Below are positions 1 to 64,000 of a DNA stretch of 64,000 bases, piece by piece. Source of the stretch: Podospora anserina. Taxonomy: Eukaryota. The first letter of the stretch is position 1. Each line of letters starts with the position of its first letter. Under the pieces are notes generated by a model that had not been told where the DNA came from, made no database searches, and worked only from the letters and a program-made list of their open reading frames with translations. Made by a program: the position numbers and the translations under genes. Location: positions 2,666,001 through 2,730,000 of the forward strand of contig CM030334.1 of assembly GCA_017654855.1 (NCBI GenBank), given 5' to 3'.

Positions 1-1666
1 TGGCCCGTCGCTGCCGGGGGATCCGGGGCCTGCCATGTCTGGAAGGGGCGTGAGAAAGAAACTCTTCGATCTGCTGGAGCTACGAGAATTGGGTTCTGGT
101 GTTGTGTTTCGGCGTTTGCCTCGTCAATCGCGCGCAAATAATGGAGGGGTTGGTTGAGGGTGGAAGGTTAGGTGCTCGGTCGTTGAGAGCAAGATTTCGC
201 AGGAAAAGTGTGTGGGTGTGAGAAAGTAAAAAGCTAAAACTCGTGAGGAAATCAACCCTCGAGGTCTGTGTTGCCTGACAATCAAGGGTGCAAGTGGTCG
301 AACGGATTTTGGAGGAGGGAAAAAGAACCAAGCAAGCAAGCTGAGCTGAGTGAGAATGCTGAGTGGGAGATGCGCAGCGGGGCAGATGCGACCGCTCGCT
401 CTATCTAGCTTGCGCTTGCGCAGGGCGTTTAATGGAGGGGGAGGGGGGCGGGGCAACGCAACCTTGACTTCGCCCAAACAACGTCTTGATTTTTGTTGCT
501 GACGACTGTGACGACGGCCGAGAAGGGGGCGATCATCACCACCATACATACATATATAAAAATCCCAGAGAAGGGTCGGAAGGAAGTAGTGTGCAGAGGG
601 AGCCAGCCGTTTCCACCACCGGGCATTATCATTGTACCGTAGCTAGCCTCTTCTCAGCTCAATGAGAAGGCCTTGCGAATTCCGTCATCTTCAACAACAA
701 CCGCAGAGGTGACCCAAACAACAGGATGTCTTTTTGACAATGCCACCGATAAAATCCAGACGAGGTCGGCTTCTGGAGAATGCCATCGAAAGCTGATAAC
801 TTCCAGCACTCACGCTCACTACTACCCACCTCACCACTGAGTGATTACCTACCTCTCAACAACCACAAATTCCAAAGCATGGCCTCTTCCTCAACTACCG
901 TCATCCTCCAATTTTCCTTTTCATTTTTCACAATGAAATCTCCAGCTCACCACCAAATCCCCTGAACCACCTCAGCCACAACGAATGGCGCGTCCCCTCA
1001 ACAAGGGCGCAAAACTCCGGGAGGCAGCCAACACCAATCCTCACTTTACTTCCCCACACATTGCATCTACCTTCCTTCGAACTTAAATCACAATTCTATC
1101 CATAAAACATCAATCGACTTTCCCTTTTAATACCTCAAAGCAACCCTCTACCGTTTCAATATTGACGCCACAATTTGCTGCACGCTTCTGCATCTGACTT
1201 ACCTAAACTACCTGTCGAGAATGAACTATTAGGTTGTTTCTATTCTTAACTCACCCCATGGAACCTAGAAAAGATTACCTGAGTCAAATGCAAAAGCAAC
1301 TAAATGTCAAGTAAAATCTGTAAAAGAGAGCACTCGAATCAAATTGTGAACACGCCAGAACCTCACATAGACACTTGCATGTATCACAGACCAGTAGCAA
1401 TCTAGCGAAACAATGCTCGTTCGAATGCTGTTAAGTGCCAATCGTGCTCCGTCAAAGGTACCTAGTAATGATAAACCATCCACCTAGGTACTTCTAGTCC
1501 GCCGCATCTCTCTAGCTCATGTGCTCTGCTCAATACTCCAACCCCAAAACTCCTGCTAAAACGACTCCTCCCATCGGTGTTGAACCTCATCTTCAAATCT
1601 TCGCAATACTCTCTCTAAAACCTTCTAAACATATTCCCATCGACATCTATTCCAAACAACTACCTC

Positions 1667-4600
1667 TCAAGAACTATACCCAATATCCCCTCCTCCAAAC
1701 CCATTCCCATTCCCATTCCCGTTCAACACCTGCTTCCCAACCCCCTCCCTCACCTCCTCAACCCTATCCTCAACCCCATTCTTCTTCCCCTTGCCCTCAC
1801 CCCCCCCATCCTGCGTCAGTAATCCCCGTCTAATAGCCAGCACACTATCAACAATAACAGCATCCACCCCCTCCCTAACCTGCCTCCTCACCAACCCCGG
1901 CTCGTTATTCTCCCTCCCATAACTAACACAAACCAACCCCGCCCCCTTCACCACCCTCACCAACCTCGGACTATTCACAAACGGCTCCGCATTGCTCACA
2001 ATCCCCAGCAAATTCCACCTGCTCGCAAACCTAATCGCCTCCTGCAGACTACTCGCCCTGATATCCCCCACCGGACACGTCCCCGCATCCGTCAAAAACA
2101 AAATCGGTATATTCGGCTGCTTAAAACTCAAACAGAGACAAATATCCGGGTTGAAGCTCGAAAAAATGATATTCCTCCTCTGGTGCGGGTTGGCAGTCAT
2201 GTCGTACACCTTTTGCAGCACCGTGTCGCAAAACGAGTTCAGCTCGACCGCGTACGTGTCCATCTCGTGCTCCTCGCTCTCGTGAAGCATCGGGTACTTC
2301 ATCTCGATGTTGAACCCCACGCTCTGCGGCAGCTTCACAAACAGGTCCTCCAGCGTCGCAAACGGCGCCTGGATGAAGTTCCCGCGCGAGTTGGCCTTGA
2401 AGCCCTTCTCTTTGAAATCCCTCGTGTGTTTCATCCTCTCTTCCATCTCCTGCTTGGACAGGCGATGCTGCCTGTTGTGATCCGGCCAGTCCATCGACAT
2501 GGACCTCTGCCTCGGACCGGGCGAGTTGCTCCGCCTCGTCTTCTCGAGCAGCTTGTTCTCCGGAACGGCATACGAAAAAGGCGACGTCCCATTATTCCCC
2601 TGAATAGTCCTCGACTTGTCCGGGTTGATGTGCAAGAATTGCTCCAGAGTCAAAGTGTGAACCGGCGCGTCAAACCCGGTCTCGCTGACCAAAAAGTCGT
2701 GGTAGATAACCGGGACGTGGTCCTTGGTGAGCTGGACGTCAAACTCGACATAGTTAGCGCCGAGGTTGGCCGCTGCAATAAAGGAGGAGACGGTGTTCTC
2801 GCCCAGCTGGAGGGAGCGGCTGGACGTCATATTCTTGCCCAGGCCGCGGTGGCCAATGACCATGGTCGAGGCCAACTTCTTCCAGTAGGTGTGCTCAGAA
2901 GTGACCTCCATGCTAGGGTGTGAGAATGGCGTGATGACCAAAAAGTTAAAGTTAACGCTGCCAATGACCTCAAAATTGGCACCCATGATGGGCACACAGA
3001 CATCACCCTGAAGGTTCATCCTCTTGGTCCCAATAGTAGGTCGAACGCTCGAGAGCAGGGCAACACCACGGCCGACCTTATTCTCGTTGTTCCCAGAGTA
3101 GGTAGGAACAATATCGAAAAACAGCTTGACCTTGCTGGCGTCAACCGTAGTAAAAACGACAGGCTCGGTAGAGATGTTGTCGTGAACAGGCAAGTCAAAC
3201 ATAGTTGGCTCGCCCTGAGCCCCTTGCGCCGACACTACAATCGACAACGTGGTGTCCAGCTCCGTCGTGTGTGCTTTCGAAAGCGGAATATTGTCCAGCT
3301 TTACCGCCTCAAGATTCTTCCGCATGTCCATCGAGCCCAAGCTAACCAGCACCAGACTTTCATCCTTGAGATACCGATGACCAAATGACTTGACCGGCTC
3401 CGCCTTGCGCGCAGAGCCCTTCGACCGTCTCTCCTGGAACGACGCCTTGTCAGGCACAGCCGCATTATCCGTCACCGACTTCTCGTCATCAGAAGTATTG
3501 CTAGCCGTGTCCTCTCCCTCCTTGCTCTGAGCAGCAAGAAAGTGAGCAATAGGCATATGTCCTCTCAAAGCAGCATGTTCCCTCGCCGTCCAACCCGACG
3601 AATCCGGCTTGTCCACCTCAGCTCCGGCTTCCACCAGCAGCTTAACCACAGACAAATGCCCATCCACCGCCGCAATATGCAGCGGCGTCCAAGCAAAAGC
3701 CTTCTCCGTCAACTCAAAATCCGCCTTTTGATCCGCCGTCCCCTCCAACAACACCTTCGCACACTCATCATGCCCAAACCTCGCGGCAATATGCAGCGCC
3801 GTCTCCCCCGTCTTATCCTGCCAGTTGATGTCAACCCCCGCATGCACCAACATGTCGACAATATGCTCAAAGTTCGCCTTGGTGGCAATAGCCAACACAG
3901 CACTCGACTTTGAGATGGCCCGTCTCATCTCCGCCTTGTTATCACTGACACCCTGCCAATTCTCCCCTTGAAGCAGTGCCTTGGTCGTAAGAGCGTGACC
4001 ACCAAGGACGCTGAGATGCAGAGGTGCTTCTCCGTTCTTGTCCTGCCATTCAGGGGCGTCGATTCCGTTTTCGACATCAAACATGCCCCAATCCTGCATC
4101 TTCTTCATCAAAATCTGACACACCACCACAAAGCCAAACTGAGCGGCGTAATGCAGTGGAATGCGTCCAAAGTTATCCTTCGCCTTCAAAGCCACCATTT
4201 GTGCTGGCTTGAGATTGTCCAAAAGGTACATGAGCATCTGCACAGCCTCGTCATCCTTGCTCAAGAGACCGGCCGTCTCCTTGAGAGCAGACACCCGTGG
4301 TGTGGTGAGAGGAGACGTCGCTGGGGTAAGATAATTCTGGGCGTACTGAACCCCCGGCGGAAAAGGGTATGCGTTCAAATGAGAATCCGGCTTCACCTCC
4401 TCCACGGTTCTGGAAGAAACGGTCTTAGTCCGGCCAATATGAGTGACGAGCCTGTGGATACAATTCCGCCCATTGATGTCGTCGGGATCATCAAGGTCCG
4501 AAATCCTTTCCAGAAGCACAGGAATGACCTTTTTCGACCGGGCCGAGATGGCGCGCTGCAGGAGGCTGCGCAGGAGGTTTTGGAAAGCGTCGGTTTGATC

Positions 4601-5413
4601 TTGTTTTGCGAGATTTGCAGCAGCTAACCCGGTCGTCAATGCATCTAGATTATCTTGCCGGACGGCTTGGTCTAGTGCGTTGAGCACTGACGTATCGACG
4701 TCCAGTTTCGTGGGTCGCCCGTAAGACCGTGTTGAGCGGTCGGATTTGGCGTCATTGGTGTTTTTGGATTCATTGAGCACCGAAAGCCACGTGTTGACTG
4801 TCTGAAGCTCCTGGCTGGTGTCAAGATTTGTGGCAAACGGTAGAACGTCGACCCTGGTAGAGATGTACCTCTCCTGGATATCCGACGTGTGAACCTTCTT
4901 GTCCAGCTTCTTTGTGATTTTGACAAAGCCTCGACGGTTGATCTCTCCGAACCACTGTAGATTCCTCAGTTGGTTTCTGATTTCGAGTAAAGCTCCTATC
5001 AGATCCTCGAGCTCCTCCTCGTCGATGTTAGCGGCATCGCGAGGTGTTGGTCCGTATTTGTCTGTGATGGCTTGCAGTCGTCGCTGGTTCTCGTGGAGCT
5101 TCCTTGTGTAGAACTGGTCAACGCACTCTACTTCGCGGTCGAGGGCAAACAGAAACTCTGTTGGTCCAAGGGTCAGATCACGAGGTCAACGAAAGGGCGT
5201 TGCGGATCAGTGAACCCACCAGCCAAGTCGACTTGATCCCCATTGTGGGCAGCTGTGTCGGCTGCTGTTTTTATGAGTTTCTTGAGGCGCTTGTAGTCGA
5301 TGTAAGAGCCTGCCCACTCGGGGACTTGGTTTCTTGGAAGACTAGGAAAGCAAAAGTGTAAGTAAGGGGCAATCACGAATGCAGGCAGATACATACTTTT
5401 TCCCAAACTTCAT
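1667..5413 (-). CDS. GDE1: Glycerophosphodiester phosphodiesterase (SPX + ankyrin repeats + GDPD), ~1209 aa; exons 5413-5397, 5341-5220, 5157-1667
   Basis: The spliced N-terminus MKFGKNLPRNQVPEW...YKRLKKLIK is a typical SPX start. Ankyrin repeats are present (GETALHIAARFG, WTPLHIAAVDG), as are the GDPD motifs VIGHRGLG, ENT, VEFDVQLTKD. GT-AG introns keep the frame. Confidence 0.95.
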
Positions 5414-5830
5414 ATTGCGTGGTAGCTGCTAAGTACGTCTTGGACGATGAGAAGCCAGCCAAAAATAAAAAGGGGGTATTAAATGCCAAACGATCCCACA
5501 GGTCGTATCCCACGCTGGCTATGAGCGGGATACCAGCGGCTGAGTGTTGGGAAAGAAAATGCTATATATATCCGCTGATGTTTCCAAGTTGCGATGTCAG
5601 AGGTAGCAGGTGAAACGTACAAAATCAAACGGTCGGAAGTATCGTTATCGTGGCTACTTCAACAAGCAGACCTTGTGTGTTTGAGAAGACAAAGAGGTCA
5701 TGGAATCAGCAAGGAGAAGGGAGGAAATCACGGCATGAAGAATGTAGTGGAGAGGGGAAGTCTCGATCCCGTGATGGCCGTTGATGGGTACAAGAGTGGG
5801 AACCTCGATGGTCAAGCTGCCACGCACGTC

Positions 5831-5838
5831 ACACGTGT
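5831..5838. promoter_or_regulatory. CACGTG E-box (candidate Pho4/NUC-1 site) ~420 bp upstream of GDE1
   Basis: ACACGTGT palindrome. GDE1 is a PHO-regulon gene in yeast; function here is inferred. Confidence 0.45.
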
Positions 5839-7108
5839 TTTCCACGGGGAAGATATAAGAGTCCCATCGACAAGCGACGATCCATGAGCTCATGCTGTGG
5901 ACAAATGCACATGGCAAGAAAGCTGCTCGAGACATACATGGCAGTTGAAGGCCGGAACCAGTGACATCGTCCAGCAGCTATCAGTGGCGCCAGCTCCCTC
6001 TCTGATTGGCCAATCGCCACCCCACCATCCGACAGACCCCTGTCGCCTCCCGCCTCAGAACCCAGCCGCTGGGTTTCCACCACGAGCAATCACAGCCTGG
6101 TTTTTATAGGGTGTTGGAGTTCTCTCCATATATTATACTTATACGGCTATGAAGGGTTCTATTCTTCACAAGCTTGAAGATCGATCCTTCATGTTTGCAT
6201 ATAATATCTCGACTCTTCACAACGTCTTGACCCTTTTGTTGGTCGTCTCACCGCTCCCCTCCAACTTCCAACTTCTCCACTTACACAGAAGGTACTCCAT
6301 GTAGGGTCAGCTCTCGACTGCAGCTTGCACATGCACTGCACAGTTTGCTTTCTTGCAGGTCGCACCAGGCAAAATCCAGAAGAATTTTCCGTGGAGGGAA
6401 GGAGGTCTCGTGACTCAATACCCTGTGCAGCGGCTAGTCAAGGGAGTTCAAGCCGCTGGACCCTTTCTGTCGTCCAAGGCGCATCTCGTGATCTTTTTTT
6501 GCCCACTGAGAACGGACCAAGGGTCCAGAACAAAGCGCCCCTGAATTAGCATGGCATAACTCTAGGGTAATCCTGGATGGCTCCAGTGCGGGGGGATCGG
6601 TGGGTGAGCACACCTCGAATGCTGCAAAAAATAGACGGCTCGTTGGTTGAACAAGGCTCGGCAGGAACGTGCTACATACAAGAAATAGCAAACACTTCTG
6701 AGTGAGTTAAAGAAAGATCCTGTAGAAGTTGCCGCTGGATGCTTGATCCACGACCTTGCAGGCAATGTAAAGCTAACCATATAGCCTGTGGAGGGTTGAG
6801 TGATAAGAGAAACTCATAGGTGAGGATGAACCCCGATAGATTAATTATTGAAGCTTTTTAATAATCCTAAACTCCATTTCTCCTTCACGGCATGAAAGCG
6901 TGATAGGGCTGAGGCAAAAATGCATTCTTTCGATATCCATTCTTCACCAACCCTGCAACAGTACCGTAAATTTCAACTTGTGGCTTGTGGCGCTGGACCC
7001 ACATTTACAATCAAGGGTCTTGCATCAATCACGACTAAAACTTCAACAACACAACCCATATTCATTCAACCTTCGCCCTCGTCGTCGACGACAAAGTATT
7101 CCGAGAAG

Positions 7109-7732
7109 ATGGCCGCCACTGATCCGAGTCCGACTCTGAAGTTTTTGACAGATGCAGGTCATCTCTTAGCCTTTACGGCTCCCGAGACGTCGGCATATAT
7201 CCTCAGGCAGCGAAATGACTTGATGTTCGAGCATGAGGTTCCTCTTCCTGAGGTCCAACGACAGCATGTTTGCACGGCCTGTGGTAATATTTTGGCTTTC
7301 GGGGAGGGCAGTGACCTGGTCTTCAAAAAGAACAAAAAGGCAGTGATCAAAAAGAAACAGCAAACACCTCCGGCACCCAAGGTCGAAAAAGCGAAAAGGC
7401 AAGAACCTCGGTCATCTGGCCCAACCAAGCGCATCGAGTGTGGCCATTGCTCTTCGAAAATCGAGATCAAGCTTCCGGCTCCGGCTCCCATCATTCGCCG
7501 TACTGTCAAACCGGCCCACAAGGTGTCCAAGACCACGGCACCGGGAGCGGCCCCATCTTTGCCCAAGACTTCAGGTTCACCCGAGACGACATCCTCTCAG
7601 AAGCCAGCGTCCAATGCGAACAGCAAGAAGAGGGCCAGGTCTCGAAAAGCGGGTCTCCAAGCTCTGTTGGAGCAATCCAAAAATTCAAGACCTTCGCCTG
7701 GGTTGAGCCTTGCCGACTTCATGTCGAAATGA
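7109..7732 (+). CDS. Rpr2/Rpp21/Snm1-family RNase P/MRP zinc-binding subunit (~207 aa; likely start MAATDP at 7109)
   Basis: FLTDAGHLL...TSAYIL N-terminal helix, CTACG and CGHC zinc pairs, basic tail KKRARSRKAGLQALL...LSLADFM. Confidence 0.7.
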   Translation: MAATDPSPTLKFLTDAGHLLAFTAPETSAYILRQRNDLMFEHEVPLPEVQRQHVCTACGNILAFGEGSDLVFKKNKKAVIKKKQQTPPAPKVEKAKRQEPRSSGPTKRIECGHCSSKIEIKLPAPAPIIRRTVKPAHKVSKTTAPGAAPSLPKTSGSPETTSSQKPASNANSKKRARSRKAGLQALLEQSKNSRPSPGLSLADFMSK

Positions 7733-7979
7733 GTCCCAAGGCTCAGCTATCGAAATAGGAACATTCCGGAACCTTGGGGCAGCGTCAGGTTGTGCCTAGT
7801 GTTATGACATAATCTCCATGACTCCCTGAACCTATAGTGGGGCACAACCGTTTTGGCAGGTCAACTACCCCGCCAAAGAACGATTTTATCACAGAGTTAG
7901 TTACCCCTCCAAAATTTTATTCCCAGGTTCTCGCCATATCCCATCAACACCACCGAAACAAAGCACCAAAATAGCAAAA

Positions 7980-9398
7980 ATGACAGAGCTTTTCAACCCT
8001 ATCGGCGAGAAGGTCGAGCAGGCCGTCCAGGCCAATGGCGAGGCCGAGGATGACTTCAAGCCCATCGATGAGATCGAGTCCCTCTGCATGAACTGCCACG
8101 AGAATGTGAGCCGCAAACTTTCGATGGTTGCACATTAACGAATGCGCCGATGCTAATCATGGTCATAGGGTATGACACGCCTCCTCCTCACCAAGATTCC
8201 CTATTTCCGCGAGATTATCATCATGTCCTTCAACTGCGACCACTGCGGCTTCAACAACAACGAGATCCAGCCTGCTGGTACCCTCCAGCTCAAGGGTGTC
8301 CACTACGAGCTCCGGTTAAGAGATATGGAGGACTTCCAGCGCCAGGTTGTCAAGTCCGACACTGCCACCGTCAAGTTTATCGAGCTCGATGTCGAGGTCC
8401 CCGCTGGCAAGGGTCAGCTCACGAACGTGGAGGGCCTCCTAACCACCATCGTGGATGATCTCGTCTTCGACCAAGAGAAGCGTATGAAGGAAACCCCTGA
8501 GGCGGCCGCCAAAGTTGCTGAAGTCATTGCCAAGGGCAGACAAATGCTCGCCGGAGAGGCGTTCCCCTTCCGTGTGTCTGTCGACGACCCGGCTGGCAAC
8601 AGCTTTATCGCCCCTGACCCTCGCGACGGCGTTGGCAAGTGGGAGAAGCGCGAGTACCTCCGTACACCTGAGCAGAACGAGGCTCTCGGTCTCGCCGACA
8701 CCAACACTGAAGGCCTTGACGACAATGGCGACATCATCCCCGATCAAGTCTACCAGTTCCCAGCCTCTTGCCCGGGCTGCATGCACCCCTGCACGACCAA
8801 CATGAAGATGGTCGACATCCCCCACTTCAGACAAGTCGTCATCATGAACACGAGCTGTGATGACTGCGGTTACAAGTCCAACGACGTCAAGACGGGTGGT
8901 GAGGTCCCTGAGAAGGGCAAGAAGGTCACCATCAAGATCAAGACCCCTGTGGATCTTGCCCGCGATATCCTCAAGAGCGAGAGCTGCCAGCTCGAGTGCC
9001 CCGAGCTCAGCCTTTCCGTCAACCCAGGCACCCTCGGTGGAAGATTTACCACCGTCGAGGGTCTCCTCACCCAGGTCCGCGATGACCTCCACAAACAAAT
9101 CTTCGAGGCCGATGCCGACGTGGAGAAGACTAAGCGCAAGAACGACTCTCTGGACAGCACCGAGGCGTCGAGGTGGAATGACTTCTTTGATGGGCTCAAT
9201 TCTGCCATCAAGGGCGAGAGGGAGTTTACCATTGTGTTGACTGACCCATTGGCGGCCAGTTATGTTCAGAGCTTAGCTGATAACCCGGATGAGCCTGATG
9301 AGCAGATGACCGTCGAGGAGTATGAGCGGACAGAGGAGGAAGAGGAGGAGTTGGGTTTGTTGGACATGAAGACTGAGAATTATGAGAATGATGTTTGA
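7980..9398 (+). CDS. ZPR1: Zinc finger protein ZPR1 (eEF1A chaperone); exons 7980-8105, 8169-9398
   Basis: Two C4 zinc finger/domain modules: IESLCMNCHEN|GMTRLLLTKIPYFREIIIMSFNCDHCG and CPGC...IPHFRQVVIMNTSCDDCGYKSNDVK, plus GGRFTTVEGLL. Confidence 0.97.
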
Positions 9399-9714
9399 GC
9401 TATGGAAATAGAAAACGGGAAAAGCATGGGTGGCTGGTTTCTGGGTATTGGAATTTGCGTTTTTTTCAGTTGTTTAAAAAGATGATACCTGTCCTATAGA
9501 CAAAGAGAATGATTTGATGATGCCAACTACTTGACTGGGTCCGACAATTGTAAAGTTGAGAGCGTATCAAGGGTCTTCCGCAGATGTAAGCACGCTTATA
9601 TGTTTTAGGTGTGAAAAAGGCTCATGAGAAGTTGGATATATCTCGTCTTCATTATCAATGTAAATCTCCAATACTGGCTGCTTCCTACTGACCCCTTTCT
9701 CAACCATTTACGTC

Positions 9715-10920
9715 TCAAGCATCAACGCTAAAGCGATGCCTCACCTGCAAAACATACGGATCCCCCCCCGGCTCAAAGATCTGCTTTGGTCCCCTCCCCC
9801 ACTCAGGGTGATTAATCCCATCGATCCAATCCTGCACCTCCAGAACAACACACCCGTACTTTTCCACCCCTCTCGACCCGGTCCCGTCATCCCTCCCCTG
9901 CGTCGCCTTGATCGGCATGCTCCCGTTCATCCCATTACAGCTATACATCTGAAACGCCTCCTGATCCGACCAAATCTCCAGTTTTATTCCCGACCACTCA
10001 CTCGTCAGACTAGCCACCATTTTGTCCTCCGACCTCCAATCGTAGGGGTAGTTCCTATTGACGAGCCAGCAGTTGTCGTAACCCGTGCAACCCCCCCCGC
10101 AGTTTCCTTCGATCCCCTCAAGGGAAAACCCCTCGCCTATTTGTCTGGGTGCAGACCAGAAGTCGTTGACGGACCCCTTGGGGGCAGGGGAGATTTCCCC
10201 CGTGGGAATGAGGATGCTATCCACAGCCACCGTCTGCCCTGAAAAGGGGAGGTAAAATGTATGGTTCAACGCGGTAGGAGCTTCCGTGTTTGCGAACCCG
10301 TCTAGGTTCCAGTAGGTGTGACTAGACAGCATGATTGGAGTTTTCTTTGTTGTAGGAATAGCAACCATTTTTGCGTCCCAGGTTCGGTTTGATAAAGTGT
10401 AGGTGATGTAACTGATTACTTCCCCTGGAAACCCCTCTTTCCCGTCGGGGTCGACAAGGCTGAACGTGATGGATGACTTGGTGTAGGAGACGACGGTGAA
10501 GTTTCTGTGATCCCAGCCGTCGGGGCCGCCGTGGAGGGTGTTCACACCTGCTGGGTGGGCTGCGGTGGGGTTTTCATTGGGACGGATGTGGTAGTCTTCT
10601 CCATCGTCGTCAAGGGTGAAGGTCGAGTTCTTGATGCGGTTGGCGTACCGGCCGGGCACGCCGCCAAAGTGAGGGTGAACTGGATCGACAGAGTAATAGG
10701 TTGCGTTGTCGAAGCCGAGGACGATGTCACGGTCTATGCCGTTCTTGTCGGTGATGAAGAGGTTGGAGATGGAGGCGCCGTAGGGGATGAAGGAGGCTGT
10801 TATGCCTGGGGCGAAGAGCCAGTATTTACCTGAGGAGTCTGGTTCCCCTGTGAAAGAGGGGACGGATAAGGTAGGGGTGGCAAGGAGGAAAGCTCCCAGG
10901 GGGAGGAGAGAGAGACGCAT
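9715..10920 (-). CDS. Aldose 1-epimerase (galactose mutarotase family), probably secreted (~401 aa)
   Basis: Motifs GRYANRI, NTLHGG, HTYWNL, GYDNCW, VLEVQ. The hydrophobic N-terminus MRLSLLPLGAFLLATPTLS looks like a signal peptide. Confidence 0.9.
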   Translation of the reverse strand: MRLSLLPLGAFLLATPTLSVPSFTGEPDSSGKYWLFAPGITASFIPYGASISNLFITDKNGIDRDIVLGFDNATYYSVDPVHPHFGGVPGRYANRIKNSTFTLDDDGEDYHIRPNENPTAAHPAGVNTLHGGPDGWDHRNFTVVSYTKSSITFSLVDPDGKEGFPGEVISYITYTLSNRTWDAKMVAIPTTKKTPIMLSSHTYWNLDGFANTEAPTALNHTFYLPFSGQTVAVDSILIPTGEISPAPKGSVNDFWSAPRQIGEGFSLEGIEGNCGGGCTGYDNCWLVNRNYPYDWRSEDKMVASLTSEWSGIKLEIWSDQEAFQMYSCNGMNGSMPIKATQGRDDGTGSRGVEKYGCVVLEVQDWIDGINHPEWGRGPKQIFEPGGDPYVLQVRHRFSVDA

Positions 10921-11800
10921 GGTGGGATGTTGGTTTTGGTACCGACACCAACCTGGGAGAGAGTGGAAGGTAGGACTCACTCAGGTCATGAGTTGAGGGG
11001 AAAGAGTCAACAGAAAGAAAGAGAGAGAGGCGAGAACGGTGCCTTAATATAACCCACAGCTACCAACCCCCAATCTCATCCCATCAGTATGGAACCTTTA
11101 CGAGCAGAGCAACCCTCCAACCAAGGCAGGCAAGTCACCAGGTACACACACGCGCGCGCGCAAAGAGAGGGGAGATCTCCAGACCGGTAGGTGGTGAAGG
11201 CGGGAAAGAGCGAACCTGCATCCGGTTATTTGGGATGAAGAAGAAACCTTGACGCCAGCCAGCCAACCAGCCACTCTTTTTCGTTCCAGGCGAGGAGGTA
11301 AACGAGGGTGTGACCACGAGGTGAAGTGAGCGTCACACGGGGGAAGATCTCAGTTTTCCCGCCGTCCAGGTCGGTCGGCGGTCGCAACGAGTGACCGCGG
11401 GCCGGCATATACATATACATCCAACTCTCGATATACGATGCCGAATGCTGTGTGACTGCAAAGACCGTTAGCTACCTTCCTTGATTCTCCACAACCGTTG
11501 CAGCCATGGGATATTGAAGCCTCCAATGATGCTCTCCATTGACACCAATGAAAGCAAAAATGATACTTTATTTGGTCACGATCAAAAACAATCATCAGCT
11601 CAATGGGATGCGTCACTTACAACCACCAAACTCCCAGCAACAAGAACACCGAATTCCCCAGGTCAAAATAACATCAACTCACTTGCTTGCTAAACATTCG
11701 CGGAATAATTGCAAGCAGCTACGCGAATGGGATGACGTCTTAACAAGCAATCATTGGAGCGGCTCTGCCTTCGCCATTGGAGCTCTGTCGATGGAAACGA

Positions 11801-11832
11801 AGGAATGCGGGGATAATTATCTCCGCATTCTT
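11801..11832. repeat. 32-bp near-perfect palindrome AGGAATGCGGGGATAATTATCTCCGCATTCTT
   Basis: 14 of 16 Watson-Crick pairs plus 2 G-T pairs around the centre at 11816/11817. Confidence 0.9.
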
Positions 11833-12347
11833 CTCCCGCTGTCGATAGGAAGCTGGAGCTTAGTTGAATTCCTGCCAAGCCAATGGAGAGACTACCTATC
11901 ACTGTCTCTCAGTGTTATACTGCTGTCAGTCGGGGTCTTGGACAGTATCTCTGGAAACAATGACAGACATCCTCACAAAGAGACCTATTATGCTTCACTC
12001 AAAAGCAAGCTTCTATCTCAGCATTCTCTTGATTTGCACTTTTGGCACCATCGCAGCACAAGCCAGGGTATACATGCGCGCCAATGGCATTGGCAGTCGG
12101 CAAAACAACATGCTTAAAATGCATCACTGGCTATACTCCGTAACCATAAAACACTGTCGAATTCCAATCTGCAACCCGCCAAAACCGTCCGATACTATCA
12201 TATACAAGTCTTGCGCTACCCATACAGAACGAAGCCTAGAAGGAAACAGAGCCTTGAACGCATTAATAAAAGGAACACTCTCCCGAACCTGGTCACTGGA
12301 GCATTCCGCTCCCCAGGCTCTATGCATCGGTTATCTTGCACCCTCGT

Positions 12348-14225
12348 TTAAGCATCGATAAGGTTCTCCTCCTGGGGCGCCTCGGTATCCCTGGTGTCTT
12401 TGGTAGGGGCCTTGTCCTTGCCCTTGCGGTCTGATGGGGTTCTCGAGTAAAACTCGTCAATGATGTCGGCAGGAATACGGTTGAGCATGTCCTTGCGGTA
12501 GATGCGAAGCAAGCTCCACGCGAGGTCAAGAGATTCGAAAATGGTGCGTCCCTCGTACGGGCCCTGGTTGATAAAGGTCCGCTCGAACTTGTCGAGGAAT
12601 TCCAGAGACTTCTTGTCCTCGGGAGACAATGCCTCCTCACCAACGACTGCCTTCATGGCGGCCGCGTCACGACCGATGGCATACTTGGCGTACAGCTGGT
12701 TGGATACATCACCGTGGTCCTTGCGAGTCATGCCCTCACCAATGGCAGACTTCATCAGACGGGACAGCGACGGAAGCACGTTGATAGGAGGGTAAATACC
12801 GCGGTTGTAAAGACCACGGTCGACGAAGATCTGACCCTCGGTAATGTATCCAGTCAAATCAGGAATGGGATGCGTAATGTCGTCGTTGGGCATAGTGAGA
12901 ATGGGGATCTGAGTAATCGAACCGTTGCGGCCTTCGACACGGCCAGCACGTTCGTAGATGGTCGACAAATCGGTATACATGTAACCGGGGAAACCGCGAC
13001 GACCGGGGACTTCTTCACGAGCAGCAGAGACCTCACGAAGAGCATCACAGTAGGCCGAAAGATCGGTGAGAATGACGAGGACGTGCTTCTCGAGTTGGTA
13101 GGCATAGTACTCGGCGGTAGTAAGCGCGAGACGAGGTGTAATGATACGTTCGATACTGCCGTTATTGTTAATAACCAGACCCAAAAACCAGAGTTTGTTG
13201 TTCATTACTTACGTAGGATCGTTGGCAAGGTTGAGGAAGAGGGTGGTGCGCTCCAAACTGCCGTTCTCTTCGAAATCGCGGGTGAAGAAACGAGCAGTTT
13301 CCAAGTTGACACCCATGGCAGCGAAGACGATGGAGAAGTTCTCCTCATGATCGTCATGTACGCCCTTGTTTGTCACACCCTTGCGCTGAACCAGGCCAGC
13401 TTGTCTGCAAATCTGAGCGGCGATCTCGTTGTGGGGAAGACCAGCGGCCGAGAAGATGGGAATCTTTTGGCCACGGGCAATCGAGTTCATGGTATCAATG
13501 GCCGAGATGCCAGTCGAGATCATTTCCTCGGGATACACCTGTTCTCTATTAGCGCATGGCTTTGGTAGGGCATGTAGTGAAGCTTACTCTCGAGTAGGGG
13601 TTGATAGGACTGCCGTTGATGTCCAAGAACTCCTCAGCCAGGACCTTGGGGCCCTTGTCAATGGCACGACCTGAACCATCAAAGATACGACCCAGCATGT
13701 CTTCAGAGACACCGAGCTTCAAGCTCTCTCCGGTCATTTCAACTCTGGTCTGGTTGGAGTTAGCTGCCGCCTATGTATTTCCCAATGCGCTCGGCAGTCT
13801 CACCTTCTTCACATCAATGCCAGAGGTGCCCTCGAAAACCTGCAAGATCGATTAACATATGTGGATCGCTTGTGTTCCGTTTCGGTTGGTATATACCTGC
13901 ACAACGGCGCGGCTTCCTGTAGAGATACCGTCAGTAACAGCATAGGTCCCTGGTATAGCGACAGTGCTTACCGCGAGCCTCCAAGACCTGACCGGAACGC
14001 ACAGTCCCATCGGGAAGAGTCAGGCTGACAATCTCATTGTATCTGGGGAATTTGACCTGGAGGAAGGATCACAGAGTTAGCAGAGATGTGGTGGTGGTAA
14101 GGCGGAAGCAGAAGCGGGAGACCAACATTGTCCAAGATGACGAGGGGTCCGTTGACACCACCGACGGTGTTGTAGCGAAGCCTGGGCGTCACCCGGTAGG
14201 AGGCTGGATCTCTGGGGTCGCTCAT
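12348..14225 (-). CDS. VMA2: V-type H+-ATPase subunit B, ~511 aa; exons 14225-14127, 14056-13972, 13916-13897, 13839-13804, 13749-13588, 13538-13213, 13155-12348
   Basis: Motifs [87 protein letters not shown]. Six GT-AG introns give 1536 nt in frame. Confidence 0.98.
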
Positions 14226-14888
14226 GGTGGTTTTGGAGGTTGTGCAGGGCAAAAACAGGCGCGAGGTATCAATGCGAAAGTCGAGGCCGGCTCGGGAGGC
14301 TGTCTAGAGGGTCGAGAGGCTGGTAAGTGGATTGGCAAGTTGGTTGTGAATGCACGACGATGGAGGAGCTCCAGTGGATGCGGGTAGCCTGAAGACGCAA
14401 GCTCCAAGCTGGACCGTCGGTGATAAGCAGGCCGCCCAGGCCTGTCCCCTGCTGGGCCCCGCACCACATCATGAATCCAGATGGCACAGCCACAACATCC
14501 AAACCAACTGAAAGGCACAGGTATTCGGGACTCGCTCTGCGGCAACAAGCTGCTAGTGAAACGGAGAGATATGGCTTTACGAAAGACAGAAAATAACAGA
14601 TCACATCGCATTACTTCTAGTGCTGCTTCTGCGACACACACCTTGAAGCAAGCACATGCCAGCCACAGTTCCAGATCTCGAACTGTGGCGGTGCCTTGTC
14701 GATGCCGGCCGGCAACTTTGGAACATTTGACAGGGAAGCTCGCGCCTGTGCTCCTGTCATCCAGATTTAAGACCTGATGTCAATTCAGCCTCCAACCCTG
14801 CGTCATCTTTTTATTTTGGTTGCATTTTTCCCGCTTCACATCTCGAAGGCGCGGGCCAGCTTTTCGGGCGCGTAAAACCTAATCCACG

Positions 14889-16472
14889 ATGTCGGCCATC
14901 TACAATCTCGAGCCACAACCGACGGCGTCGGCCATCATCCACACGACTCTCGGCGAAATCTCAATCGAACTGTTTGCGAAACAAACACCATTAACATGCC
15001 GAAACTTCCTTCAGCTAGCACTCGACGGCTACTACGATAACACCATATTCCATCGTCTCATTCCCGGCTTCATTCTCCAAGGTGGTGATCCGACTGGGAC
15101 AGGACATGGAGGAGAATCCATCTACGATGGCGGCGCATACAGCGGTGATCTGGATCCATGGCCAATGGACCAGCGAAGAGGACAGAACGCCGGCCCCGAC
15201 GGCATCAACTTCAAGGATGAGTTCCATTCGCGTCTCAAGTTCAACAGGCGAGGATTGCTAGGCATGGCGAACGAAGGAAAACCGGACACCAATGGCAGCC
15301 AGTTCTTTTTCACTCTCGGCAAGGCTGAAGAGTTGAATGGGAAGAATACCGTGTTTGGGCGCGTGGCGGGCGATACCATCTACAATTTGGCCAAGATTGG
15401 CGAGTCGGAGGTCAATGACGAGCGGCCACTATATCCGATCAAAATCACCCATATCGAGATCCTCATCAACCCTTTCGATGATTTGAAGAAGAGGGAGAAG
15501 AAGCTACGCCAGCAAGTAGCAAAACCAGCTCCCGTGGAGAAGAAGCAGAAAAAGAGAAAACCAGCCAAGCAGTTGTTGAGCTTTGGAGACGAAGAGGGTG
15601 AGGGCGATGACCTGCCAGTTCTCAAGAAGCCAAAGTTCGACACAAGAATTGTCATGGATGTAGACGAGGAACCGGCGCCAAAGACGATGCCGGTCAGATC
15701 TTCAAAGAAGGACTCAAAGCCGACGCACAAGGATGATGTGAAAGTCCGTGTGACAGAAGAGCCACCAAAGAACAGAGCGAGGAGTCCAGATCGTCCGGAG
15801 CCTGTTCCGTCAAAGAAACAACGGCCAAAGGTTGAGGAAAGTGACAGGTCAAGTCCCGAACCGGAAGATGGCAAAAAGAAAACCTTGCTGGAAAGGACTA
15901 ACGAGGAGATTGCTGCCGTCAAGGCTTCGATGAAACGAACAATTTACACCGAACCGGTGCAGGAGAAGAAGAAGTCGGCCTTGGAGGAAATGATACCGGA
16001 GACTGCAGTGCGTGGGAGGAAACGGAGACCGGGCACGCAGTCTGCAAAGGAGGAAGAGGAGGCTTTGGCGCTTTTGCGGTCGTTCAAGTCAAAGCTGGAG
16101 CAAGCACCAGTTGAGAAGTCGACAGCCCAGCCAGCTATCAATTATGATGGTGATGATGAGGAGGGAGAAGGAGAGGTTTGTGATCTTCACTTCATTGCCC
16201 ATTGCCAGAGCTGCGAAGCCTGGGATAAGGAAGAAAAGGAAGAGAGCGATGACGAAGGGTGGATGTCTCATCAGCTCAGCTTTACTGCAGATAAGCTTGG
16301 AAAGGATCTGAGCTATCGCAAAAAGGCGGAAGAGGAGCTGGTTGTTATTGACCCCCTGGCAAAGGCGCAGGCTCTTAAGGAGGGCAAGAAGTCTTCTCGG
16401 GATTCGCGGTCTGGGGGCTCATCTTCAAGGGCCTGGAACCGGGACCGGGAGCGTGACCGGGCAAGAAGATAG
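14889..16472 (+). CDS. CWC27: Spliceosomal cyclophilin CWC27 (527 aa)
   Basis: MSAIYNLEPQPTA start and cyclophilin core (FHRLIPGFILQGGDPTGTG, DEFHSRLKFNRRGLLGMAN, NGSQFF), with Glu at the cyclophilin Trp position and a charged C-terminus containing CDLHFIAHCQSC. Confidence 0.95.
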   Translation: MSAIYNLEPQPTASAIIHTTLGEISIELFAKQTPLTCRNFLQLALDGYYDNTIFHRLIPGFILQGGDPTGTGHGGESIYDGGAYSGDLDPWPMDQRRGQNAGPDGINFKDEFHSRLKFNRRGLLGMANEGKPDTNGSQFFFTLGKAEELNGKNTVFGRVAGDTIYNLAKIGESEVNDERPLYPIKITHIEILINPFDDLKKREKKLRQQVAKPAPVEKKQKKRKPAKQLLSFGDEEGEGDDLPVLKKPKFDTRIVMDVDEEPAPKTMPVRSSKKDSKPTHKDDVKVRVTEEPPKNRARSPDRPEPVPSKKQRPKVEESDRSSPEPEDGKKKTLLERTNEEIAAVKASMKRTIYTEPVQEKKKSALEEMIPETAVRGRKRRPGTQSAKEEEEALALLRSFKSKLEQAPVEKSTAQPAINYDGDDEEGEGEVCDLHFIAHCQSCEAWDKEEKEESDDEGWMSHQLSFTADKLGKDLSYRKKAEEELVVIDPLAKAQALKEGKKSSRDSRSGGSSSRAWNRDRERDRARR

Positions 16473-18137
16473 TAGAAGGAGCAGTCGCTATCTGACTTAT
16501 GATACAATTGCATTGTTCTTGCAAGTAGAGGAAGCCAAGCATAAGAGAGACTGACCACCAGTCGAATGGTAACCATTAAGAGATACCCACTTTCTATTGT
16601 GTAATATCTCCTGTCACCTTCCTCCATTGTTCAGTGCAAAGGTAGTGATGCCCAAGTCCCGTCCCATGTGTCCCCATGGTGCCATGCCTGTCCGGAACAA
16701 CAGCTCCGCGAGCCCCGGCCTCAATGGGGGTTTTATATGGGTCTTCATGTCATGGTGGCGTGCTCATTCTCCATGCGAACTCACATCTGCTGTTGTTCCT
16801 AGCCCAAGAACTGCTCAGACATGGCCTTTTGTCTTGTTGTTTTCGAGACCGAGAAGGGAAACTGGCTTGGTCCCACTTGAACGGTCTTACAACTGCAACT
16901 CATCTCTTGGCATTCAATCCAAGGTGTTCTACGATCCGTATCGACAGTGAGGCCAGAAGTTTCCTGACAGCTCCCCAGGTATGCACGGCTGCACCACTGA
17001 CAGGCATTAAGGCCACAACTTCAGACTACGCATAGTACCTCATAACGGCGCTGTCAAACTTAATTGTCACTAACGTCTTTGGAGAGAAAGTGTCCAAAGC
17101 CTCACTGCCGCTGCCACCGCCTTGAGGTCCTCCTTCCAAACGCCCAGAAAAAAAGAAGCTGTCTTGGGTGACAGGCTGGGACATCGACCCCGCGTGTGGA
17201 GACAGGACGTTATCTGTGCCACCGCTGATTGGTTCGGCAAGCGAGAAAATCGGTGTGTTGATCGCGATCGCACCGGCAAAGCCCACTTCATATGACGGGC
17301 AAGTGAGCCTTCATCACCAGCAAGTGGCCTTACATCGTGTCAAATTTATCTAGCAAAGCCCAAACCTTCCCACTCGATCCTCTGCCGCTCTGCGCCCTGA
17401 GCATACGACCCCAGTGAGCTCCTCTCCAAACTTTTTCTTGTGAGCCCTCTCAGCGACGTCTTTGAGGCACCCAGACGTGACCAGAAATCAAGCAGCGCGG
17501 AAGCCGGCGACTGAGACCCCGACGCAAGCCATTGTTCAGCAGGAACCCTGCCTTCGAGGCTTCAGCATCTACCACACAACGACGCCCATTGACATATCGC
17601 GACACCGCCGAGACACCTCACAAGCCCTATTCAGAACCCGGCGCCGAGCCAGACATCTATCTTCTCCGCTTTTGCGACACTCTCGCAGGCCTGACACACA
17701 CACATTGGCATTGATATCGCGCCGCGGAACAATAACAGACCCGCGCGTGGATCAGGTGCCTGGACCGCCTCTGCCTTTGAGCAAGCTGTTCTCCGCTTCG
17801 CAGTATATAACAGATTGAGTTGAATAGAGTTTTCTCTCGCTTGTCTTCCCTCCGACTAGATCCATCTCCCTCTGTGTGCTGAGCTCGCTGGTTTCATCAG
17901 AAAATCGACCGGATTCAGCAGTGCTTCAAACCGCCCACAATAAGGAAGACTACAGCCTTGGCCTCAACTTCTTGACGGCCTTTTGCGAGAAAAAAAAGTC
18001 ACCGAGGGCTGCAGCCACCACGCCGGCAAACAAACTTAGGGCGAGCCTAGCCTAACGGTCAAGAACCGCCATCTGCTATATCGAGGGGTGTCAAGCAAAC
18101 CCCAATCGGCTGGGCGCGCGCTCGCCTTCACAGTGTT

Positions 18138-20542
18138 ATGTCTTCGCCGAACAACCCGAGAAAACGACCGGCCCCTGGCGCCTCTTCGATGATCCCGATC
18201 CCCCCAGTACAGCAGACATTTTCGCCTGTCCAGACGGATCGGTTGTTTGGGTGGAACGGAACAATGGATGGAAACGGCTTCGTCGACTCGCCAACGACAA
18301 ACGTCAATCAGTTCATGATGCCGACATCAGGCGCCTTTGCGCAACCAATTGCGGCGCCTTCAAACGCTCTGGCCCGCCGAGGGAACAGTCGTGCTCTTGT
18401 CCATTCGGGCAACAGAGGCCACTTTGATCAGGTGGGGGAGCCGTGGGCGAACGGGTTTGCCGAGGATGCTCGGTATCTTCAGACGAATTCGTCTGTAGAC
18501 GAGCATGATAACATCGAGCTGCTAGAGGAGAAGGCTGCTCAGGCGAAGAGGGAAGCGCAAGCCAAAAGGAAACAGATCCCCCCGTTTGTTCAGAAGCTGA
18601 GCAGGTAAGCGGGCCCTTTCACCACTTTGTTCACGTTGCAAATTGCTAATCTTTCGATAGCTTTCTCGATGAGTCTAGGAACACCGACCTGATCCGCTGG
18701 TCCGACAAAGGCGATTCATTTATCGTCTTAGACGAAGATGAGTTTGCCAAAACGCTCATCCCCGAACTCTTCAAGCATAACAATTATGCTTCGTTTGTGC
18801 GACAGCTCAACATGTATGGGTTCCATAAGCGGGTCGGGCTGTCCGACAACTCGATGAAAGCGAGCGAGCGGAAAAACAAGAGTCCTAGCGAGTACTCAAA
18901 CCCGTATTTCCGACGCGGGCATCCGAACCTGCTTTGGCTGATCAACAAGCCAAAGGGTGGCAGCAGTAAAAAGAAGATCAAGAAGGAGGACGGAGAGGCG
19001 GAGAGCGAGGAGGACAACAATACCGAAGAAGCGTACGGTGTTCCAAACCATGGAGCGTCACAGGGCGGCAGGGCCTCCGTTTCTCACGAAGTCGGTCCGC
19101 TCCAGAAAAAGGATCTGATACAAGTAAAGAATCAGATAGACAGGATCCAGCAGCAGCAACTCGCGATTTCGGGCATGCTCAACAAGATACGGCAAGATCA
19201 CAATTCGCTCTATCAGCAGGCGGTCATGTTTCAAACCATGCACGAGCGGCACGAGAACTCCATCAATGCCATTCTCAACTTCTTGGCCAATGTCTTTCGA
19301 AAGTCGTTGGAGGAGCAGGGTGGGGTTCAGAGCGTCCAAGATCTTTTGGCCAGCATCATTCCCAATGCTCAAGGTCACGGCTCCACAAACATGGCCACGG
19401 GAGGCGTGGTGGACTTGGGCGGCTTCGTCAACCAACGGGCTCCCAACGTTGCTGGGTCGGCGACGCCAAAACGTGCGCAGCGTCTCTTGCCTCCTGTCCC
19501 ACATCACCAAGCAAACAAGACCGTGGTGACATCCCTGTCTCCGTCCCCAACACCCTCGCCGGCGCCCCAGACTTCGTACAACACTCGCATGTCTGGGACT
19601 GTCACCGAGGTGTTTGATACCTCGCCGGCTGACACCACCTCGACCTCTGCCTATATGCAGAAGGAGCTCCAGGACAATCCACATGAGGGCATGATGAAGA
19701 TCATCCAGGACACCAACGCCGTCAACGTCAACAGCACTGGCATCGACCTCCCCAACGTCGCCGCCACCACCCCGGTCACAGGCATGAGCAACGAGAACCG
19801 CAACAAGATGCTGAGCATCATGAACAATGGCTCTGCTGCGACAACCCCGGCCGCGTCCATGAACGGCGGCGGTATCCCATCTGTCTCTAGTCCCGGCGGT
19901 GTTTCCTTGCCCGCTGCCAGCCCACAGACCACAGCCGGTTTATCGCTTTCTCCCATCCTCGCCTCGATGCCTATTCCCCCGCCGCTGCAACCACTCCAGG
20001 CGACGCAGCAAGAAATCGACGCGCTTCAACGCCTTCAAGCTCAACAGGCTTCTCAGCTTGAGAACCTGACCCAGTTCCTCGGTCCGCTCAGCCCCTCTGG
20101 CCGGATTCCCGGTATGGACGAGAACGGCAACGTCAACACTAGTTATTTTGACTCTGTCGATTTTGACCAGTTTGTTGATAACAATGCCTTTGCTAACCAG
20201 ACCGGCTTTGGAGACAATGAGTTCAATGGGTTCAACGCGGGTGGTCATCCGGATGAGTTTAACTTTTCGCTGGATGCTCCTGGTAGTGGGGCAGAGTTTG
20301 GGGGTGGTGGTGTTGCGGGTGCGGATAATGGGATGTTGGGTGGTGGTGGGGGTGCTGGGCTGGGGATCAATGGGCAGGATGGCTTGTTGGATACGGGGAG
20401 GGTGTTTGAGACTACTTCGGCTACTAATAGCCCTAGTCCAGCCGGGACGGAGGAGATTACGAGGAGTGAGATTGGGGGGGTTGGGAACGGGGTGGTGACG
20501 GATAGTCCGGAGAGGGATCCGAAGAGGAGGAGGAGGGGGTAG
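18138..20542 (+). CDS. HSF1: Heat shock transcription factor, ~782 aa; exons 18138-18604, 18661-20542
   Basis: HSF DNA-binding domain IPPFVQKLSS|FLDE...LIRWS...FKHNNYASFVRQLNMYGFHK, followed by an HR-A/B coiled coil (...HERHENSINAILNFLA) and a C-terminal basic NLS (PKRRRRG). Confidence 0.93.
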
Positions 20543-21360
20543 AATCACTCTTACATTTCGTCGGAGGATCATGAGGAGGAAGGGATGGGGGGTGGGTTTG
20601 GAGGGGATGTGTTTGGGGGACTTTATTTTTGAGGCCATACGACAAGGGGTGTAGGCTGGTGAGGGAGTTGGACTTGAGGGTGTCGACTTTGCTAACCTAC
20701 CAGGTGTTGTTAAGGGGGGGTTGCAGACAAGTCATAGATAGACTTGTCAAGGGACGTAGCCACATTGATCCCGACGGTACAGGCCCAACATAAACAAAAA
20801 CAAAACAAACACAGAAAAAACAAAACTCTGGTGGAAGGATACGTGGAGGAGTAGTGTTTTTCGGATTAGGGATTAGGGGTAGGTTAAGGTTAAGTATGGT
20901 AAAGGGGGGGTTATGGCGCTGAGGGGCACGGAATCATTACGCCAACCAGCACCTCACCTTACCTACTCACACAATCATTGGGAAGGAATGGAGGTGGTTG
21001 GTTGGTTGGGATGATGATGATAATTTCTGGGGTTGGTTGGGGTGGCTTTCTATTGTGTTTTATCCTTGCTTTTTTTTTTTTATGGTTAGCAGTTTTAGAT
21101 ATCCTCCTATGGTTTTTTTATATTTCTTTTTTTTTTGCCTTTTTTAAAAACCTACCTTACTCACTCTCCTACTCGGTTGTTTGGTTTGCTTGGTTTGTTA
21201 ATTTTTTGGTCTCTTTACATAACACTTTACATTTGCATAAAATGGGGATGGGGATGGGGATTGGATGGGGATGATGGGAAAAGTGAGTATGACTTTATGA
21301 AATAGCTCAATAAAGATGGCCTGGTGAGATGAGAGTAAAAAAGGGAATTAGAGGTGTGGA

Positions 21361-21387
21361 GTATGTGTGTATGTGTGTATGTGTGTA
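21361..21387. repeat. (GTATGTGT)n microsatellite
   Basis: gtatgtgt x3 + gta, read directly. Confidence 0.85.
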
Positions 21388-22336
21388 CGAGCAAACCGAG
21401 AGAGACAACATTGGGCGAGTTGGCTGGTGATCGCTTCACTCTGTATATGTGCCCATATGTGCTACTTTGCATCTAAACACTGATAAAATCGGATGGATGT
21501 CTGGTGTTGGGATATCACCACCTTAAAATCATCTTATTCTCCTCCATCAAATTCCATCCAACTAATCCTTCATCATCATCATCACCAACCTTGTTGCTGG
21601 TGGCGTTGTTTAACTATAGGTACATATACATCCAAACCCCCCCCCCCCCTCCTTCATTTCCCCCGAAGCTGACAGAAGAAATCATCGTCAGATGCAAAAC
21701 ATACGGGGTATTCCCGTCCATTTCAGGACATCAAACAAATCCATCATGATCCCAACCGTTTATATAACACCATGTCATCAGAAACATGACCCCCTCCCCC
21801 TCTTTCAAGTTTCAACGCCTTCCAAATCACCCCAATAATAAACTCTCTGGGTCACCACGCCGAGTGGCCCATAGGGACGTCAGTTAGTCCATCTAGAGCT
21901 CCCATCGCTCATTTGGGCTATAATACTACCCCCGCCATTGAAGCGATGTATTTGGTCAGTGGCTAGAGTAGAGCGCAATATAAAGGCTTCTTCATTCCCA
22001 GTAATCTGGGTTCAGGCCCTTGCGCATGGTGTACTGGGGCCTCAAGGTCCTTTTATTCTTTCGTCGTTGTCAAAGCGCTGTGGGACTCTTTTTTTTATCC
22101 GAGAGCTGTCTCTTCCGAACGTCAGACGGTTGTCTTCGTAAATATCTCGTTGAGCAACGGTGACGGCGTCTTAGTCAAGGTGTAACTTATTTGACGCAAA
22201 AAATTCGTGTGATACAACCGAAAAGAAAGAGCGCGACGCGAGTTCGATCCAGAGGGCGATGGAGAGGTTGAATCCGGCGGTTCGTCGCTCTTCGTTTGGT
22301 GCTTCCCGTTTCCAGCCATCCATCTGCTGTCGGCCG

Positions 22337-23684
22337 TTATTCGATCAGCATCTTCTTCATCCCTCCAACTTCGCACAGCCCCAGGTACCGAATGGCCTCC
22401 CTATCGTGTGCCAAGATGATCGTTCGATCCGGCAGCTTTGGGTTATTTGGGTCAACATGTGAGGCATCTTTCGCTGCTTGCTCAATAGCATCCATTTCCT
22501 CCTTGCAAGCCTGTTGGTCCATTGGACAAATCACAATTGGTTGCCGTAATGTGATATCGCGGGCAGATGTTAGATGTGCCTAGCAAAAAGGTTAGACAAG
22601 ACCCACTGAAAATTCCATGTGCGCGCACCCACCTTGATCGTCAAAAAGAATTCAATTTTGTACAGTATCGACGTCGTCGTAAAGCTGGTGACCTCATATA
22701 GCGGAAATCCCGGCTTGCCCCTTTTCACAATACCCTCCGAATCCCTAAGGTCTCGCGCAGGAAACACGAGCCCCAAGTTGGTAACATATCCAGTTTCCGG
22801 GATCTTGGTCCCTACCTGCTGCGTGTGTTTGGCGATTTTGCTGACCTTCTTCGTTGGCTCGTCTCCTTCCGGGTTGAACGTGATCTCCTCCTCGATGGCC
22901 AGCGTGATCTTTTGTATCGTCACCTTCCGCGCCTTGTTCAGCCAGTCCGGATTTGGCGCGAGCTTAATGTACACCGTTATGGGATCTAATGGCCCATAAC
23001 TCCACTTTGGCAGCGAAATCCCCAACGTCACAATGTTGTCCGCCGTCACCACCTTGCTTTCTGGGCGGTTGTACATGCCGAATGTGGAGAGGGTGTCGTA
23101 TCGTTGAAGAGGTATTGGGAATGCGTATCGGTTTTGCATGCTCGAGCCTTGTTGGACTGTGACCACCAGCTCATAGTAGGTTTCGGCGATTCGGCTGGCT
23201 AGTTGGATGCTTGCTGGAGGAATGCGGCGGTTTACTTCTTCGCCGCCCCGTCCGAAAGGGATGAATATTTGGAACGGCAGATCCATCGCAATCACGCTCT
23301 CGGCCTCTTTTCCCGACACGCACCGGAACAGCAGCACTTCCTTCCCTACTAAATCGACCGTCTCTCGTCTCGGGGTGCCCAGATGCCTCCGCGCCATGTT
23401 TTCCGCCGCTGGATGTATCGTTTCTCGTCGCTGTAAGCATATGCGAACCATGGATATTTGCACTGGCGCTGTATAGCCTGCACCCGGCCGAATTTCGACT
23501 TTGCCTACTATCCTGGGCTACACGATGTTAGCAATGCGCCCTGTCGATTCAACTTGCATACGAATACCAAAAGCTAGGAAGAGGAAGGGGAGCGCACCAG
23601 TGTCGCCGAGATGCCCGGGTAGCCGACCAGAAAGCTGCTGTTTGGAGGCCCGGATATCCTCACAGTCGCAGCTGTATTATTCAT
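22337..23684 (-). CDS. Arrestin-like protein (~404 aa); exons 23684-23598, 23517-22633, 22579-22337
   Basis: Spliced MNNTAATVRISGPPNSSFLVGYPGISATL|PRIVGKVEIRP..., DLPFQIFIP, PPASIQL, ETYYELVVTV and SFTTTSILYKIEFFLTIK give an arrestin-type beta-sandwich pattern. The frame is kept across both introns. Confidence 0.8.
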
Positions 23685-25483
23685 CTTGCTGGTGGGTGAG
23701 GCGCCCGCACCGGTTCCAATTAAACTTTACCGTTATTATCGTTTATTGTCGTTCAGGCAAGCCGCGGCGGCCTTCGCCGATCATCAATAACAGGACCGTC
23801 CCGCAGACGTCGGCTTGAAGCGATGGGATCGGGCGTGAGGGCTGTCCGAGGTGAGGGGCTCGTCTGGGGTGTCGCCGGCGCTGTATCGATAAGCTGGGTG
23901 AGGTTGCGACAACCATGGACATCACCTTCGGCGTCCGCCGCAGCGAGGCACACTGTACTGGAGTCGAGGTCTTCTTTCGTCGCGTGTGTCGGTGCTGCTG
24001 GGAAATGGGCGAAGGGGGGTTTCCAAGGTGGGTGGAGGATCTCTTGCAAGACGCAAGCAACGACGGGTTGGATACGAATGGAGTACGAATGGAGGCTGCT
24101 GTGTTGCAGGCTTATTTTTTAGCAGTCGTTGGGGGGGTGTGAGAGGGGAGGAGGGGGCCAAATGAAAAGACCCCTCGAGCCGCCGTGTGTCTTTGTGTCG
24201 TCGAGCTCGGCCGCTCAGGTGCGTTGGTGACTTGGGTGCTGTCTGCGCCGAGATTGTAGCCCGGCGTGTTCCTGCGGGTTCCTTGCCTTTCAGTGGACTC
24301 TGCGGCTGGGCGATCTCACAGCGGGATACCGACCCCGGAGTTTACAATGCGACAACCTAGTGATACCCACCTTGCAACCAAGGCCGAAAGGGAAATGGGA
24401 ATTCCTTTCAGGTTTCTTGAGGGGGAGCAACTTAGGTATGAAGGTAGGTCCTTTTCCAAAAGCCACTAGTACCAAGGCCCGCCTTAAACTTCCAGCGGTC
24501 GGCAGCTATAGTCACGGTCCTATAAATTAAGGAGGGAAGGCTCCGTGTGAGGCAAAGCTGCTAGGTCCGAGATGTGAGGTTTCGAGATCTCTAACAGAAG
24601 CCAGCGGCAGCGGGACAGGTGGAGTAGGGGGAACAAAGACACAGCGACCCAGCGCCCCGGGCAGAGACGACGACAGTCTCAGCGGGCTTGCTTTGCCTGC
24701 AGGAGGTGAGACGGCTGAACTGCTGGGCCAGCGGGATGATAATAGGAAAAAGGTGAGAGAGACTGAGAGAGGCAGCCTTGCGATGTCGAAATCTGAATGC
24801 CTGCCTGCCCTGTCTGTGCGAGTGGCCCAGCTACGAAGTAGAAGAGCCAAGTCCAAGTCCAAGCTCAGGGCTGCCGAGAGGTGGGAACCGAAGTGGATCG
24901 TGGTTCCTCACAGCAACTTACAAAACACATACACTATCAGAAATCATGACTTGCGGCGGGCGGACGGATCCTCATCAGTGGTTCCTGCAGGACTAGACTC
25001 ATTTTGCTGACCGATGTGTTGGTCCAAAAGCAACCATCTTGGCTCCAGCCAACGTTGGGAGTTTCGGGCTTCTCTCTAACCATCGAAGTGCGGGGCACGT
25101 GTGATGACCGTTGTAAACTTGTGAGACGGTTTAAGCTAATGTCGAGGTGCCGGTACACCAAGCCAAATGATAAGTGACACGAGCCTGGTAGATACCATCC
25201 AGAACATAAACAAACAAACAACACCAGGAAGGCTTAGACATTCGATTGCTCTCCAAGTCAAAATGTGGTGTCGTCATGTCCATGTCGAGAACACCAACAT
25301 GAACATGAAACAAGATGGTGGTCATAGCTCCCCAAGGCATGTGGCTTCCGCCCGCCAAGCTTTTCTGATAGAAGGGCCCCTGTTCAGACGACCGACGTCA
25401 ACACGGGCCCAGACCCGTTCACTGCTTTTTGTCACAACACACCTCCGCAAGCACAACACTTGATCGATTCTACCACACCTACC

Positions 25484-26057
25484 ATGTCAGTAACGCTCCA
25501 CACGACTCTTGGGGACCTCAAAATTGAGGTGTTTTGCGAGGCCGTCCCCAAGACTGCAGAGGTATGTTTTGTCTAATATGTCCTTTGCGCCTTCGCTCCC
25601 ACTAAACATTTCGTAGAACTTCCTCGCCCTCTGCGCCTCGAACTATTACAGCAACTCTCCCCTCCACCGAATAATTCCGTCCTTCATGTTCCAGACCGGC
25701 GCGCCCGCTGTTCCATCACCTCCAGATAACCCGAAGGGCGGCCGATCGATATACGGGATAACCTTCGAAGACGAGATCCGACCAACACTTAAACACCACG
25801 AAAGAGGAGTCGTGAGTATGGCGAATAAAGGGCCTAACACCAACGGCAGTCAATTCTTCATATGTTTCGCCCCCGCGCCACATTTGGACGGGTTGAACAC
25901 GGTGTTTGGGAAGCTGATTGGAGACGAGAGTCTGGCTACCTTGGCCAAGATTGAACAGCTGGAGGTGGACAAGAAGGGCAGACCGGTCAAGAAGGACGGA
26001 GAAGAGACACCGAGGATTGAGAGAGTAACGTTACATGCGAATCCACTGGCCAAGTGA
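25484..26057 (+). CDS. CYP10: Peptidyl-prolyl cis-trans isomerase-like 3 (cyclophilin Cyp10/PPIL3); exons 25484-25561, 25617-26057
   Basis: Motifs MSVTLHTTLGDLKIEVFCEAVPKTAE|NFLALCAS, RGVVSMANKGPNTNGSQFFI, APHLD and the C-terminal HANPLA. Confidence 0.93.
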
Positions 26058-26666
26058 GAAACAGGGTAGGAGGTTGGAGCAAACTACAATGCACGACCGG
26101 CATCATGTATCTGCCTAGGCATTCTGCCATCTACCCCCTTCATTTGGCGCTAAACTGGGCGCCGGCTGGAGTTGAGTACTATCTCACGCACCAGCTAGCA
26201 ACCCAAACGGAAAGAGCGCAAAAGTCGAGAGGCGACGAGAATAAGATGATACCCAAAAACCAAGAAGCAAGACTGGTCAACCAGAAGGCCAGGCAACATA
26301 GAGACGCCACATAGAAGCTAGGGGACATTTGACGGAGTCTTGGCTCACAGTTACATATTCCAAAGACAATAAAAAAGAAGAAAACTTATTCTACCACTTT
26401 TGATGCTTTCTATACAATGGTGTGTGGTCGACTTGCCAATAACGGGTTATGTTGGTGGAAATGCGCTGCCTGCCGGGAACCACTCCAGTGTGGGTCATCC
26501 ATGCCGGAAAGCCTTCCTGCCGCAAAGATACAAAAATTTAGGAGTCAACCGTCCACCAACCACAAACCACAGAGCTTGCGACCTCGAGTGAAGATTTTTC
26601 TGAATTTAGACGATATCTTGGCCGCAACGAATACTTTACCGGCGAATCCCACAAAAAGCACACGGA

Positions 26667-28196
26667 ATGGCCCTCGACGACGACGATAACCCCGCCCTTG
26701 CGGCCCCTCCTCCCACAGCAAACACAACCACCGCGACCCCAGACGCCCCAGCTGAAGAAACCGCCGAAGACCTCCTCGAAGACGAAGGCGCCGCAGCACA
26801 AGACTTCCGTGTCTTTGCCAGTTTATTCAAAAAGAACACACATATTTCCGCGCAGACAATTCGCAAAGGCGAGAAAGACTTCGAGTCCCATGGCACACAA
26901 CTCCAGGCCGACACCCTCGAGCAGAGTAGAGCTGCTATGCAGGAGGTTCTGAGTTATACTCGCATTCACAGTGGCGCCAATCTTGTACGTGGTTGGTATT
27001 TTCCAGGTTGGTGGGCGGACTATGAGGAGGGTGAGGAATGGCAGGATTCAAAAGCGGAAGATGGGAAGAAGGAAAGGAAGCCTTTTGGGCACATCAGGGA
27101 CAGAGTTGTGATTTTGGAGGGGTCCAGCACGTCTACGCAGAACCTGGGGAGGGCAGTGACGGGACAGGCGAAGGATAGGCCAGGGAGGGGGAAGGATTGG
27201 TTGCTTCCCGAGGAAGCGCTCTATCTGGTAGAGAGAGGGTCCTTGGATCTGTGGTGGCCCACAAAAGAGTTTGGTGAGATTTTCCCTCCACCTCCTGCCG
27301 CCCCTGTCGAAGGGGAAGCTCCCCAACCCGAGAACACCGATTTCGACCCATCAACCCAACCGACGGGCGCCAGCGAAGACGAAGAAGACGAATACGTCGA
27401 CGGCTTCCCCCTCTCCCTCCAAGCAGCCTACGCCCTCCTCATCGGTCTGGACGGCACCCGCGGGAAGATCTCGCTCCAGAAATTTCAGGTCTACTCCAAC
27501 CTCAAACGCTGCGGCTACAACGTCCTCCGCGCTCCTCCTAACCCTCCTAACCCGAATCAGTCCTCCTACCGTCTCAACATCACAATCAAAAACTTCTTTT
27601 CCTCCCTCCTCCCCTCTTTCACCCCATCACCGCCCAAATCCGGTCCCTTGCTCAAACCAGGCCTCTACCGCTCCTACAACCAAATCTTTTCTCAGCTCTC
27701 CCTCATCGAAAGGCACATCCCCTCCCCCGTCCTCCCTTTTCCTCTCCCATCGATAGCACCATATGAGATCCACTTTTTGGTGTGGAAGTCCTCCCAAAAA
27801 TGGACAAAACTGAGGCATCCAAGCCCGGACTTTTATCTGAGTGTGGTGGATGCTCAGGAGAGCGAGGTGCCGCAGATGGAGGAGATACTTGGGCTGTTGG
27901 AGCAGACGCCTTGGGCGCCGCCGAAGAGGGAGTGGGAGGGGAATCATGGGAGGTTGTATGCTAGGTTGAAGAATGGGTGGAGGAATGTTTTGATGGCGGT
28001 GGTGGATCATGGGGTTATTAATTATATGAGGTGGGGAGAAGGGGGGTTTGGGCAGGAGAGGATTTATGAGAGGTTTGATGGGAGGAATGGGAGTTATAGG
28101 GGTGGGAAGAGAGGGGGGAGGAATCAAGGACGGGGTGGGAGGGGTGGGAGAGGTGGTGGGAGAGGAAGGGGGAGGGGGAGGGGGAGGGGGGGATAG
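26667..28196 (+). CDS. SEN54: tRNA-splicing endonuclease subunit Sen54 (509 aa) with C-terminal RGG tail
   Basis: Motifs RKGEKDFESHGTQLQ, WLLPEEALYLVERGSLDLWW, FQVYSNLKRCGYNV, LKNGWRNVLMAVVDHGVINY. Confidence 0.9.
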   Translation: MALDDDDNPALAAPPPTANTTTATPDAPAEETAEDLLEDEGAAAQDFRVFASLFKKNTHISAQTIRKGEKDFESHGTQLQADTLEQSRAAMQEVLSYTRIHSGANLVRGWYFPGWWADYEEGEEWQDSKAEDGKKERKPFGHIRDRVVILEGSSTSTQNLGRAVTGQAKDRPGRGKDWLLPEEALYLVERGSLDLWWPTKEFGEIFPPPPAAPVEGEAPQPENTDFDPSTQPTGASEDEEDEYVDGFPLSLQAAYALLIGLDGTRGKISLQKFQVYSNLKRCGYNVLRAPPNPPNPNQSSYRLNITIKNFFSSLLPSFTPSPPKSGPLLKPGLYRSYNQIFSQLSLIERHIPSPVLPFPLPSIAPYEIHFLVWKSSQKWTKLRHPSPDFYLSVVDAQESEVPQMEEILGLLEQTPWAPPKREWEGNHGRLYARLKNGWRNVLMAVVDHGVINYMRWGEGGFGQERIYERFDGRNGSYRGGKRGGRNQGRGGRGGRGGGRGRGRGRGRGG

Positions 28197-30762
28197 ACGG
28201 AAGGGTGAAAAGTACTGGTTAGAGCGATGGAGAAATAGATGGATAGATCAGTTATGATACCCCAGTTCAACTCTGCCTTATTGACCTTTGCGGCAGTTAG
28301 TATGCGGAAGGCCCTTTTTGAAGGGGCGCGAGAGACTGAAGAGCACCTCGAGTTTTTGAATCAAAGCAATTGGATACTACTCAGGTTTTGCTGGTATCCA
28401 GAGATACACCAGGGCTAAGCGATTTATGCAGTTTCAAGCCGAGCAAAGTCTATGTCAACAGCTCTGATGCTCAGTTGTATTCTAAACATGACAGCCCACT
28501 AGAGCTGTGTTTCCTTTGAAGCCAACTGCTTCGAGAAAAACAAATGTGACACTGAGAACGAGATCCTTGTTGACACATTGTTTCACGGCAATCTCATCTC
28601 GATATTTGATAGGAAATTTGGTTTCACAACCTAGGTACACACAAACTGCATCAGAGATTGGTAGGTTTGTGCAAAATTAAAGTCTGAGGTTTGCTGAATG
28701 CACTGAGAGAGAGGCAAGGTAAATGGGGGATGCCTCCGTCAACCATTGGGAACGGGAGGGTTGGTGGCGAGATTCTCTTCTGACTCTTCTGGGCAGATGC
28801 GGGAGGTAGGTATTCATGTTGGGTGGTAGGTGGCTGGGTTATTGGTACGAGTCTGAAAGCTGTGAAGGATTTGGTTTGACTGAGCTGAGTTCTGAGGAAG
28901 TAGGATATAGTGTTTCCGGGATTGCGTGGCTCCTGTCTGCCTATCTTGTCATCTCGATCAGAAGCATTCTATCTTGTTGGACAGGCCGCATGTAAAAGTA
29001 GGACCTAGGATAGGCAACTACTGTAGGTCCCGCTTCTGTCGAATCATGGGATAGTGACTCGGAAAGGGATCACATGATGGAAAAGTGGCGTGCTTTGTTT
29101 TGTTGGACAAGGTGTGTTTTCGGGGTTGGTTGAAATGGATATCTCCGAGACTGCCGTTGGAAGTGAGCCTAGGTAAGTCAAAGACCAAGAGCTCTCCAAA
29201 GATAAGGAAGCCATGATTCTTTGGAAACACCGGCTCTTCGGAAGATGACAAAAAAAAAGGACTACATGTTTCTTACGACAACTTTTAGGTGAGACAAATA
29301 AAATAGGTAACCTTGAGAAAGCATGGCGTCCCACCCACCTGACGCCTCGATCTTGGAATTGGTGATTTTAGGCTTTGAGAAGTTGGCTGTAGAGATGACC
29401 AATCAGAATAGACTAAGTGGGGCGTGTTCCTTCCCACAATGGGCAACAAGTTCGAGACCGCTCCTGCGATAAAAAGCTCTTTCTCTCTCCTGCCAGTTTC
29501 ATGGCTTCCAGGTTTTTATAATGGTTGATACAGAGGGGCATCAGTCAAAACTAAGGACTTGTTTTATCAACATAATACGGTTATTAATTCGTGGCCAGTT
29601 GACACGCAAGTGATCAGCATGGTACTAACGGAGAGAGATATCGACGCTTATCACCACACTCGACTTATTATCCACTTATCGCTTCCTTCCTCGATCTTCT
29701 TTCGGTCCTACTTGCCTCGGCCCATCACGAGTATCTCCTCTGAGAAAACAGATGACCAGTCGCTGAAAAAAAGGTGCGAGAAGAAGCAAAGCACACATCG
29801 CCTTATTTATCTTGTGTCGCCAGAGATGATGAACGCTTTGCATTGGATCACACTGATGCAACAGACACCATGTTTCAGATGGTTCAAGCCAACCCCTGCA
29901 AAGTTGCAGCCCTGCGTGAATACTCAAGTTAGAAGGTGCGAATGCAGGGAACTGGGCCGCTTATGTTCCATTTATCTATTCCCAACAACTCTCCTCCTCT
30001 CTGTCTGTCTGTCTCTATCCTTCTCTCTCGACAAGCATCATTTGACAAGAGTCATTTTCTGACAAGTAGCTTTCTGCCAAGAGGGGCCAGACATCACAAA
30101 AGAGATAGATCTGATTGTGAACTTCCATCAATCTGGCATGTGGAACTACATCAGAGAAAGCTATTAAAAGTGGGTGGTATGTTTGCTCGACAGTCTCAAT
30201 CTCACAATGGCAAGACTGGAACTTGGCAACAGCGTAAAAGCTCGCTTAGTTAGTTTTACTCGATGGAACTCGTGCAATTTGGCTGAAGCCCAGTGTGAAT
30301 CATCCCGTCATCCATCCTACGCAGGAAGCAGAGCTCGGTACCTGTGATATGTACCTTTTTTTTTTTCTTTGCGTGAAGTCAGCACCCGGCAACTGAGTGC
30401 GAATACACAACACACCCCAGGAATTATTAACCTTGACTCCCTCGGTTCAATTCCCACCCACCTTGTTATCTAAATAAATCACCTAGTCTGCCCACCGCAC
30501 TTTCCCTCTGTTCACCTCTTGCCTCTTTTCTGAGACTTTTTTTTTCTTTTGTCTCCGCTTCAACTTTATCAGATAAATCGCTCTCTATCATCAGCAGCAA
30601 AGTGTCCCTAACCAAGCGACTTGCGCACCCACGCATTACAGTGAATTTCCCGGCCCGAGTCTCGTGTGTGTCTCGGCGCGTCCCAGTGGAAAGAATCCGG
30701 ACAACAAAAACAACTCGAGCTTAACAAACTTCACTGTTTGTCTCTTGCGCTCGGCCATCCAA

Positions 30763-31321
30763 GTAAGTGAAGGGCTCTCTTCTGGATTTGATTGATCGAT
30801 TCGCAACTAATATCTTGTTATCATCACCAGCTTCATCCTGTCGACTTGGTCAGCACAAACACATCCACGCGCCAAGCCTTCCCAGCTCAACCGATCCTCT
30901 CGACTTGTCGCAAAGTCGGGGATCAGCATCACCTGTTGGGTGTTGCGACGACAAACTGAAGCTTTACTTTGCTGATTGACGTGAGTATTTCGGTTCTTTT
31001 TCTCTAGTTGCAATTATCAATGCTTTTGTGCTTCTTTTCGTGTCTCTTTTCAAATCACGTCATATACGACAAGGGTCTTGCATGCGTGTTCACACTTGGT
31101 CAAAATGTTTTTTTATTTCATGTAATGGGTTGAGATGTGGCAACTTTTGATGTTTTCCCTCTGGCGCGTCACTTGCTCAGGTCTTTGGTGGGCTTTTGTT
31201 CACGAGCTCTGTCTAGTATTATTCATCTTGGATTGCCACCCAGTTGGACCTTATCCACCAAGATTCATATTCCGCCATTCGTCTTCGTGCCTAAACATCG
31301 CTGACTGACAATCCCCAAAAG
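30763..31321 (+). other. Two predicted 5'-UTR introns (30763-30830 and 30981-31321) of the downstream uncharacterised gene
   Basis: GTAAGT...ACTAAT...CAG and GTGAGT...GCTGAC...AAG. The intervening exon has no ATG. Confidence 0.55.
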
Positions 31322-31379
31322 ACACTGCTACATATCAGCAAATCACACAACACCCAGAGCCTTGACTGACTATCTACGG

Positions 31380-34328
31380 ATGTCAGTTGGAACAGACAAG
31401 ATGGAGACTACCGTCTCTGTGCCTGTTGCGAGAGAAGGTGCCCCAACTGCCATGATGGATGAGCCTACATCATTATCGGTTGAACCGCCAAAGCCATCAC
31501 CCAAGGACGAGACTGTCAAAGATGAAGCGGTTGATGGGTAAGTCGTTCCTTCTATTTTCTGTGTCGGTAATTGTGATGGAGGGCAATGGCTGTGAGGGGC
31601 ATGCGACTCGTTCCTGCCAGTTCTTCTATGCACATTTGCTCTCAGCCAGGTTTTCATTTTTTTTCTTCCAACACAGTCTGCGTCGTATGTGCACGGTATC
31701 ACAGCTTTCGTGGAACATTTTATTAATTGCTCTCTTGCTCCCAAAACTTTGCTTATTTTCATCACGCTGACAGCAGTCGTCCCAGTGAGATCAAGAAGCC
31801 AGAATCGCCCATTGTTGAGACTCCAGTTCAGCAAGAGTCTTTGGACAAGTAAGTCATCCCCAGAGCCTCAGAAACACACATCAGACCAGTCTCCTCTCTT
31901 TCTCTCTGGTCCTGGTGGCCGATCAGATGACCAGTGTCATCGCCAAAGTCGATCGGCTTCTGGGATACACTTTGGCTACGAGCCATTGACTATGATACTG
32001 TTGCCTTCGTCAAGCCTTCGTTGTTGCCATCACAGAGGACTTTGAGCCCCCTTGAGCACAGACTTCGAGGTCGGAATGTTGAAGTGAGCTCCAACCTGGC
32101 TCAAGTCGCTTATGACGTCTTATGCTTCGCGTCCCTTGTTGCCTTGAGCACAATCTACACAATTTGCACCCCCTTGCCCTCAAAATCCCACTTTTCAACA
32201 ATCTCCTACCATGGTGGCTCAGACAGACAAGTGTTTTGCTGCAGTCTTTCTCCTCCGGCCACGGCTCTCGAAGAGCAATTCGTTGCCTTTCCTGGTTTGT
32301 ATACACTCCTTCAAAGCATCTCATGATACAACCTCGATCACATTCTCATCCTGTCAGTCAGATGTTCTGTTTTTATATGCAGTCAACTAATGTGTTGCTA
32401 GACGTACCGATCTGGACGGGCACAATCTCCAAGAGGACGAACTTCACGAAGAGCTCACCCCCCCACCAGATTCTCCAACAGATACTGCTAGTATTGAGGA
32501 TCATCCTGACGACGCTGCTGAGAACCCTGCCGAAGACACGACAGAGGACTTGGTTGATGACGATCTTATGAGTGTCGTTTCGAGCCTTCCCGTCGACGAA
32601 ACTCAGGATCTCATGAGTGTCGATTCGAGCCCTGCCATTCATCACCTGGAAGACGAGATCGTCGTTGGCACCAAAGCCAACAGGAAGCTGCCCGTCAACC
32701 AGGATAAATCCGATATAGCTGACGTCAACATGGATCCATCTGCGATTCTTACCGGCAAGCGCAAGCGGACTTCCACTTACTATGCTGACTCTGTCCAAGA
32801 AGACAGCCCTGGTCCTCACGAAGGTCGTGTCAAAGCCCGGCCTGCCAAGACTCATGGTTCTGGAGGCGTCAAAGGTGTCATCATTGGATATTGGCGCGAT
32901 TCTGAGGTCGAAAATGAGGCTGATAAGCATTCCGTGATCGGCTTCATTGACTCGAGGGATCGCCTTAGAACCAGAATCCAGACAACTACCCGCGACAAAC
33001 GTCAGGTTGATCAACGCTACCCGATCCCCCCTGGCCCCGGTGGGAGTTGGGTCATCTTCGAGAAGATTGTCTTTGAAGACCACCTTGTTGGTCTCAATCA
33101 TCACATGATCAAGGAGTTTGTCAAGATCCGCGCCGATAATCTTGGCGAGAACGAGAGCCCCGAGGAGCGCAACATAGCCGACAAAGCAGCTGCCGAGCTC
33201 GCGGTTGAGAGAGTCACCACCAACCCTCCCCCCGAAACGGCCAACCAACCTCTCATTGCTTATGGCGCTGTGATACCCGATCCTGCCACCCTTCCCAGCC
33301 GTCCCGAGTCCAAGAAACGAAAGGTCACAGGATCCTTTACTTCAGCCCAGCTAGAGCCTGCCCCCCCCCCTCAACAGCCCGCGGAGGCCCTTCCGGGAAC
33401 CCGGCCAACTCGCATCGTTTTGGGATACTGGAAACAATCCAGTGAAGATGACCCGATTGAGAAGCACGCGGTTTACGGTATCCTGGGTGCTAATGACATG
33501 TTCAGGATCAGGCTTGCGAAGGAGACTCGCGATGGTAGAGTGATCGCTGATGGCAACTTCCCTAGTGGGCCTGGTGCACTGTGGATCACCTGGGACGCTC
33601 TCGAGTTTGAACCTCATCTCAAAGGTCTCTCCCGCCATGAGGTCAAGGAATATTGCAGGGTTCGCCAGCACCAGCTCGACCAGGGTGAGGCACCTGAGGA
33701 CCGCACCCGAAACGAGATACAAGCCGTCCAAGAGGCTCAGAAGCGTGCTGCTTTGAACATCGCCGCGGGGACCTCCATCACTAAGAACGACGTTGAGATC
33801 TCGATCGAGGGAGCTAATGGCGTCACTCATGGTCTTGCTTCCGGCTCGCCTGCCTCAAAGACCAACGAGCCTCGTCGTCAAACTGGGCTCCGCGGCCGAC
33901 ACTCACTCCCTAATCCCGAGTTCGGAGTTGCTAACCGCAAGTCATCGTCGGCCATCGCCCAGATCGAGAGGACTCATGAGCTCGCCCGTCACGGGATTGA
34001 AAAGGTTGAGAAGGCGCAGGCTCGCATTGATCAGCGTGCCAGCAGCACCGCCACGCCCCGAGAGTCATCGGCCACCCCAGCCAACCGCAGAGAGCTTTTC
34101 AGTGAAAACATCTCTCGCTTGAACAACGTTTGGGCCAGTCAAGAGGCCACACGCATCCGTAACGAGGGCCAAGGCTACGAAGGAGACGTCCTGATGAACG
34201 GTACCATCAGGTACGAGCGAAAGCAAACCGGCCCGTTCAAGGGCATTCTGGTCAGCCAACCCTTCCTGATCCAGATAGACGGGGAGGATTACGTGGAGTA
34301 CCGCGTCCTCACGAAGCCGAGCTTCTAG
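31380..34328 (+). CDS. Uncharacterised protein (~719 aa) with acidic disordered N-terminus, NLS-like KRKR/KKRK and two copies of a ~85-aa 'GYW' domain; exons 31380-31537, 31774-31848, 32402-34328
   Basis: The 592-aa ORF 32550-34328 extends upstream in frame through two GTAAGT...AG introns with branch sites. An internal duplication is visible in the translation. Confidence 0.8.
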
Positions 34329-35494
34329 TAGGACCGGGCGATTCTCTTGCGGCATTTTTTGTTTTTATACCCTGGTGGCTCTGGGCTGGTGGCGTTTTGG
34401 GGGGCAGGACTGGGATCATCAATTTGCGTTTCATTGCGCGTGTTTCTTCGCCTCCTTTTCTTTTTGCTCGGACGACTGGCTGTACCTTATTTTTCCACTT
34501 TTTCACGGCGGCTTTTTTGTTTGTTTTACGCCTAGCAGCGCGTATACCCCTTGCTCTGTTTTGCTTCGACACGCACCTAATATTCCTCATGGCAACAACA
34601 CACCAACATTACTATGTAATTGGAGTCGACAAAGAGCGAGCGTCCCCTTGCTTTTTAGGACTGTACAACATCAGATATGTGTTTTTGGCAGCCTTTTTAC
34701 ACGCTCTCAACACCGATGCCATGCTGCTCATCCTTTGCGACATATCGCTACACCACTTGCTTGCGGGGAGGAGGATGTGGGAGGTTAGAAAGGGGTTCTC
34801 TACTTGCTGAGCATGGGAAAGGGTTTATAGCGGCATGGTCCTAACAGTTCTCAGGGATCTCGGTTTCTATCGATGGATCTGGATACCTAAACAGATGGGA
34901 TGGGGGTCAGGTGGAGGGGCAAGTGTCAGAGATAGACTATTTGTATATATACTGCATTTTTATTATATATCTGCGTAGAGTGCGAAGGTGGTGAAATGCG
35001 ACTGAGAAGCATGGTGTTTTTGGGAGAGAATTGAAAAGGGGGGAAGCCCACACTGTGAGGTATGCACATAGCGGGGTTGTTTATGCGGGGGATGCATATA
35101 TAGACAACATGCATCATCATCTTTCTCATGAACAGGAGCGCTGTCAACTCTTCAAACCTACAAAAAGTGACTTTTGGTTGAGAATCTCCAAGAACGCGGA
35201 TTGAAGTCCAGGATTGTTGAAAATTGTCTGGGATTTTTTAACTCATCGAGTCAGACGGCGACGACATCCAAACTCGCGACCGCAATCCAGCTTTAACGCG
35301 TTTACTTGCATCATCAGTGAACACCACCACCTCTGTGAGATTGGAGACATTAGAACTCAACATCAGCGACATCAAACGGACATTTTACGAGAAATCCCCG
35401 AACCGATGCTCAAAATATCCATCGGCAGCACCTTACCATCACGGCAGTCCTAAGTAGGCTCCACAACCACCACAACCACCACCTGCCAAAAACA

Positions 35495-36017
35495 ATGTCC
35501 ACATCTGTTCAACTACACCCACCAGCCCTCACTTCCCCTGACCACCCAGTTGTCCACTCTCCACTCCCGCAACTCTTACAAACACCACACGGCCTTGCGC
35601 TGCTGGAGTTACAAGGGACGATCAACCTCATCCAGTCAGAGTCTGGGGAGCTAATCCAGATAGGACAGTTGGTATGCCCTCCTTCCCCTCCCCTTCCCTC
35701 CCTTTCAAATTACTAACAATCAATAGGTCTTTCCAGATTATGTAGAAGGGGAGACAACAGGGGAGGGCCCGTGGATAAAAAAGGTGTACATGTACATCGG
35801 GCAGCATCAGAAACTTTTCGGGGAGGTGAAGAAGTTGGTTAATGCGTTGGCGGTGGTGAGGAAACGACAGCGGGATGGGGGGAATGGGAATGAGCTGGAG
35901 GTGGTGGAGATTGTAAAGTGGAAGTTGGTGTTTAGTGGGCGGCCTGAGCCGGTTACGAGTTCGGGGTTGGAGAGGGAGAGAGTCGAGGGGGGGGGGGAGA
36001 ATAAAGGGAGGGGTTGA
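35495..36017 (+). CDS. CTF8: Chromosome transmission fidelity protein 8 (Ctf18-RFC subunit); exons 35495-35671, 35727-36017
   Basis: Motifs LPQLLQTPHGLALLELQGTI, IGQL|VFPDY, MYIGQHQKLFGEVKKL, EVVEIVKWKLVFSGRPEPV. Confidence 0.88.
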
Positions 36018-36369
36018 TGGTAGAGTGGAGGGGAGAAATGTTGAGGGGGGAGGGGGGTATGAACGTGGTAACTGTCGGTATGTGTGGGCTGAACCTAAAC
36101 ATGGGGCGTCTGAAATGTGCTCTCAAAGAACGAGGAAATGGCGTAAAAGCTTATCTCTCAACAACAACAACTGGTCACTCCGATGGCTGCTGTGAATTAC
36201 CACCGGCCTGGCCAGCAGGGAGGATAACTATCGCAACCCGCGCACATGTAACTGGGTAGACCACAAAGGGAGGCGAGTTGACGTCAACATCGAAGCAAGC
36301 CTGTAGCATAGGGGGCAAACTGGGCTTAGATAGAGTGAATATCATGACCAAATTTTACTTGTTACTATC

Positions 36370-37770
36370 TCAAACAGCCAAAGGCTTCGTCCTCCCCAAC
36401 CCCTCCCTCCCATAATAATCCATCGGGTACGCACTACTTCCCCAATCCTCCCTCTCATTCAACGCCACAAGCGCCTCATACGGCGTCAGCAGCGGCCTAG
36501 GAAACGCATACCCCCAATCGATACTCAACCGTGGACAAGCAACCTGCACCCAGCACTCCACCTCCCCTTCCCCGCTCATCATCCCCAGCTTCCCAGGAAA
36601 AATCTCACTCAGTAACAAATTCACAAACGGAATCCCCATCTTTGTCAGCTTCTCCTCTATCAGAGACAACGTATGCGGGTTCCCCTGCCTCCCCAACGAC
36701 CCGAGAATCAACCCCCACTTCTTGGCCGTTTTCGCCGTCTTAATCGCTTGCCTCCGCAAACCCTGCATCTCGTCGTGACCGTAGACTTCATGAGTGAGTT
36801 TCCTCGAATAAGGGTCGTACCGGTAGGCCGGGATGGAAGGGTTGTGAATCATGATCGACTCGAGGTGAAAGTGCCCGTCACCGAGGTAAAGGATCAGATC
36901 TACCGGGTCGGTCGTGTACGTTGACAGGTTGGGGGAGGTGCACCCCAATATCTCCCCCTTTGACAACGGGGCAATCTGAGGGACGATGATGTTGAACCCG
37001 GCTTTCTCGAGCGTGGACTTGACCCCGTGGATGGTGGCGTTGAATTGGATTGTGCCTACCAGAGCGATGGTTTTGCCGGGGGAGAAGTTACGCTCCAGCG
37101 AGGCGAGGAGGTGGGTCGTGTCGATGGAGATGTCGACAAAGACGTAGAGGGTCTTGATCTTGGTGACGTCTACCGGGATGAGGCAGGAGTGGGCGTAGTG
37201 GACTAGGAGGTCGCAGCCCATGGCGCGGGCGGTGTAGTCGTCTATGCAGCAGGCGCCGTACGTGACGTCGCCCATGATGAGAGTTTCGATGCCGGGGCAG
37301 AACTGGGTGAGGATGTCGGAGATGGTGGTGGCGAAGAGGAGGAGGCCTTCAGGCATTTGGAGGGCTACTCTTTTGGCCGAGAGGGAGCGGATGCGGTGGA
37401 TGGTTTTGGGGATTTCAAAGGAGTAGTTTGAAGGGAGGAGGGAGATGGCGGACTTGAGGGCGGGGTCGTTGAGGATTTCGGGGGGGACTTGGTTGAGGAG
37501 TCTGGGGGCTCTCCTTGGTTGGGCCACTGAGGGGTGTTAGCATGGTGTGTTGTGAATAAGGGGTGGTGAGAATGTACCTTGGATAGCTCCGCTGTCTTCA
37601 ATGGATGATGAAGCATTGCTTGAACTGTTCTTTGCGGCGGCCTCGGCGGCGGTCCGTCTGCCGACGAATCGCTTCTTTGGCTGTTTGACTACATTTTGAG
37701 GTGGTGGTGGTTGACTGGCCTCGATATCGGCTGCGATGCCCACATCCACAAGGGCTCTGTCTTCCTCCAT
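36370..37770 (-). CDS. DPH1: Diphthamide biosynthesis protein 1; exons 37770-37578, 37526-36370
   Basis: Motifs [56 protein letters not shown] (three Fe-S Cys), and N-terminal PKKRFVGRR. Confidence 0.96.
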
Positions 37771-38288
37771 CGTGAACCTCGCTTTCAGTCTTCAGTCTTT
37801 GAGGAGGGGCGATGAGGGCCACTTTTTGATAAGATAAGACAGGAAGTGGAAAACAAAGAAGAAACCCCTGAGCAGATTCTCGCACAAAATAAAGGTGAAG
37901 TGAGAGTCTGGATGTTGACTTGAGGTCCTATGTGTTCTCTCGCAGACCTTTGTTATCAGAAATGACTTGTGAGATAGCCTTCATGAAGATGAAGCGCACA
38001 CATGGCATTCAGATGTAATGGCATGGATCAAAAGATGTTGTCCCTGAAAAGTGAGGTCCCACCCAAAAAGGCCAGGCGGGGCTTGGCACGGTCCATTCAC
38101 TCTAACCCAGAGGTCCGTGATTCACTTTGGCAGAGTGGGGCGGTGAGGTGCTCCCGCCCAATTAACGTCGGCAGAAAATGTGCCCTAAGAATTCACATCG
38201 CTGTGAGCACACAAAATCTTTCTCTTGTTTTCCCGTGTAGACCCGGAGTCCATCGTCAACAAACGTCGTTGCCAGCATCATCGCCAAC

Positions 38289-39413
38289 ATGAAGGTGAGC
38301 CACCATACCCATTTACGAATTCCTACAATCGATACGCAATTGCTGCCGCCTTCAACTTGCGATTTCGACGACTTTTCCGATCGGTGCTGACGATTTTCCC
38401 TCGATAGCTGAACATCTCCTACCCAGCCAACGGCTCTCAGAAGCTCATCGACATTGAAGATGAGCGCAAGCTCCGCCCCTTCCTCGAGTAAGTGGTCGAA
38501 GAGAAGGTCCCGACTCAAAAGGAGACAGCTAACTGACTAATTCTCACAGGAAGCGTGTATGTACCATCGAAATACCCGACATCTCTCTCGAATGAACCGA
38601 ATTGCTGACCGACCGAATTAGATGGGCGCTGAGGTCCCTGCCGATTCCCTTGGCGATGAGTGGAAGGGCTACATCTTCCGCATCACTGGTGGCAACGACA
38701 AGCAGGGTTTCCCAATGAAGCAGGGTGTTATCGCCCCTACCCGTGTCCGCCTCCTCCTCTCCGACGGCCACTCCTGCTACCGCCCCCGCCGCACTGGTGA
38801 GCGCAAGCGCAAGTCCGTCCGCGGCTGCATCGTCGGTGCCGATCTCTCCGTCCTCGCTGTCGCTATCGTCAAGCAGGGTGAGCAGGAGATCCCCGGTCTC
38901 ACCGACACCGTTCACCCCAAGCGCCTCGGCCCCAAGCGTGCCACCAAAATCCGCCGCTTCTTCGGCCTCAGCAAGGATGACGATGTATGTGCTACCTTCT
39001 CGGTCATATCCGTCATCGCCTACCCTTGAGCTTTGAGGATTAGACATCCCAAATTTCGGGTAGAGTCTGAGTGCTAATATCTGTCGAAACTAGGTTCGCA
39101 AGTACGTCATTCGTCGCGAGGTCACCCCCAAGGGTGAGGGCAAGAAGACCTACACCAAGGCTCCCCGCATCCAGCGTCTCGTCACTCCCCAGCGCCTCCA
39201 GCACAAGCGTCACCGCATTGCGCTCAAGCGCCGCCAGGCCGAGAAGGTCAAGGATGAGGCCGTACGTATTTCGTACTCTAGGGATGATTTTGCAACATGT
39301 ACTGACTATCAGCACAGAATGAGTATGCCGCTATCCTTGCCAAGCGTGTCACCGAGGCCAAGGCCGCCAAGGTTGATGCTCGCAAGCGCAGAGCTTCCTC
39401 CATGCGCAAGTAA
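38289..39413 (+). CDS. RPS6: 40S ribosomal protein S6 (eS6), 239 aa; exons 38289-38294, 38408-38487, 38550-38556, 38622-38984, 39094-39261, 39318-39413
   Basis: [36 protein letters not shown]...[14 protein letters not shown]...[11 protein letters not shown]...[10 protein letters not shown]. The spliced CDS is 720 nt in frame. Confidence 0.98.
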
Positions 39414-41396
39414 AGATTGAGTGTTGTTTAATGGGTCTCTCGGGTTGCTTTGGGAAAATGGGTACGGCGTGCTGGCTGGCCGGCTCATCTGCGAACGTGT
39501 AAATGGCTTTAGGAACGGTCTTCACGAATGTCAGCATGAGTCTCTTTGAGAATCACCTCAACGGCGTTTTTGTTCCACCGGGAAGGCGTGTGGTTGAGCG
39601 ACGGAAAGAGAAACCATGAATACCCTTTTTGACTTGCTCATATAGACCCATGCAGCCAAAAATTGTGAAACTGTGATACCCTATGTTTTTGGTGATTCTT
39701 GTCCCTGGTGATGCAGCAGTCTACTATTGGGAGCTATGATATTTGGACGCTGCTCTGTTTCTGAATGCAGCATGGTTTCAAGAAATAGACGGCTTCTCGA
39801 AGGAAAGAAAAACAAGGATATGCGACCCTGCAGATCCATGAGTGCACGTAAGCAGGTTGTATTGGGCATAACCGCGGACTCTCTTGCCTGGCAGATCTCC
39901 TGGCTAGGTGTAGTTTCCGAAGGCGCTTTCTGTTGGGACTTTGGCGTCGGGGTGAACCCATTCATGCTGCCTGTGGTAGGTTCAGCCAGCTTATGTCAGG
40001 CGTAAGCCAGGTGTGCTCTCCAAGTGCCAGTATGACATGTGGAATTTGTAAGCTTGATGGCCCGGCTTCTTGGAGGCAGACATGTGTGTGTCCCTTTGTT
40101 CGACATTTGGTTGTCGAGTAACACTAGCTGGGTGGCTTTGGGGGAATATGATGGAGGGAATTGTAAGTCGACATGTCATCAAGGCATATCTCGAAGCTTT
40201 ACAATATCACGCCGTGGACAACCAAAACGCTGAAAGATAGACATTACCTGCTCAAGAACAGGCAGCATGTCTCTCGAGATGGTCCATGCCTTGGATGATA
40301 ATAGAAATGCCTCTTTGACTATCTTCAAAGGCTTGGTGGCTATTTCTTAAGGCTTTGATTCGACATGTCTAGATAATTCTGTCCACGACGTAACATACAA
40401 CTACCTCTCCACAATCCTACACCACCTTATCCATGTGGCTGGCTGGCTCCATTATCAAAATGGGGGTTTTGGGACGCCCAGCTTGCCCCTCCACGTTTGC
40501 TGCTGGCAATGCATTTCCAGGCAGGTCCGCAGCAAAGAGTTTTCTGAGGGGGGCGGGGAAGGAGCAATCATATATATGACAGTGTGATTTATAAGAAATG
40601 AAAGATTTCCACCCGTGTAGCTTCAACTGAAGTGCTGCTGATTAGAAGTGCAGTATCGTGTATTGTAATACAGTGTACACTGTACCCAGCCTAGAAAAGC
40701 TCCGGACGTAGTGAGGTGGAAACAGAAGCTCCTGCCCCACCACAGAATTAACAGTCACCCGGCGGGCAGCAGTGGACCCGCGGGATCACTCCAAGCAGTA
40801 CCTGACTGGCAGCTGCCGTCATTGGCTTCGACGCCTTTCACTGGTTGCTTCTGCTCTTTTCGACCTCAAATCCCAAATCCCCAAACCAAGACTTTCTCCC
40901 ACTTGCAAAGTCACAACCCACTCCCATCAAACTGCGGCACGCCTGCAACTCACGGCGAGGGCAAAAAGACCATCTGCAACATCAGCAACTAGACAAGACA
41001 CTTGACCGACTCCCCGGATTTCTCAAGGCGACCTGCACTCGTCTTTGGCCGTCCTCGGACCAGGTCTCTAGCATCGAGCAGCTGTCTTCCGCTACTGCCC
41101 GTCGAATTGCATCCATCGGCCTTCAGCCATCGGCCGGTCCATCACCCAACCACGACGCTGCTGCCGCGGCACTTTATTTATCACGACCCGACGACACCAC
41201 ACATCGATACCCCGCCACGACACTTGACGACTCCCATCATCGACTCGCCCACATCTTGAAAACATCACCAGCTTCCGCCTCTTCCGCAAGGCTGCGGGCT
41301 TCGCGAACAAGGCTGCCGTCCGTTGGTGGGACGTGCGGGTAGTGGAGGGGGAGCGTCGATTTCCTTTTGCCCACGCGGCTTAGCCGCTCCGTCAAG

Positions 41397-44300
41397 ATGG
41401 GGAAGATCACCAAAACTATGCAGTCTCGGCACAAGGAGACCTTGGTAAGCTTCAGTCGTGCTAGCTACCCCGCTGGCTGTGCCCCTCAGTCCAGATATGC
41501 TAACTTTGTGTGTGTGGTAGTCGCCGTGGCTCGAGAAATATGTCGAGGAGACAACCTCAACACCATTACCACTTCTGCCCAAGAAGCTTGGCGAGTTCCC
41601 AAGTAGATGGCCATTCCCGCGCGGAGACTTGTACCACTGGATTCCGCTGCTGAACCGCTTTGACAATATCTTGGAGGCTTTTTGCGCCACCCACGGCTTG
41701 AACGAAGGCTTCCAGACAAGGGATTTCACCTGCGAGCTTCTGTTGAACCAGGCGGCGCCGGTAGAGTACTGTGATGACCAGCCATGGAGCAAGGATCGTC
41801 TCGGCCAGCTTGGTTTCGGGGAGGATGGAGATTGCCAACTAATCATCGCCATACTCAACTTTTCACAGATGCTCCTCCAGCACTGCGGAAACCGAAGCAT
41901 ATATGGGAGTAGCAGCCGTCTGAACGACTTGTTGAATACCACATCTCTCACTCTTGTTCGTGCCACTCTTGAGGTTTCCCTGGAGCTTGCTCAGCGGTAT
42001 CATGCGTCTATGAAGCGCGTGACGCAGCCCTCTCGCCAAGTGAGCTCAGCCCTGCTTGCCAATCACTACAACATTGAGTTGGACCGCGTCAACCTGCTGG
42101 CTCAACCATTTGTCAAGACACCTGTGGCCCCTGTTGCTCGGTTCACCGATGTTCCACCTACCACCCCAGGCGCCCCCACGAGCAAGGCCAAGGACAAGAC
42201 GTCAGGCGCCAGCTCCAGGAATGTGGCATCCATGTATGCCAACGATTTGGCTTCATTGGTGGTTCAAGGATCTACTGATGAAAGTCGGTGGAACGGCTGG
42301 GGCGACCTCAAGGTCGTCTATTATCCCAAGGCTGAAGGCACAAAGACCCCAGCACCAGAGGCCCAATCGTCAGACCGTGCATCTTCGTCCACCATTCCAC
42401 CAACTCCCACGCCTCTCCGACGCAGCGCCACCAGCGTCTCACAAACCCCCCGCTCGAACAGACCGTCAGGTCCTGATGACAGTCCCTCCAACAGGCACGG
42501 TAACGGGGACGATCATGCCCCCTCGGGGCCCAAGACACTCGAGATCCGTCAGACTGTGCTCAAGTCGACATCTATCTATGATCTCCTCAAGCAGTGCCCT
42601 GACGACATGCCCGCAGCTTCGAGATATGAGTTTTTGAACCGTCTAAGAATCGCAAAGGCGCTTCTTGGCTCAACCGAAGACAGACGCCAAGCCCTGGCTG
42701 TTCGTCTGCTGGCCATCACGAACCTTGCTTCCATCCACCACGAGCAAACCTTTATCGAAAAGGTCCTGAAGCAGGACAACGATGAGCCTCGGAAATACCA
42801 GTTGGTGTACCAGCTTGCCGAGTTGATTCACCCTTCAGTCGACGGTGCAGAGGACACCCCCTTGTGGCTACAGGCCATTGCGCTCGGGACACTGGAGGGC
42901 ATCGTTGGCATCCAAGCCAAGTATCAAGACATCGTGTCCGCTCTGAATGCGAACGTTAATCACGGCGTTCTCATGTATGTGGTTCGCAAGGCTGTTGCCA
43001 GCATGAAGCAGGACGACCCCGACATGGACAACGGCAAGGTCACGGATGCTGACAAGTGGCGTTCGAAACTGTTCGGTCTGGCTCTCCACATGATTGTGTC
43101 GCAGCGGATAGGCCCAGAGATGACCTCCAACGGACTGCTGGAGGTGCTGATTGAAATTCTCAAGCTCCGCACCAAAACGGCACAGCTCAACTGGAGCATG
43201 GTTGTGGCTTTCCTCGACACGATCGTCTACAACTACACGGTGGCGTTCCCGGCACTCAGCAACGCCTCGGGCCTCGACGCCATTGCCGACCTTATCATCC
43301 ACGTTGTCCATTCATCCAAAGAGCTGGCAGAAAAGGGACTAGGGACCAAGCCCGAGTTCCACGCGCAGCTGGTCGACTATGGAATTCCCTTCTATCATCA
43401 GCAGACGGTGAAGTGGCTGCTTAAGTTCCTCCATCACATTCTGCAGAGCCCGCTCTCGTTCGGTGCCAATACAGACCGCTTGTTGAGAAACCTGGTCGAC
43501 AACTCCAAGTTGCTGGTCAGTCTCCGTACCGTCATTGAAGAGCCGCGTCTCTATGGCTCTGTGGTTTGGACAAACGCAGTCACGCTCTTGAGCGACTTCC
43601 TCAACAATGACCCTACCAGCTTTGCGGCCCTTTCAGAGTCGGGTATGGTACAGAGCTTCTTGAGCACCCTCACAGGTGAGAAGGTTGGCCTTCCTCAACC
43701 AGAGGGCTCGCCAAGACCTGAGGAGAACCCCGAGGAAGCAGCATCGCCCGCCTACTCGAACGACTCGCTGCTGCTTGATAGTGCTGATAGCCGTCCGCAT
43801 CCACCCACAGAAGACATGATGAACGAGTCTCGGGAGCGTCCCCTTGCCCACGGCGTCCTTGCGTCCAACGATGCCATCAATATCATTCCCCAGGTCTTGA
43901 ACTCTATTTCCCTCAACAATGCCGGTATGAAGATGGTGGTGTCGTCAAGGTCCTTTGATCACTTTCTGGAAATTTTCTTCAGCCCCGAACACGTCCAGAT
44001 CATGTCGAGGTCTGACCTTGATCTTGCCGCCAACATTGGCTCAAGCTTCGACGAACTTGCCCGTCATCATCCTCGCTTGCGTCCAACGATCTCTAACTCC
44101 ATCCTCGATCTGACAGCCAAGGTCGTTCATCTCGCCAACGATAAGGCAAAAGGAAAAGGCTTGGGGGCGCGTGGCTGGGGTGCAAACCTCTTGGTTGAAG
44201 ACTCGGAAAAGAATATCTATGCCGCAGATAAGTCGCTGCTTGCCAAGGCAGGCACGCCGTTCTCATCTGGATCCAAGGAGAAAGGAAAAGATGTGAGCGA

Positions 44301-47300
44301 TGATGCTGATGTCGAGATGGTGGATGCGGCCGGCGAATCTCCAGAGTGGGCTCCAGAGGCGACGAAGCGTTCGGAAGAGGTGCATCACGAAGCCACACCA
44401 TACATCTGGGCGCTTTGTTCATTCCTGAGCGCTCTGTTTGCTAGCAACACCAACCTCAAACAGGCCTACGTCAAGAACGGGGGTGTCGAACTCTTGCTCA
44501 ATCTCTCCGAGTCTCCGGCCCTCCCAGAAGGCTTTGATAAGACGACGGCTTCGCGCATGCTCTCGCAAGTGCTTTCACACCTCATAGAGTGCTGCCCGGT
44601 TTTAGGGATCCCCTCTCTTCTCAACCGAATCGATGACACAATCGGTGTGCTTCAGCCACTCATGACCAGAGATGATTCGGAACCATTCTTCGCGCCATTC
44701 GTGTCAGGAGTCTCACTATCGAACGACAAGGGCGAGTGGGATCCGGAGCTGGTTCGTAAAGTGGCCGGTGGCAATGATATCATCAAGGCCATTGTTCGCT
44801 TGCAGAGCTTGGTCAAGACTTCGTACCAGTCCTTCCCATACGCCGCGAGACTGGGCTCGATTGTCATCCCGCCGTGCAATACTTATGATCTGTATGACAA
44901 GCTGATCAAGTCACTTGGAGCACTGCTACGCGACGCCGTGACGGAAGACTTGGCCATCAGGACACTGGTTCCGAAGCGCTGGACAGAGAGTCTTACCTCT
45001 CCAGACGGTGCTGAGCTATCAGTTGCCAAGCTCACGGTTGCCAACAGTGTCACTGCTTCTGAGACTGCACCTGCTGCTCCGCAGGCCTCTGGCACCGAGG
45101 CCTCAGCCCAGCCCTCGGAGCCCACGAAGTTAACCGCAGAGCAACAAGAGGTGCAGCAGTGGTTTCACAAGCAGAATTTCAACACCATCCACGATCTTTT
45201 GAGTTCATTGCACCGCAATGTTCTCCCGTTCTTTCAGACGATGAGCAAAGTGTTGTTGCCCAGACGATTCGACAACTTCAGCCGCTCCAATCAGTTGACA
45301 ATTGCAGAAACCTTGGCCACCACAGTTCTGGAGCAGCTCAGATTTGTCCAAGATAAGCTGGATCAAGACAAGCTGGCTGGACTAGACTTCCATCACTTTG
45401 CCACCACGTTCCAGTCCTTGCATGACATGTTGATTGATGTAACTCGGCAGACGGAGCGTCAAGGAACTGCCCTGCTTCTACCCGTCCTTATCGCCTTCAA
45501 GGAGAATGGCGGTATTGACCTGTTGAGTAGCATGCTCGAGAAGTTTGCTGATGATATCTGCAGTGTCCCAGCTGACTCGACTGCTCGTGAGGAGTCACCA
45601 AAGGTGCGGCAAGCAACGATGGGGATGAAGAGGATCCTGGACATTTACCACATCATTGTTAGCGGCAAGAATGTCACTGAGTCCCTCACCTCCACCAGCC
45701 TTCCCAAGGCTGCAGAGCGGAACCGCGAGTTTGGACATCAGCTCGTCGTGGAGTTGAGGGTGGCCATTCTGCCTGTGGTGCGCAAACTGTGGGAGTCTCA
45801 ACTGGCGGAGAAGGTCGAGACGGTCGTCTTGAGTAAGATGATTGATATACTTCAGACGATTGCCGCTGCCGATTCTGAGTCCAACGCATACCGCAGGTCT
45901 GACAAGACAGGTCCGCCCCCAGTGTTTAAGGATCGGAAGCGTGTGTCGTTCAACTGGGAGGGTGAAGCCAATGTCAACGTCAAGAAACTTATCGACAAGG
46001 GGAACGACGAGGAGCTCAGCCGGGAGGCCATCTACCGCGCGAACGGAAAGCTCGAGGATGCCATGGAATACTGTAGGGCGTTCGATCCTGCGAACAGCAG
46101 CAAGGGATGGGCTTTCAAGCGGAACCCTATCCCAGAAGCGGATGCATACAAGGAGCCGCCTCCGCCTCCGAAGCCAGAGCAAGCACAACCCGACCAAACT
46201 CCGGTGGTTTCCCAGCCAGTTGTGCCTTTGGGAGCAGAGCCAATGGCACTGGATCCCATGCCGGGGATCAACAGCCTCATCCATGATGCTATCGGTGAAG
46301 CCGATTCGGGAGATCACTCGTCTGATGAGTCCAACGACACCAGCAATGAGAGCTCAAGCCAGCATTCCGCACAGGAGGCCCCTTCTACGACGGCTGCGCC
46401 CACACAGCAGGCACCGACCTCGTCATCGGTCGCCGCTGTACCGCCGAATCCCCCTTCGGTTACAAAGGAGGACTTGGACGACGAGCGCGCGCGACTGTCC
46501 AATGATCTAATTGACCGGTGCTTAGACGTCATCAGAGCTCATCCTGACTCTGTCTTTGAGATCTCGGACTTGATTCAGAACATGATCCTCAAGACAGACA
46601 ACGAACAAAAGCGGACCGAGGTCGGCGAAATTCTTGCCAACGCCCTGCTGTCGCTCCATGTGAATGATGAGGCTGACAAGAAGGCCAACGGTGGGACCAT
46701 TGCGGCCTATTCTCATCTCTTGTCACTGTTGCTGCAGAACAGCTCTTTCTTTAAATCCACGCTGCCGACGTTGAGGCAATACATTGAAGAATATCTCAGT
46801 TTTCTCCAAGTTCCTTCGAACTCTAGCGAGGAGCTGCCTCCGTGGATGCCATATGTGCTCCTGGTCTTCGAGACGCTCTTGATTGACGAGGAGCAGCTTC
46901 CCGATATCAAGTGGAAGCCGCCTGCCAAAGAGGAGGACCCAGTCGAGGAGCCTGTCTGGGCTACCAAGGTTCCCACAATACCGCTCAAGGAGCGTTCTGG
47001 TTTGCTCTCAGCGGTCTTGGAGATCCTCCCGCGCATCGGCAAGGAAGAGGCACTTGCTGTCTCCGTGCTGCGGATTCTTGTCATTCTCACCAGGGACCAT
47101 GGGATGGCCAAGACGGTGGGCGAGAAGAGAAATCTGCAGCGCCTGTTTGTCATGGCAAAGCAGTTGTGTGCTGGCGGCTCGGGTCCTCTCAACCGGTCAC
47201 GCATCACGGACTACATCATGACAATCCTCCGTCACATAGTAGAAGACGAAGACATCATCCGCCAAATGATGCAGAATGAGATTCGCCAGTTTCTCTCGTC

Positions 47301-50300
47301 AAGCTCGAGAAGCGGCCGAAACTACGACGCCCAGACGTTCCTCAAACACCTTTCGCATGTCGCTCTTCGGTCGCCCAAGTTGTTTGTGGAAACCACTGGT
47401 CAGCTCGTGAAGCTAGTCAAGTGGTCGGTCCCTGAGGCCAGGGAGTCTTCCTCACGTTCCAACTACCAGATCGTTCTCAAGCCAGCGCCGGCTGCAGAAG
47501 AGGAAGCCAAGCCAAAGGACAGTTCAGTCGAGCCCACGGTTCAGGCGACTGAGGATCTGAGCATCAACGATGTGAAGCCGTCGACAGAGTCTGCCGACAA
47601 GGAGATGACAGACGCGCCCAAGACTCCGCTCGACATCAAGCGTCCTGTTCTTGAAAACCCAGATGGTGTGGTTCATTTCTTGCTTTGCGAGCTTCTCAAT
47701 TACCGAGAGGTTGATGACAAGGAGGTCCCGGCTGTGCCAGCCAAGGAAGCCAGCAAGACTGATAACAAGACTGCAGGCGAGACATCAAGTGCGGAGGAAG
47801 ATGCCACACCGGCTCCCGCAGACGTAGAGGTTCCCGAGCCGAAGAAGGACGAAAAGAAGTCTTCCAAGCCGACCTTCAAGGCAGAGGATCACCCCATTTT
47901 CGTCTACCGGTGCTTCCTCCTCAGCTGCCTGACAGAACTTCTACAGAGCTATACGCGTGCCAAGGTGGAATTCATCAACTTCAAGCGTAGTGCGCCGATG
48001 CAAACCAACACCCCCATCAAGCCTAGATCGAGCGTACTTAATTATCTGCTCAATGACCTGCTTTCTCCAGGTTCGGCCAGCTTGGCAGCAGAGACGCCGG
48101 TGGCTAAGAAGAAGACTTCGACATCTGCTCAGGCACAGAGCGTGCTTGTGGCTCTTGTGGCTCGTACCGGCGAGAAGCCGTATGACCGACACCGTGGCAA
48201 TTGGGAGTATGATGACGAGCCCGATCTTCTGTTTGTACGCCGATTTGTTCTCGACACGGTTCTTCGTGCTTACAAGGACGCTTCCACTCCTGGGGAGTCC
48301 TTCGATGTGCGCTATCCCCGGATGATTGCGCTGGCCGAGTTGATGAGCCACATGATCGGGGAAAAGGACAAAGACGCCAACTCGAGGGGGGCAAGTCAGG
48401 ATCAGGGACTCACCAGATCTTATGCTCAAATCAAGCGGTTGATGTATGAGAAGGGATACCTTGCCACATTGACAGCATCCATCGCCGACATCGACCTCAC
48501 CTATCCCGATGTGAAGCGCACCATCAAACATATTCTCCGCGTGCTGCGGTCTTTGACAAAGACTGCATCGGCCCTGAGTGAGCTGGACATAATTCCTGCC
48601 ACCGCGACGGGTGACCAACCGGAGGACGACTTTGCGTCTGCGTCATCCCTTTCCGACATGGACGACGAGCGCGAGGAAACCCCCGACCTCTACCGCAACT
48701 CCACACTCGGCATGCTCGAGCCCGGACGGGAGGATGATTATTACTCGGATGAAGAGGAAGATGGTATATTCTCCAATTCTGCTGCTCAAATAGACGAACT
48801 GTTACTAATGGGGGCAGATGACGACGAAATGTACGACGAAGAGGTCTACGAGGATGAGTTGGACTATGGTGACGAGATGTCCCAAGATGAGGAGGATAAC
48901 CCTAGCGACGAGGACGAAGAGGAGCTTGGCGAAATGGGCGAAATCGAGGGTCTTCCTGGTGACCCTGGCGTTGTCGAAGTCATCATGGGTGAAGACGACG
49001 ACGAAGATGAGGATATGGACGAGGATGACGAAGACGATAGCGACGAGGATGATGAAGACGAGGTCGGCTCTGAAGACATGGAGGATGTCGAAGACCAAGT
49101 CGAGATCATGGACGAGGAAGGAAATCCCATTGGCGACGATGGTGATGATGGTTGGGAGAGTGAGACGGACGAGGAGGATGAAGAGGGTGAGGAAGAACTT
49201 GACTATGAGGCAGAAGCCCAGAATCTTCATAACGCCCAAATGATGCAAGAGCTCGCGGAACTGGAGTCTATCACCCGCCGTCGCTTCGAGCTCAGGGGCC
49301 TTGCTGCTGCCGGCGATGCCGATGAGCTTGATGGCGAGGACATCCACGAGTTTGACGACGAACACTACATGGACGATGGTGGTCCTGAAGATGACGGTAT
49401 GAGTTTTGTTCTGGTGACTGAGTCAAGATATGGATTACTAACTGGGTTTTCAGAAGAAGAGGAAGAGGAAGAGGTTGACGACGACATGTATTACGAACAG
49501 GGACATCCCCATGATGATTTCCTCCCTGGCAATATTTCCGGTAGTCTCGGATGGGACTTGGCCGTTGAGCCTCACCACCGCGTCCGAGGCGGGTTCAGTC
49601 GAAGAAACCCGTTCCCCGCTCCATTTGGGGTTGGAGATCTGCGGCACATGGGATCCTCCGGTAGGCTCTCTGATTTCTTTATTCGTCTGCGGCAACAAGT
49701 TGGTGCGACTCTTCAACGCCTCGATGATTTGGAAGCAACTTTGGACAGTGTTGAAATCAGCGTTGATGGGGGCAACGAAGGCTCAGAGGACTTGTCACAG
49801 GCTCTCAGGACAGCATCACAACAATTACTTGAGCGCCAACCAGTTGAACACCGTGCTAACGCCATTCCAGACTTTAGAAATTACTTTGGCAATACGAGCC
49901 GCGCTCCTCCCGCAGTACTTGACAGTCAGAGGAACCCACTGCTGCTTCCCAGCCATAGATCTGGCCGAGATCAGTCTCCTCGTCACTCCGACCGACAGTC
50001 TCTTCCGTGGAGCTCTCTCGGGTTACCCGAATCCTTTAGAGCCATGGCTACTCCTGACGGCCCCCTTGCCGTTATCCACACCCTGGTCCAGAATATGCCC
50101 ATTCCCCACGGTGCCGGGCCCGCACTTAGCCTTCAGTTGACCTCAGAAGGACCTCATGGCGAAATCCGTCAAGTTAGCATCCCTTTGGATGCAGTTACTG
50201 GCAATCGTGTTGGTCGCTGGGAGCCTCGGCGCGATGTGTACCAGGAGCCCGCTCAAGCCGTCCAGTTCGTAGCGGCCCGCACTAATGATCGGTGGAAGGA

Positions 50301-53300
50301 AGAAGCCGGTATGATCTTTGGTCCTGCTCATCACGACAAGGTGTCCATCCTTATGGTGGGTGTTCTCGGCACCCTTGCGCCAGCCGCTATCCAGCAACTC
50401 AAGGAGCAGAAGGCTCGCGACGAGGAAAAGAAGCAGAAGGAGGAGGCAGAACGCAAGAAGCGTGAAGAGGCCCTCAAGGAGTACGAGGCCCAGAAGGCTG
50501 AACAGCAAGCGGCCAAGGAGAAGAAGGAGGCCGAGGAAGAAGCAGAGCGCCAGCGCCAGGCCCAAGAACTCGCCGCTGCCGAGACTGCACGAGCAGTAGC
50601 CGAAGCTGCAGAGACGAACCGCGAGCAACAAGCCCAAGAAGAGCCCCAAGCTATGGAAGGTGTCGAGTCTAACAACGCCGCCCCCGAAGCTGCCCAGCAA
50701 CCCGCCGCGGCTCCTACCGAGCGCATCATTACGACCATTCGTAACGGTGAGACGGTGGATGTGACCGACCTGGGAATCGACCCCGACTATCTCGCTGCGC
50801 TTCCCGAAGAGTTCAGAGAGGAGGTGATTGCGCAGACATTGACCACTCGACGATCCGAGGCCCGTCAACAAGCTCCTCCCGAGGGTGAAAATAGAGAGGC
50901 ATTCCAGGAGTTCCTTGAAGCACTGCCCTCGGAGCTCCGGGACGAGATTGTTCAGCAAGAACGTCAAGAGCGCCGGCGCCGCGAGCGTGATGAGGCACGT
51001 CGCCAGAACAACAATGATCCTGCCCGACGACTTGCAGAGGCTGCCGAAATGGACGCCGCGAGTATCCTGCTGACGTTCCCTCCAGCCTTGCGCGAGCAAG
51101 TCTTGTTGGAACAGGGTGAGGACATAATGGATCAGCTGCCACCCGACTTGGCAGCCCAAGCACGCGCTTTGGCTCAGCAAAGCAGCCAGCAATATCGTGG
51201 TCCACCGCCTAATGCTCGCGCCGTGGCCGGAAGACAGGTCCTCGCCGAGCCAGCTGCTGTCAACGACGGTAAGCCCCAGCGCCGCACCATTGTGCAGATG
51301 CTTGACAAGGCCGGCGTTGCCACGCTTCTCCGACTCATGTTCATTACCCAGCATGGGTCCATCCGCAACTACTTGTTCGACGTATTCTCGTGTGTCTGCG
51401 AGAACCGACAAAACCGTCTGGAGGTTATCTCGACTCTGCTTCAGATTCTTCAGGATGGCAGCACGGATATGGATGCGGTTGAGCGCAGCTTTGGTCAGCT
51501 CTCCCTTCGGGCAAAGCAGGCCAAGGAGAAGGATGCCACCAAGACGCCCCAGAGTCTGAAGCGTACCTTCACCAACATCAGCACCCATAATCACCATCTC
51601 ACCAACAACTCGGAAGTCTCGCCCCTTTTGATCGTACAGCAGTGTCTCGATCTTCTTCAGGATCTTGCTACAAAGAACGCTCACATCCCGTCTCTCTTCC
51701 TCACAGAACACGAGACCGTGGCGTCCACACTCAAGCGAAGCCTCAGTCGCAAGGGTAAGGGCAAGGATGTCAACCTAAAGGCTCAGAAGTACGCGATCAA
51801 CTGTCTCCTGGCTCTTCTTGATCGCAGCTTGGTTATGGAGAGCAGCGCTGTCATGCAGCTCCTCGCCGACTTGTTGAACAAGGTCACATACCCGCTTCAA
51901 GCACTCGAGCGGCGACGCAAAGAGGCTGAAGCGGAAGCCAAAAAGAAGGAAGAGGAGGCCAAGAAAAAAGAGGAGGAGAAGGCCAAGGGCGAGACTGCTG
52001 AGCCTGCTGTCGAACATGCCAACACGGAGGCTGTCAATATGGCCAATGTTCAAGCTCCTCCTGCTGCGGCTGCGGCTCCATCTGGCGATCAGCTCACCCA
52101 GGAAGACGCCCAGAAGGATGCCCAGGATAAGGAGACCAAGGAGACAAAGGAGACCAAGCCAGAGGAGAAGAAGGTGCGCCAGCTGACGCCCCCATATATC
52201 CCAGACCACAACTTGAAGCTGGTTGTCAATATCTTTGTGGCCCGCGAATGCAGCTCGAAGACATTCCAAAACACCATCTCAACCATCAAGAACCTTTCCA
52301 ACATTCCCGGTGCCAAGAAGGTCTTTGGCGAGGAACTCGTGCGCCAGGCTAGAGTTCTTAGCGAGAACATCGTGTCAGACCTCAACGACCTCCTCCCATA
52401 CATTCTCAAGGCTGAGTCCGGCACTGAGATTCAGGGCGTCGCCCTGGCCAAGTTCTCTCCTGGTGCTTCGGAGCAGAACAAGCTGTTGCGTGTTCTTACT
52501 GCCCTGGACCATTTGTTTGACAGCAAGGGTAAGGGCAAGAAGGAAGAGGGCGCATCCGAGGCCGAGGATAGCAAGGAGGGCTCCAAGGAAGACCTCCTTG
52601 GTTCCTTGTATTGGAACCCAACCTTTGGTACTATGTGGGACAAGCTGAGCGCCTGCCTGAGCGCCATTCGACAGCGCGAGAACATGCTAAATGTGGCAAC
52701 GATTTTGCTGCCGCTGATCGAGTCCCTGATGGTTGTTTGCAAGAACACCACTCTTGGTGACGCACCTTCGGTCCAGCACAAGGAGCTGCTCTTGTCCAGC
52801 CCGCCCCCTGAGAACCGTATCGCGGGTCTTTTCTTCAGCTTTACTGAAGAGCATCGCCGGATCTTGAACGAACTTGTCCGACACAACCCCAAGCTGATGT
52901 CGGGCACCTTCTCGCTCCTGGTCAAGAACCCCAAGGTTCTCGAGTTCGACAACAAGCGCAACTACTTCAACCGTAGCGTGCACTCCAAGACCGGCACCCA
53001 GCAGACTCGGCCTCAGTATAACCCTCTTCAGTTGTCAGTTCGCCGTGAGCACGTCTTCCACGACTCTTTCAAGTCTCTGTACTTCAAGACTGGAGACGAA
53101 ATGAAGTTTGGAAAGCTCAACATTCGCTTCCACGGCGAAGAGGGTGTTGACGCTGGCGGTGTCACTCGCGAGTGGTTCCAAGTGCTCGCCCGCCAAATGT
53201 TTGACCCCAACTACGCCCTGTTCATTCCCGTGTCTTCTGACCGCACCACATTCCACCCGAACCAGCTCAGCAGTATCAATGAGGAGCATCTGATGTTCTT

Positions 53301-54223
53301 CAAGTTTATTGGTCGGATCATTGGCAAGGCCCTTTACGAGGGCAGACTTTTGGACTGCTACTTCAGCCGCGCGGTCTACAAGCGCATTCTCGGCAAGCCC
53401 GTGTCCGTCAAGGACATGGAGTCGTTTGATCCAAACTACTACAAGTCTCTTGTCTGGATCCTGGAGAACGACATTACTGATATCATCACCGAGACCTTCT
53501 CGGTCGAGGACGATGAGTTTGGTGTGACCAAGACTGTGGACCTCATTCCAGATGGCCGCAACATCCCTGTCACTGAGGAAAACAAGAGCGAATACGTCCG
53601 CTTGATTGTGGAGCACAAGCTGCTTACGTCGGTTAAGGACCAGATGGAGCATTTCTTGAAGGGTATGTGAATCCTGCTATGTGTGTTTTGGGGTATGGCT
53701 TTGACTAACATTTGGCTTCTAGGCTTCCATGACATCATTCCCGAGGAGCTGATTGCCATCTTCAACGAGCAGGAGCTGGAACTTCTCATTTCCGGTCTCC
53801 CCGATATCGATGTGGATGACTGGAAGAGCAACACCGAGTACCACAATTACACTGCGGCCTCGCAGCAGATTCAGTGGTTCTGGCGCGCCATCCGCTCATT
53901 TGACAAGGAGGAGCGGGCCAAGCTTCTTCAGTTCGTCACCGGTACCTCCAAGGTGCCGCTCAACGGCTTCAAGGAGCTGGAAGGCATGAACGGAGTGAGC
54001 CGTTTCAACATTCACCGTGATTATGGCAACAAGGACCGTTTGCCCAGCTCTCACACGTGCTTCAACCGTAAGTTGTGCCTTATTCAGTCAAGACTTGGAT
54101 AAAATGACTGACTTTTTTTTGTCTCTAGAACTCGATCTTCCCGAGTACGAGAGCTACGACACGCTCCGCAGCCAAATTCTCAAGGCTATCACGGCTGGTA
54201 GCGATTACTTTGGCTTTGCTTGA
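41397..54223 (+). CDS. TOM1: HECT E3 ubiquitin ligase TOM1/HUWE1, ~4100-4200 aa; introns 41445-41520, 48764-48817, 49397-49453, 49661-49870, 53663-53722, 54068-54128
   Basis: N-terminal [19 protein letters not shown] region, an acidic tract, ubiquitin-binding-type repeats ([17 protein letters not shown]) and a HECT domain ([15 protein letters not shown]...[14 protein letters not shown]...YFGFA). Confidence 0.97.
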
Positions 54224-55828
54224 TCATTTTGGGGCACGAATTTTGCTATGGAGAGAGAATATGAAGAGGAGAAAAATAAAGAAAAAGCGGGAAAAGCGGG
54301 AATATTTGCTTATAAGAGAAGGATGGAGAAAAGGAAATTGGTCATCTTGTTGAGAATAGGGCAAGGAGATGGTTGCGAAAAGGGAGGCAAAGCAGAGAGT
54401 AGGGGGTTTTTGCCTGTCGGTGCAAGCGTCAAAGATATCCTGTGTATTGCTTTTTATTTAGTGTGGGGTGGCGGGTGGGCTATTAGGAAGGAGGAAGGAG
54501 TTTTGTAACTGTTTTTGTTTTATTTTGTTTTGTTTTTTTTTCATGTAAAGGCGCACTCTCAGATTGCGGTGGTATAGGCTTAAGAGGGTTGGTTGGTGGA
54601 AGATGGGGAGGTGGATGCGGCTCGTGCAGGGGTCCGTGGATGCTTTTCTGTCTGGGTAGTAGGGGAAGAAGTAGTGAATAGAGAGGTTGCCTTATGGTTA
54701 TGACTTTGTGATTTGGTGATGTGGGTGGATGATGCTTGAATACCCAAACTTCAGATTGTAGCATAAACGTGAGCTAGGTTTTTTACATGTGGTGCCTTGA
54801 GCAGAATGGAAAACACCAGCTCGGTTGGCAATATCTGTTGACTTTTTTTGGGTGTAATTACTGCATCCTTATGAGGATAATGCTAAGTTATCATGAAGAT
54901 TCCCTGCCTTGGTGTGTTCAAGTGTATGTGTGGGGTTGCGAGAAAAGGGTTAGCATACATAGGTAAAGATATAATCGTATTATCGAGCCAAGTTGACATT
55001 ATCACCCTGACCAAACCATGAAAATGCCCACCTGATAGATTATTGTGCATGCGACCCAGATACGAGCTATACCAATCGTTTACGCTGCAACCAGCAGCGG
55101 CCCGGGTTCAGCAAAGCCTCTTCCCTCGGCCTCATGCAGTGCCTCGAGTCCACTGCATAAGAAAAGCCCCCCCCCCCCCCAACGGATATCTATGTTCGAA
55201 ACACGACAGTAGTCTCGTTTTCTCGTTTTTGTTTTGTCTATTCCTTGCGTCGTCGTTGCAACGTTGCCACGCAGACCTACCTACCTACCTCAACCAACAA
55301 CTCATGATGGTCGACAAGATCATGTAAGTAGCCCGTCCATTTTTTTTCTCTTCTCACTCCGGCTACCTACCGAACATTGCCCCCCCCCCCCTTCGCTTCA
55401 TCATCACCCCGAACCTACTTCTTTAAAGCAGGCATACCCCATCTTGTCTCCTCGGTTCAAATTACCGAAGATAAATCAACAAATGCAAATCCAGACCGCT
55501 TCCCCCCAAAAGAGCCGCCGCCTCACACAAAGAATAAAGCAAGACAAATATCCCCATCTTCCGTGCGGAAGCCTACTTTTGCCCTGCCTGGATCCATGTT
55601 TGAATGACGTAGTAGGTCCCTTGTTAACAACATTTTGGTTGAAGGGTAGGAGTCTCAGCTACGTGGCAGAGAGACAATCAAAACATGGTTTATCCAAAAT
55701 AATAAGTAATCCCGGTATAGCTGAATACCTGGTAGAGAGAAAGAAAACTGTTCGTGTTGTAAGAAAATGCGGGCGGGTGCAGGTAGGGCGTGTTCGGTAA
55801 GGCAGGAAGGTATAGGTAGGTCTGCGGC

Positions 55829-55861
55829 GGTGGTGGTGGTTGTGGTTGTGGTTGTGGTGGT
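55829..55861. repeat. (GGT)n/(GTTGTG)n microsatellite
   Basis: Read directly. Confidence 0.8.
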
Positions 55862-58578
55862 CGCCACCCCCTTTCAACCCCACACATACATCTACCACGC
55901 TTGTTTACCCATTGGGGGAGGGTTGTGGTTCCCAAAAATAGAATACTGTGTTTTTCAGCCAAAGTCAACAACAACAAAACGTAGAATGGTCTTGCAACAA
56001 GGAAAAAGCGCCGCCGCATGACGACGGTGTTTCGAACAACGGTGATCACGACGCCGTGGTTGTGGTGGGTGGCATAACACCATCATCACCAGTTTCGATA
56101 TGGCCGAGGAAACAAGGACTGGATGGATCGACAGCTCGGCTCTTGAGTGTGCAAATGCCCCGATAAGGGTTAATCCCAGGCCACCCCCTACAAGTCTGGG
56201 GGAGGCGTAAATTCTTGGTGAGACACCAGGTGATTGAACGAAGAGGTAAGAAACAGTTGTTCGACAATGCAAAAAAAAAAGGAAGGGCTCGGGTGTTGTT
56301 GTGTGACCCTCGAGCCAGGATTGTTTGCCAATATCTCGTTGTTGTGACCCTTGGTTTACGGAGTAGGCAGGTGGGTGGTGTTCCTGGCTGGCAAGGCCGA
56401 AGAGGGAGAGATATCGGTGGGAGAAGTTTGTTATAAAAGACCTGGTTGATGTGGTCAGCTGTCTAAAAGTCGTGATTAGCTGGCTGATTGTGAAGTTGTC
56501 ATCTGATAGAATAGGTAAGCTAAACTAAACTGAAACAGAAGAGAGAACGGGTGCTGTCAGGATGGCCACCATATAGAGGGATGATGCTGCCAAGCGGGCG
56601 GACTCGTGATAGGGTATGGCGAGCTCGACGAAAATGCTGTCGACGGGTGCAATGCAATACGGGAATCTGAGTCGCCCTCGGCTGCAACCAAATCTCAATT
56701 TGGACAGACTCTCTCTTGTCCCAAGGACCAAGATCGGCGATTTCTGCCCCTCTGGCGGGCGCGAGATCTGTAGAAGGCTCCCAGTTACAAGGCCAAGAAA
56801 TGATCCAGAGAACATTGGACGAAGGTGCTACCACAGCATTGTATCACTAGGTCCGTGCCAGACCGGCCGAGCAATAACAAAGACTCTCCCATTTGGACGC
56901 ATGGGGGGCTCCTGGCATGTCAAGAACAGGAGTGTGAAACATGGCCTTCGTCCGTTTGGGAACAGTTGGTGTAGTCAGTGCAGTGCAGTTTTGAATGCAC
57001 CCTATTGGGGCCATCACTCAGCAATCCGCGGCGACGTGATGCAGTATATGCGATATATGCGAGGTGAGCTGACTATGACCCGCCAACTTGGTTCCATATG
57101 ATTCCGTGATTCCCACACAACTCCGGGAGAAAGAAAAGAAAAAAAGACGGTTCGATGGTCGAGACTGTCGACCCTTTGATGCAACGTGAGTGGTTGCGAG
57201 ATTCAAGGTTCGGTGCGGAGCAGAAAACGGGGACCCACCTTCTGGGAGAACAGGGATCCAAAAGTGGTCACGGCATCTGCCGGGGGTCACGACGGTCCAC
57301 CAGATCGATCTCACTCTGGTGACCCTGGGTTTGGGATTTCATGGGGGAACGCTGCTCTCACAGACTGGAATCACTTGTCATATTTGCCTCCAGTCGAATT
57401 GGGAATCTCAGTCAGCAAAGCTCAGTTCGAGAGAGCTCCGTGATGTCCGGTGAGTGCTGGAGCCTACGAGGTGGGCTTGCGGCAACACACGACGTCTATC
57501 GTGTCAGATAGGGTAGTGTCCATTGGGGTGGTCTTCAGCTCGTTACCTAGCCACTCTCATCTTGATATTTTCCCACCAAGACCCATCGATAGGACGGAGT
57601 GGACGGAACTGTACCGTCAATATAGGACATGGCTGATACACAGGTGTTGCTTCTTGGTGCCCGCTCAGGCCGGTGCCCGTTTGCGCACGCCCTGCAGTAG
57701 TGCTGCACCTATAGTGCTATCTCCGGCCCCCAGCGTGGCACGGCCGACTGCCAACTGCTTCTCTTATCCTTCAAGAGATCATCGCATCTCGACCTTCTAG
57801 AGGTTCTAGAGCTTCTCTGCCCTCCGCACGCCGTCTATCCGTAGTCTCACTTCCTCGGTGTGGCAAAGTGAGACGAAAAACTGGGACCTGAGCTGAAGAT
57901 CCGCCAAAGAGACGAGAGGCTGTCGACATCGAGCCTCCCCCTTTCCCTCGGGATGTGCCTCATCGTGGTTGGCTCCTCCGCCGTCAGCTTTTCTCCTGCG
58001 CGACATGTGCGAACAGGGCGGCCGGGCCCTAATCTGCATTTTTCTTGAATGTGGCGTCACGGAATGGAAGGCCATGTATTTGTCCAGTTCTTGATGAGCG
58101 GCCGAGAGTCGGTAAGCCACCGAAGTGGCAGCTCTTCATAGGTGTCCAGGGCCGCATCCGCTGGCAATTCCCTTCAGCCGATGGCTTGTGTTGTCTAGTA
58201 GAGGTGCCCCTTTTCCCCTCTCCCCGTTGCCCCTATCTTTGCTGTAGCCAAGCAGATGTCGACATCAAAAGTCACCTTCTGGAAACAAACTGGCACTCGG
58301 TGGGAAAAGATGGTAGGATAGAAAGACAGCGCCCGGACCATCCCTTACGAAATTGGGGCTGCCAAGACAGGCACACATACCCGCCATGGCGCGCCGCTTC
58401 CCCTGTAACCCCTCACCCCCTCACCCAACCCCAGCTGTGCAATGCACAGCACCAGCACTAAAACGGCATGTAGGTTCTTGCTGTAGCGGTGCCCGGGCCT
58501 GTGTCAAGCCTTTCCGGCACGGATACAACCCGTCCCATCCAATCCAATTCAATTCAATCCATCCCATCCATTCCTCTG

Positions 58579-58640
58579 GCTTCTGCTTCTGCTTCTGCTT
58601 CGGCTTCTGCTTCTGCTTCCGCTTCTGCGTCTGCTTCTAC
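58579..58640. repeat. (GCTTCT)~10 degenerate hexanucleotide repeat upstream of the SFL1-like gene
   Basis: gcttctgcttctgcttctgcttcggcttct..., read directly. Confidence 0.9.
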
Positions 58641-59654
58641 TTCCATCTTCCTTCCATCTCTCCTCCACCTCACCTCGGTCCTAAGTCCCGACCCTAATCA
58701 ACATCACTCGAGAATCACGCAAGCCTCCAGACAGTATAGGTTTTGTTTGCATTGGTGGTCCCCCGGATCGTCTCCAGTGCCTGAGTCTCTACCAATCAGC
58801 CGACATCGACAAGACCACGGTCCCATCGCTTGAGCTCCGAGTCTTTGCGCCACCACGAACAAGACAAAAAAGACGTCTCTCTCCTCCTGCTCACCCCCCC
58901 CTCTCTCTCCCACTCTTAGCCCGACGTGAACCTGCCGTCTTTTTTTTTCTCGACAGGTAGATTGGTTTTTTGGTTGTTTTTTTTTTGCTTGGTTTTTTAT
59001 ACTCGGCCGCCACCCTCCCACAACGGCTGCCTTACCAAACTGTCCGTCTACGCTGTCCTACCTACCACCGCTCCGGTCCCCGCTAGCCACTGAGCTACGA
59101 GCTACGACACACGTCTGACGATCCAAATCCATTGCCGAAGAACGTTGACCTCTCCGCTTCTTCTTTTTTCTCGCGGAGCAGCCCGTCAAGTGTGTTTCGG
59201 CGGCGCGTGCTCTCCAGGAGCTGGTGTTGGAAAGCGGGTCCAAGCAAGCTATCTAGGAGCTACGGCAGTGCGGCAAGGAACAGGGAATCCTCCCCAAATT
59301 CGTCGGCAAAGCTATTATCGACAGATCGCCCAGCGCGCGATTTGCCCACTCGACAACCCATTGACATCTCCCAGGAAGCTATGAGGTAGGCCCGAAGCCC
59401 TCTCCCCGACCCAATTGCACGCCCGCCGGACGCTGTTGATGCTGCGAGCTGCACATTGCACATTTGCACGTCCAAGACGACGGAAAGACCCGCACCGGCA
59501 TATCGAGCACATGCGCCGGTCCCTGTTTCGGGCGGGTCCTTTTTCTGGAGTCCTCTCCCAGGGTTTTCCATTTGTCGCGCCGAGTTCGCGATGTTGCCCG
59601 ATGTCGCTTGCGCCCTCAAGTTGCTGACGCCTATTTATATGAGATATAGGGCAG

Positions 59655-61680
59655 ATGGCCGCGGCTATTGATCGAGCGCCGAGGAATCATTTGGACGAAG
59701 GGTCTGAGGACTCGATGGGCGCGAGGACGATACCAATCATTGCGCCTACCATCCAGATGTCTGCACCCTCTCCGGGCGAGCCCATGGACATCACCACCCC
59801 TACGAACTCCTCCGCACCCCAATCTGCCACCAAGAGCCCCGATAGCGACGTGAATGCCAGCGGCGGCAACGCCAGTAACGAGTCGAACGAGCGTCTACAG
59901 CCCATCCAGGCCCAGATCAACAGCAATCACCACAACCATCAAGCTTCCTCCGAGAACAACATCACCATGCCGGCCCCCGTAGCCGCAGCCCCGGCTGTCC
60001 ACCAGCCCAAGATTGTTCAGACAGCCTTCATTCACAAGCTTTACAAGTATGGTGCCTCGCCAATCCACTCGTACGGCCATGGACGGATACTAAATCATGT
60101 GATAGCATGCTGGAAGACAAGACGATCCAGCACCTCATTTCTTGGACCCAGAGTTCCGAGAGCTTCGTGATGCAGCCCTCACATGAGTTTTCCAAAGTGC
60201 TAGCGTATGTTGACTTGAACAGCCGCCAATTGCATTTTCTGACGAGTGTACAGGCAATATTTCAAGCACACCAATATCTCTTCATTTGTGCGGCAGCTCA
60301 ACATGTACGGCTTCCATAAGGGTAAGCATTCGGCTGTTCTATTTTTATCCAGTGAGATAGAGTGTTGATAATGGCATAGTGAGTGACGTGTTTGCTCATG
60401 GGACTCCCGACTCGACCATGTGGGAGTTTAAACATGGGAACGGCAACTTCAAGCGGGGAGACCTGGTTGGTCTGCGGGAAATCAAGCGCCGGGCCTCGCG
60501 ACATGCGCTGGTTCACAGAGAGTACAGCAACCAGAAGCCACCGCCATCTCAGCCTGGCACTCCGGCCGAGCCAATGCCTCCCATGCAAGAAGGCGGCGAC
60601 CCCAGGGTGAACAGCATCGAGCACACTCTCTACGACCTCAGTGCTCGTCTTCAGCGCCAAGAAGAAAACTCGCAGTTCATGCAGATCAAGAACCAGGCCA
60701 TCATGGACACGGTAAGCCGGCTGCTGCAGTTTAATCAAGAGCTGTCACGCGCCGTGATGGCCCTTTCGCCGAGCCCTGATAACCCGATACACCGGGACGG
60801 TAAGTGCTGGCTGCATCTCGGAGCTTTTTTTGGTACCAGGATAGCCTAATATTTTCCGTTTTTAGTATCATCACTGCAGATCGAGGTGCAGCGGCAAATG
60901 GAGATATTCCGCAGCCTCGAGGAACCCCACGAGCCGTTGTTCGCCAGCACCCGTCCCTACTTTGCCAACATCGAAAACGCGCCCGTCTCGCCTCGCCAGT
61001 TGCCCCAGGACGATCCCCGCAGGTCTAATCTCGCAGTCCCCCAGCCCCGAGGGCCAAATTATTACCATGACCACCGCCCCGCGGTGCCTTCTGGGTTGTC
61101 GGTGAGCACCCGGAGACCATATGGTTCGATAGGAGGAAATTCCACAGGCCAATCTTCGCCGTCTTCCAATCGGGCCCCTGCTCCGCCGCCACCGCCCGGG
61201 CCACACCACCTGTCAAATCCCGATCTGCATCCCGGTGCTCTGGGTCGAAGGCACACCTCGGCTGATATCCGTGCTCATGGTTGGCAACCCCAACCACCTC
61301 CCCCGTTTTCCGGACCACCTTCGTCCCAATGGCCATCGTCACCCAGCCGGCTCCCACCACCCCCCGAGAGCCAGCATCTCAGGGATACCTTTTCTCACTA
61401 TTCTCTGCAACCCTCGTCCCAACCTCATTCCCGTCCAGCCACTCCCCCAGCGCCCCCATTTTCCAATGGAAACCCACCTGCCGCCGACACGTTTAACAAC
61501 TGGTCCTGGAACTCTGCCAATCGGGAGAATAAGAACCTGTCGGTGAGGGATCACTCGGCGCCGCCGACGAGACGGGGAAGCATGGCTCATATTTTGAACC
61601 CGACTGACACGGCTGAGAGGGAGGATGAGGATATGGACCCCCGGGGTGATGACGACCGAAAAAGGAAGAGGCTGCAATGA
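59655..61680 (+). CDS. SFL1: HSF-type DNA-binding transcription factor, SFL1-like (~597 aa); exons 59655-60046, 60106-60204, 60254-60321, 60380-60799, 60866-61680
   Basis: Spliced DNA-binding domain QTAFIHKLYN|MLEDKTIQHLISW...[29 protein letters not shown]...WEFKHGNGNFKRGD, PKA-type sites RRHTS and RRGS, and MAHILNP. The SFL1 name rests on family resemblance. Confidence 0.85.
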
Positions 61681-62046
61681 TTTTTTTCCTCCAACGTCTG
61701 GTATTATTTTCGAACAAAAATCTGCTTTACATCTTTGATTGCATACAACAAAAACATTACTTAATTTCTGTTTTTTCTTCTGAATTATTTCTCGGGTAAC
61801 AAAAAAGCATTTATTACTTTGAAGATACCTATTTTTTGGGGAGGGGGAGGGGGGGGGAGTAATGGGATTGGTGGTGGTTTGGATTTTTTTCTTCATCTTC
61901 TTTCCCTGGAAAATGTTGTTGTTTTATTTCTCAGGAAAGGTGGGGAGGCGGCCAAATTTGTTTGTTTGTTTGTTTGTTTGGGTGGTGGTGGTGGTGGTTT
62001 GTTGGGGATATCTTGTTGTTGGATGTTATGTACGAGTTTTTTAACT

Positions 62047-62185
62047 TATAGATCCGCGATACCCTTTGGGGCTGTTGTTCTCTTTTGGGTGTTTCCTCCA
62101 CCAGGTGTGTCTGATTGGATTAGAACACCTGGTGGAGGAATCGCCTGAAGAGAAGAGCAGCTGCAAGGGGTATCGTGGATCTATA
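62047..62185 (+). ncRNA. Long fold-back RNA hairpin (~64 bp stem), candidate milRNA precursor or structured 3'-UTR element
   Basis: Arms 62047-62115 and 62119-62185 pair over ~64 bp, including a perfect 16-bp core (TTCCTCCACCAGGTGT/ACACCTGGTGGAGGAA) and 8 G-U pairs. The inverted repeat is certain; RNA function is inferred. Confidence 0.55.
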
Positions 62186-62935
62186 TTTGTGTTGTAAGCT
62201 TTGTACGATCTGGGGGGATGGGGAGATAGTTGAGAGTTGAGAGTTGTGTTCAATTGGATTTAAGGTTTGGTTGATGGTGATTTGTGTTTTTTGATGTTTG
62301 CTTTGATAATGGTGTACCGGTTGGCCGGTTGGTGTGTTTGGGAAGATAGGGGGTGGGTTGTGTTGTGGTTGTGTTGTAGGATTGGGCGTTGTGGCGTGCT
62401 TGAGTTTGATAACATATATATATCTATATGTCACTATATCAACAACCTCGTTGTATCCAAAAGTTTGGGCTTTTCCAAGAGAAGAGCAAAGACGTGGATG
62501 ATGATGATGATGATGAGTTGGTGTTTGTCAAAGTACGAGTACACAAAGATGCCGAACATTACTACTGAAAGCCCCGAATTCAAGAGAAAGGGAGCACACT
62601 TGTTATGGTATCATCAAGATCAGATCTGTTGAATGGCAACATTCCTAGTCTAATGGGAACAAACATTAACAGACCAACGAGAAAATTGAACCCTTTGATC
62701 TGATAGTATTGCCAACCCAAGCAGACATAACCAGACAAAACCTTTTTCCCTGGTGTGTTGCCCCTTTCCAACCTATTGTAGAATTTGGTATCTTGTTGCA
62801 CGCTAAACAAACAAAAACATTCCCCATCCATCAATCTGCTCGAAAAAGTTGTTGAAAACCCAGGCATTCACAATCAATCCGTCCCGCTCGATGACATATT
62901 TCCAACCTCCCCCCCTCCCATCACAATAGCCAAGC

Positions 62936-64000
62936 TCAATAATCGACCAACCTCAACCGTTTCCCAATCTCCGTCCGTCTCTTGGCCTGCTGCGTCGCCC
63001 GTTCACTCGCCTTCGTCTCCCCACCCTCGTAGCTCTCCCCCCTCGCCTTGAGCGCCTGAAGCAGCATCCCCGCGTCAAAGAAGCCATCTATTTTTTATTT
63101 TTTTCGTTAGTCATCATCATCACCCATACATCCGTATCAAAAAGGAAAACTTACAACCGCCCAACTCATCATCCTCACTCATCCCCAACAGGCTATCCTC
63201 CGTCGGACTCACGCTCCCATTCACACTGAACCCTCCCTTCCTCCCCAGATCACTGCCGCCGGTGATAAGTCGTCCCCGGAGTTTGGCCTTCGCAGTGGCA
63301 GAATCTTTGTGTGTAAGTTTCGGCTTGGCCTTCATCTCATCCACCTCCCTGGCTCTGCTCTGCTTGCTGGCAACCCCCGCCCCTCCATTTCTCTGGGCTG
63401 CGGTCAACCGCAGGATCCGGCGGATCTCCAAGAGGTAGGACTCAAGGGTATCGACGAAACGCTTGGTTTGGCGATGGCGGGAGGAGACACAAATAGAGAT
63501 GGTCTCGTCTTTGATGATATAGCCTATCCCGAAGCCATCTCCCGACACGGGGCCGAAGCCAAAGTGTCGCAGGGATGGGTTGCCGCAGTTGGAGGTGGAG
63601 AGGATGGTGGTGTTGAGCTTGTCCCAACCCGAGTCAGCAAAAATGAGGGGCAGTTGATGAGATGATCCATTAGGCGAGCGGGAACGGGAGGAGTGTCTAG
63701 ATGAGGCGGAATTGGTCCTGTTGCGGATGACGCTGCTGTTGGCGTCGTCACCATTGGTCGTGCCATTGGTCCCGTTGGTGTTGGTGGTAGCCGCGGGGGG
63801 GGCATGGACCGCAGACGAGGGGGTGGTGCCATTGTCGATAAGGTACTCGGCCGCTCTGCCGTGGGAAGAGCTGATATCAGACATGCCATCTACCGGAGAA
63901 GAGTACCCGTTGGTGCTATCGCCGTTGGAGCCAAAGTCATCGTCAACCATGCGCTGCCAGAGACAAAACAGGGCGTACAAATGACGATCACACCCTTGGG
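62936..64000 (-). CDS. Carnitine O-acetyltransferase (FacC/Yat1 type), 3' part only; exons >64000-63155, 63087-62936
   Basis: Motifs QGCDRHLYAL, IFADSGWDKLNTTILSTSNCGNPSLRHFGFGPVSGDGFGIGYII, spliced LGG|YGFFDAGMLLQAL, and C-terminal KRLRLVDY*. Confidence 0.92.

Follow-up and report, generated by a model that had tools for sequence, protein, structure and literature searches.

The spacer between two convergent genes of Podospora anserina contains a 139-nt inverted repeat that folds into a hairpin. Is this an RNA element kept by selection, or a DNA palindrome that is simply transcribed? The first-pass annotation called the hairpin pre-miRNA-like. It also proposed that the G-U pairs, confined to one strand, reflect selection on a + strand RNA. 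We examined the hairpin, its transcripts and its surroundings in the window, which is the whole 64-kb stretch of DNA analysed. Positions are those of the window, except for seven-digit chromosome coordinates.

A quasi-palindrome between convergent genes

The window is part of P. anserina chromosome 3; six of eight long ORF translations exactly match proteins with cluster mates PODANS_3_7530 to _7600 (S mat+). The hairpin sits between Pa_3_7650 (+ strand) and Pa_3_7660, also named GUP1 (- strand), in a stop-to-stop spacer at 61681–62935. The Pa_3_7650 coding region, introns included, was placed at 59655–61680 from ORFs, PF00447 and published coordinates. It encodes an HSF-type DNA-binding transcription factor and ends with a stop codon at 61678–61680. 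The HSF-type assignment, already made from sequence alone, is borne out by Pfam. Domain PF00447 (HSF-type DNA-binding) matches two exon pieces, 60092–60316 and 60243–60365, with E-values of 8.6e-12 and 1.4e-4. The 3' part of GUP1, encoding a carnitine acetyltransferase, occupies 62936–63998 on the - strand (PF00755, E 6.5e-23). In the accessible part of PMC10100959, GUP1 is the second carnitine acetyltransferase and is probably cytosolic. The last GUP1 intron spans 63088–63154 (67 nt, GT..AG on the - strand), and its joint, 63087/63155, is present in contigs of two sequencing runs. Hence, the plain ORF stop at 63120 is wrong and the true stop is at 62936–62938.

The window and the chromosome differ by an offset of 3241092. 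The same value was obtained from two independent anchors: the Pa_3_7650 stop at 61680 and the spliced GUP1 stop at 62936–62938. Anchoring at the end of the Pa_3_7570 ORF (20542) gives 3241063; this reflects either a 29-nt assembly difference or another annotated end of Pa_3_7570. The latter gene, at 18812–20542, is a second HSF-family member with cluster mates called 'Heat shock transcription factor' (776–782 aa). The region thus contains two HSF-type genes, Pa_3_7570 and Pa_3_7650, about 40 kb apart. Elsewhere, an uninterrupted ORF of 3933 aa at 41869–53670 lies inside Pa_3_7640, which has an annotated transcript of 13.5 kb (3281934–3295480). The exact translation of this ORF was absent from the protein collection searched.

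On the + strand, 62047–62185 folded as one RNA hairpin of 139 nt. Its left arm (62047–62115) and right arm (62119–62185) enclose a 3-nt loop at 62116–62118 (TGG, or UGG in RNA). There are 64 pairs, comprising 56 Watson-Crick, 8 G-U and no A-C. Two 1-nt bulges (T62086 and G62109) and three mismatches (G62069/G62163, G62077/G62155 and T62092/T62141) interrupt the stem, and the arms differ at 13/69 positions. Refolding returned exactly the pairs, loop, bulges and mismatches that had been counted by eye, as well as the 8 G-U and 0 A-C pairs on the + strand. The stem is best paired at its top, 62093–62140 on the + strand. Here, 16 perfect pairs (62093–62108 with 62125–62140, an exact inverted match of 16 nt) are followed by the bulged G62109, 6 pairs and the loop.

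The minimum free energy of the + strand hairpin is -106.6 kcal/mol, compared with -41.1 +/- 4.0 kcal/mol for 200 dinucleotide-preserving shuffles. None of the shuffles was as low (0/200; z -16.2). Hence, the comparison with shuffles that was suggested alongside the original annotation places the hairpin far below them. The - strand also folds (-78.1 kcal/mol, z -13.4), and the + strand fold is more stable by 28.5 kcal/mol. Folding of both strands indicates that the hairpin is, at base, a DNA quasi-palindrome. With DNA parameters, the fold of 62028–62208 has an energy of -54.9 kcal/mol (z -14.5).

We also folded 3193 sliding windows of 140 nt across the whole 64 kb. The + strand hairpin gave the lowest value, -98.8, and the next unrelated value was -62.2 (mean -34.4, sd 9.9). 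On the - strand, the hairpin value of -70.0 was only just the lowest; GC-rich coding windows reached -69.2. A gapless inverted-repeat scan of the 64-kb window identified no second structure comparable to the hairpin. We conclude that this hairpin-forming inverted repeat of 139 bases is real and very stable.

A looser extension of the stem had also been proposed. The outer helix would pair 62030–62045 with 62191–62206 on the + strand, bringing the whole to 177 nt (62030–62206). Watson-Crick pairs account for 10/16 positions, rising to 14/16 if G-U is counted. The helix is present in the RNA fold of 62028–62208 alone, but absent from the wider 256-nt fold and with DNA parameters. The extension to 177 nt is therefore possible but weak.

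Transcripts over the hairpin

Transcript ends for both genes are given in the available part of Lelandais et al. 2022 (PMC9801653). The Pa_3_7650 transcript (+) runs from 3299629 to 3303436, with a 5'UTR of 1120 nt and a 3'UTR of 664 nt. The Pa_3_7660 transcript (-) runs from 3307131 to 3303784, with UTRs of 242 nt (5') and 246 nt (3'). Converted by the offset 3241092, the Pa_3_7650 3'UTR corresponds to 61681–62344 on the + strand and the hairpin, at chromosome positions 3303139–3303277, to positions 367–505 of the 664. The measured distance of 367 nt from the stop codon agrees with the original estimate of about 370 nt. According to the same part of that source, the mean 3'UTR is 303 nt, less than half the length of that of Pa_3_7650. 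The UTRs derive from dataset A, handled there as unstranded (StringTie -g 5 -c 10), with the --rf option for dataset B only. No entry at the hairpin locus was found in the lists of nTARs and antisense transcripts, as far as the supplements were accessible. The Pa_3_7650 5'UTR (approximately 58535–59654) is also long, at about four times the mean of 275 nt in the accessible text. Together, the long 5'UTR and the 664-nt 3'UTR suggest heavy post-transcriptional control of Pa_3_7650.

Any RNA-based role presupposes transcription across the locus, and this was found. Contigs from two runs, X16 and X17, skip the 67-nt GUP1 intron at 63088–63154. Hence, these runs contain spliced cDNA and their contigs are RNA-derived. 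One X17 contig of 623 nt spans 61822–62444, including the whole hairpin, with 0 differences. Its word depth is 25.6, compared with 32.3 for the GUP1 mRNA contig. All contigs are strandless, and that covering the hairpin could in principle be carry-over DNA. It is continuous with no Pa_3_7650 contig. The break at 61822 follows an A/U-rich stretch of about 140 nt, and may mark a proximal poly(A) site.

On the other side, the GUP1 3'UTR occupies 62365–62935 (-). Its annotated end is 62692 (246 nt; TES 3303784). GUP1-linked contigs extend leftward past this point, to 62573 in X17 and 62365 in X16, and still end to the right of the hairpin. The annotated convergent ends (62344 and 62692) leave a gap of 348 nt; the GUP1 contigs reach 62365 and the hairpin contig 62444. 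The 3' ends of Pa_3_7650 and GUP1 may thus overlap and give intermolecular dsRNA. The first 17 letters of the X16 contig, at 62365, have no match in the window even with 2 mismatches allowed. They may come from a chimeric join in the assembly, or reflect an unmapped splice or variant. The earlier suggestion that the hairpin lies within the mRNA is supported by the contig and by the annotated 3'UTR to 62344, both strandless. Placement on the + strand, in the Pa_3_7650 3'UTR, is the better-supported assignment but is unproven.

Composition, copy number and G-U asymmetry

Within the 64-kb window, each arm motif matches the two arms only, and blastn-short finds no further copy. For raw Hi-C DNA reads (X23) at a likeness of at least 88%, depth summed to 24 and 8 in the two hairpin bins and to 43 and 38 in the neighbouring bins. 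Hence, a young multi-copy MITE is not supported. The first-pass annotation had named dispersed copies as the mark of a MITE; that prediction fails for close copies only, because the depth test is blind to copies less than 88% alike and older, diverged copies would be missed. The dip in depth over the hairpin may reflect the restriction-based library, since GATC occurs twice, at the hairpin ends. The same reads contain G>C at 61857 (3/14 reads), in the homopolymer-like (GGGGAG)n tract at 61838–61859; either strain variation or a sequencing error may account for it.

Searches further afield gave no relatives of the hairpin. A metagenome scan with the upper stem motif produced 0 matches, and two protein searches with called ORFs that cross the hairpin produced none. 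With the GUP1 protein as query, 79 metagenome loci were recovered, the top full-length matches having about 59% best-segment identity. None of the 79 has an HSF-like neighbour at E<=1e-5, and at E<=10 the only matches had E>=2.9. Hence, these loci are unusable for orthology. A gapless inverted-repeat scan of the 79 loci (449,634 bases, fungal-type) detected nothing comparable; there was one weak 25-nt case, identical in loci L002 and L017. Our literature search found no description of this element, nor of Podospora MITEs, and the word 'MITE' has 0 occurrences in the main texts of PMC8105982, PMC8092012 and PMC2441463.

The hairpin is compositionally foreign to its G+T-rich, microsatellite-laden surroundings. 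To its left, at 61838–61998, a repeat scan identified (GGGGAG)3, (TTTG)6 and (GGT)6. To its right, at 62228–62377, are (AGTTGAG)2.7, (CCGGTTGG)2 and (GTTGT)4. Cytosine makes up 27/139 hairpin bases (19.4%), compared with 8.0% of 512 flank bases (p = 2e-5). In the Watson-Crick core, G+T accounts for 32/56 bases of the left arm and 24/56 of the right arm, against 0.74 in the flanks. Because of this foreign composition, the hairpin looks like the insertion of a ready-made palindrome. Both ends carry TA/TATA, but these letters belong to the palindrome, and the bases just outside them (T/T and C/T) neither pair nor repeat. Being palindromic, the terminal TA/TATA says nothing about a target-site duplication.

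The case for RNA selection was built on the G-U pairs. However, the + strand has only G or T at all 13 deviations between the arms (8 G-U; the G-G, G-G and T-T mismatches; the bulged T and G). Selection for pairing gives no reason why the five disruptive changes should also run towards G/T; hence, the G-U argument is weakened. We therefore calculated what composition alone would give. The flanks have a G+T fraction of 0.742, or 0.693 with microsatellites masked. From these values, the probability that 8/8 deviations are G-U is 0.092 (0.053 masked), or 0.129 (0.086 masked) under a transitions-only equilibrium model. The probability that 11/11 mismatched pairs are G/T-only is 0.038 (0.018 masked), and that for 13/13 deviations is 0.021 (0.0085 masked). 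All of these take flank G+T richness as a proxy for point-substitution bias, and it is a poor one, being largely microsatellite-derived.

The wobble bias by itself is unsurprising in such G+T-rich surroundings (P = 0.05–0.13). Flank composition falls somewhat short of explaining the complete G/T-ward pattern. This improbability points to an extra force, which would be either a stronger strand-asymmetric substitution process or selection on a + strand RNA. A candidate for the former is transcription-associated substitution asymmetry, which would favour such G/T-ward decay on the non-template strand. Hence, only part of the original argument stands. The 8/8 G-U pattern is real, but the disruptive changes are equally G/T-only and composition goes far towards the wobbles. 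The caveat offered with that argument, that GT-rich composition favours G-U, was well placed, the flanks being 69–74% G+T. If the hairpin is only a transcribed relic, this locus would be a cautionary case: where composition is skewed, an excess of G-U over A-C says little in favour of RNA selection.

RIP was considered as a source of the asymmetry and rejected. RIP changes C to T at CpA, on either strand, and leaves TpA; only 1/8 of the wobble T residues lies in a TpA context, and there are no A-C pairs. RIP is known to act on repeats far longer than arms of 69 nt. It is also weak in P. anserina, according to the accessible part of PMC2441463.

Origin, possible function and known systems

We prefer to explain the hairpin as a palindrome present in one copy, which was inserted or made by a template switch and is transcribed as part of the long Pa_3_7650 3'UTR, any effects being incidental; in our judgement, belief and doubt weigh equally here. 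Any function beyond passive transcription of a DNA palindrome is a candidate one, and unproven. In the best-developed form of that idea, selection acts on a + strand RNA element of the 3'UTR. This could be a Dicer-cut hpRNA or milRNA precursor, or a cis-acting dsRNA controlling mRNA stability or translation. Purifying selection would keep the stem foldable, tolerating G-U pairs and not A-C. Accordingly, all eight transition-type deviations are G-U and four more G-U pairs lie in the possible outer helix. These last are ascertainment-biased, because the helix is recognised only if G-U counts as a pair, and five disruptive changes, also G/T-only, have been tolerated in the stem. For the eight wobbles, composition gives P = 0.05–0.13; for the full G/T-only pattern it gives only about 0.02–0.04, which leaves room for selection. 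So does age: an element that began perfect and now has 13/69 arm differences would be old, and a + strand hairpin that stayed foldable for so long would fit selection. The greater stability of the + strand fold (by 28.5 kcal/mol), the extreme of 3193 windows, and the position inside a published 3'UTR more than twice the mean length, covered by an RNA-derived contig, also argue for an RNA element. Conversely, the stem is about twice the norm for miRNA precursors, no Rfam family matches at threshold, and neither arm is complementary to another window gene beyond chance. The accessible part of the 2008 genome paper (PMC2441463) bears on both sides. It reports orthologues of all N. crassa silencing factors in P. 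anserina but, in that part, describes neither quelling nor MSUD as of 2008. Our literature search found no Podospora small-RNA study. On balance, we consider a selected + strand RNA possible but rather unlikely. In its fullest form, the long 3'UTR isoform of this HSF-type developmental regulator would contain a dsRNA module that is maintained and processed by Dicer. The module could make Pa_3_7650 self-regulating, or its small RNAs could act on other targets; this reading we regard as doubtful.

The relevant transcript might instead come from the - strand, as a long GUP1 3'UTR isoform or read-through, or an antisense RNA. Any effect would then come from a weaker hairpin with C-A mismatches, or from overlap of the convergent transcripts. 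The - strand does fold (z -13.4) and the UTR annotation is unstranded. The GUP1-linked contigs pass the annotated 62692, and the hairpin contig is near the GUP1 mRNA contig in depth and not joined to any Pa_3_7650 contig. However, the GUP1-linked contigs end at 62573 or 62365, short of the hairpin. In the published annotation, as far as it was available, StringTie, allowed gaps of no more than 5 bp, carried a single transcript from the Pa_3_7650 coding region to 62344 and ended GUP1 at 62692. The G/T-rich decay is also what would be expected of a + strand that is the non-template strand under transcription-associated asymmetry. We regard a - strand transcript as improbable. A role at the DNA level seems very improbable. 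Here, a cruciform palindrome between convergent genes would affect polymerase pausing or termination, position nucleosomes, or be a fragile or recombination site. The stability of the DNA-parameter fold (-54.9 kcal/mol, z -14.5 for 62028–62208) and the nearly abutting transcript ends at 62344 and 62365 are in line with such a role. Yet the RNA contig passes straight through the hairpin, which is thus no efficient terminator, and a DNA-level role predicts no strand asymmetry of mismatches.

Under the preferred explanation, a single event most likely produced the hairpin: either a small palindromic element, MITE-like or foldback-like, was inserted here, or replication switched template. The hairpin would lie beyond the midpoint of the Pa_3_7650 3'UTR, which is unusually long, in the gap between convergent genes, and be transcribed along with this UTR. 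Long-UTR transcripts would thereby carry a stem of about 64 bp. The G/T-only decay would reflect the strand-asymmetric substitution bias of a transcribed G+T-rich region, rather than selection for RNA pairing. The dsRNA stem would probably be cut by Dicer-like enzymes, which would lower the level of the long-UTR isoform as an incidental effect. A mere relic of a transcribed palindrome would be ordinary, yet would show cleanly, in nature, the raw material from which new small-RNA genes could arise. Processing and maintenance of the hairpin would instead make it the first endogenous hairpin-RNA or milRNA locus of P. anserina. This genetic model, in which genes are easily deleted, would then also have an endogenous RNAi substrate, its first, linked to the mRNA of a transcription factor.

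How does the hairpin compare with known systems? Precursors of microRNA-like RNAs (milRNAs) were reportedly described in Neurospora crassa by Lee et al. in 2010. Like these, the P. anserina hairpin is a hairpin-forming, non-coding transcript from a single locus, in a Sordariomycete with Dicer-like and QDE-2-type genes. The stable stem-loop expected of a milRNA precursor is present (-106.6 kcal/mol, z -16.2). However, RNA polymerase III is required for the major N. crassa milRNAs, as stated in the available part of PMC3547838, whereas the P. anserina hairpin is in the 3'UTR of a Pol II mRNA and no tRNA gene was found within 55000–64000. Stem length also differs. The accessible text of PMC10710096 gives a preferred stem of about 35 bp for miRNA precursors, roughly half of the 64 bp observed here. 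An Rfam search returned nine matches at E<=1, all to miRNA families below threshold; the best, mir-609, scored 43.9 bits, where the gathering score is 98. These are generic hairpin matches. Hence, 'pre-miRNA-like' is apt for the stable stem-loop, but not for stem size or family membership.

A closer parallel in shape is provided by hpRNA or endo-siRNA loci and by RNAi hairpin transgenes in fungi, as described in the accessible part of PMC4515635. These share the long, near-perfect intramolecular dsRNA stem, which is a Dicer-type substrate. Natural hpRNA loci normally match a target gene; by contrast, matches of the hairpin arms to other genes of the 64-kb window do not exceed chance. Stowaway-like MITEs derive from Tc1-mariner elements and duplicate a TA target. 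With these and with foldback elements, the hairpin shares its size (139 bp), non-coding sequence, inverted-repeat ends (here the whole element), TA at the ends and foreign composition. MITEs are multi-copy; the P. anserina hairpin has no other copy in the 64 kb, and DNA depth is not raised at a likeness of at least 88%. The remaining comparison is with hairpins made by replication template switching, in which a single event can create perfect pairing of a whole, lineage-specific hairpin, according to the available part of Monttinen, Frilander and Loytynoja 2023 (PMC10710096). One arm of such a hairpin is pre-existing local sequence, whereas neither arm here resembles the G+T-rich flank. Composition therefore speaks weakly against this origin. 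Arms of 69 nt would also be a large event, compared with the miRNA-size stems in the accessible part of that work. In other respects, the hairpin resembles those template-switch products, as they are described there: it is single-copy, lies in a transcribed region and has no transposon features.
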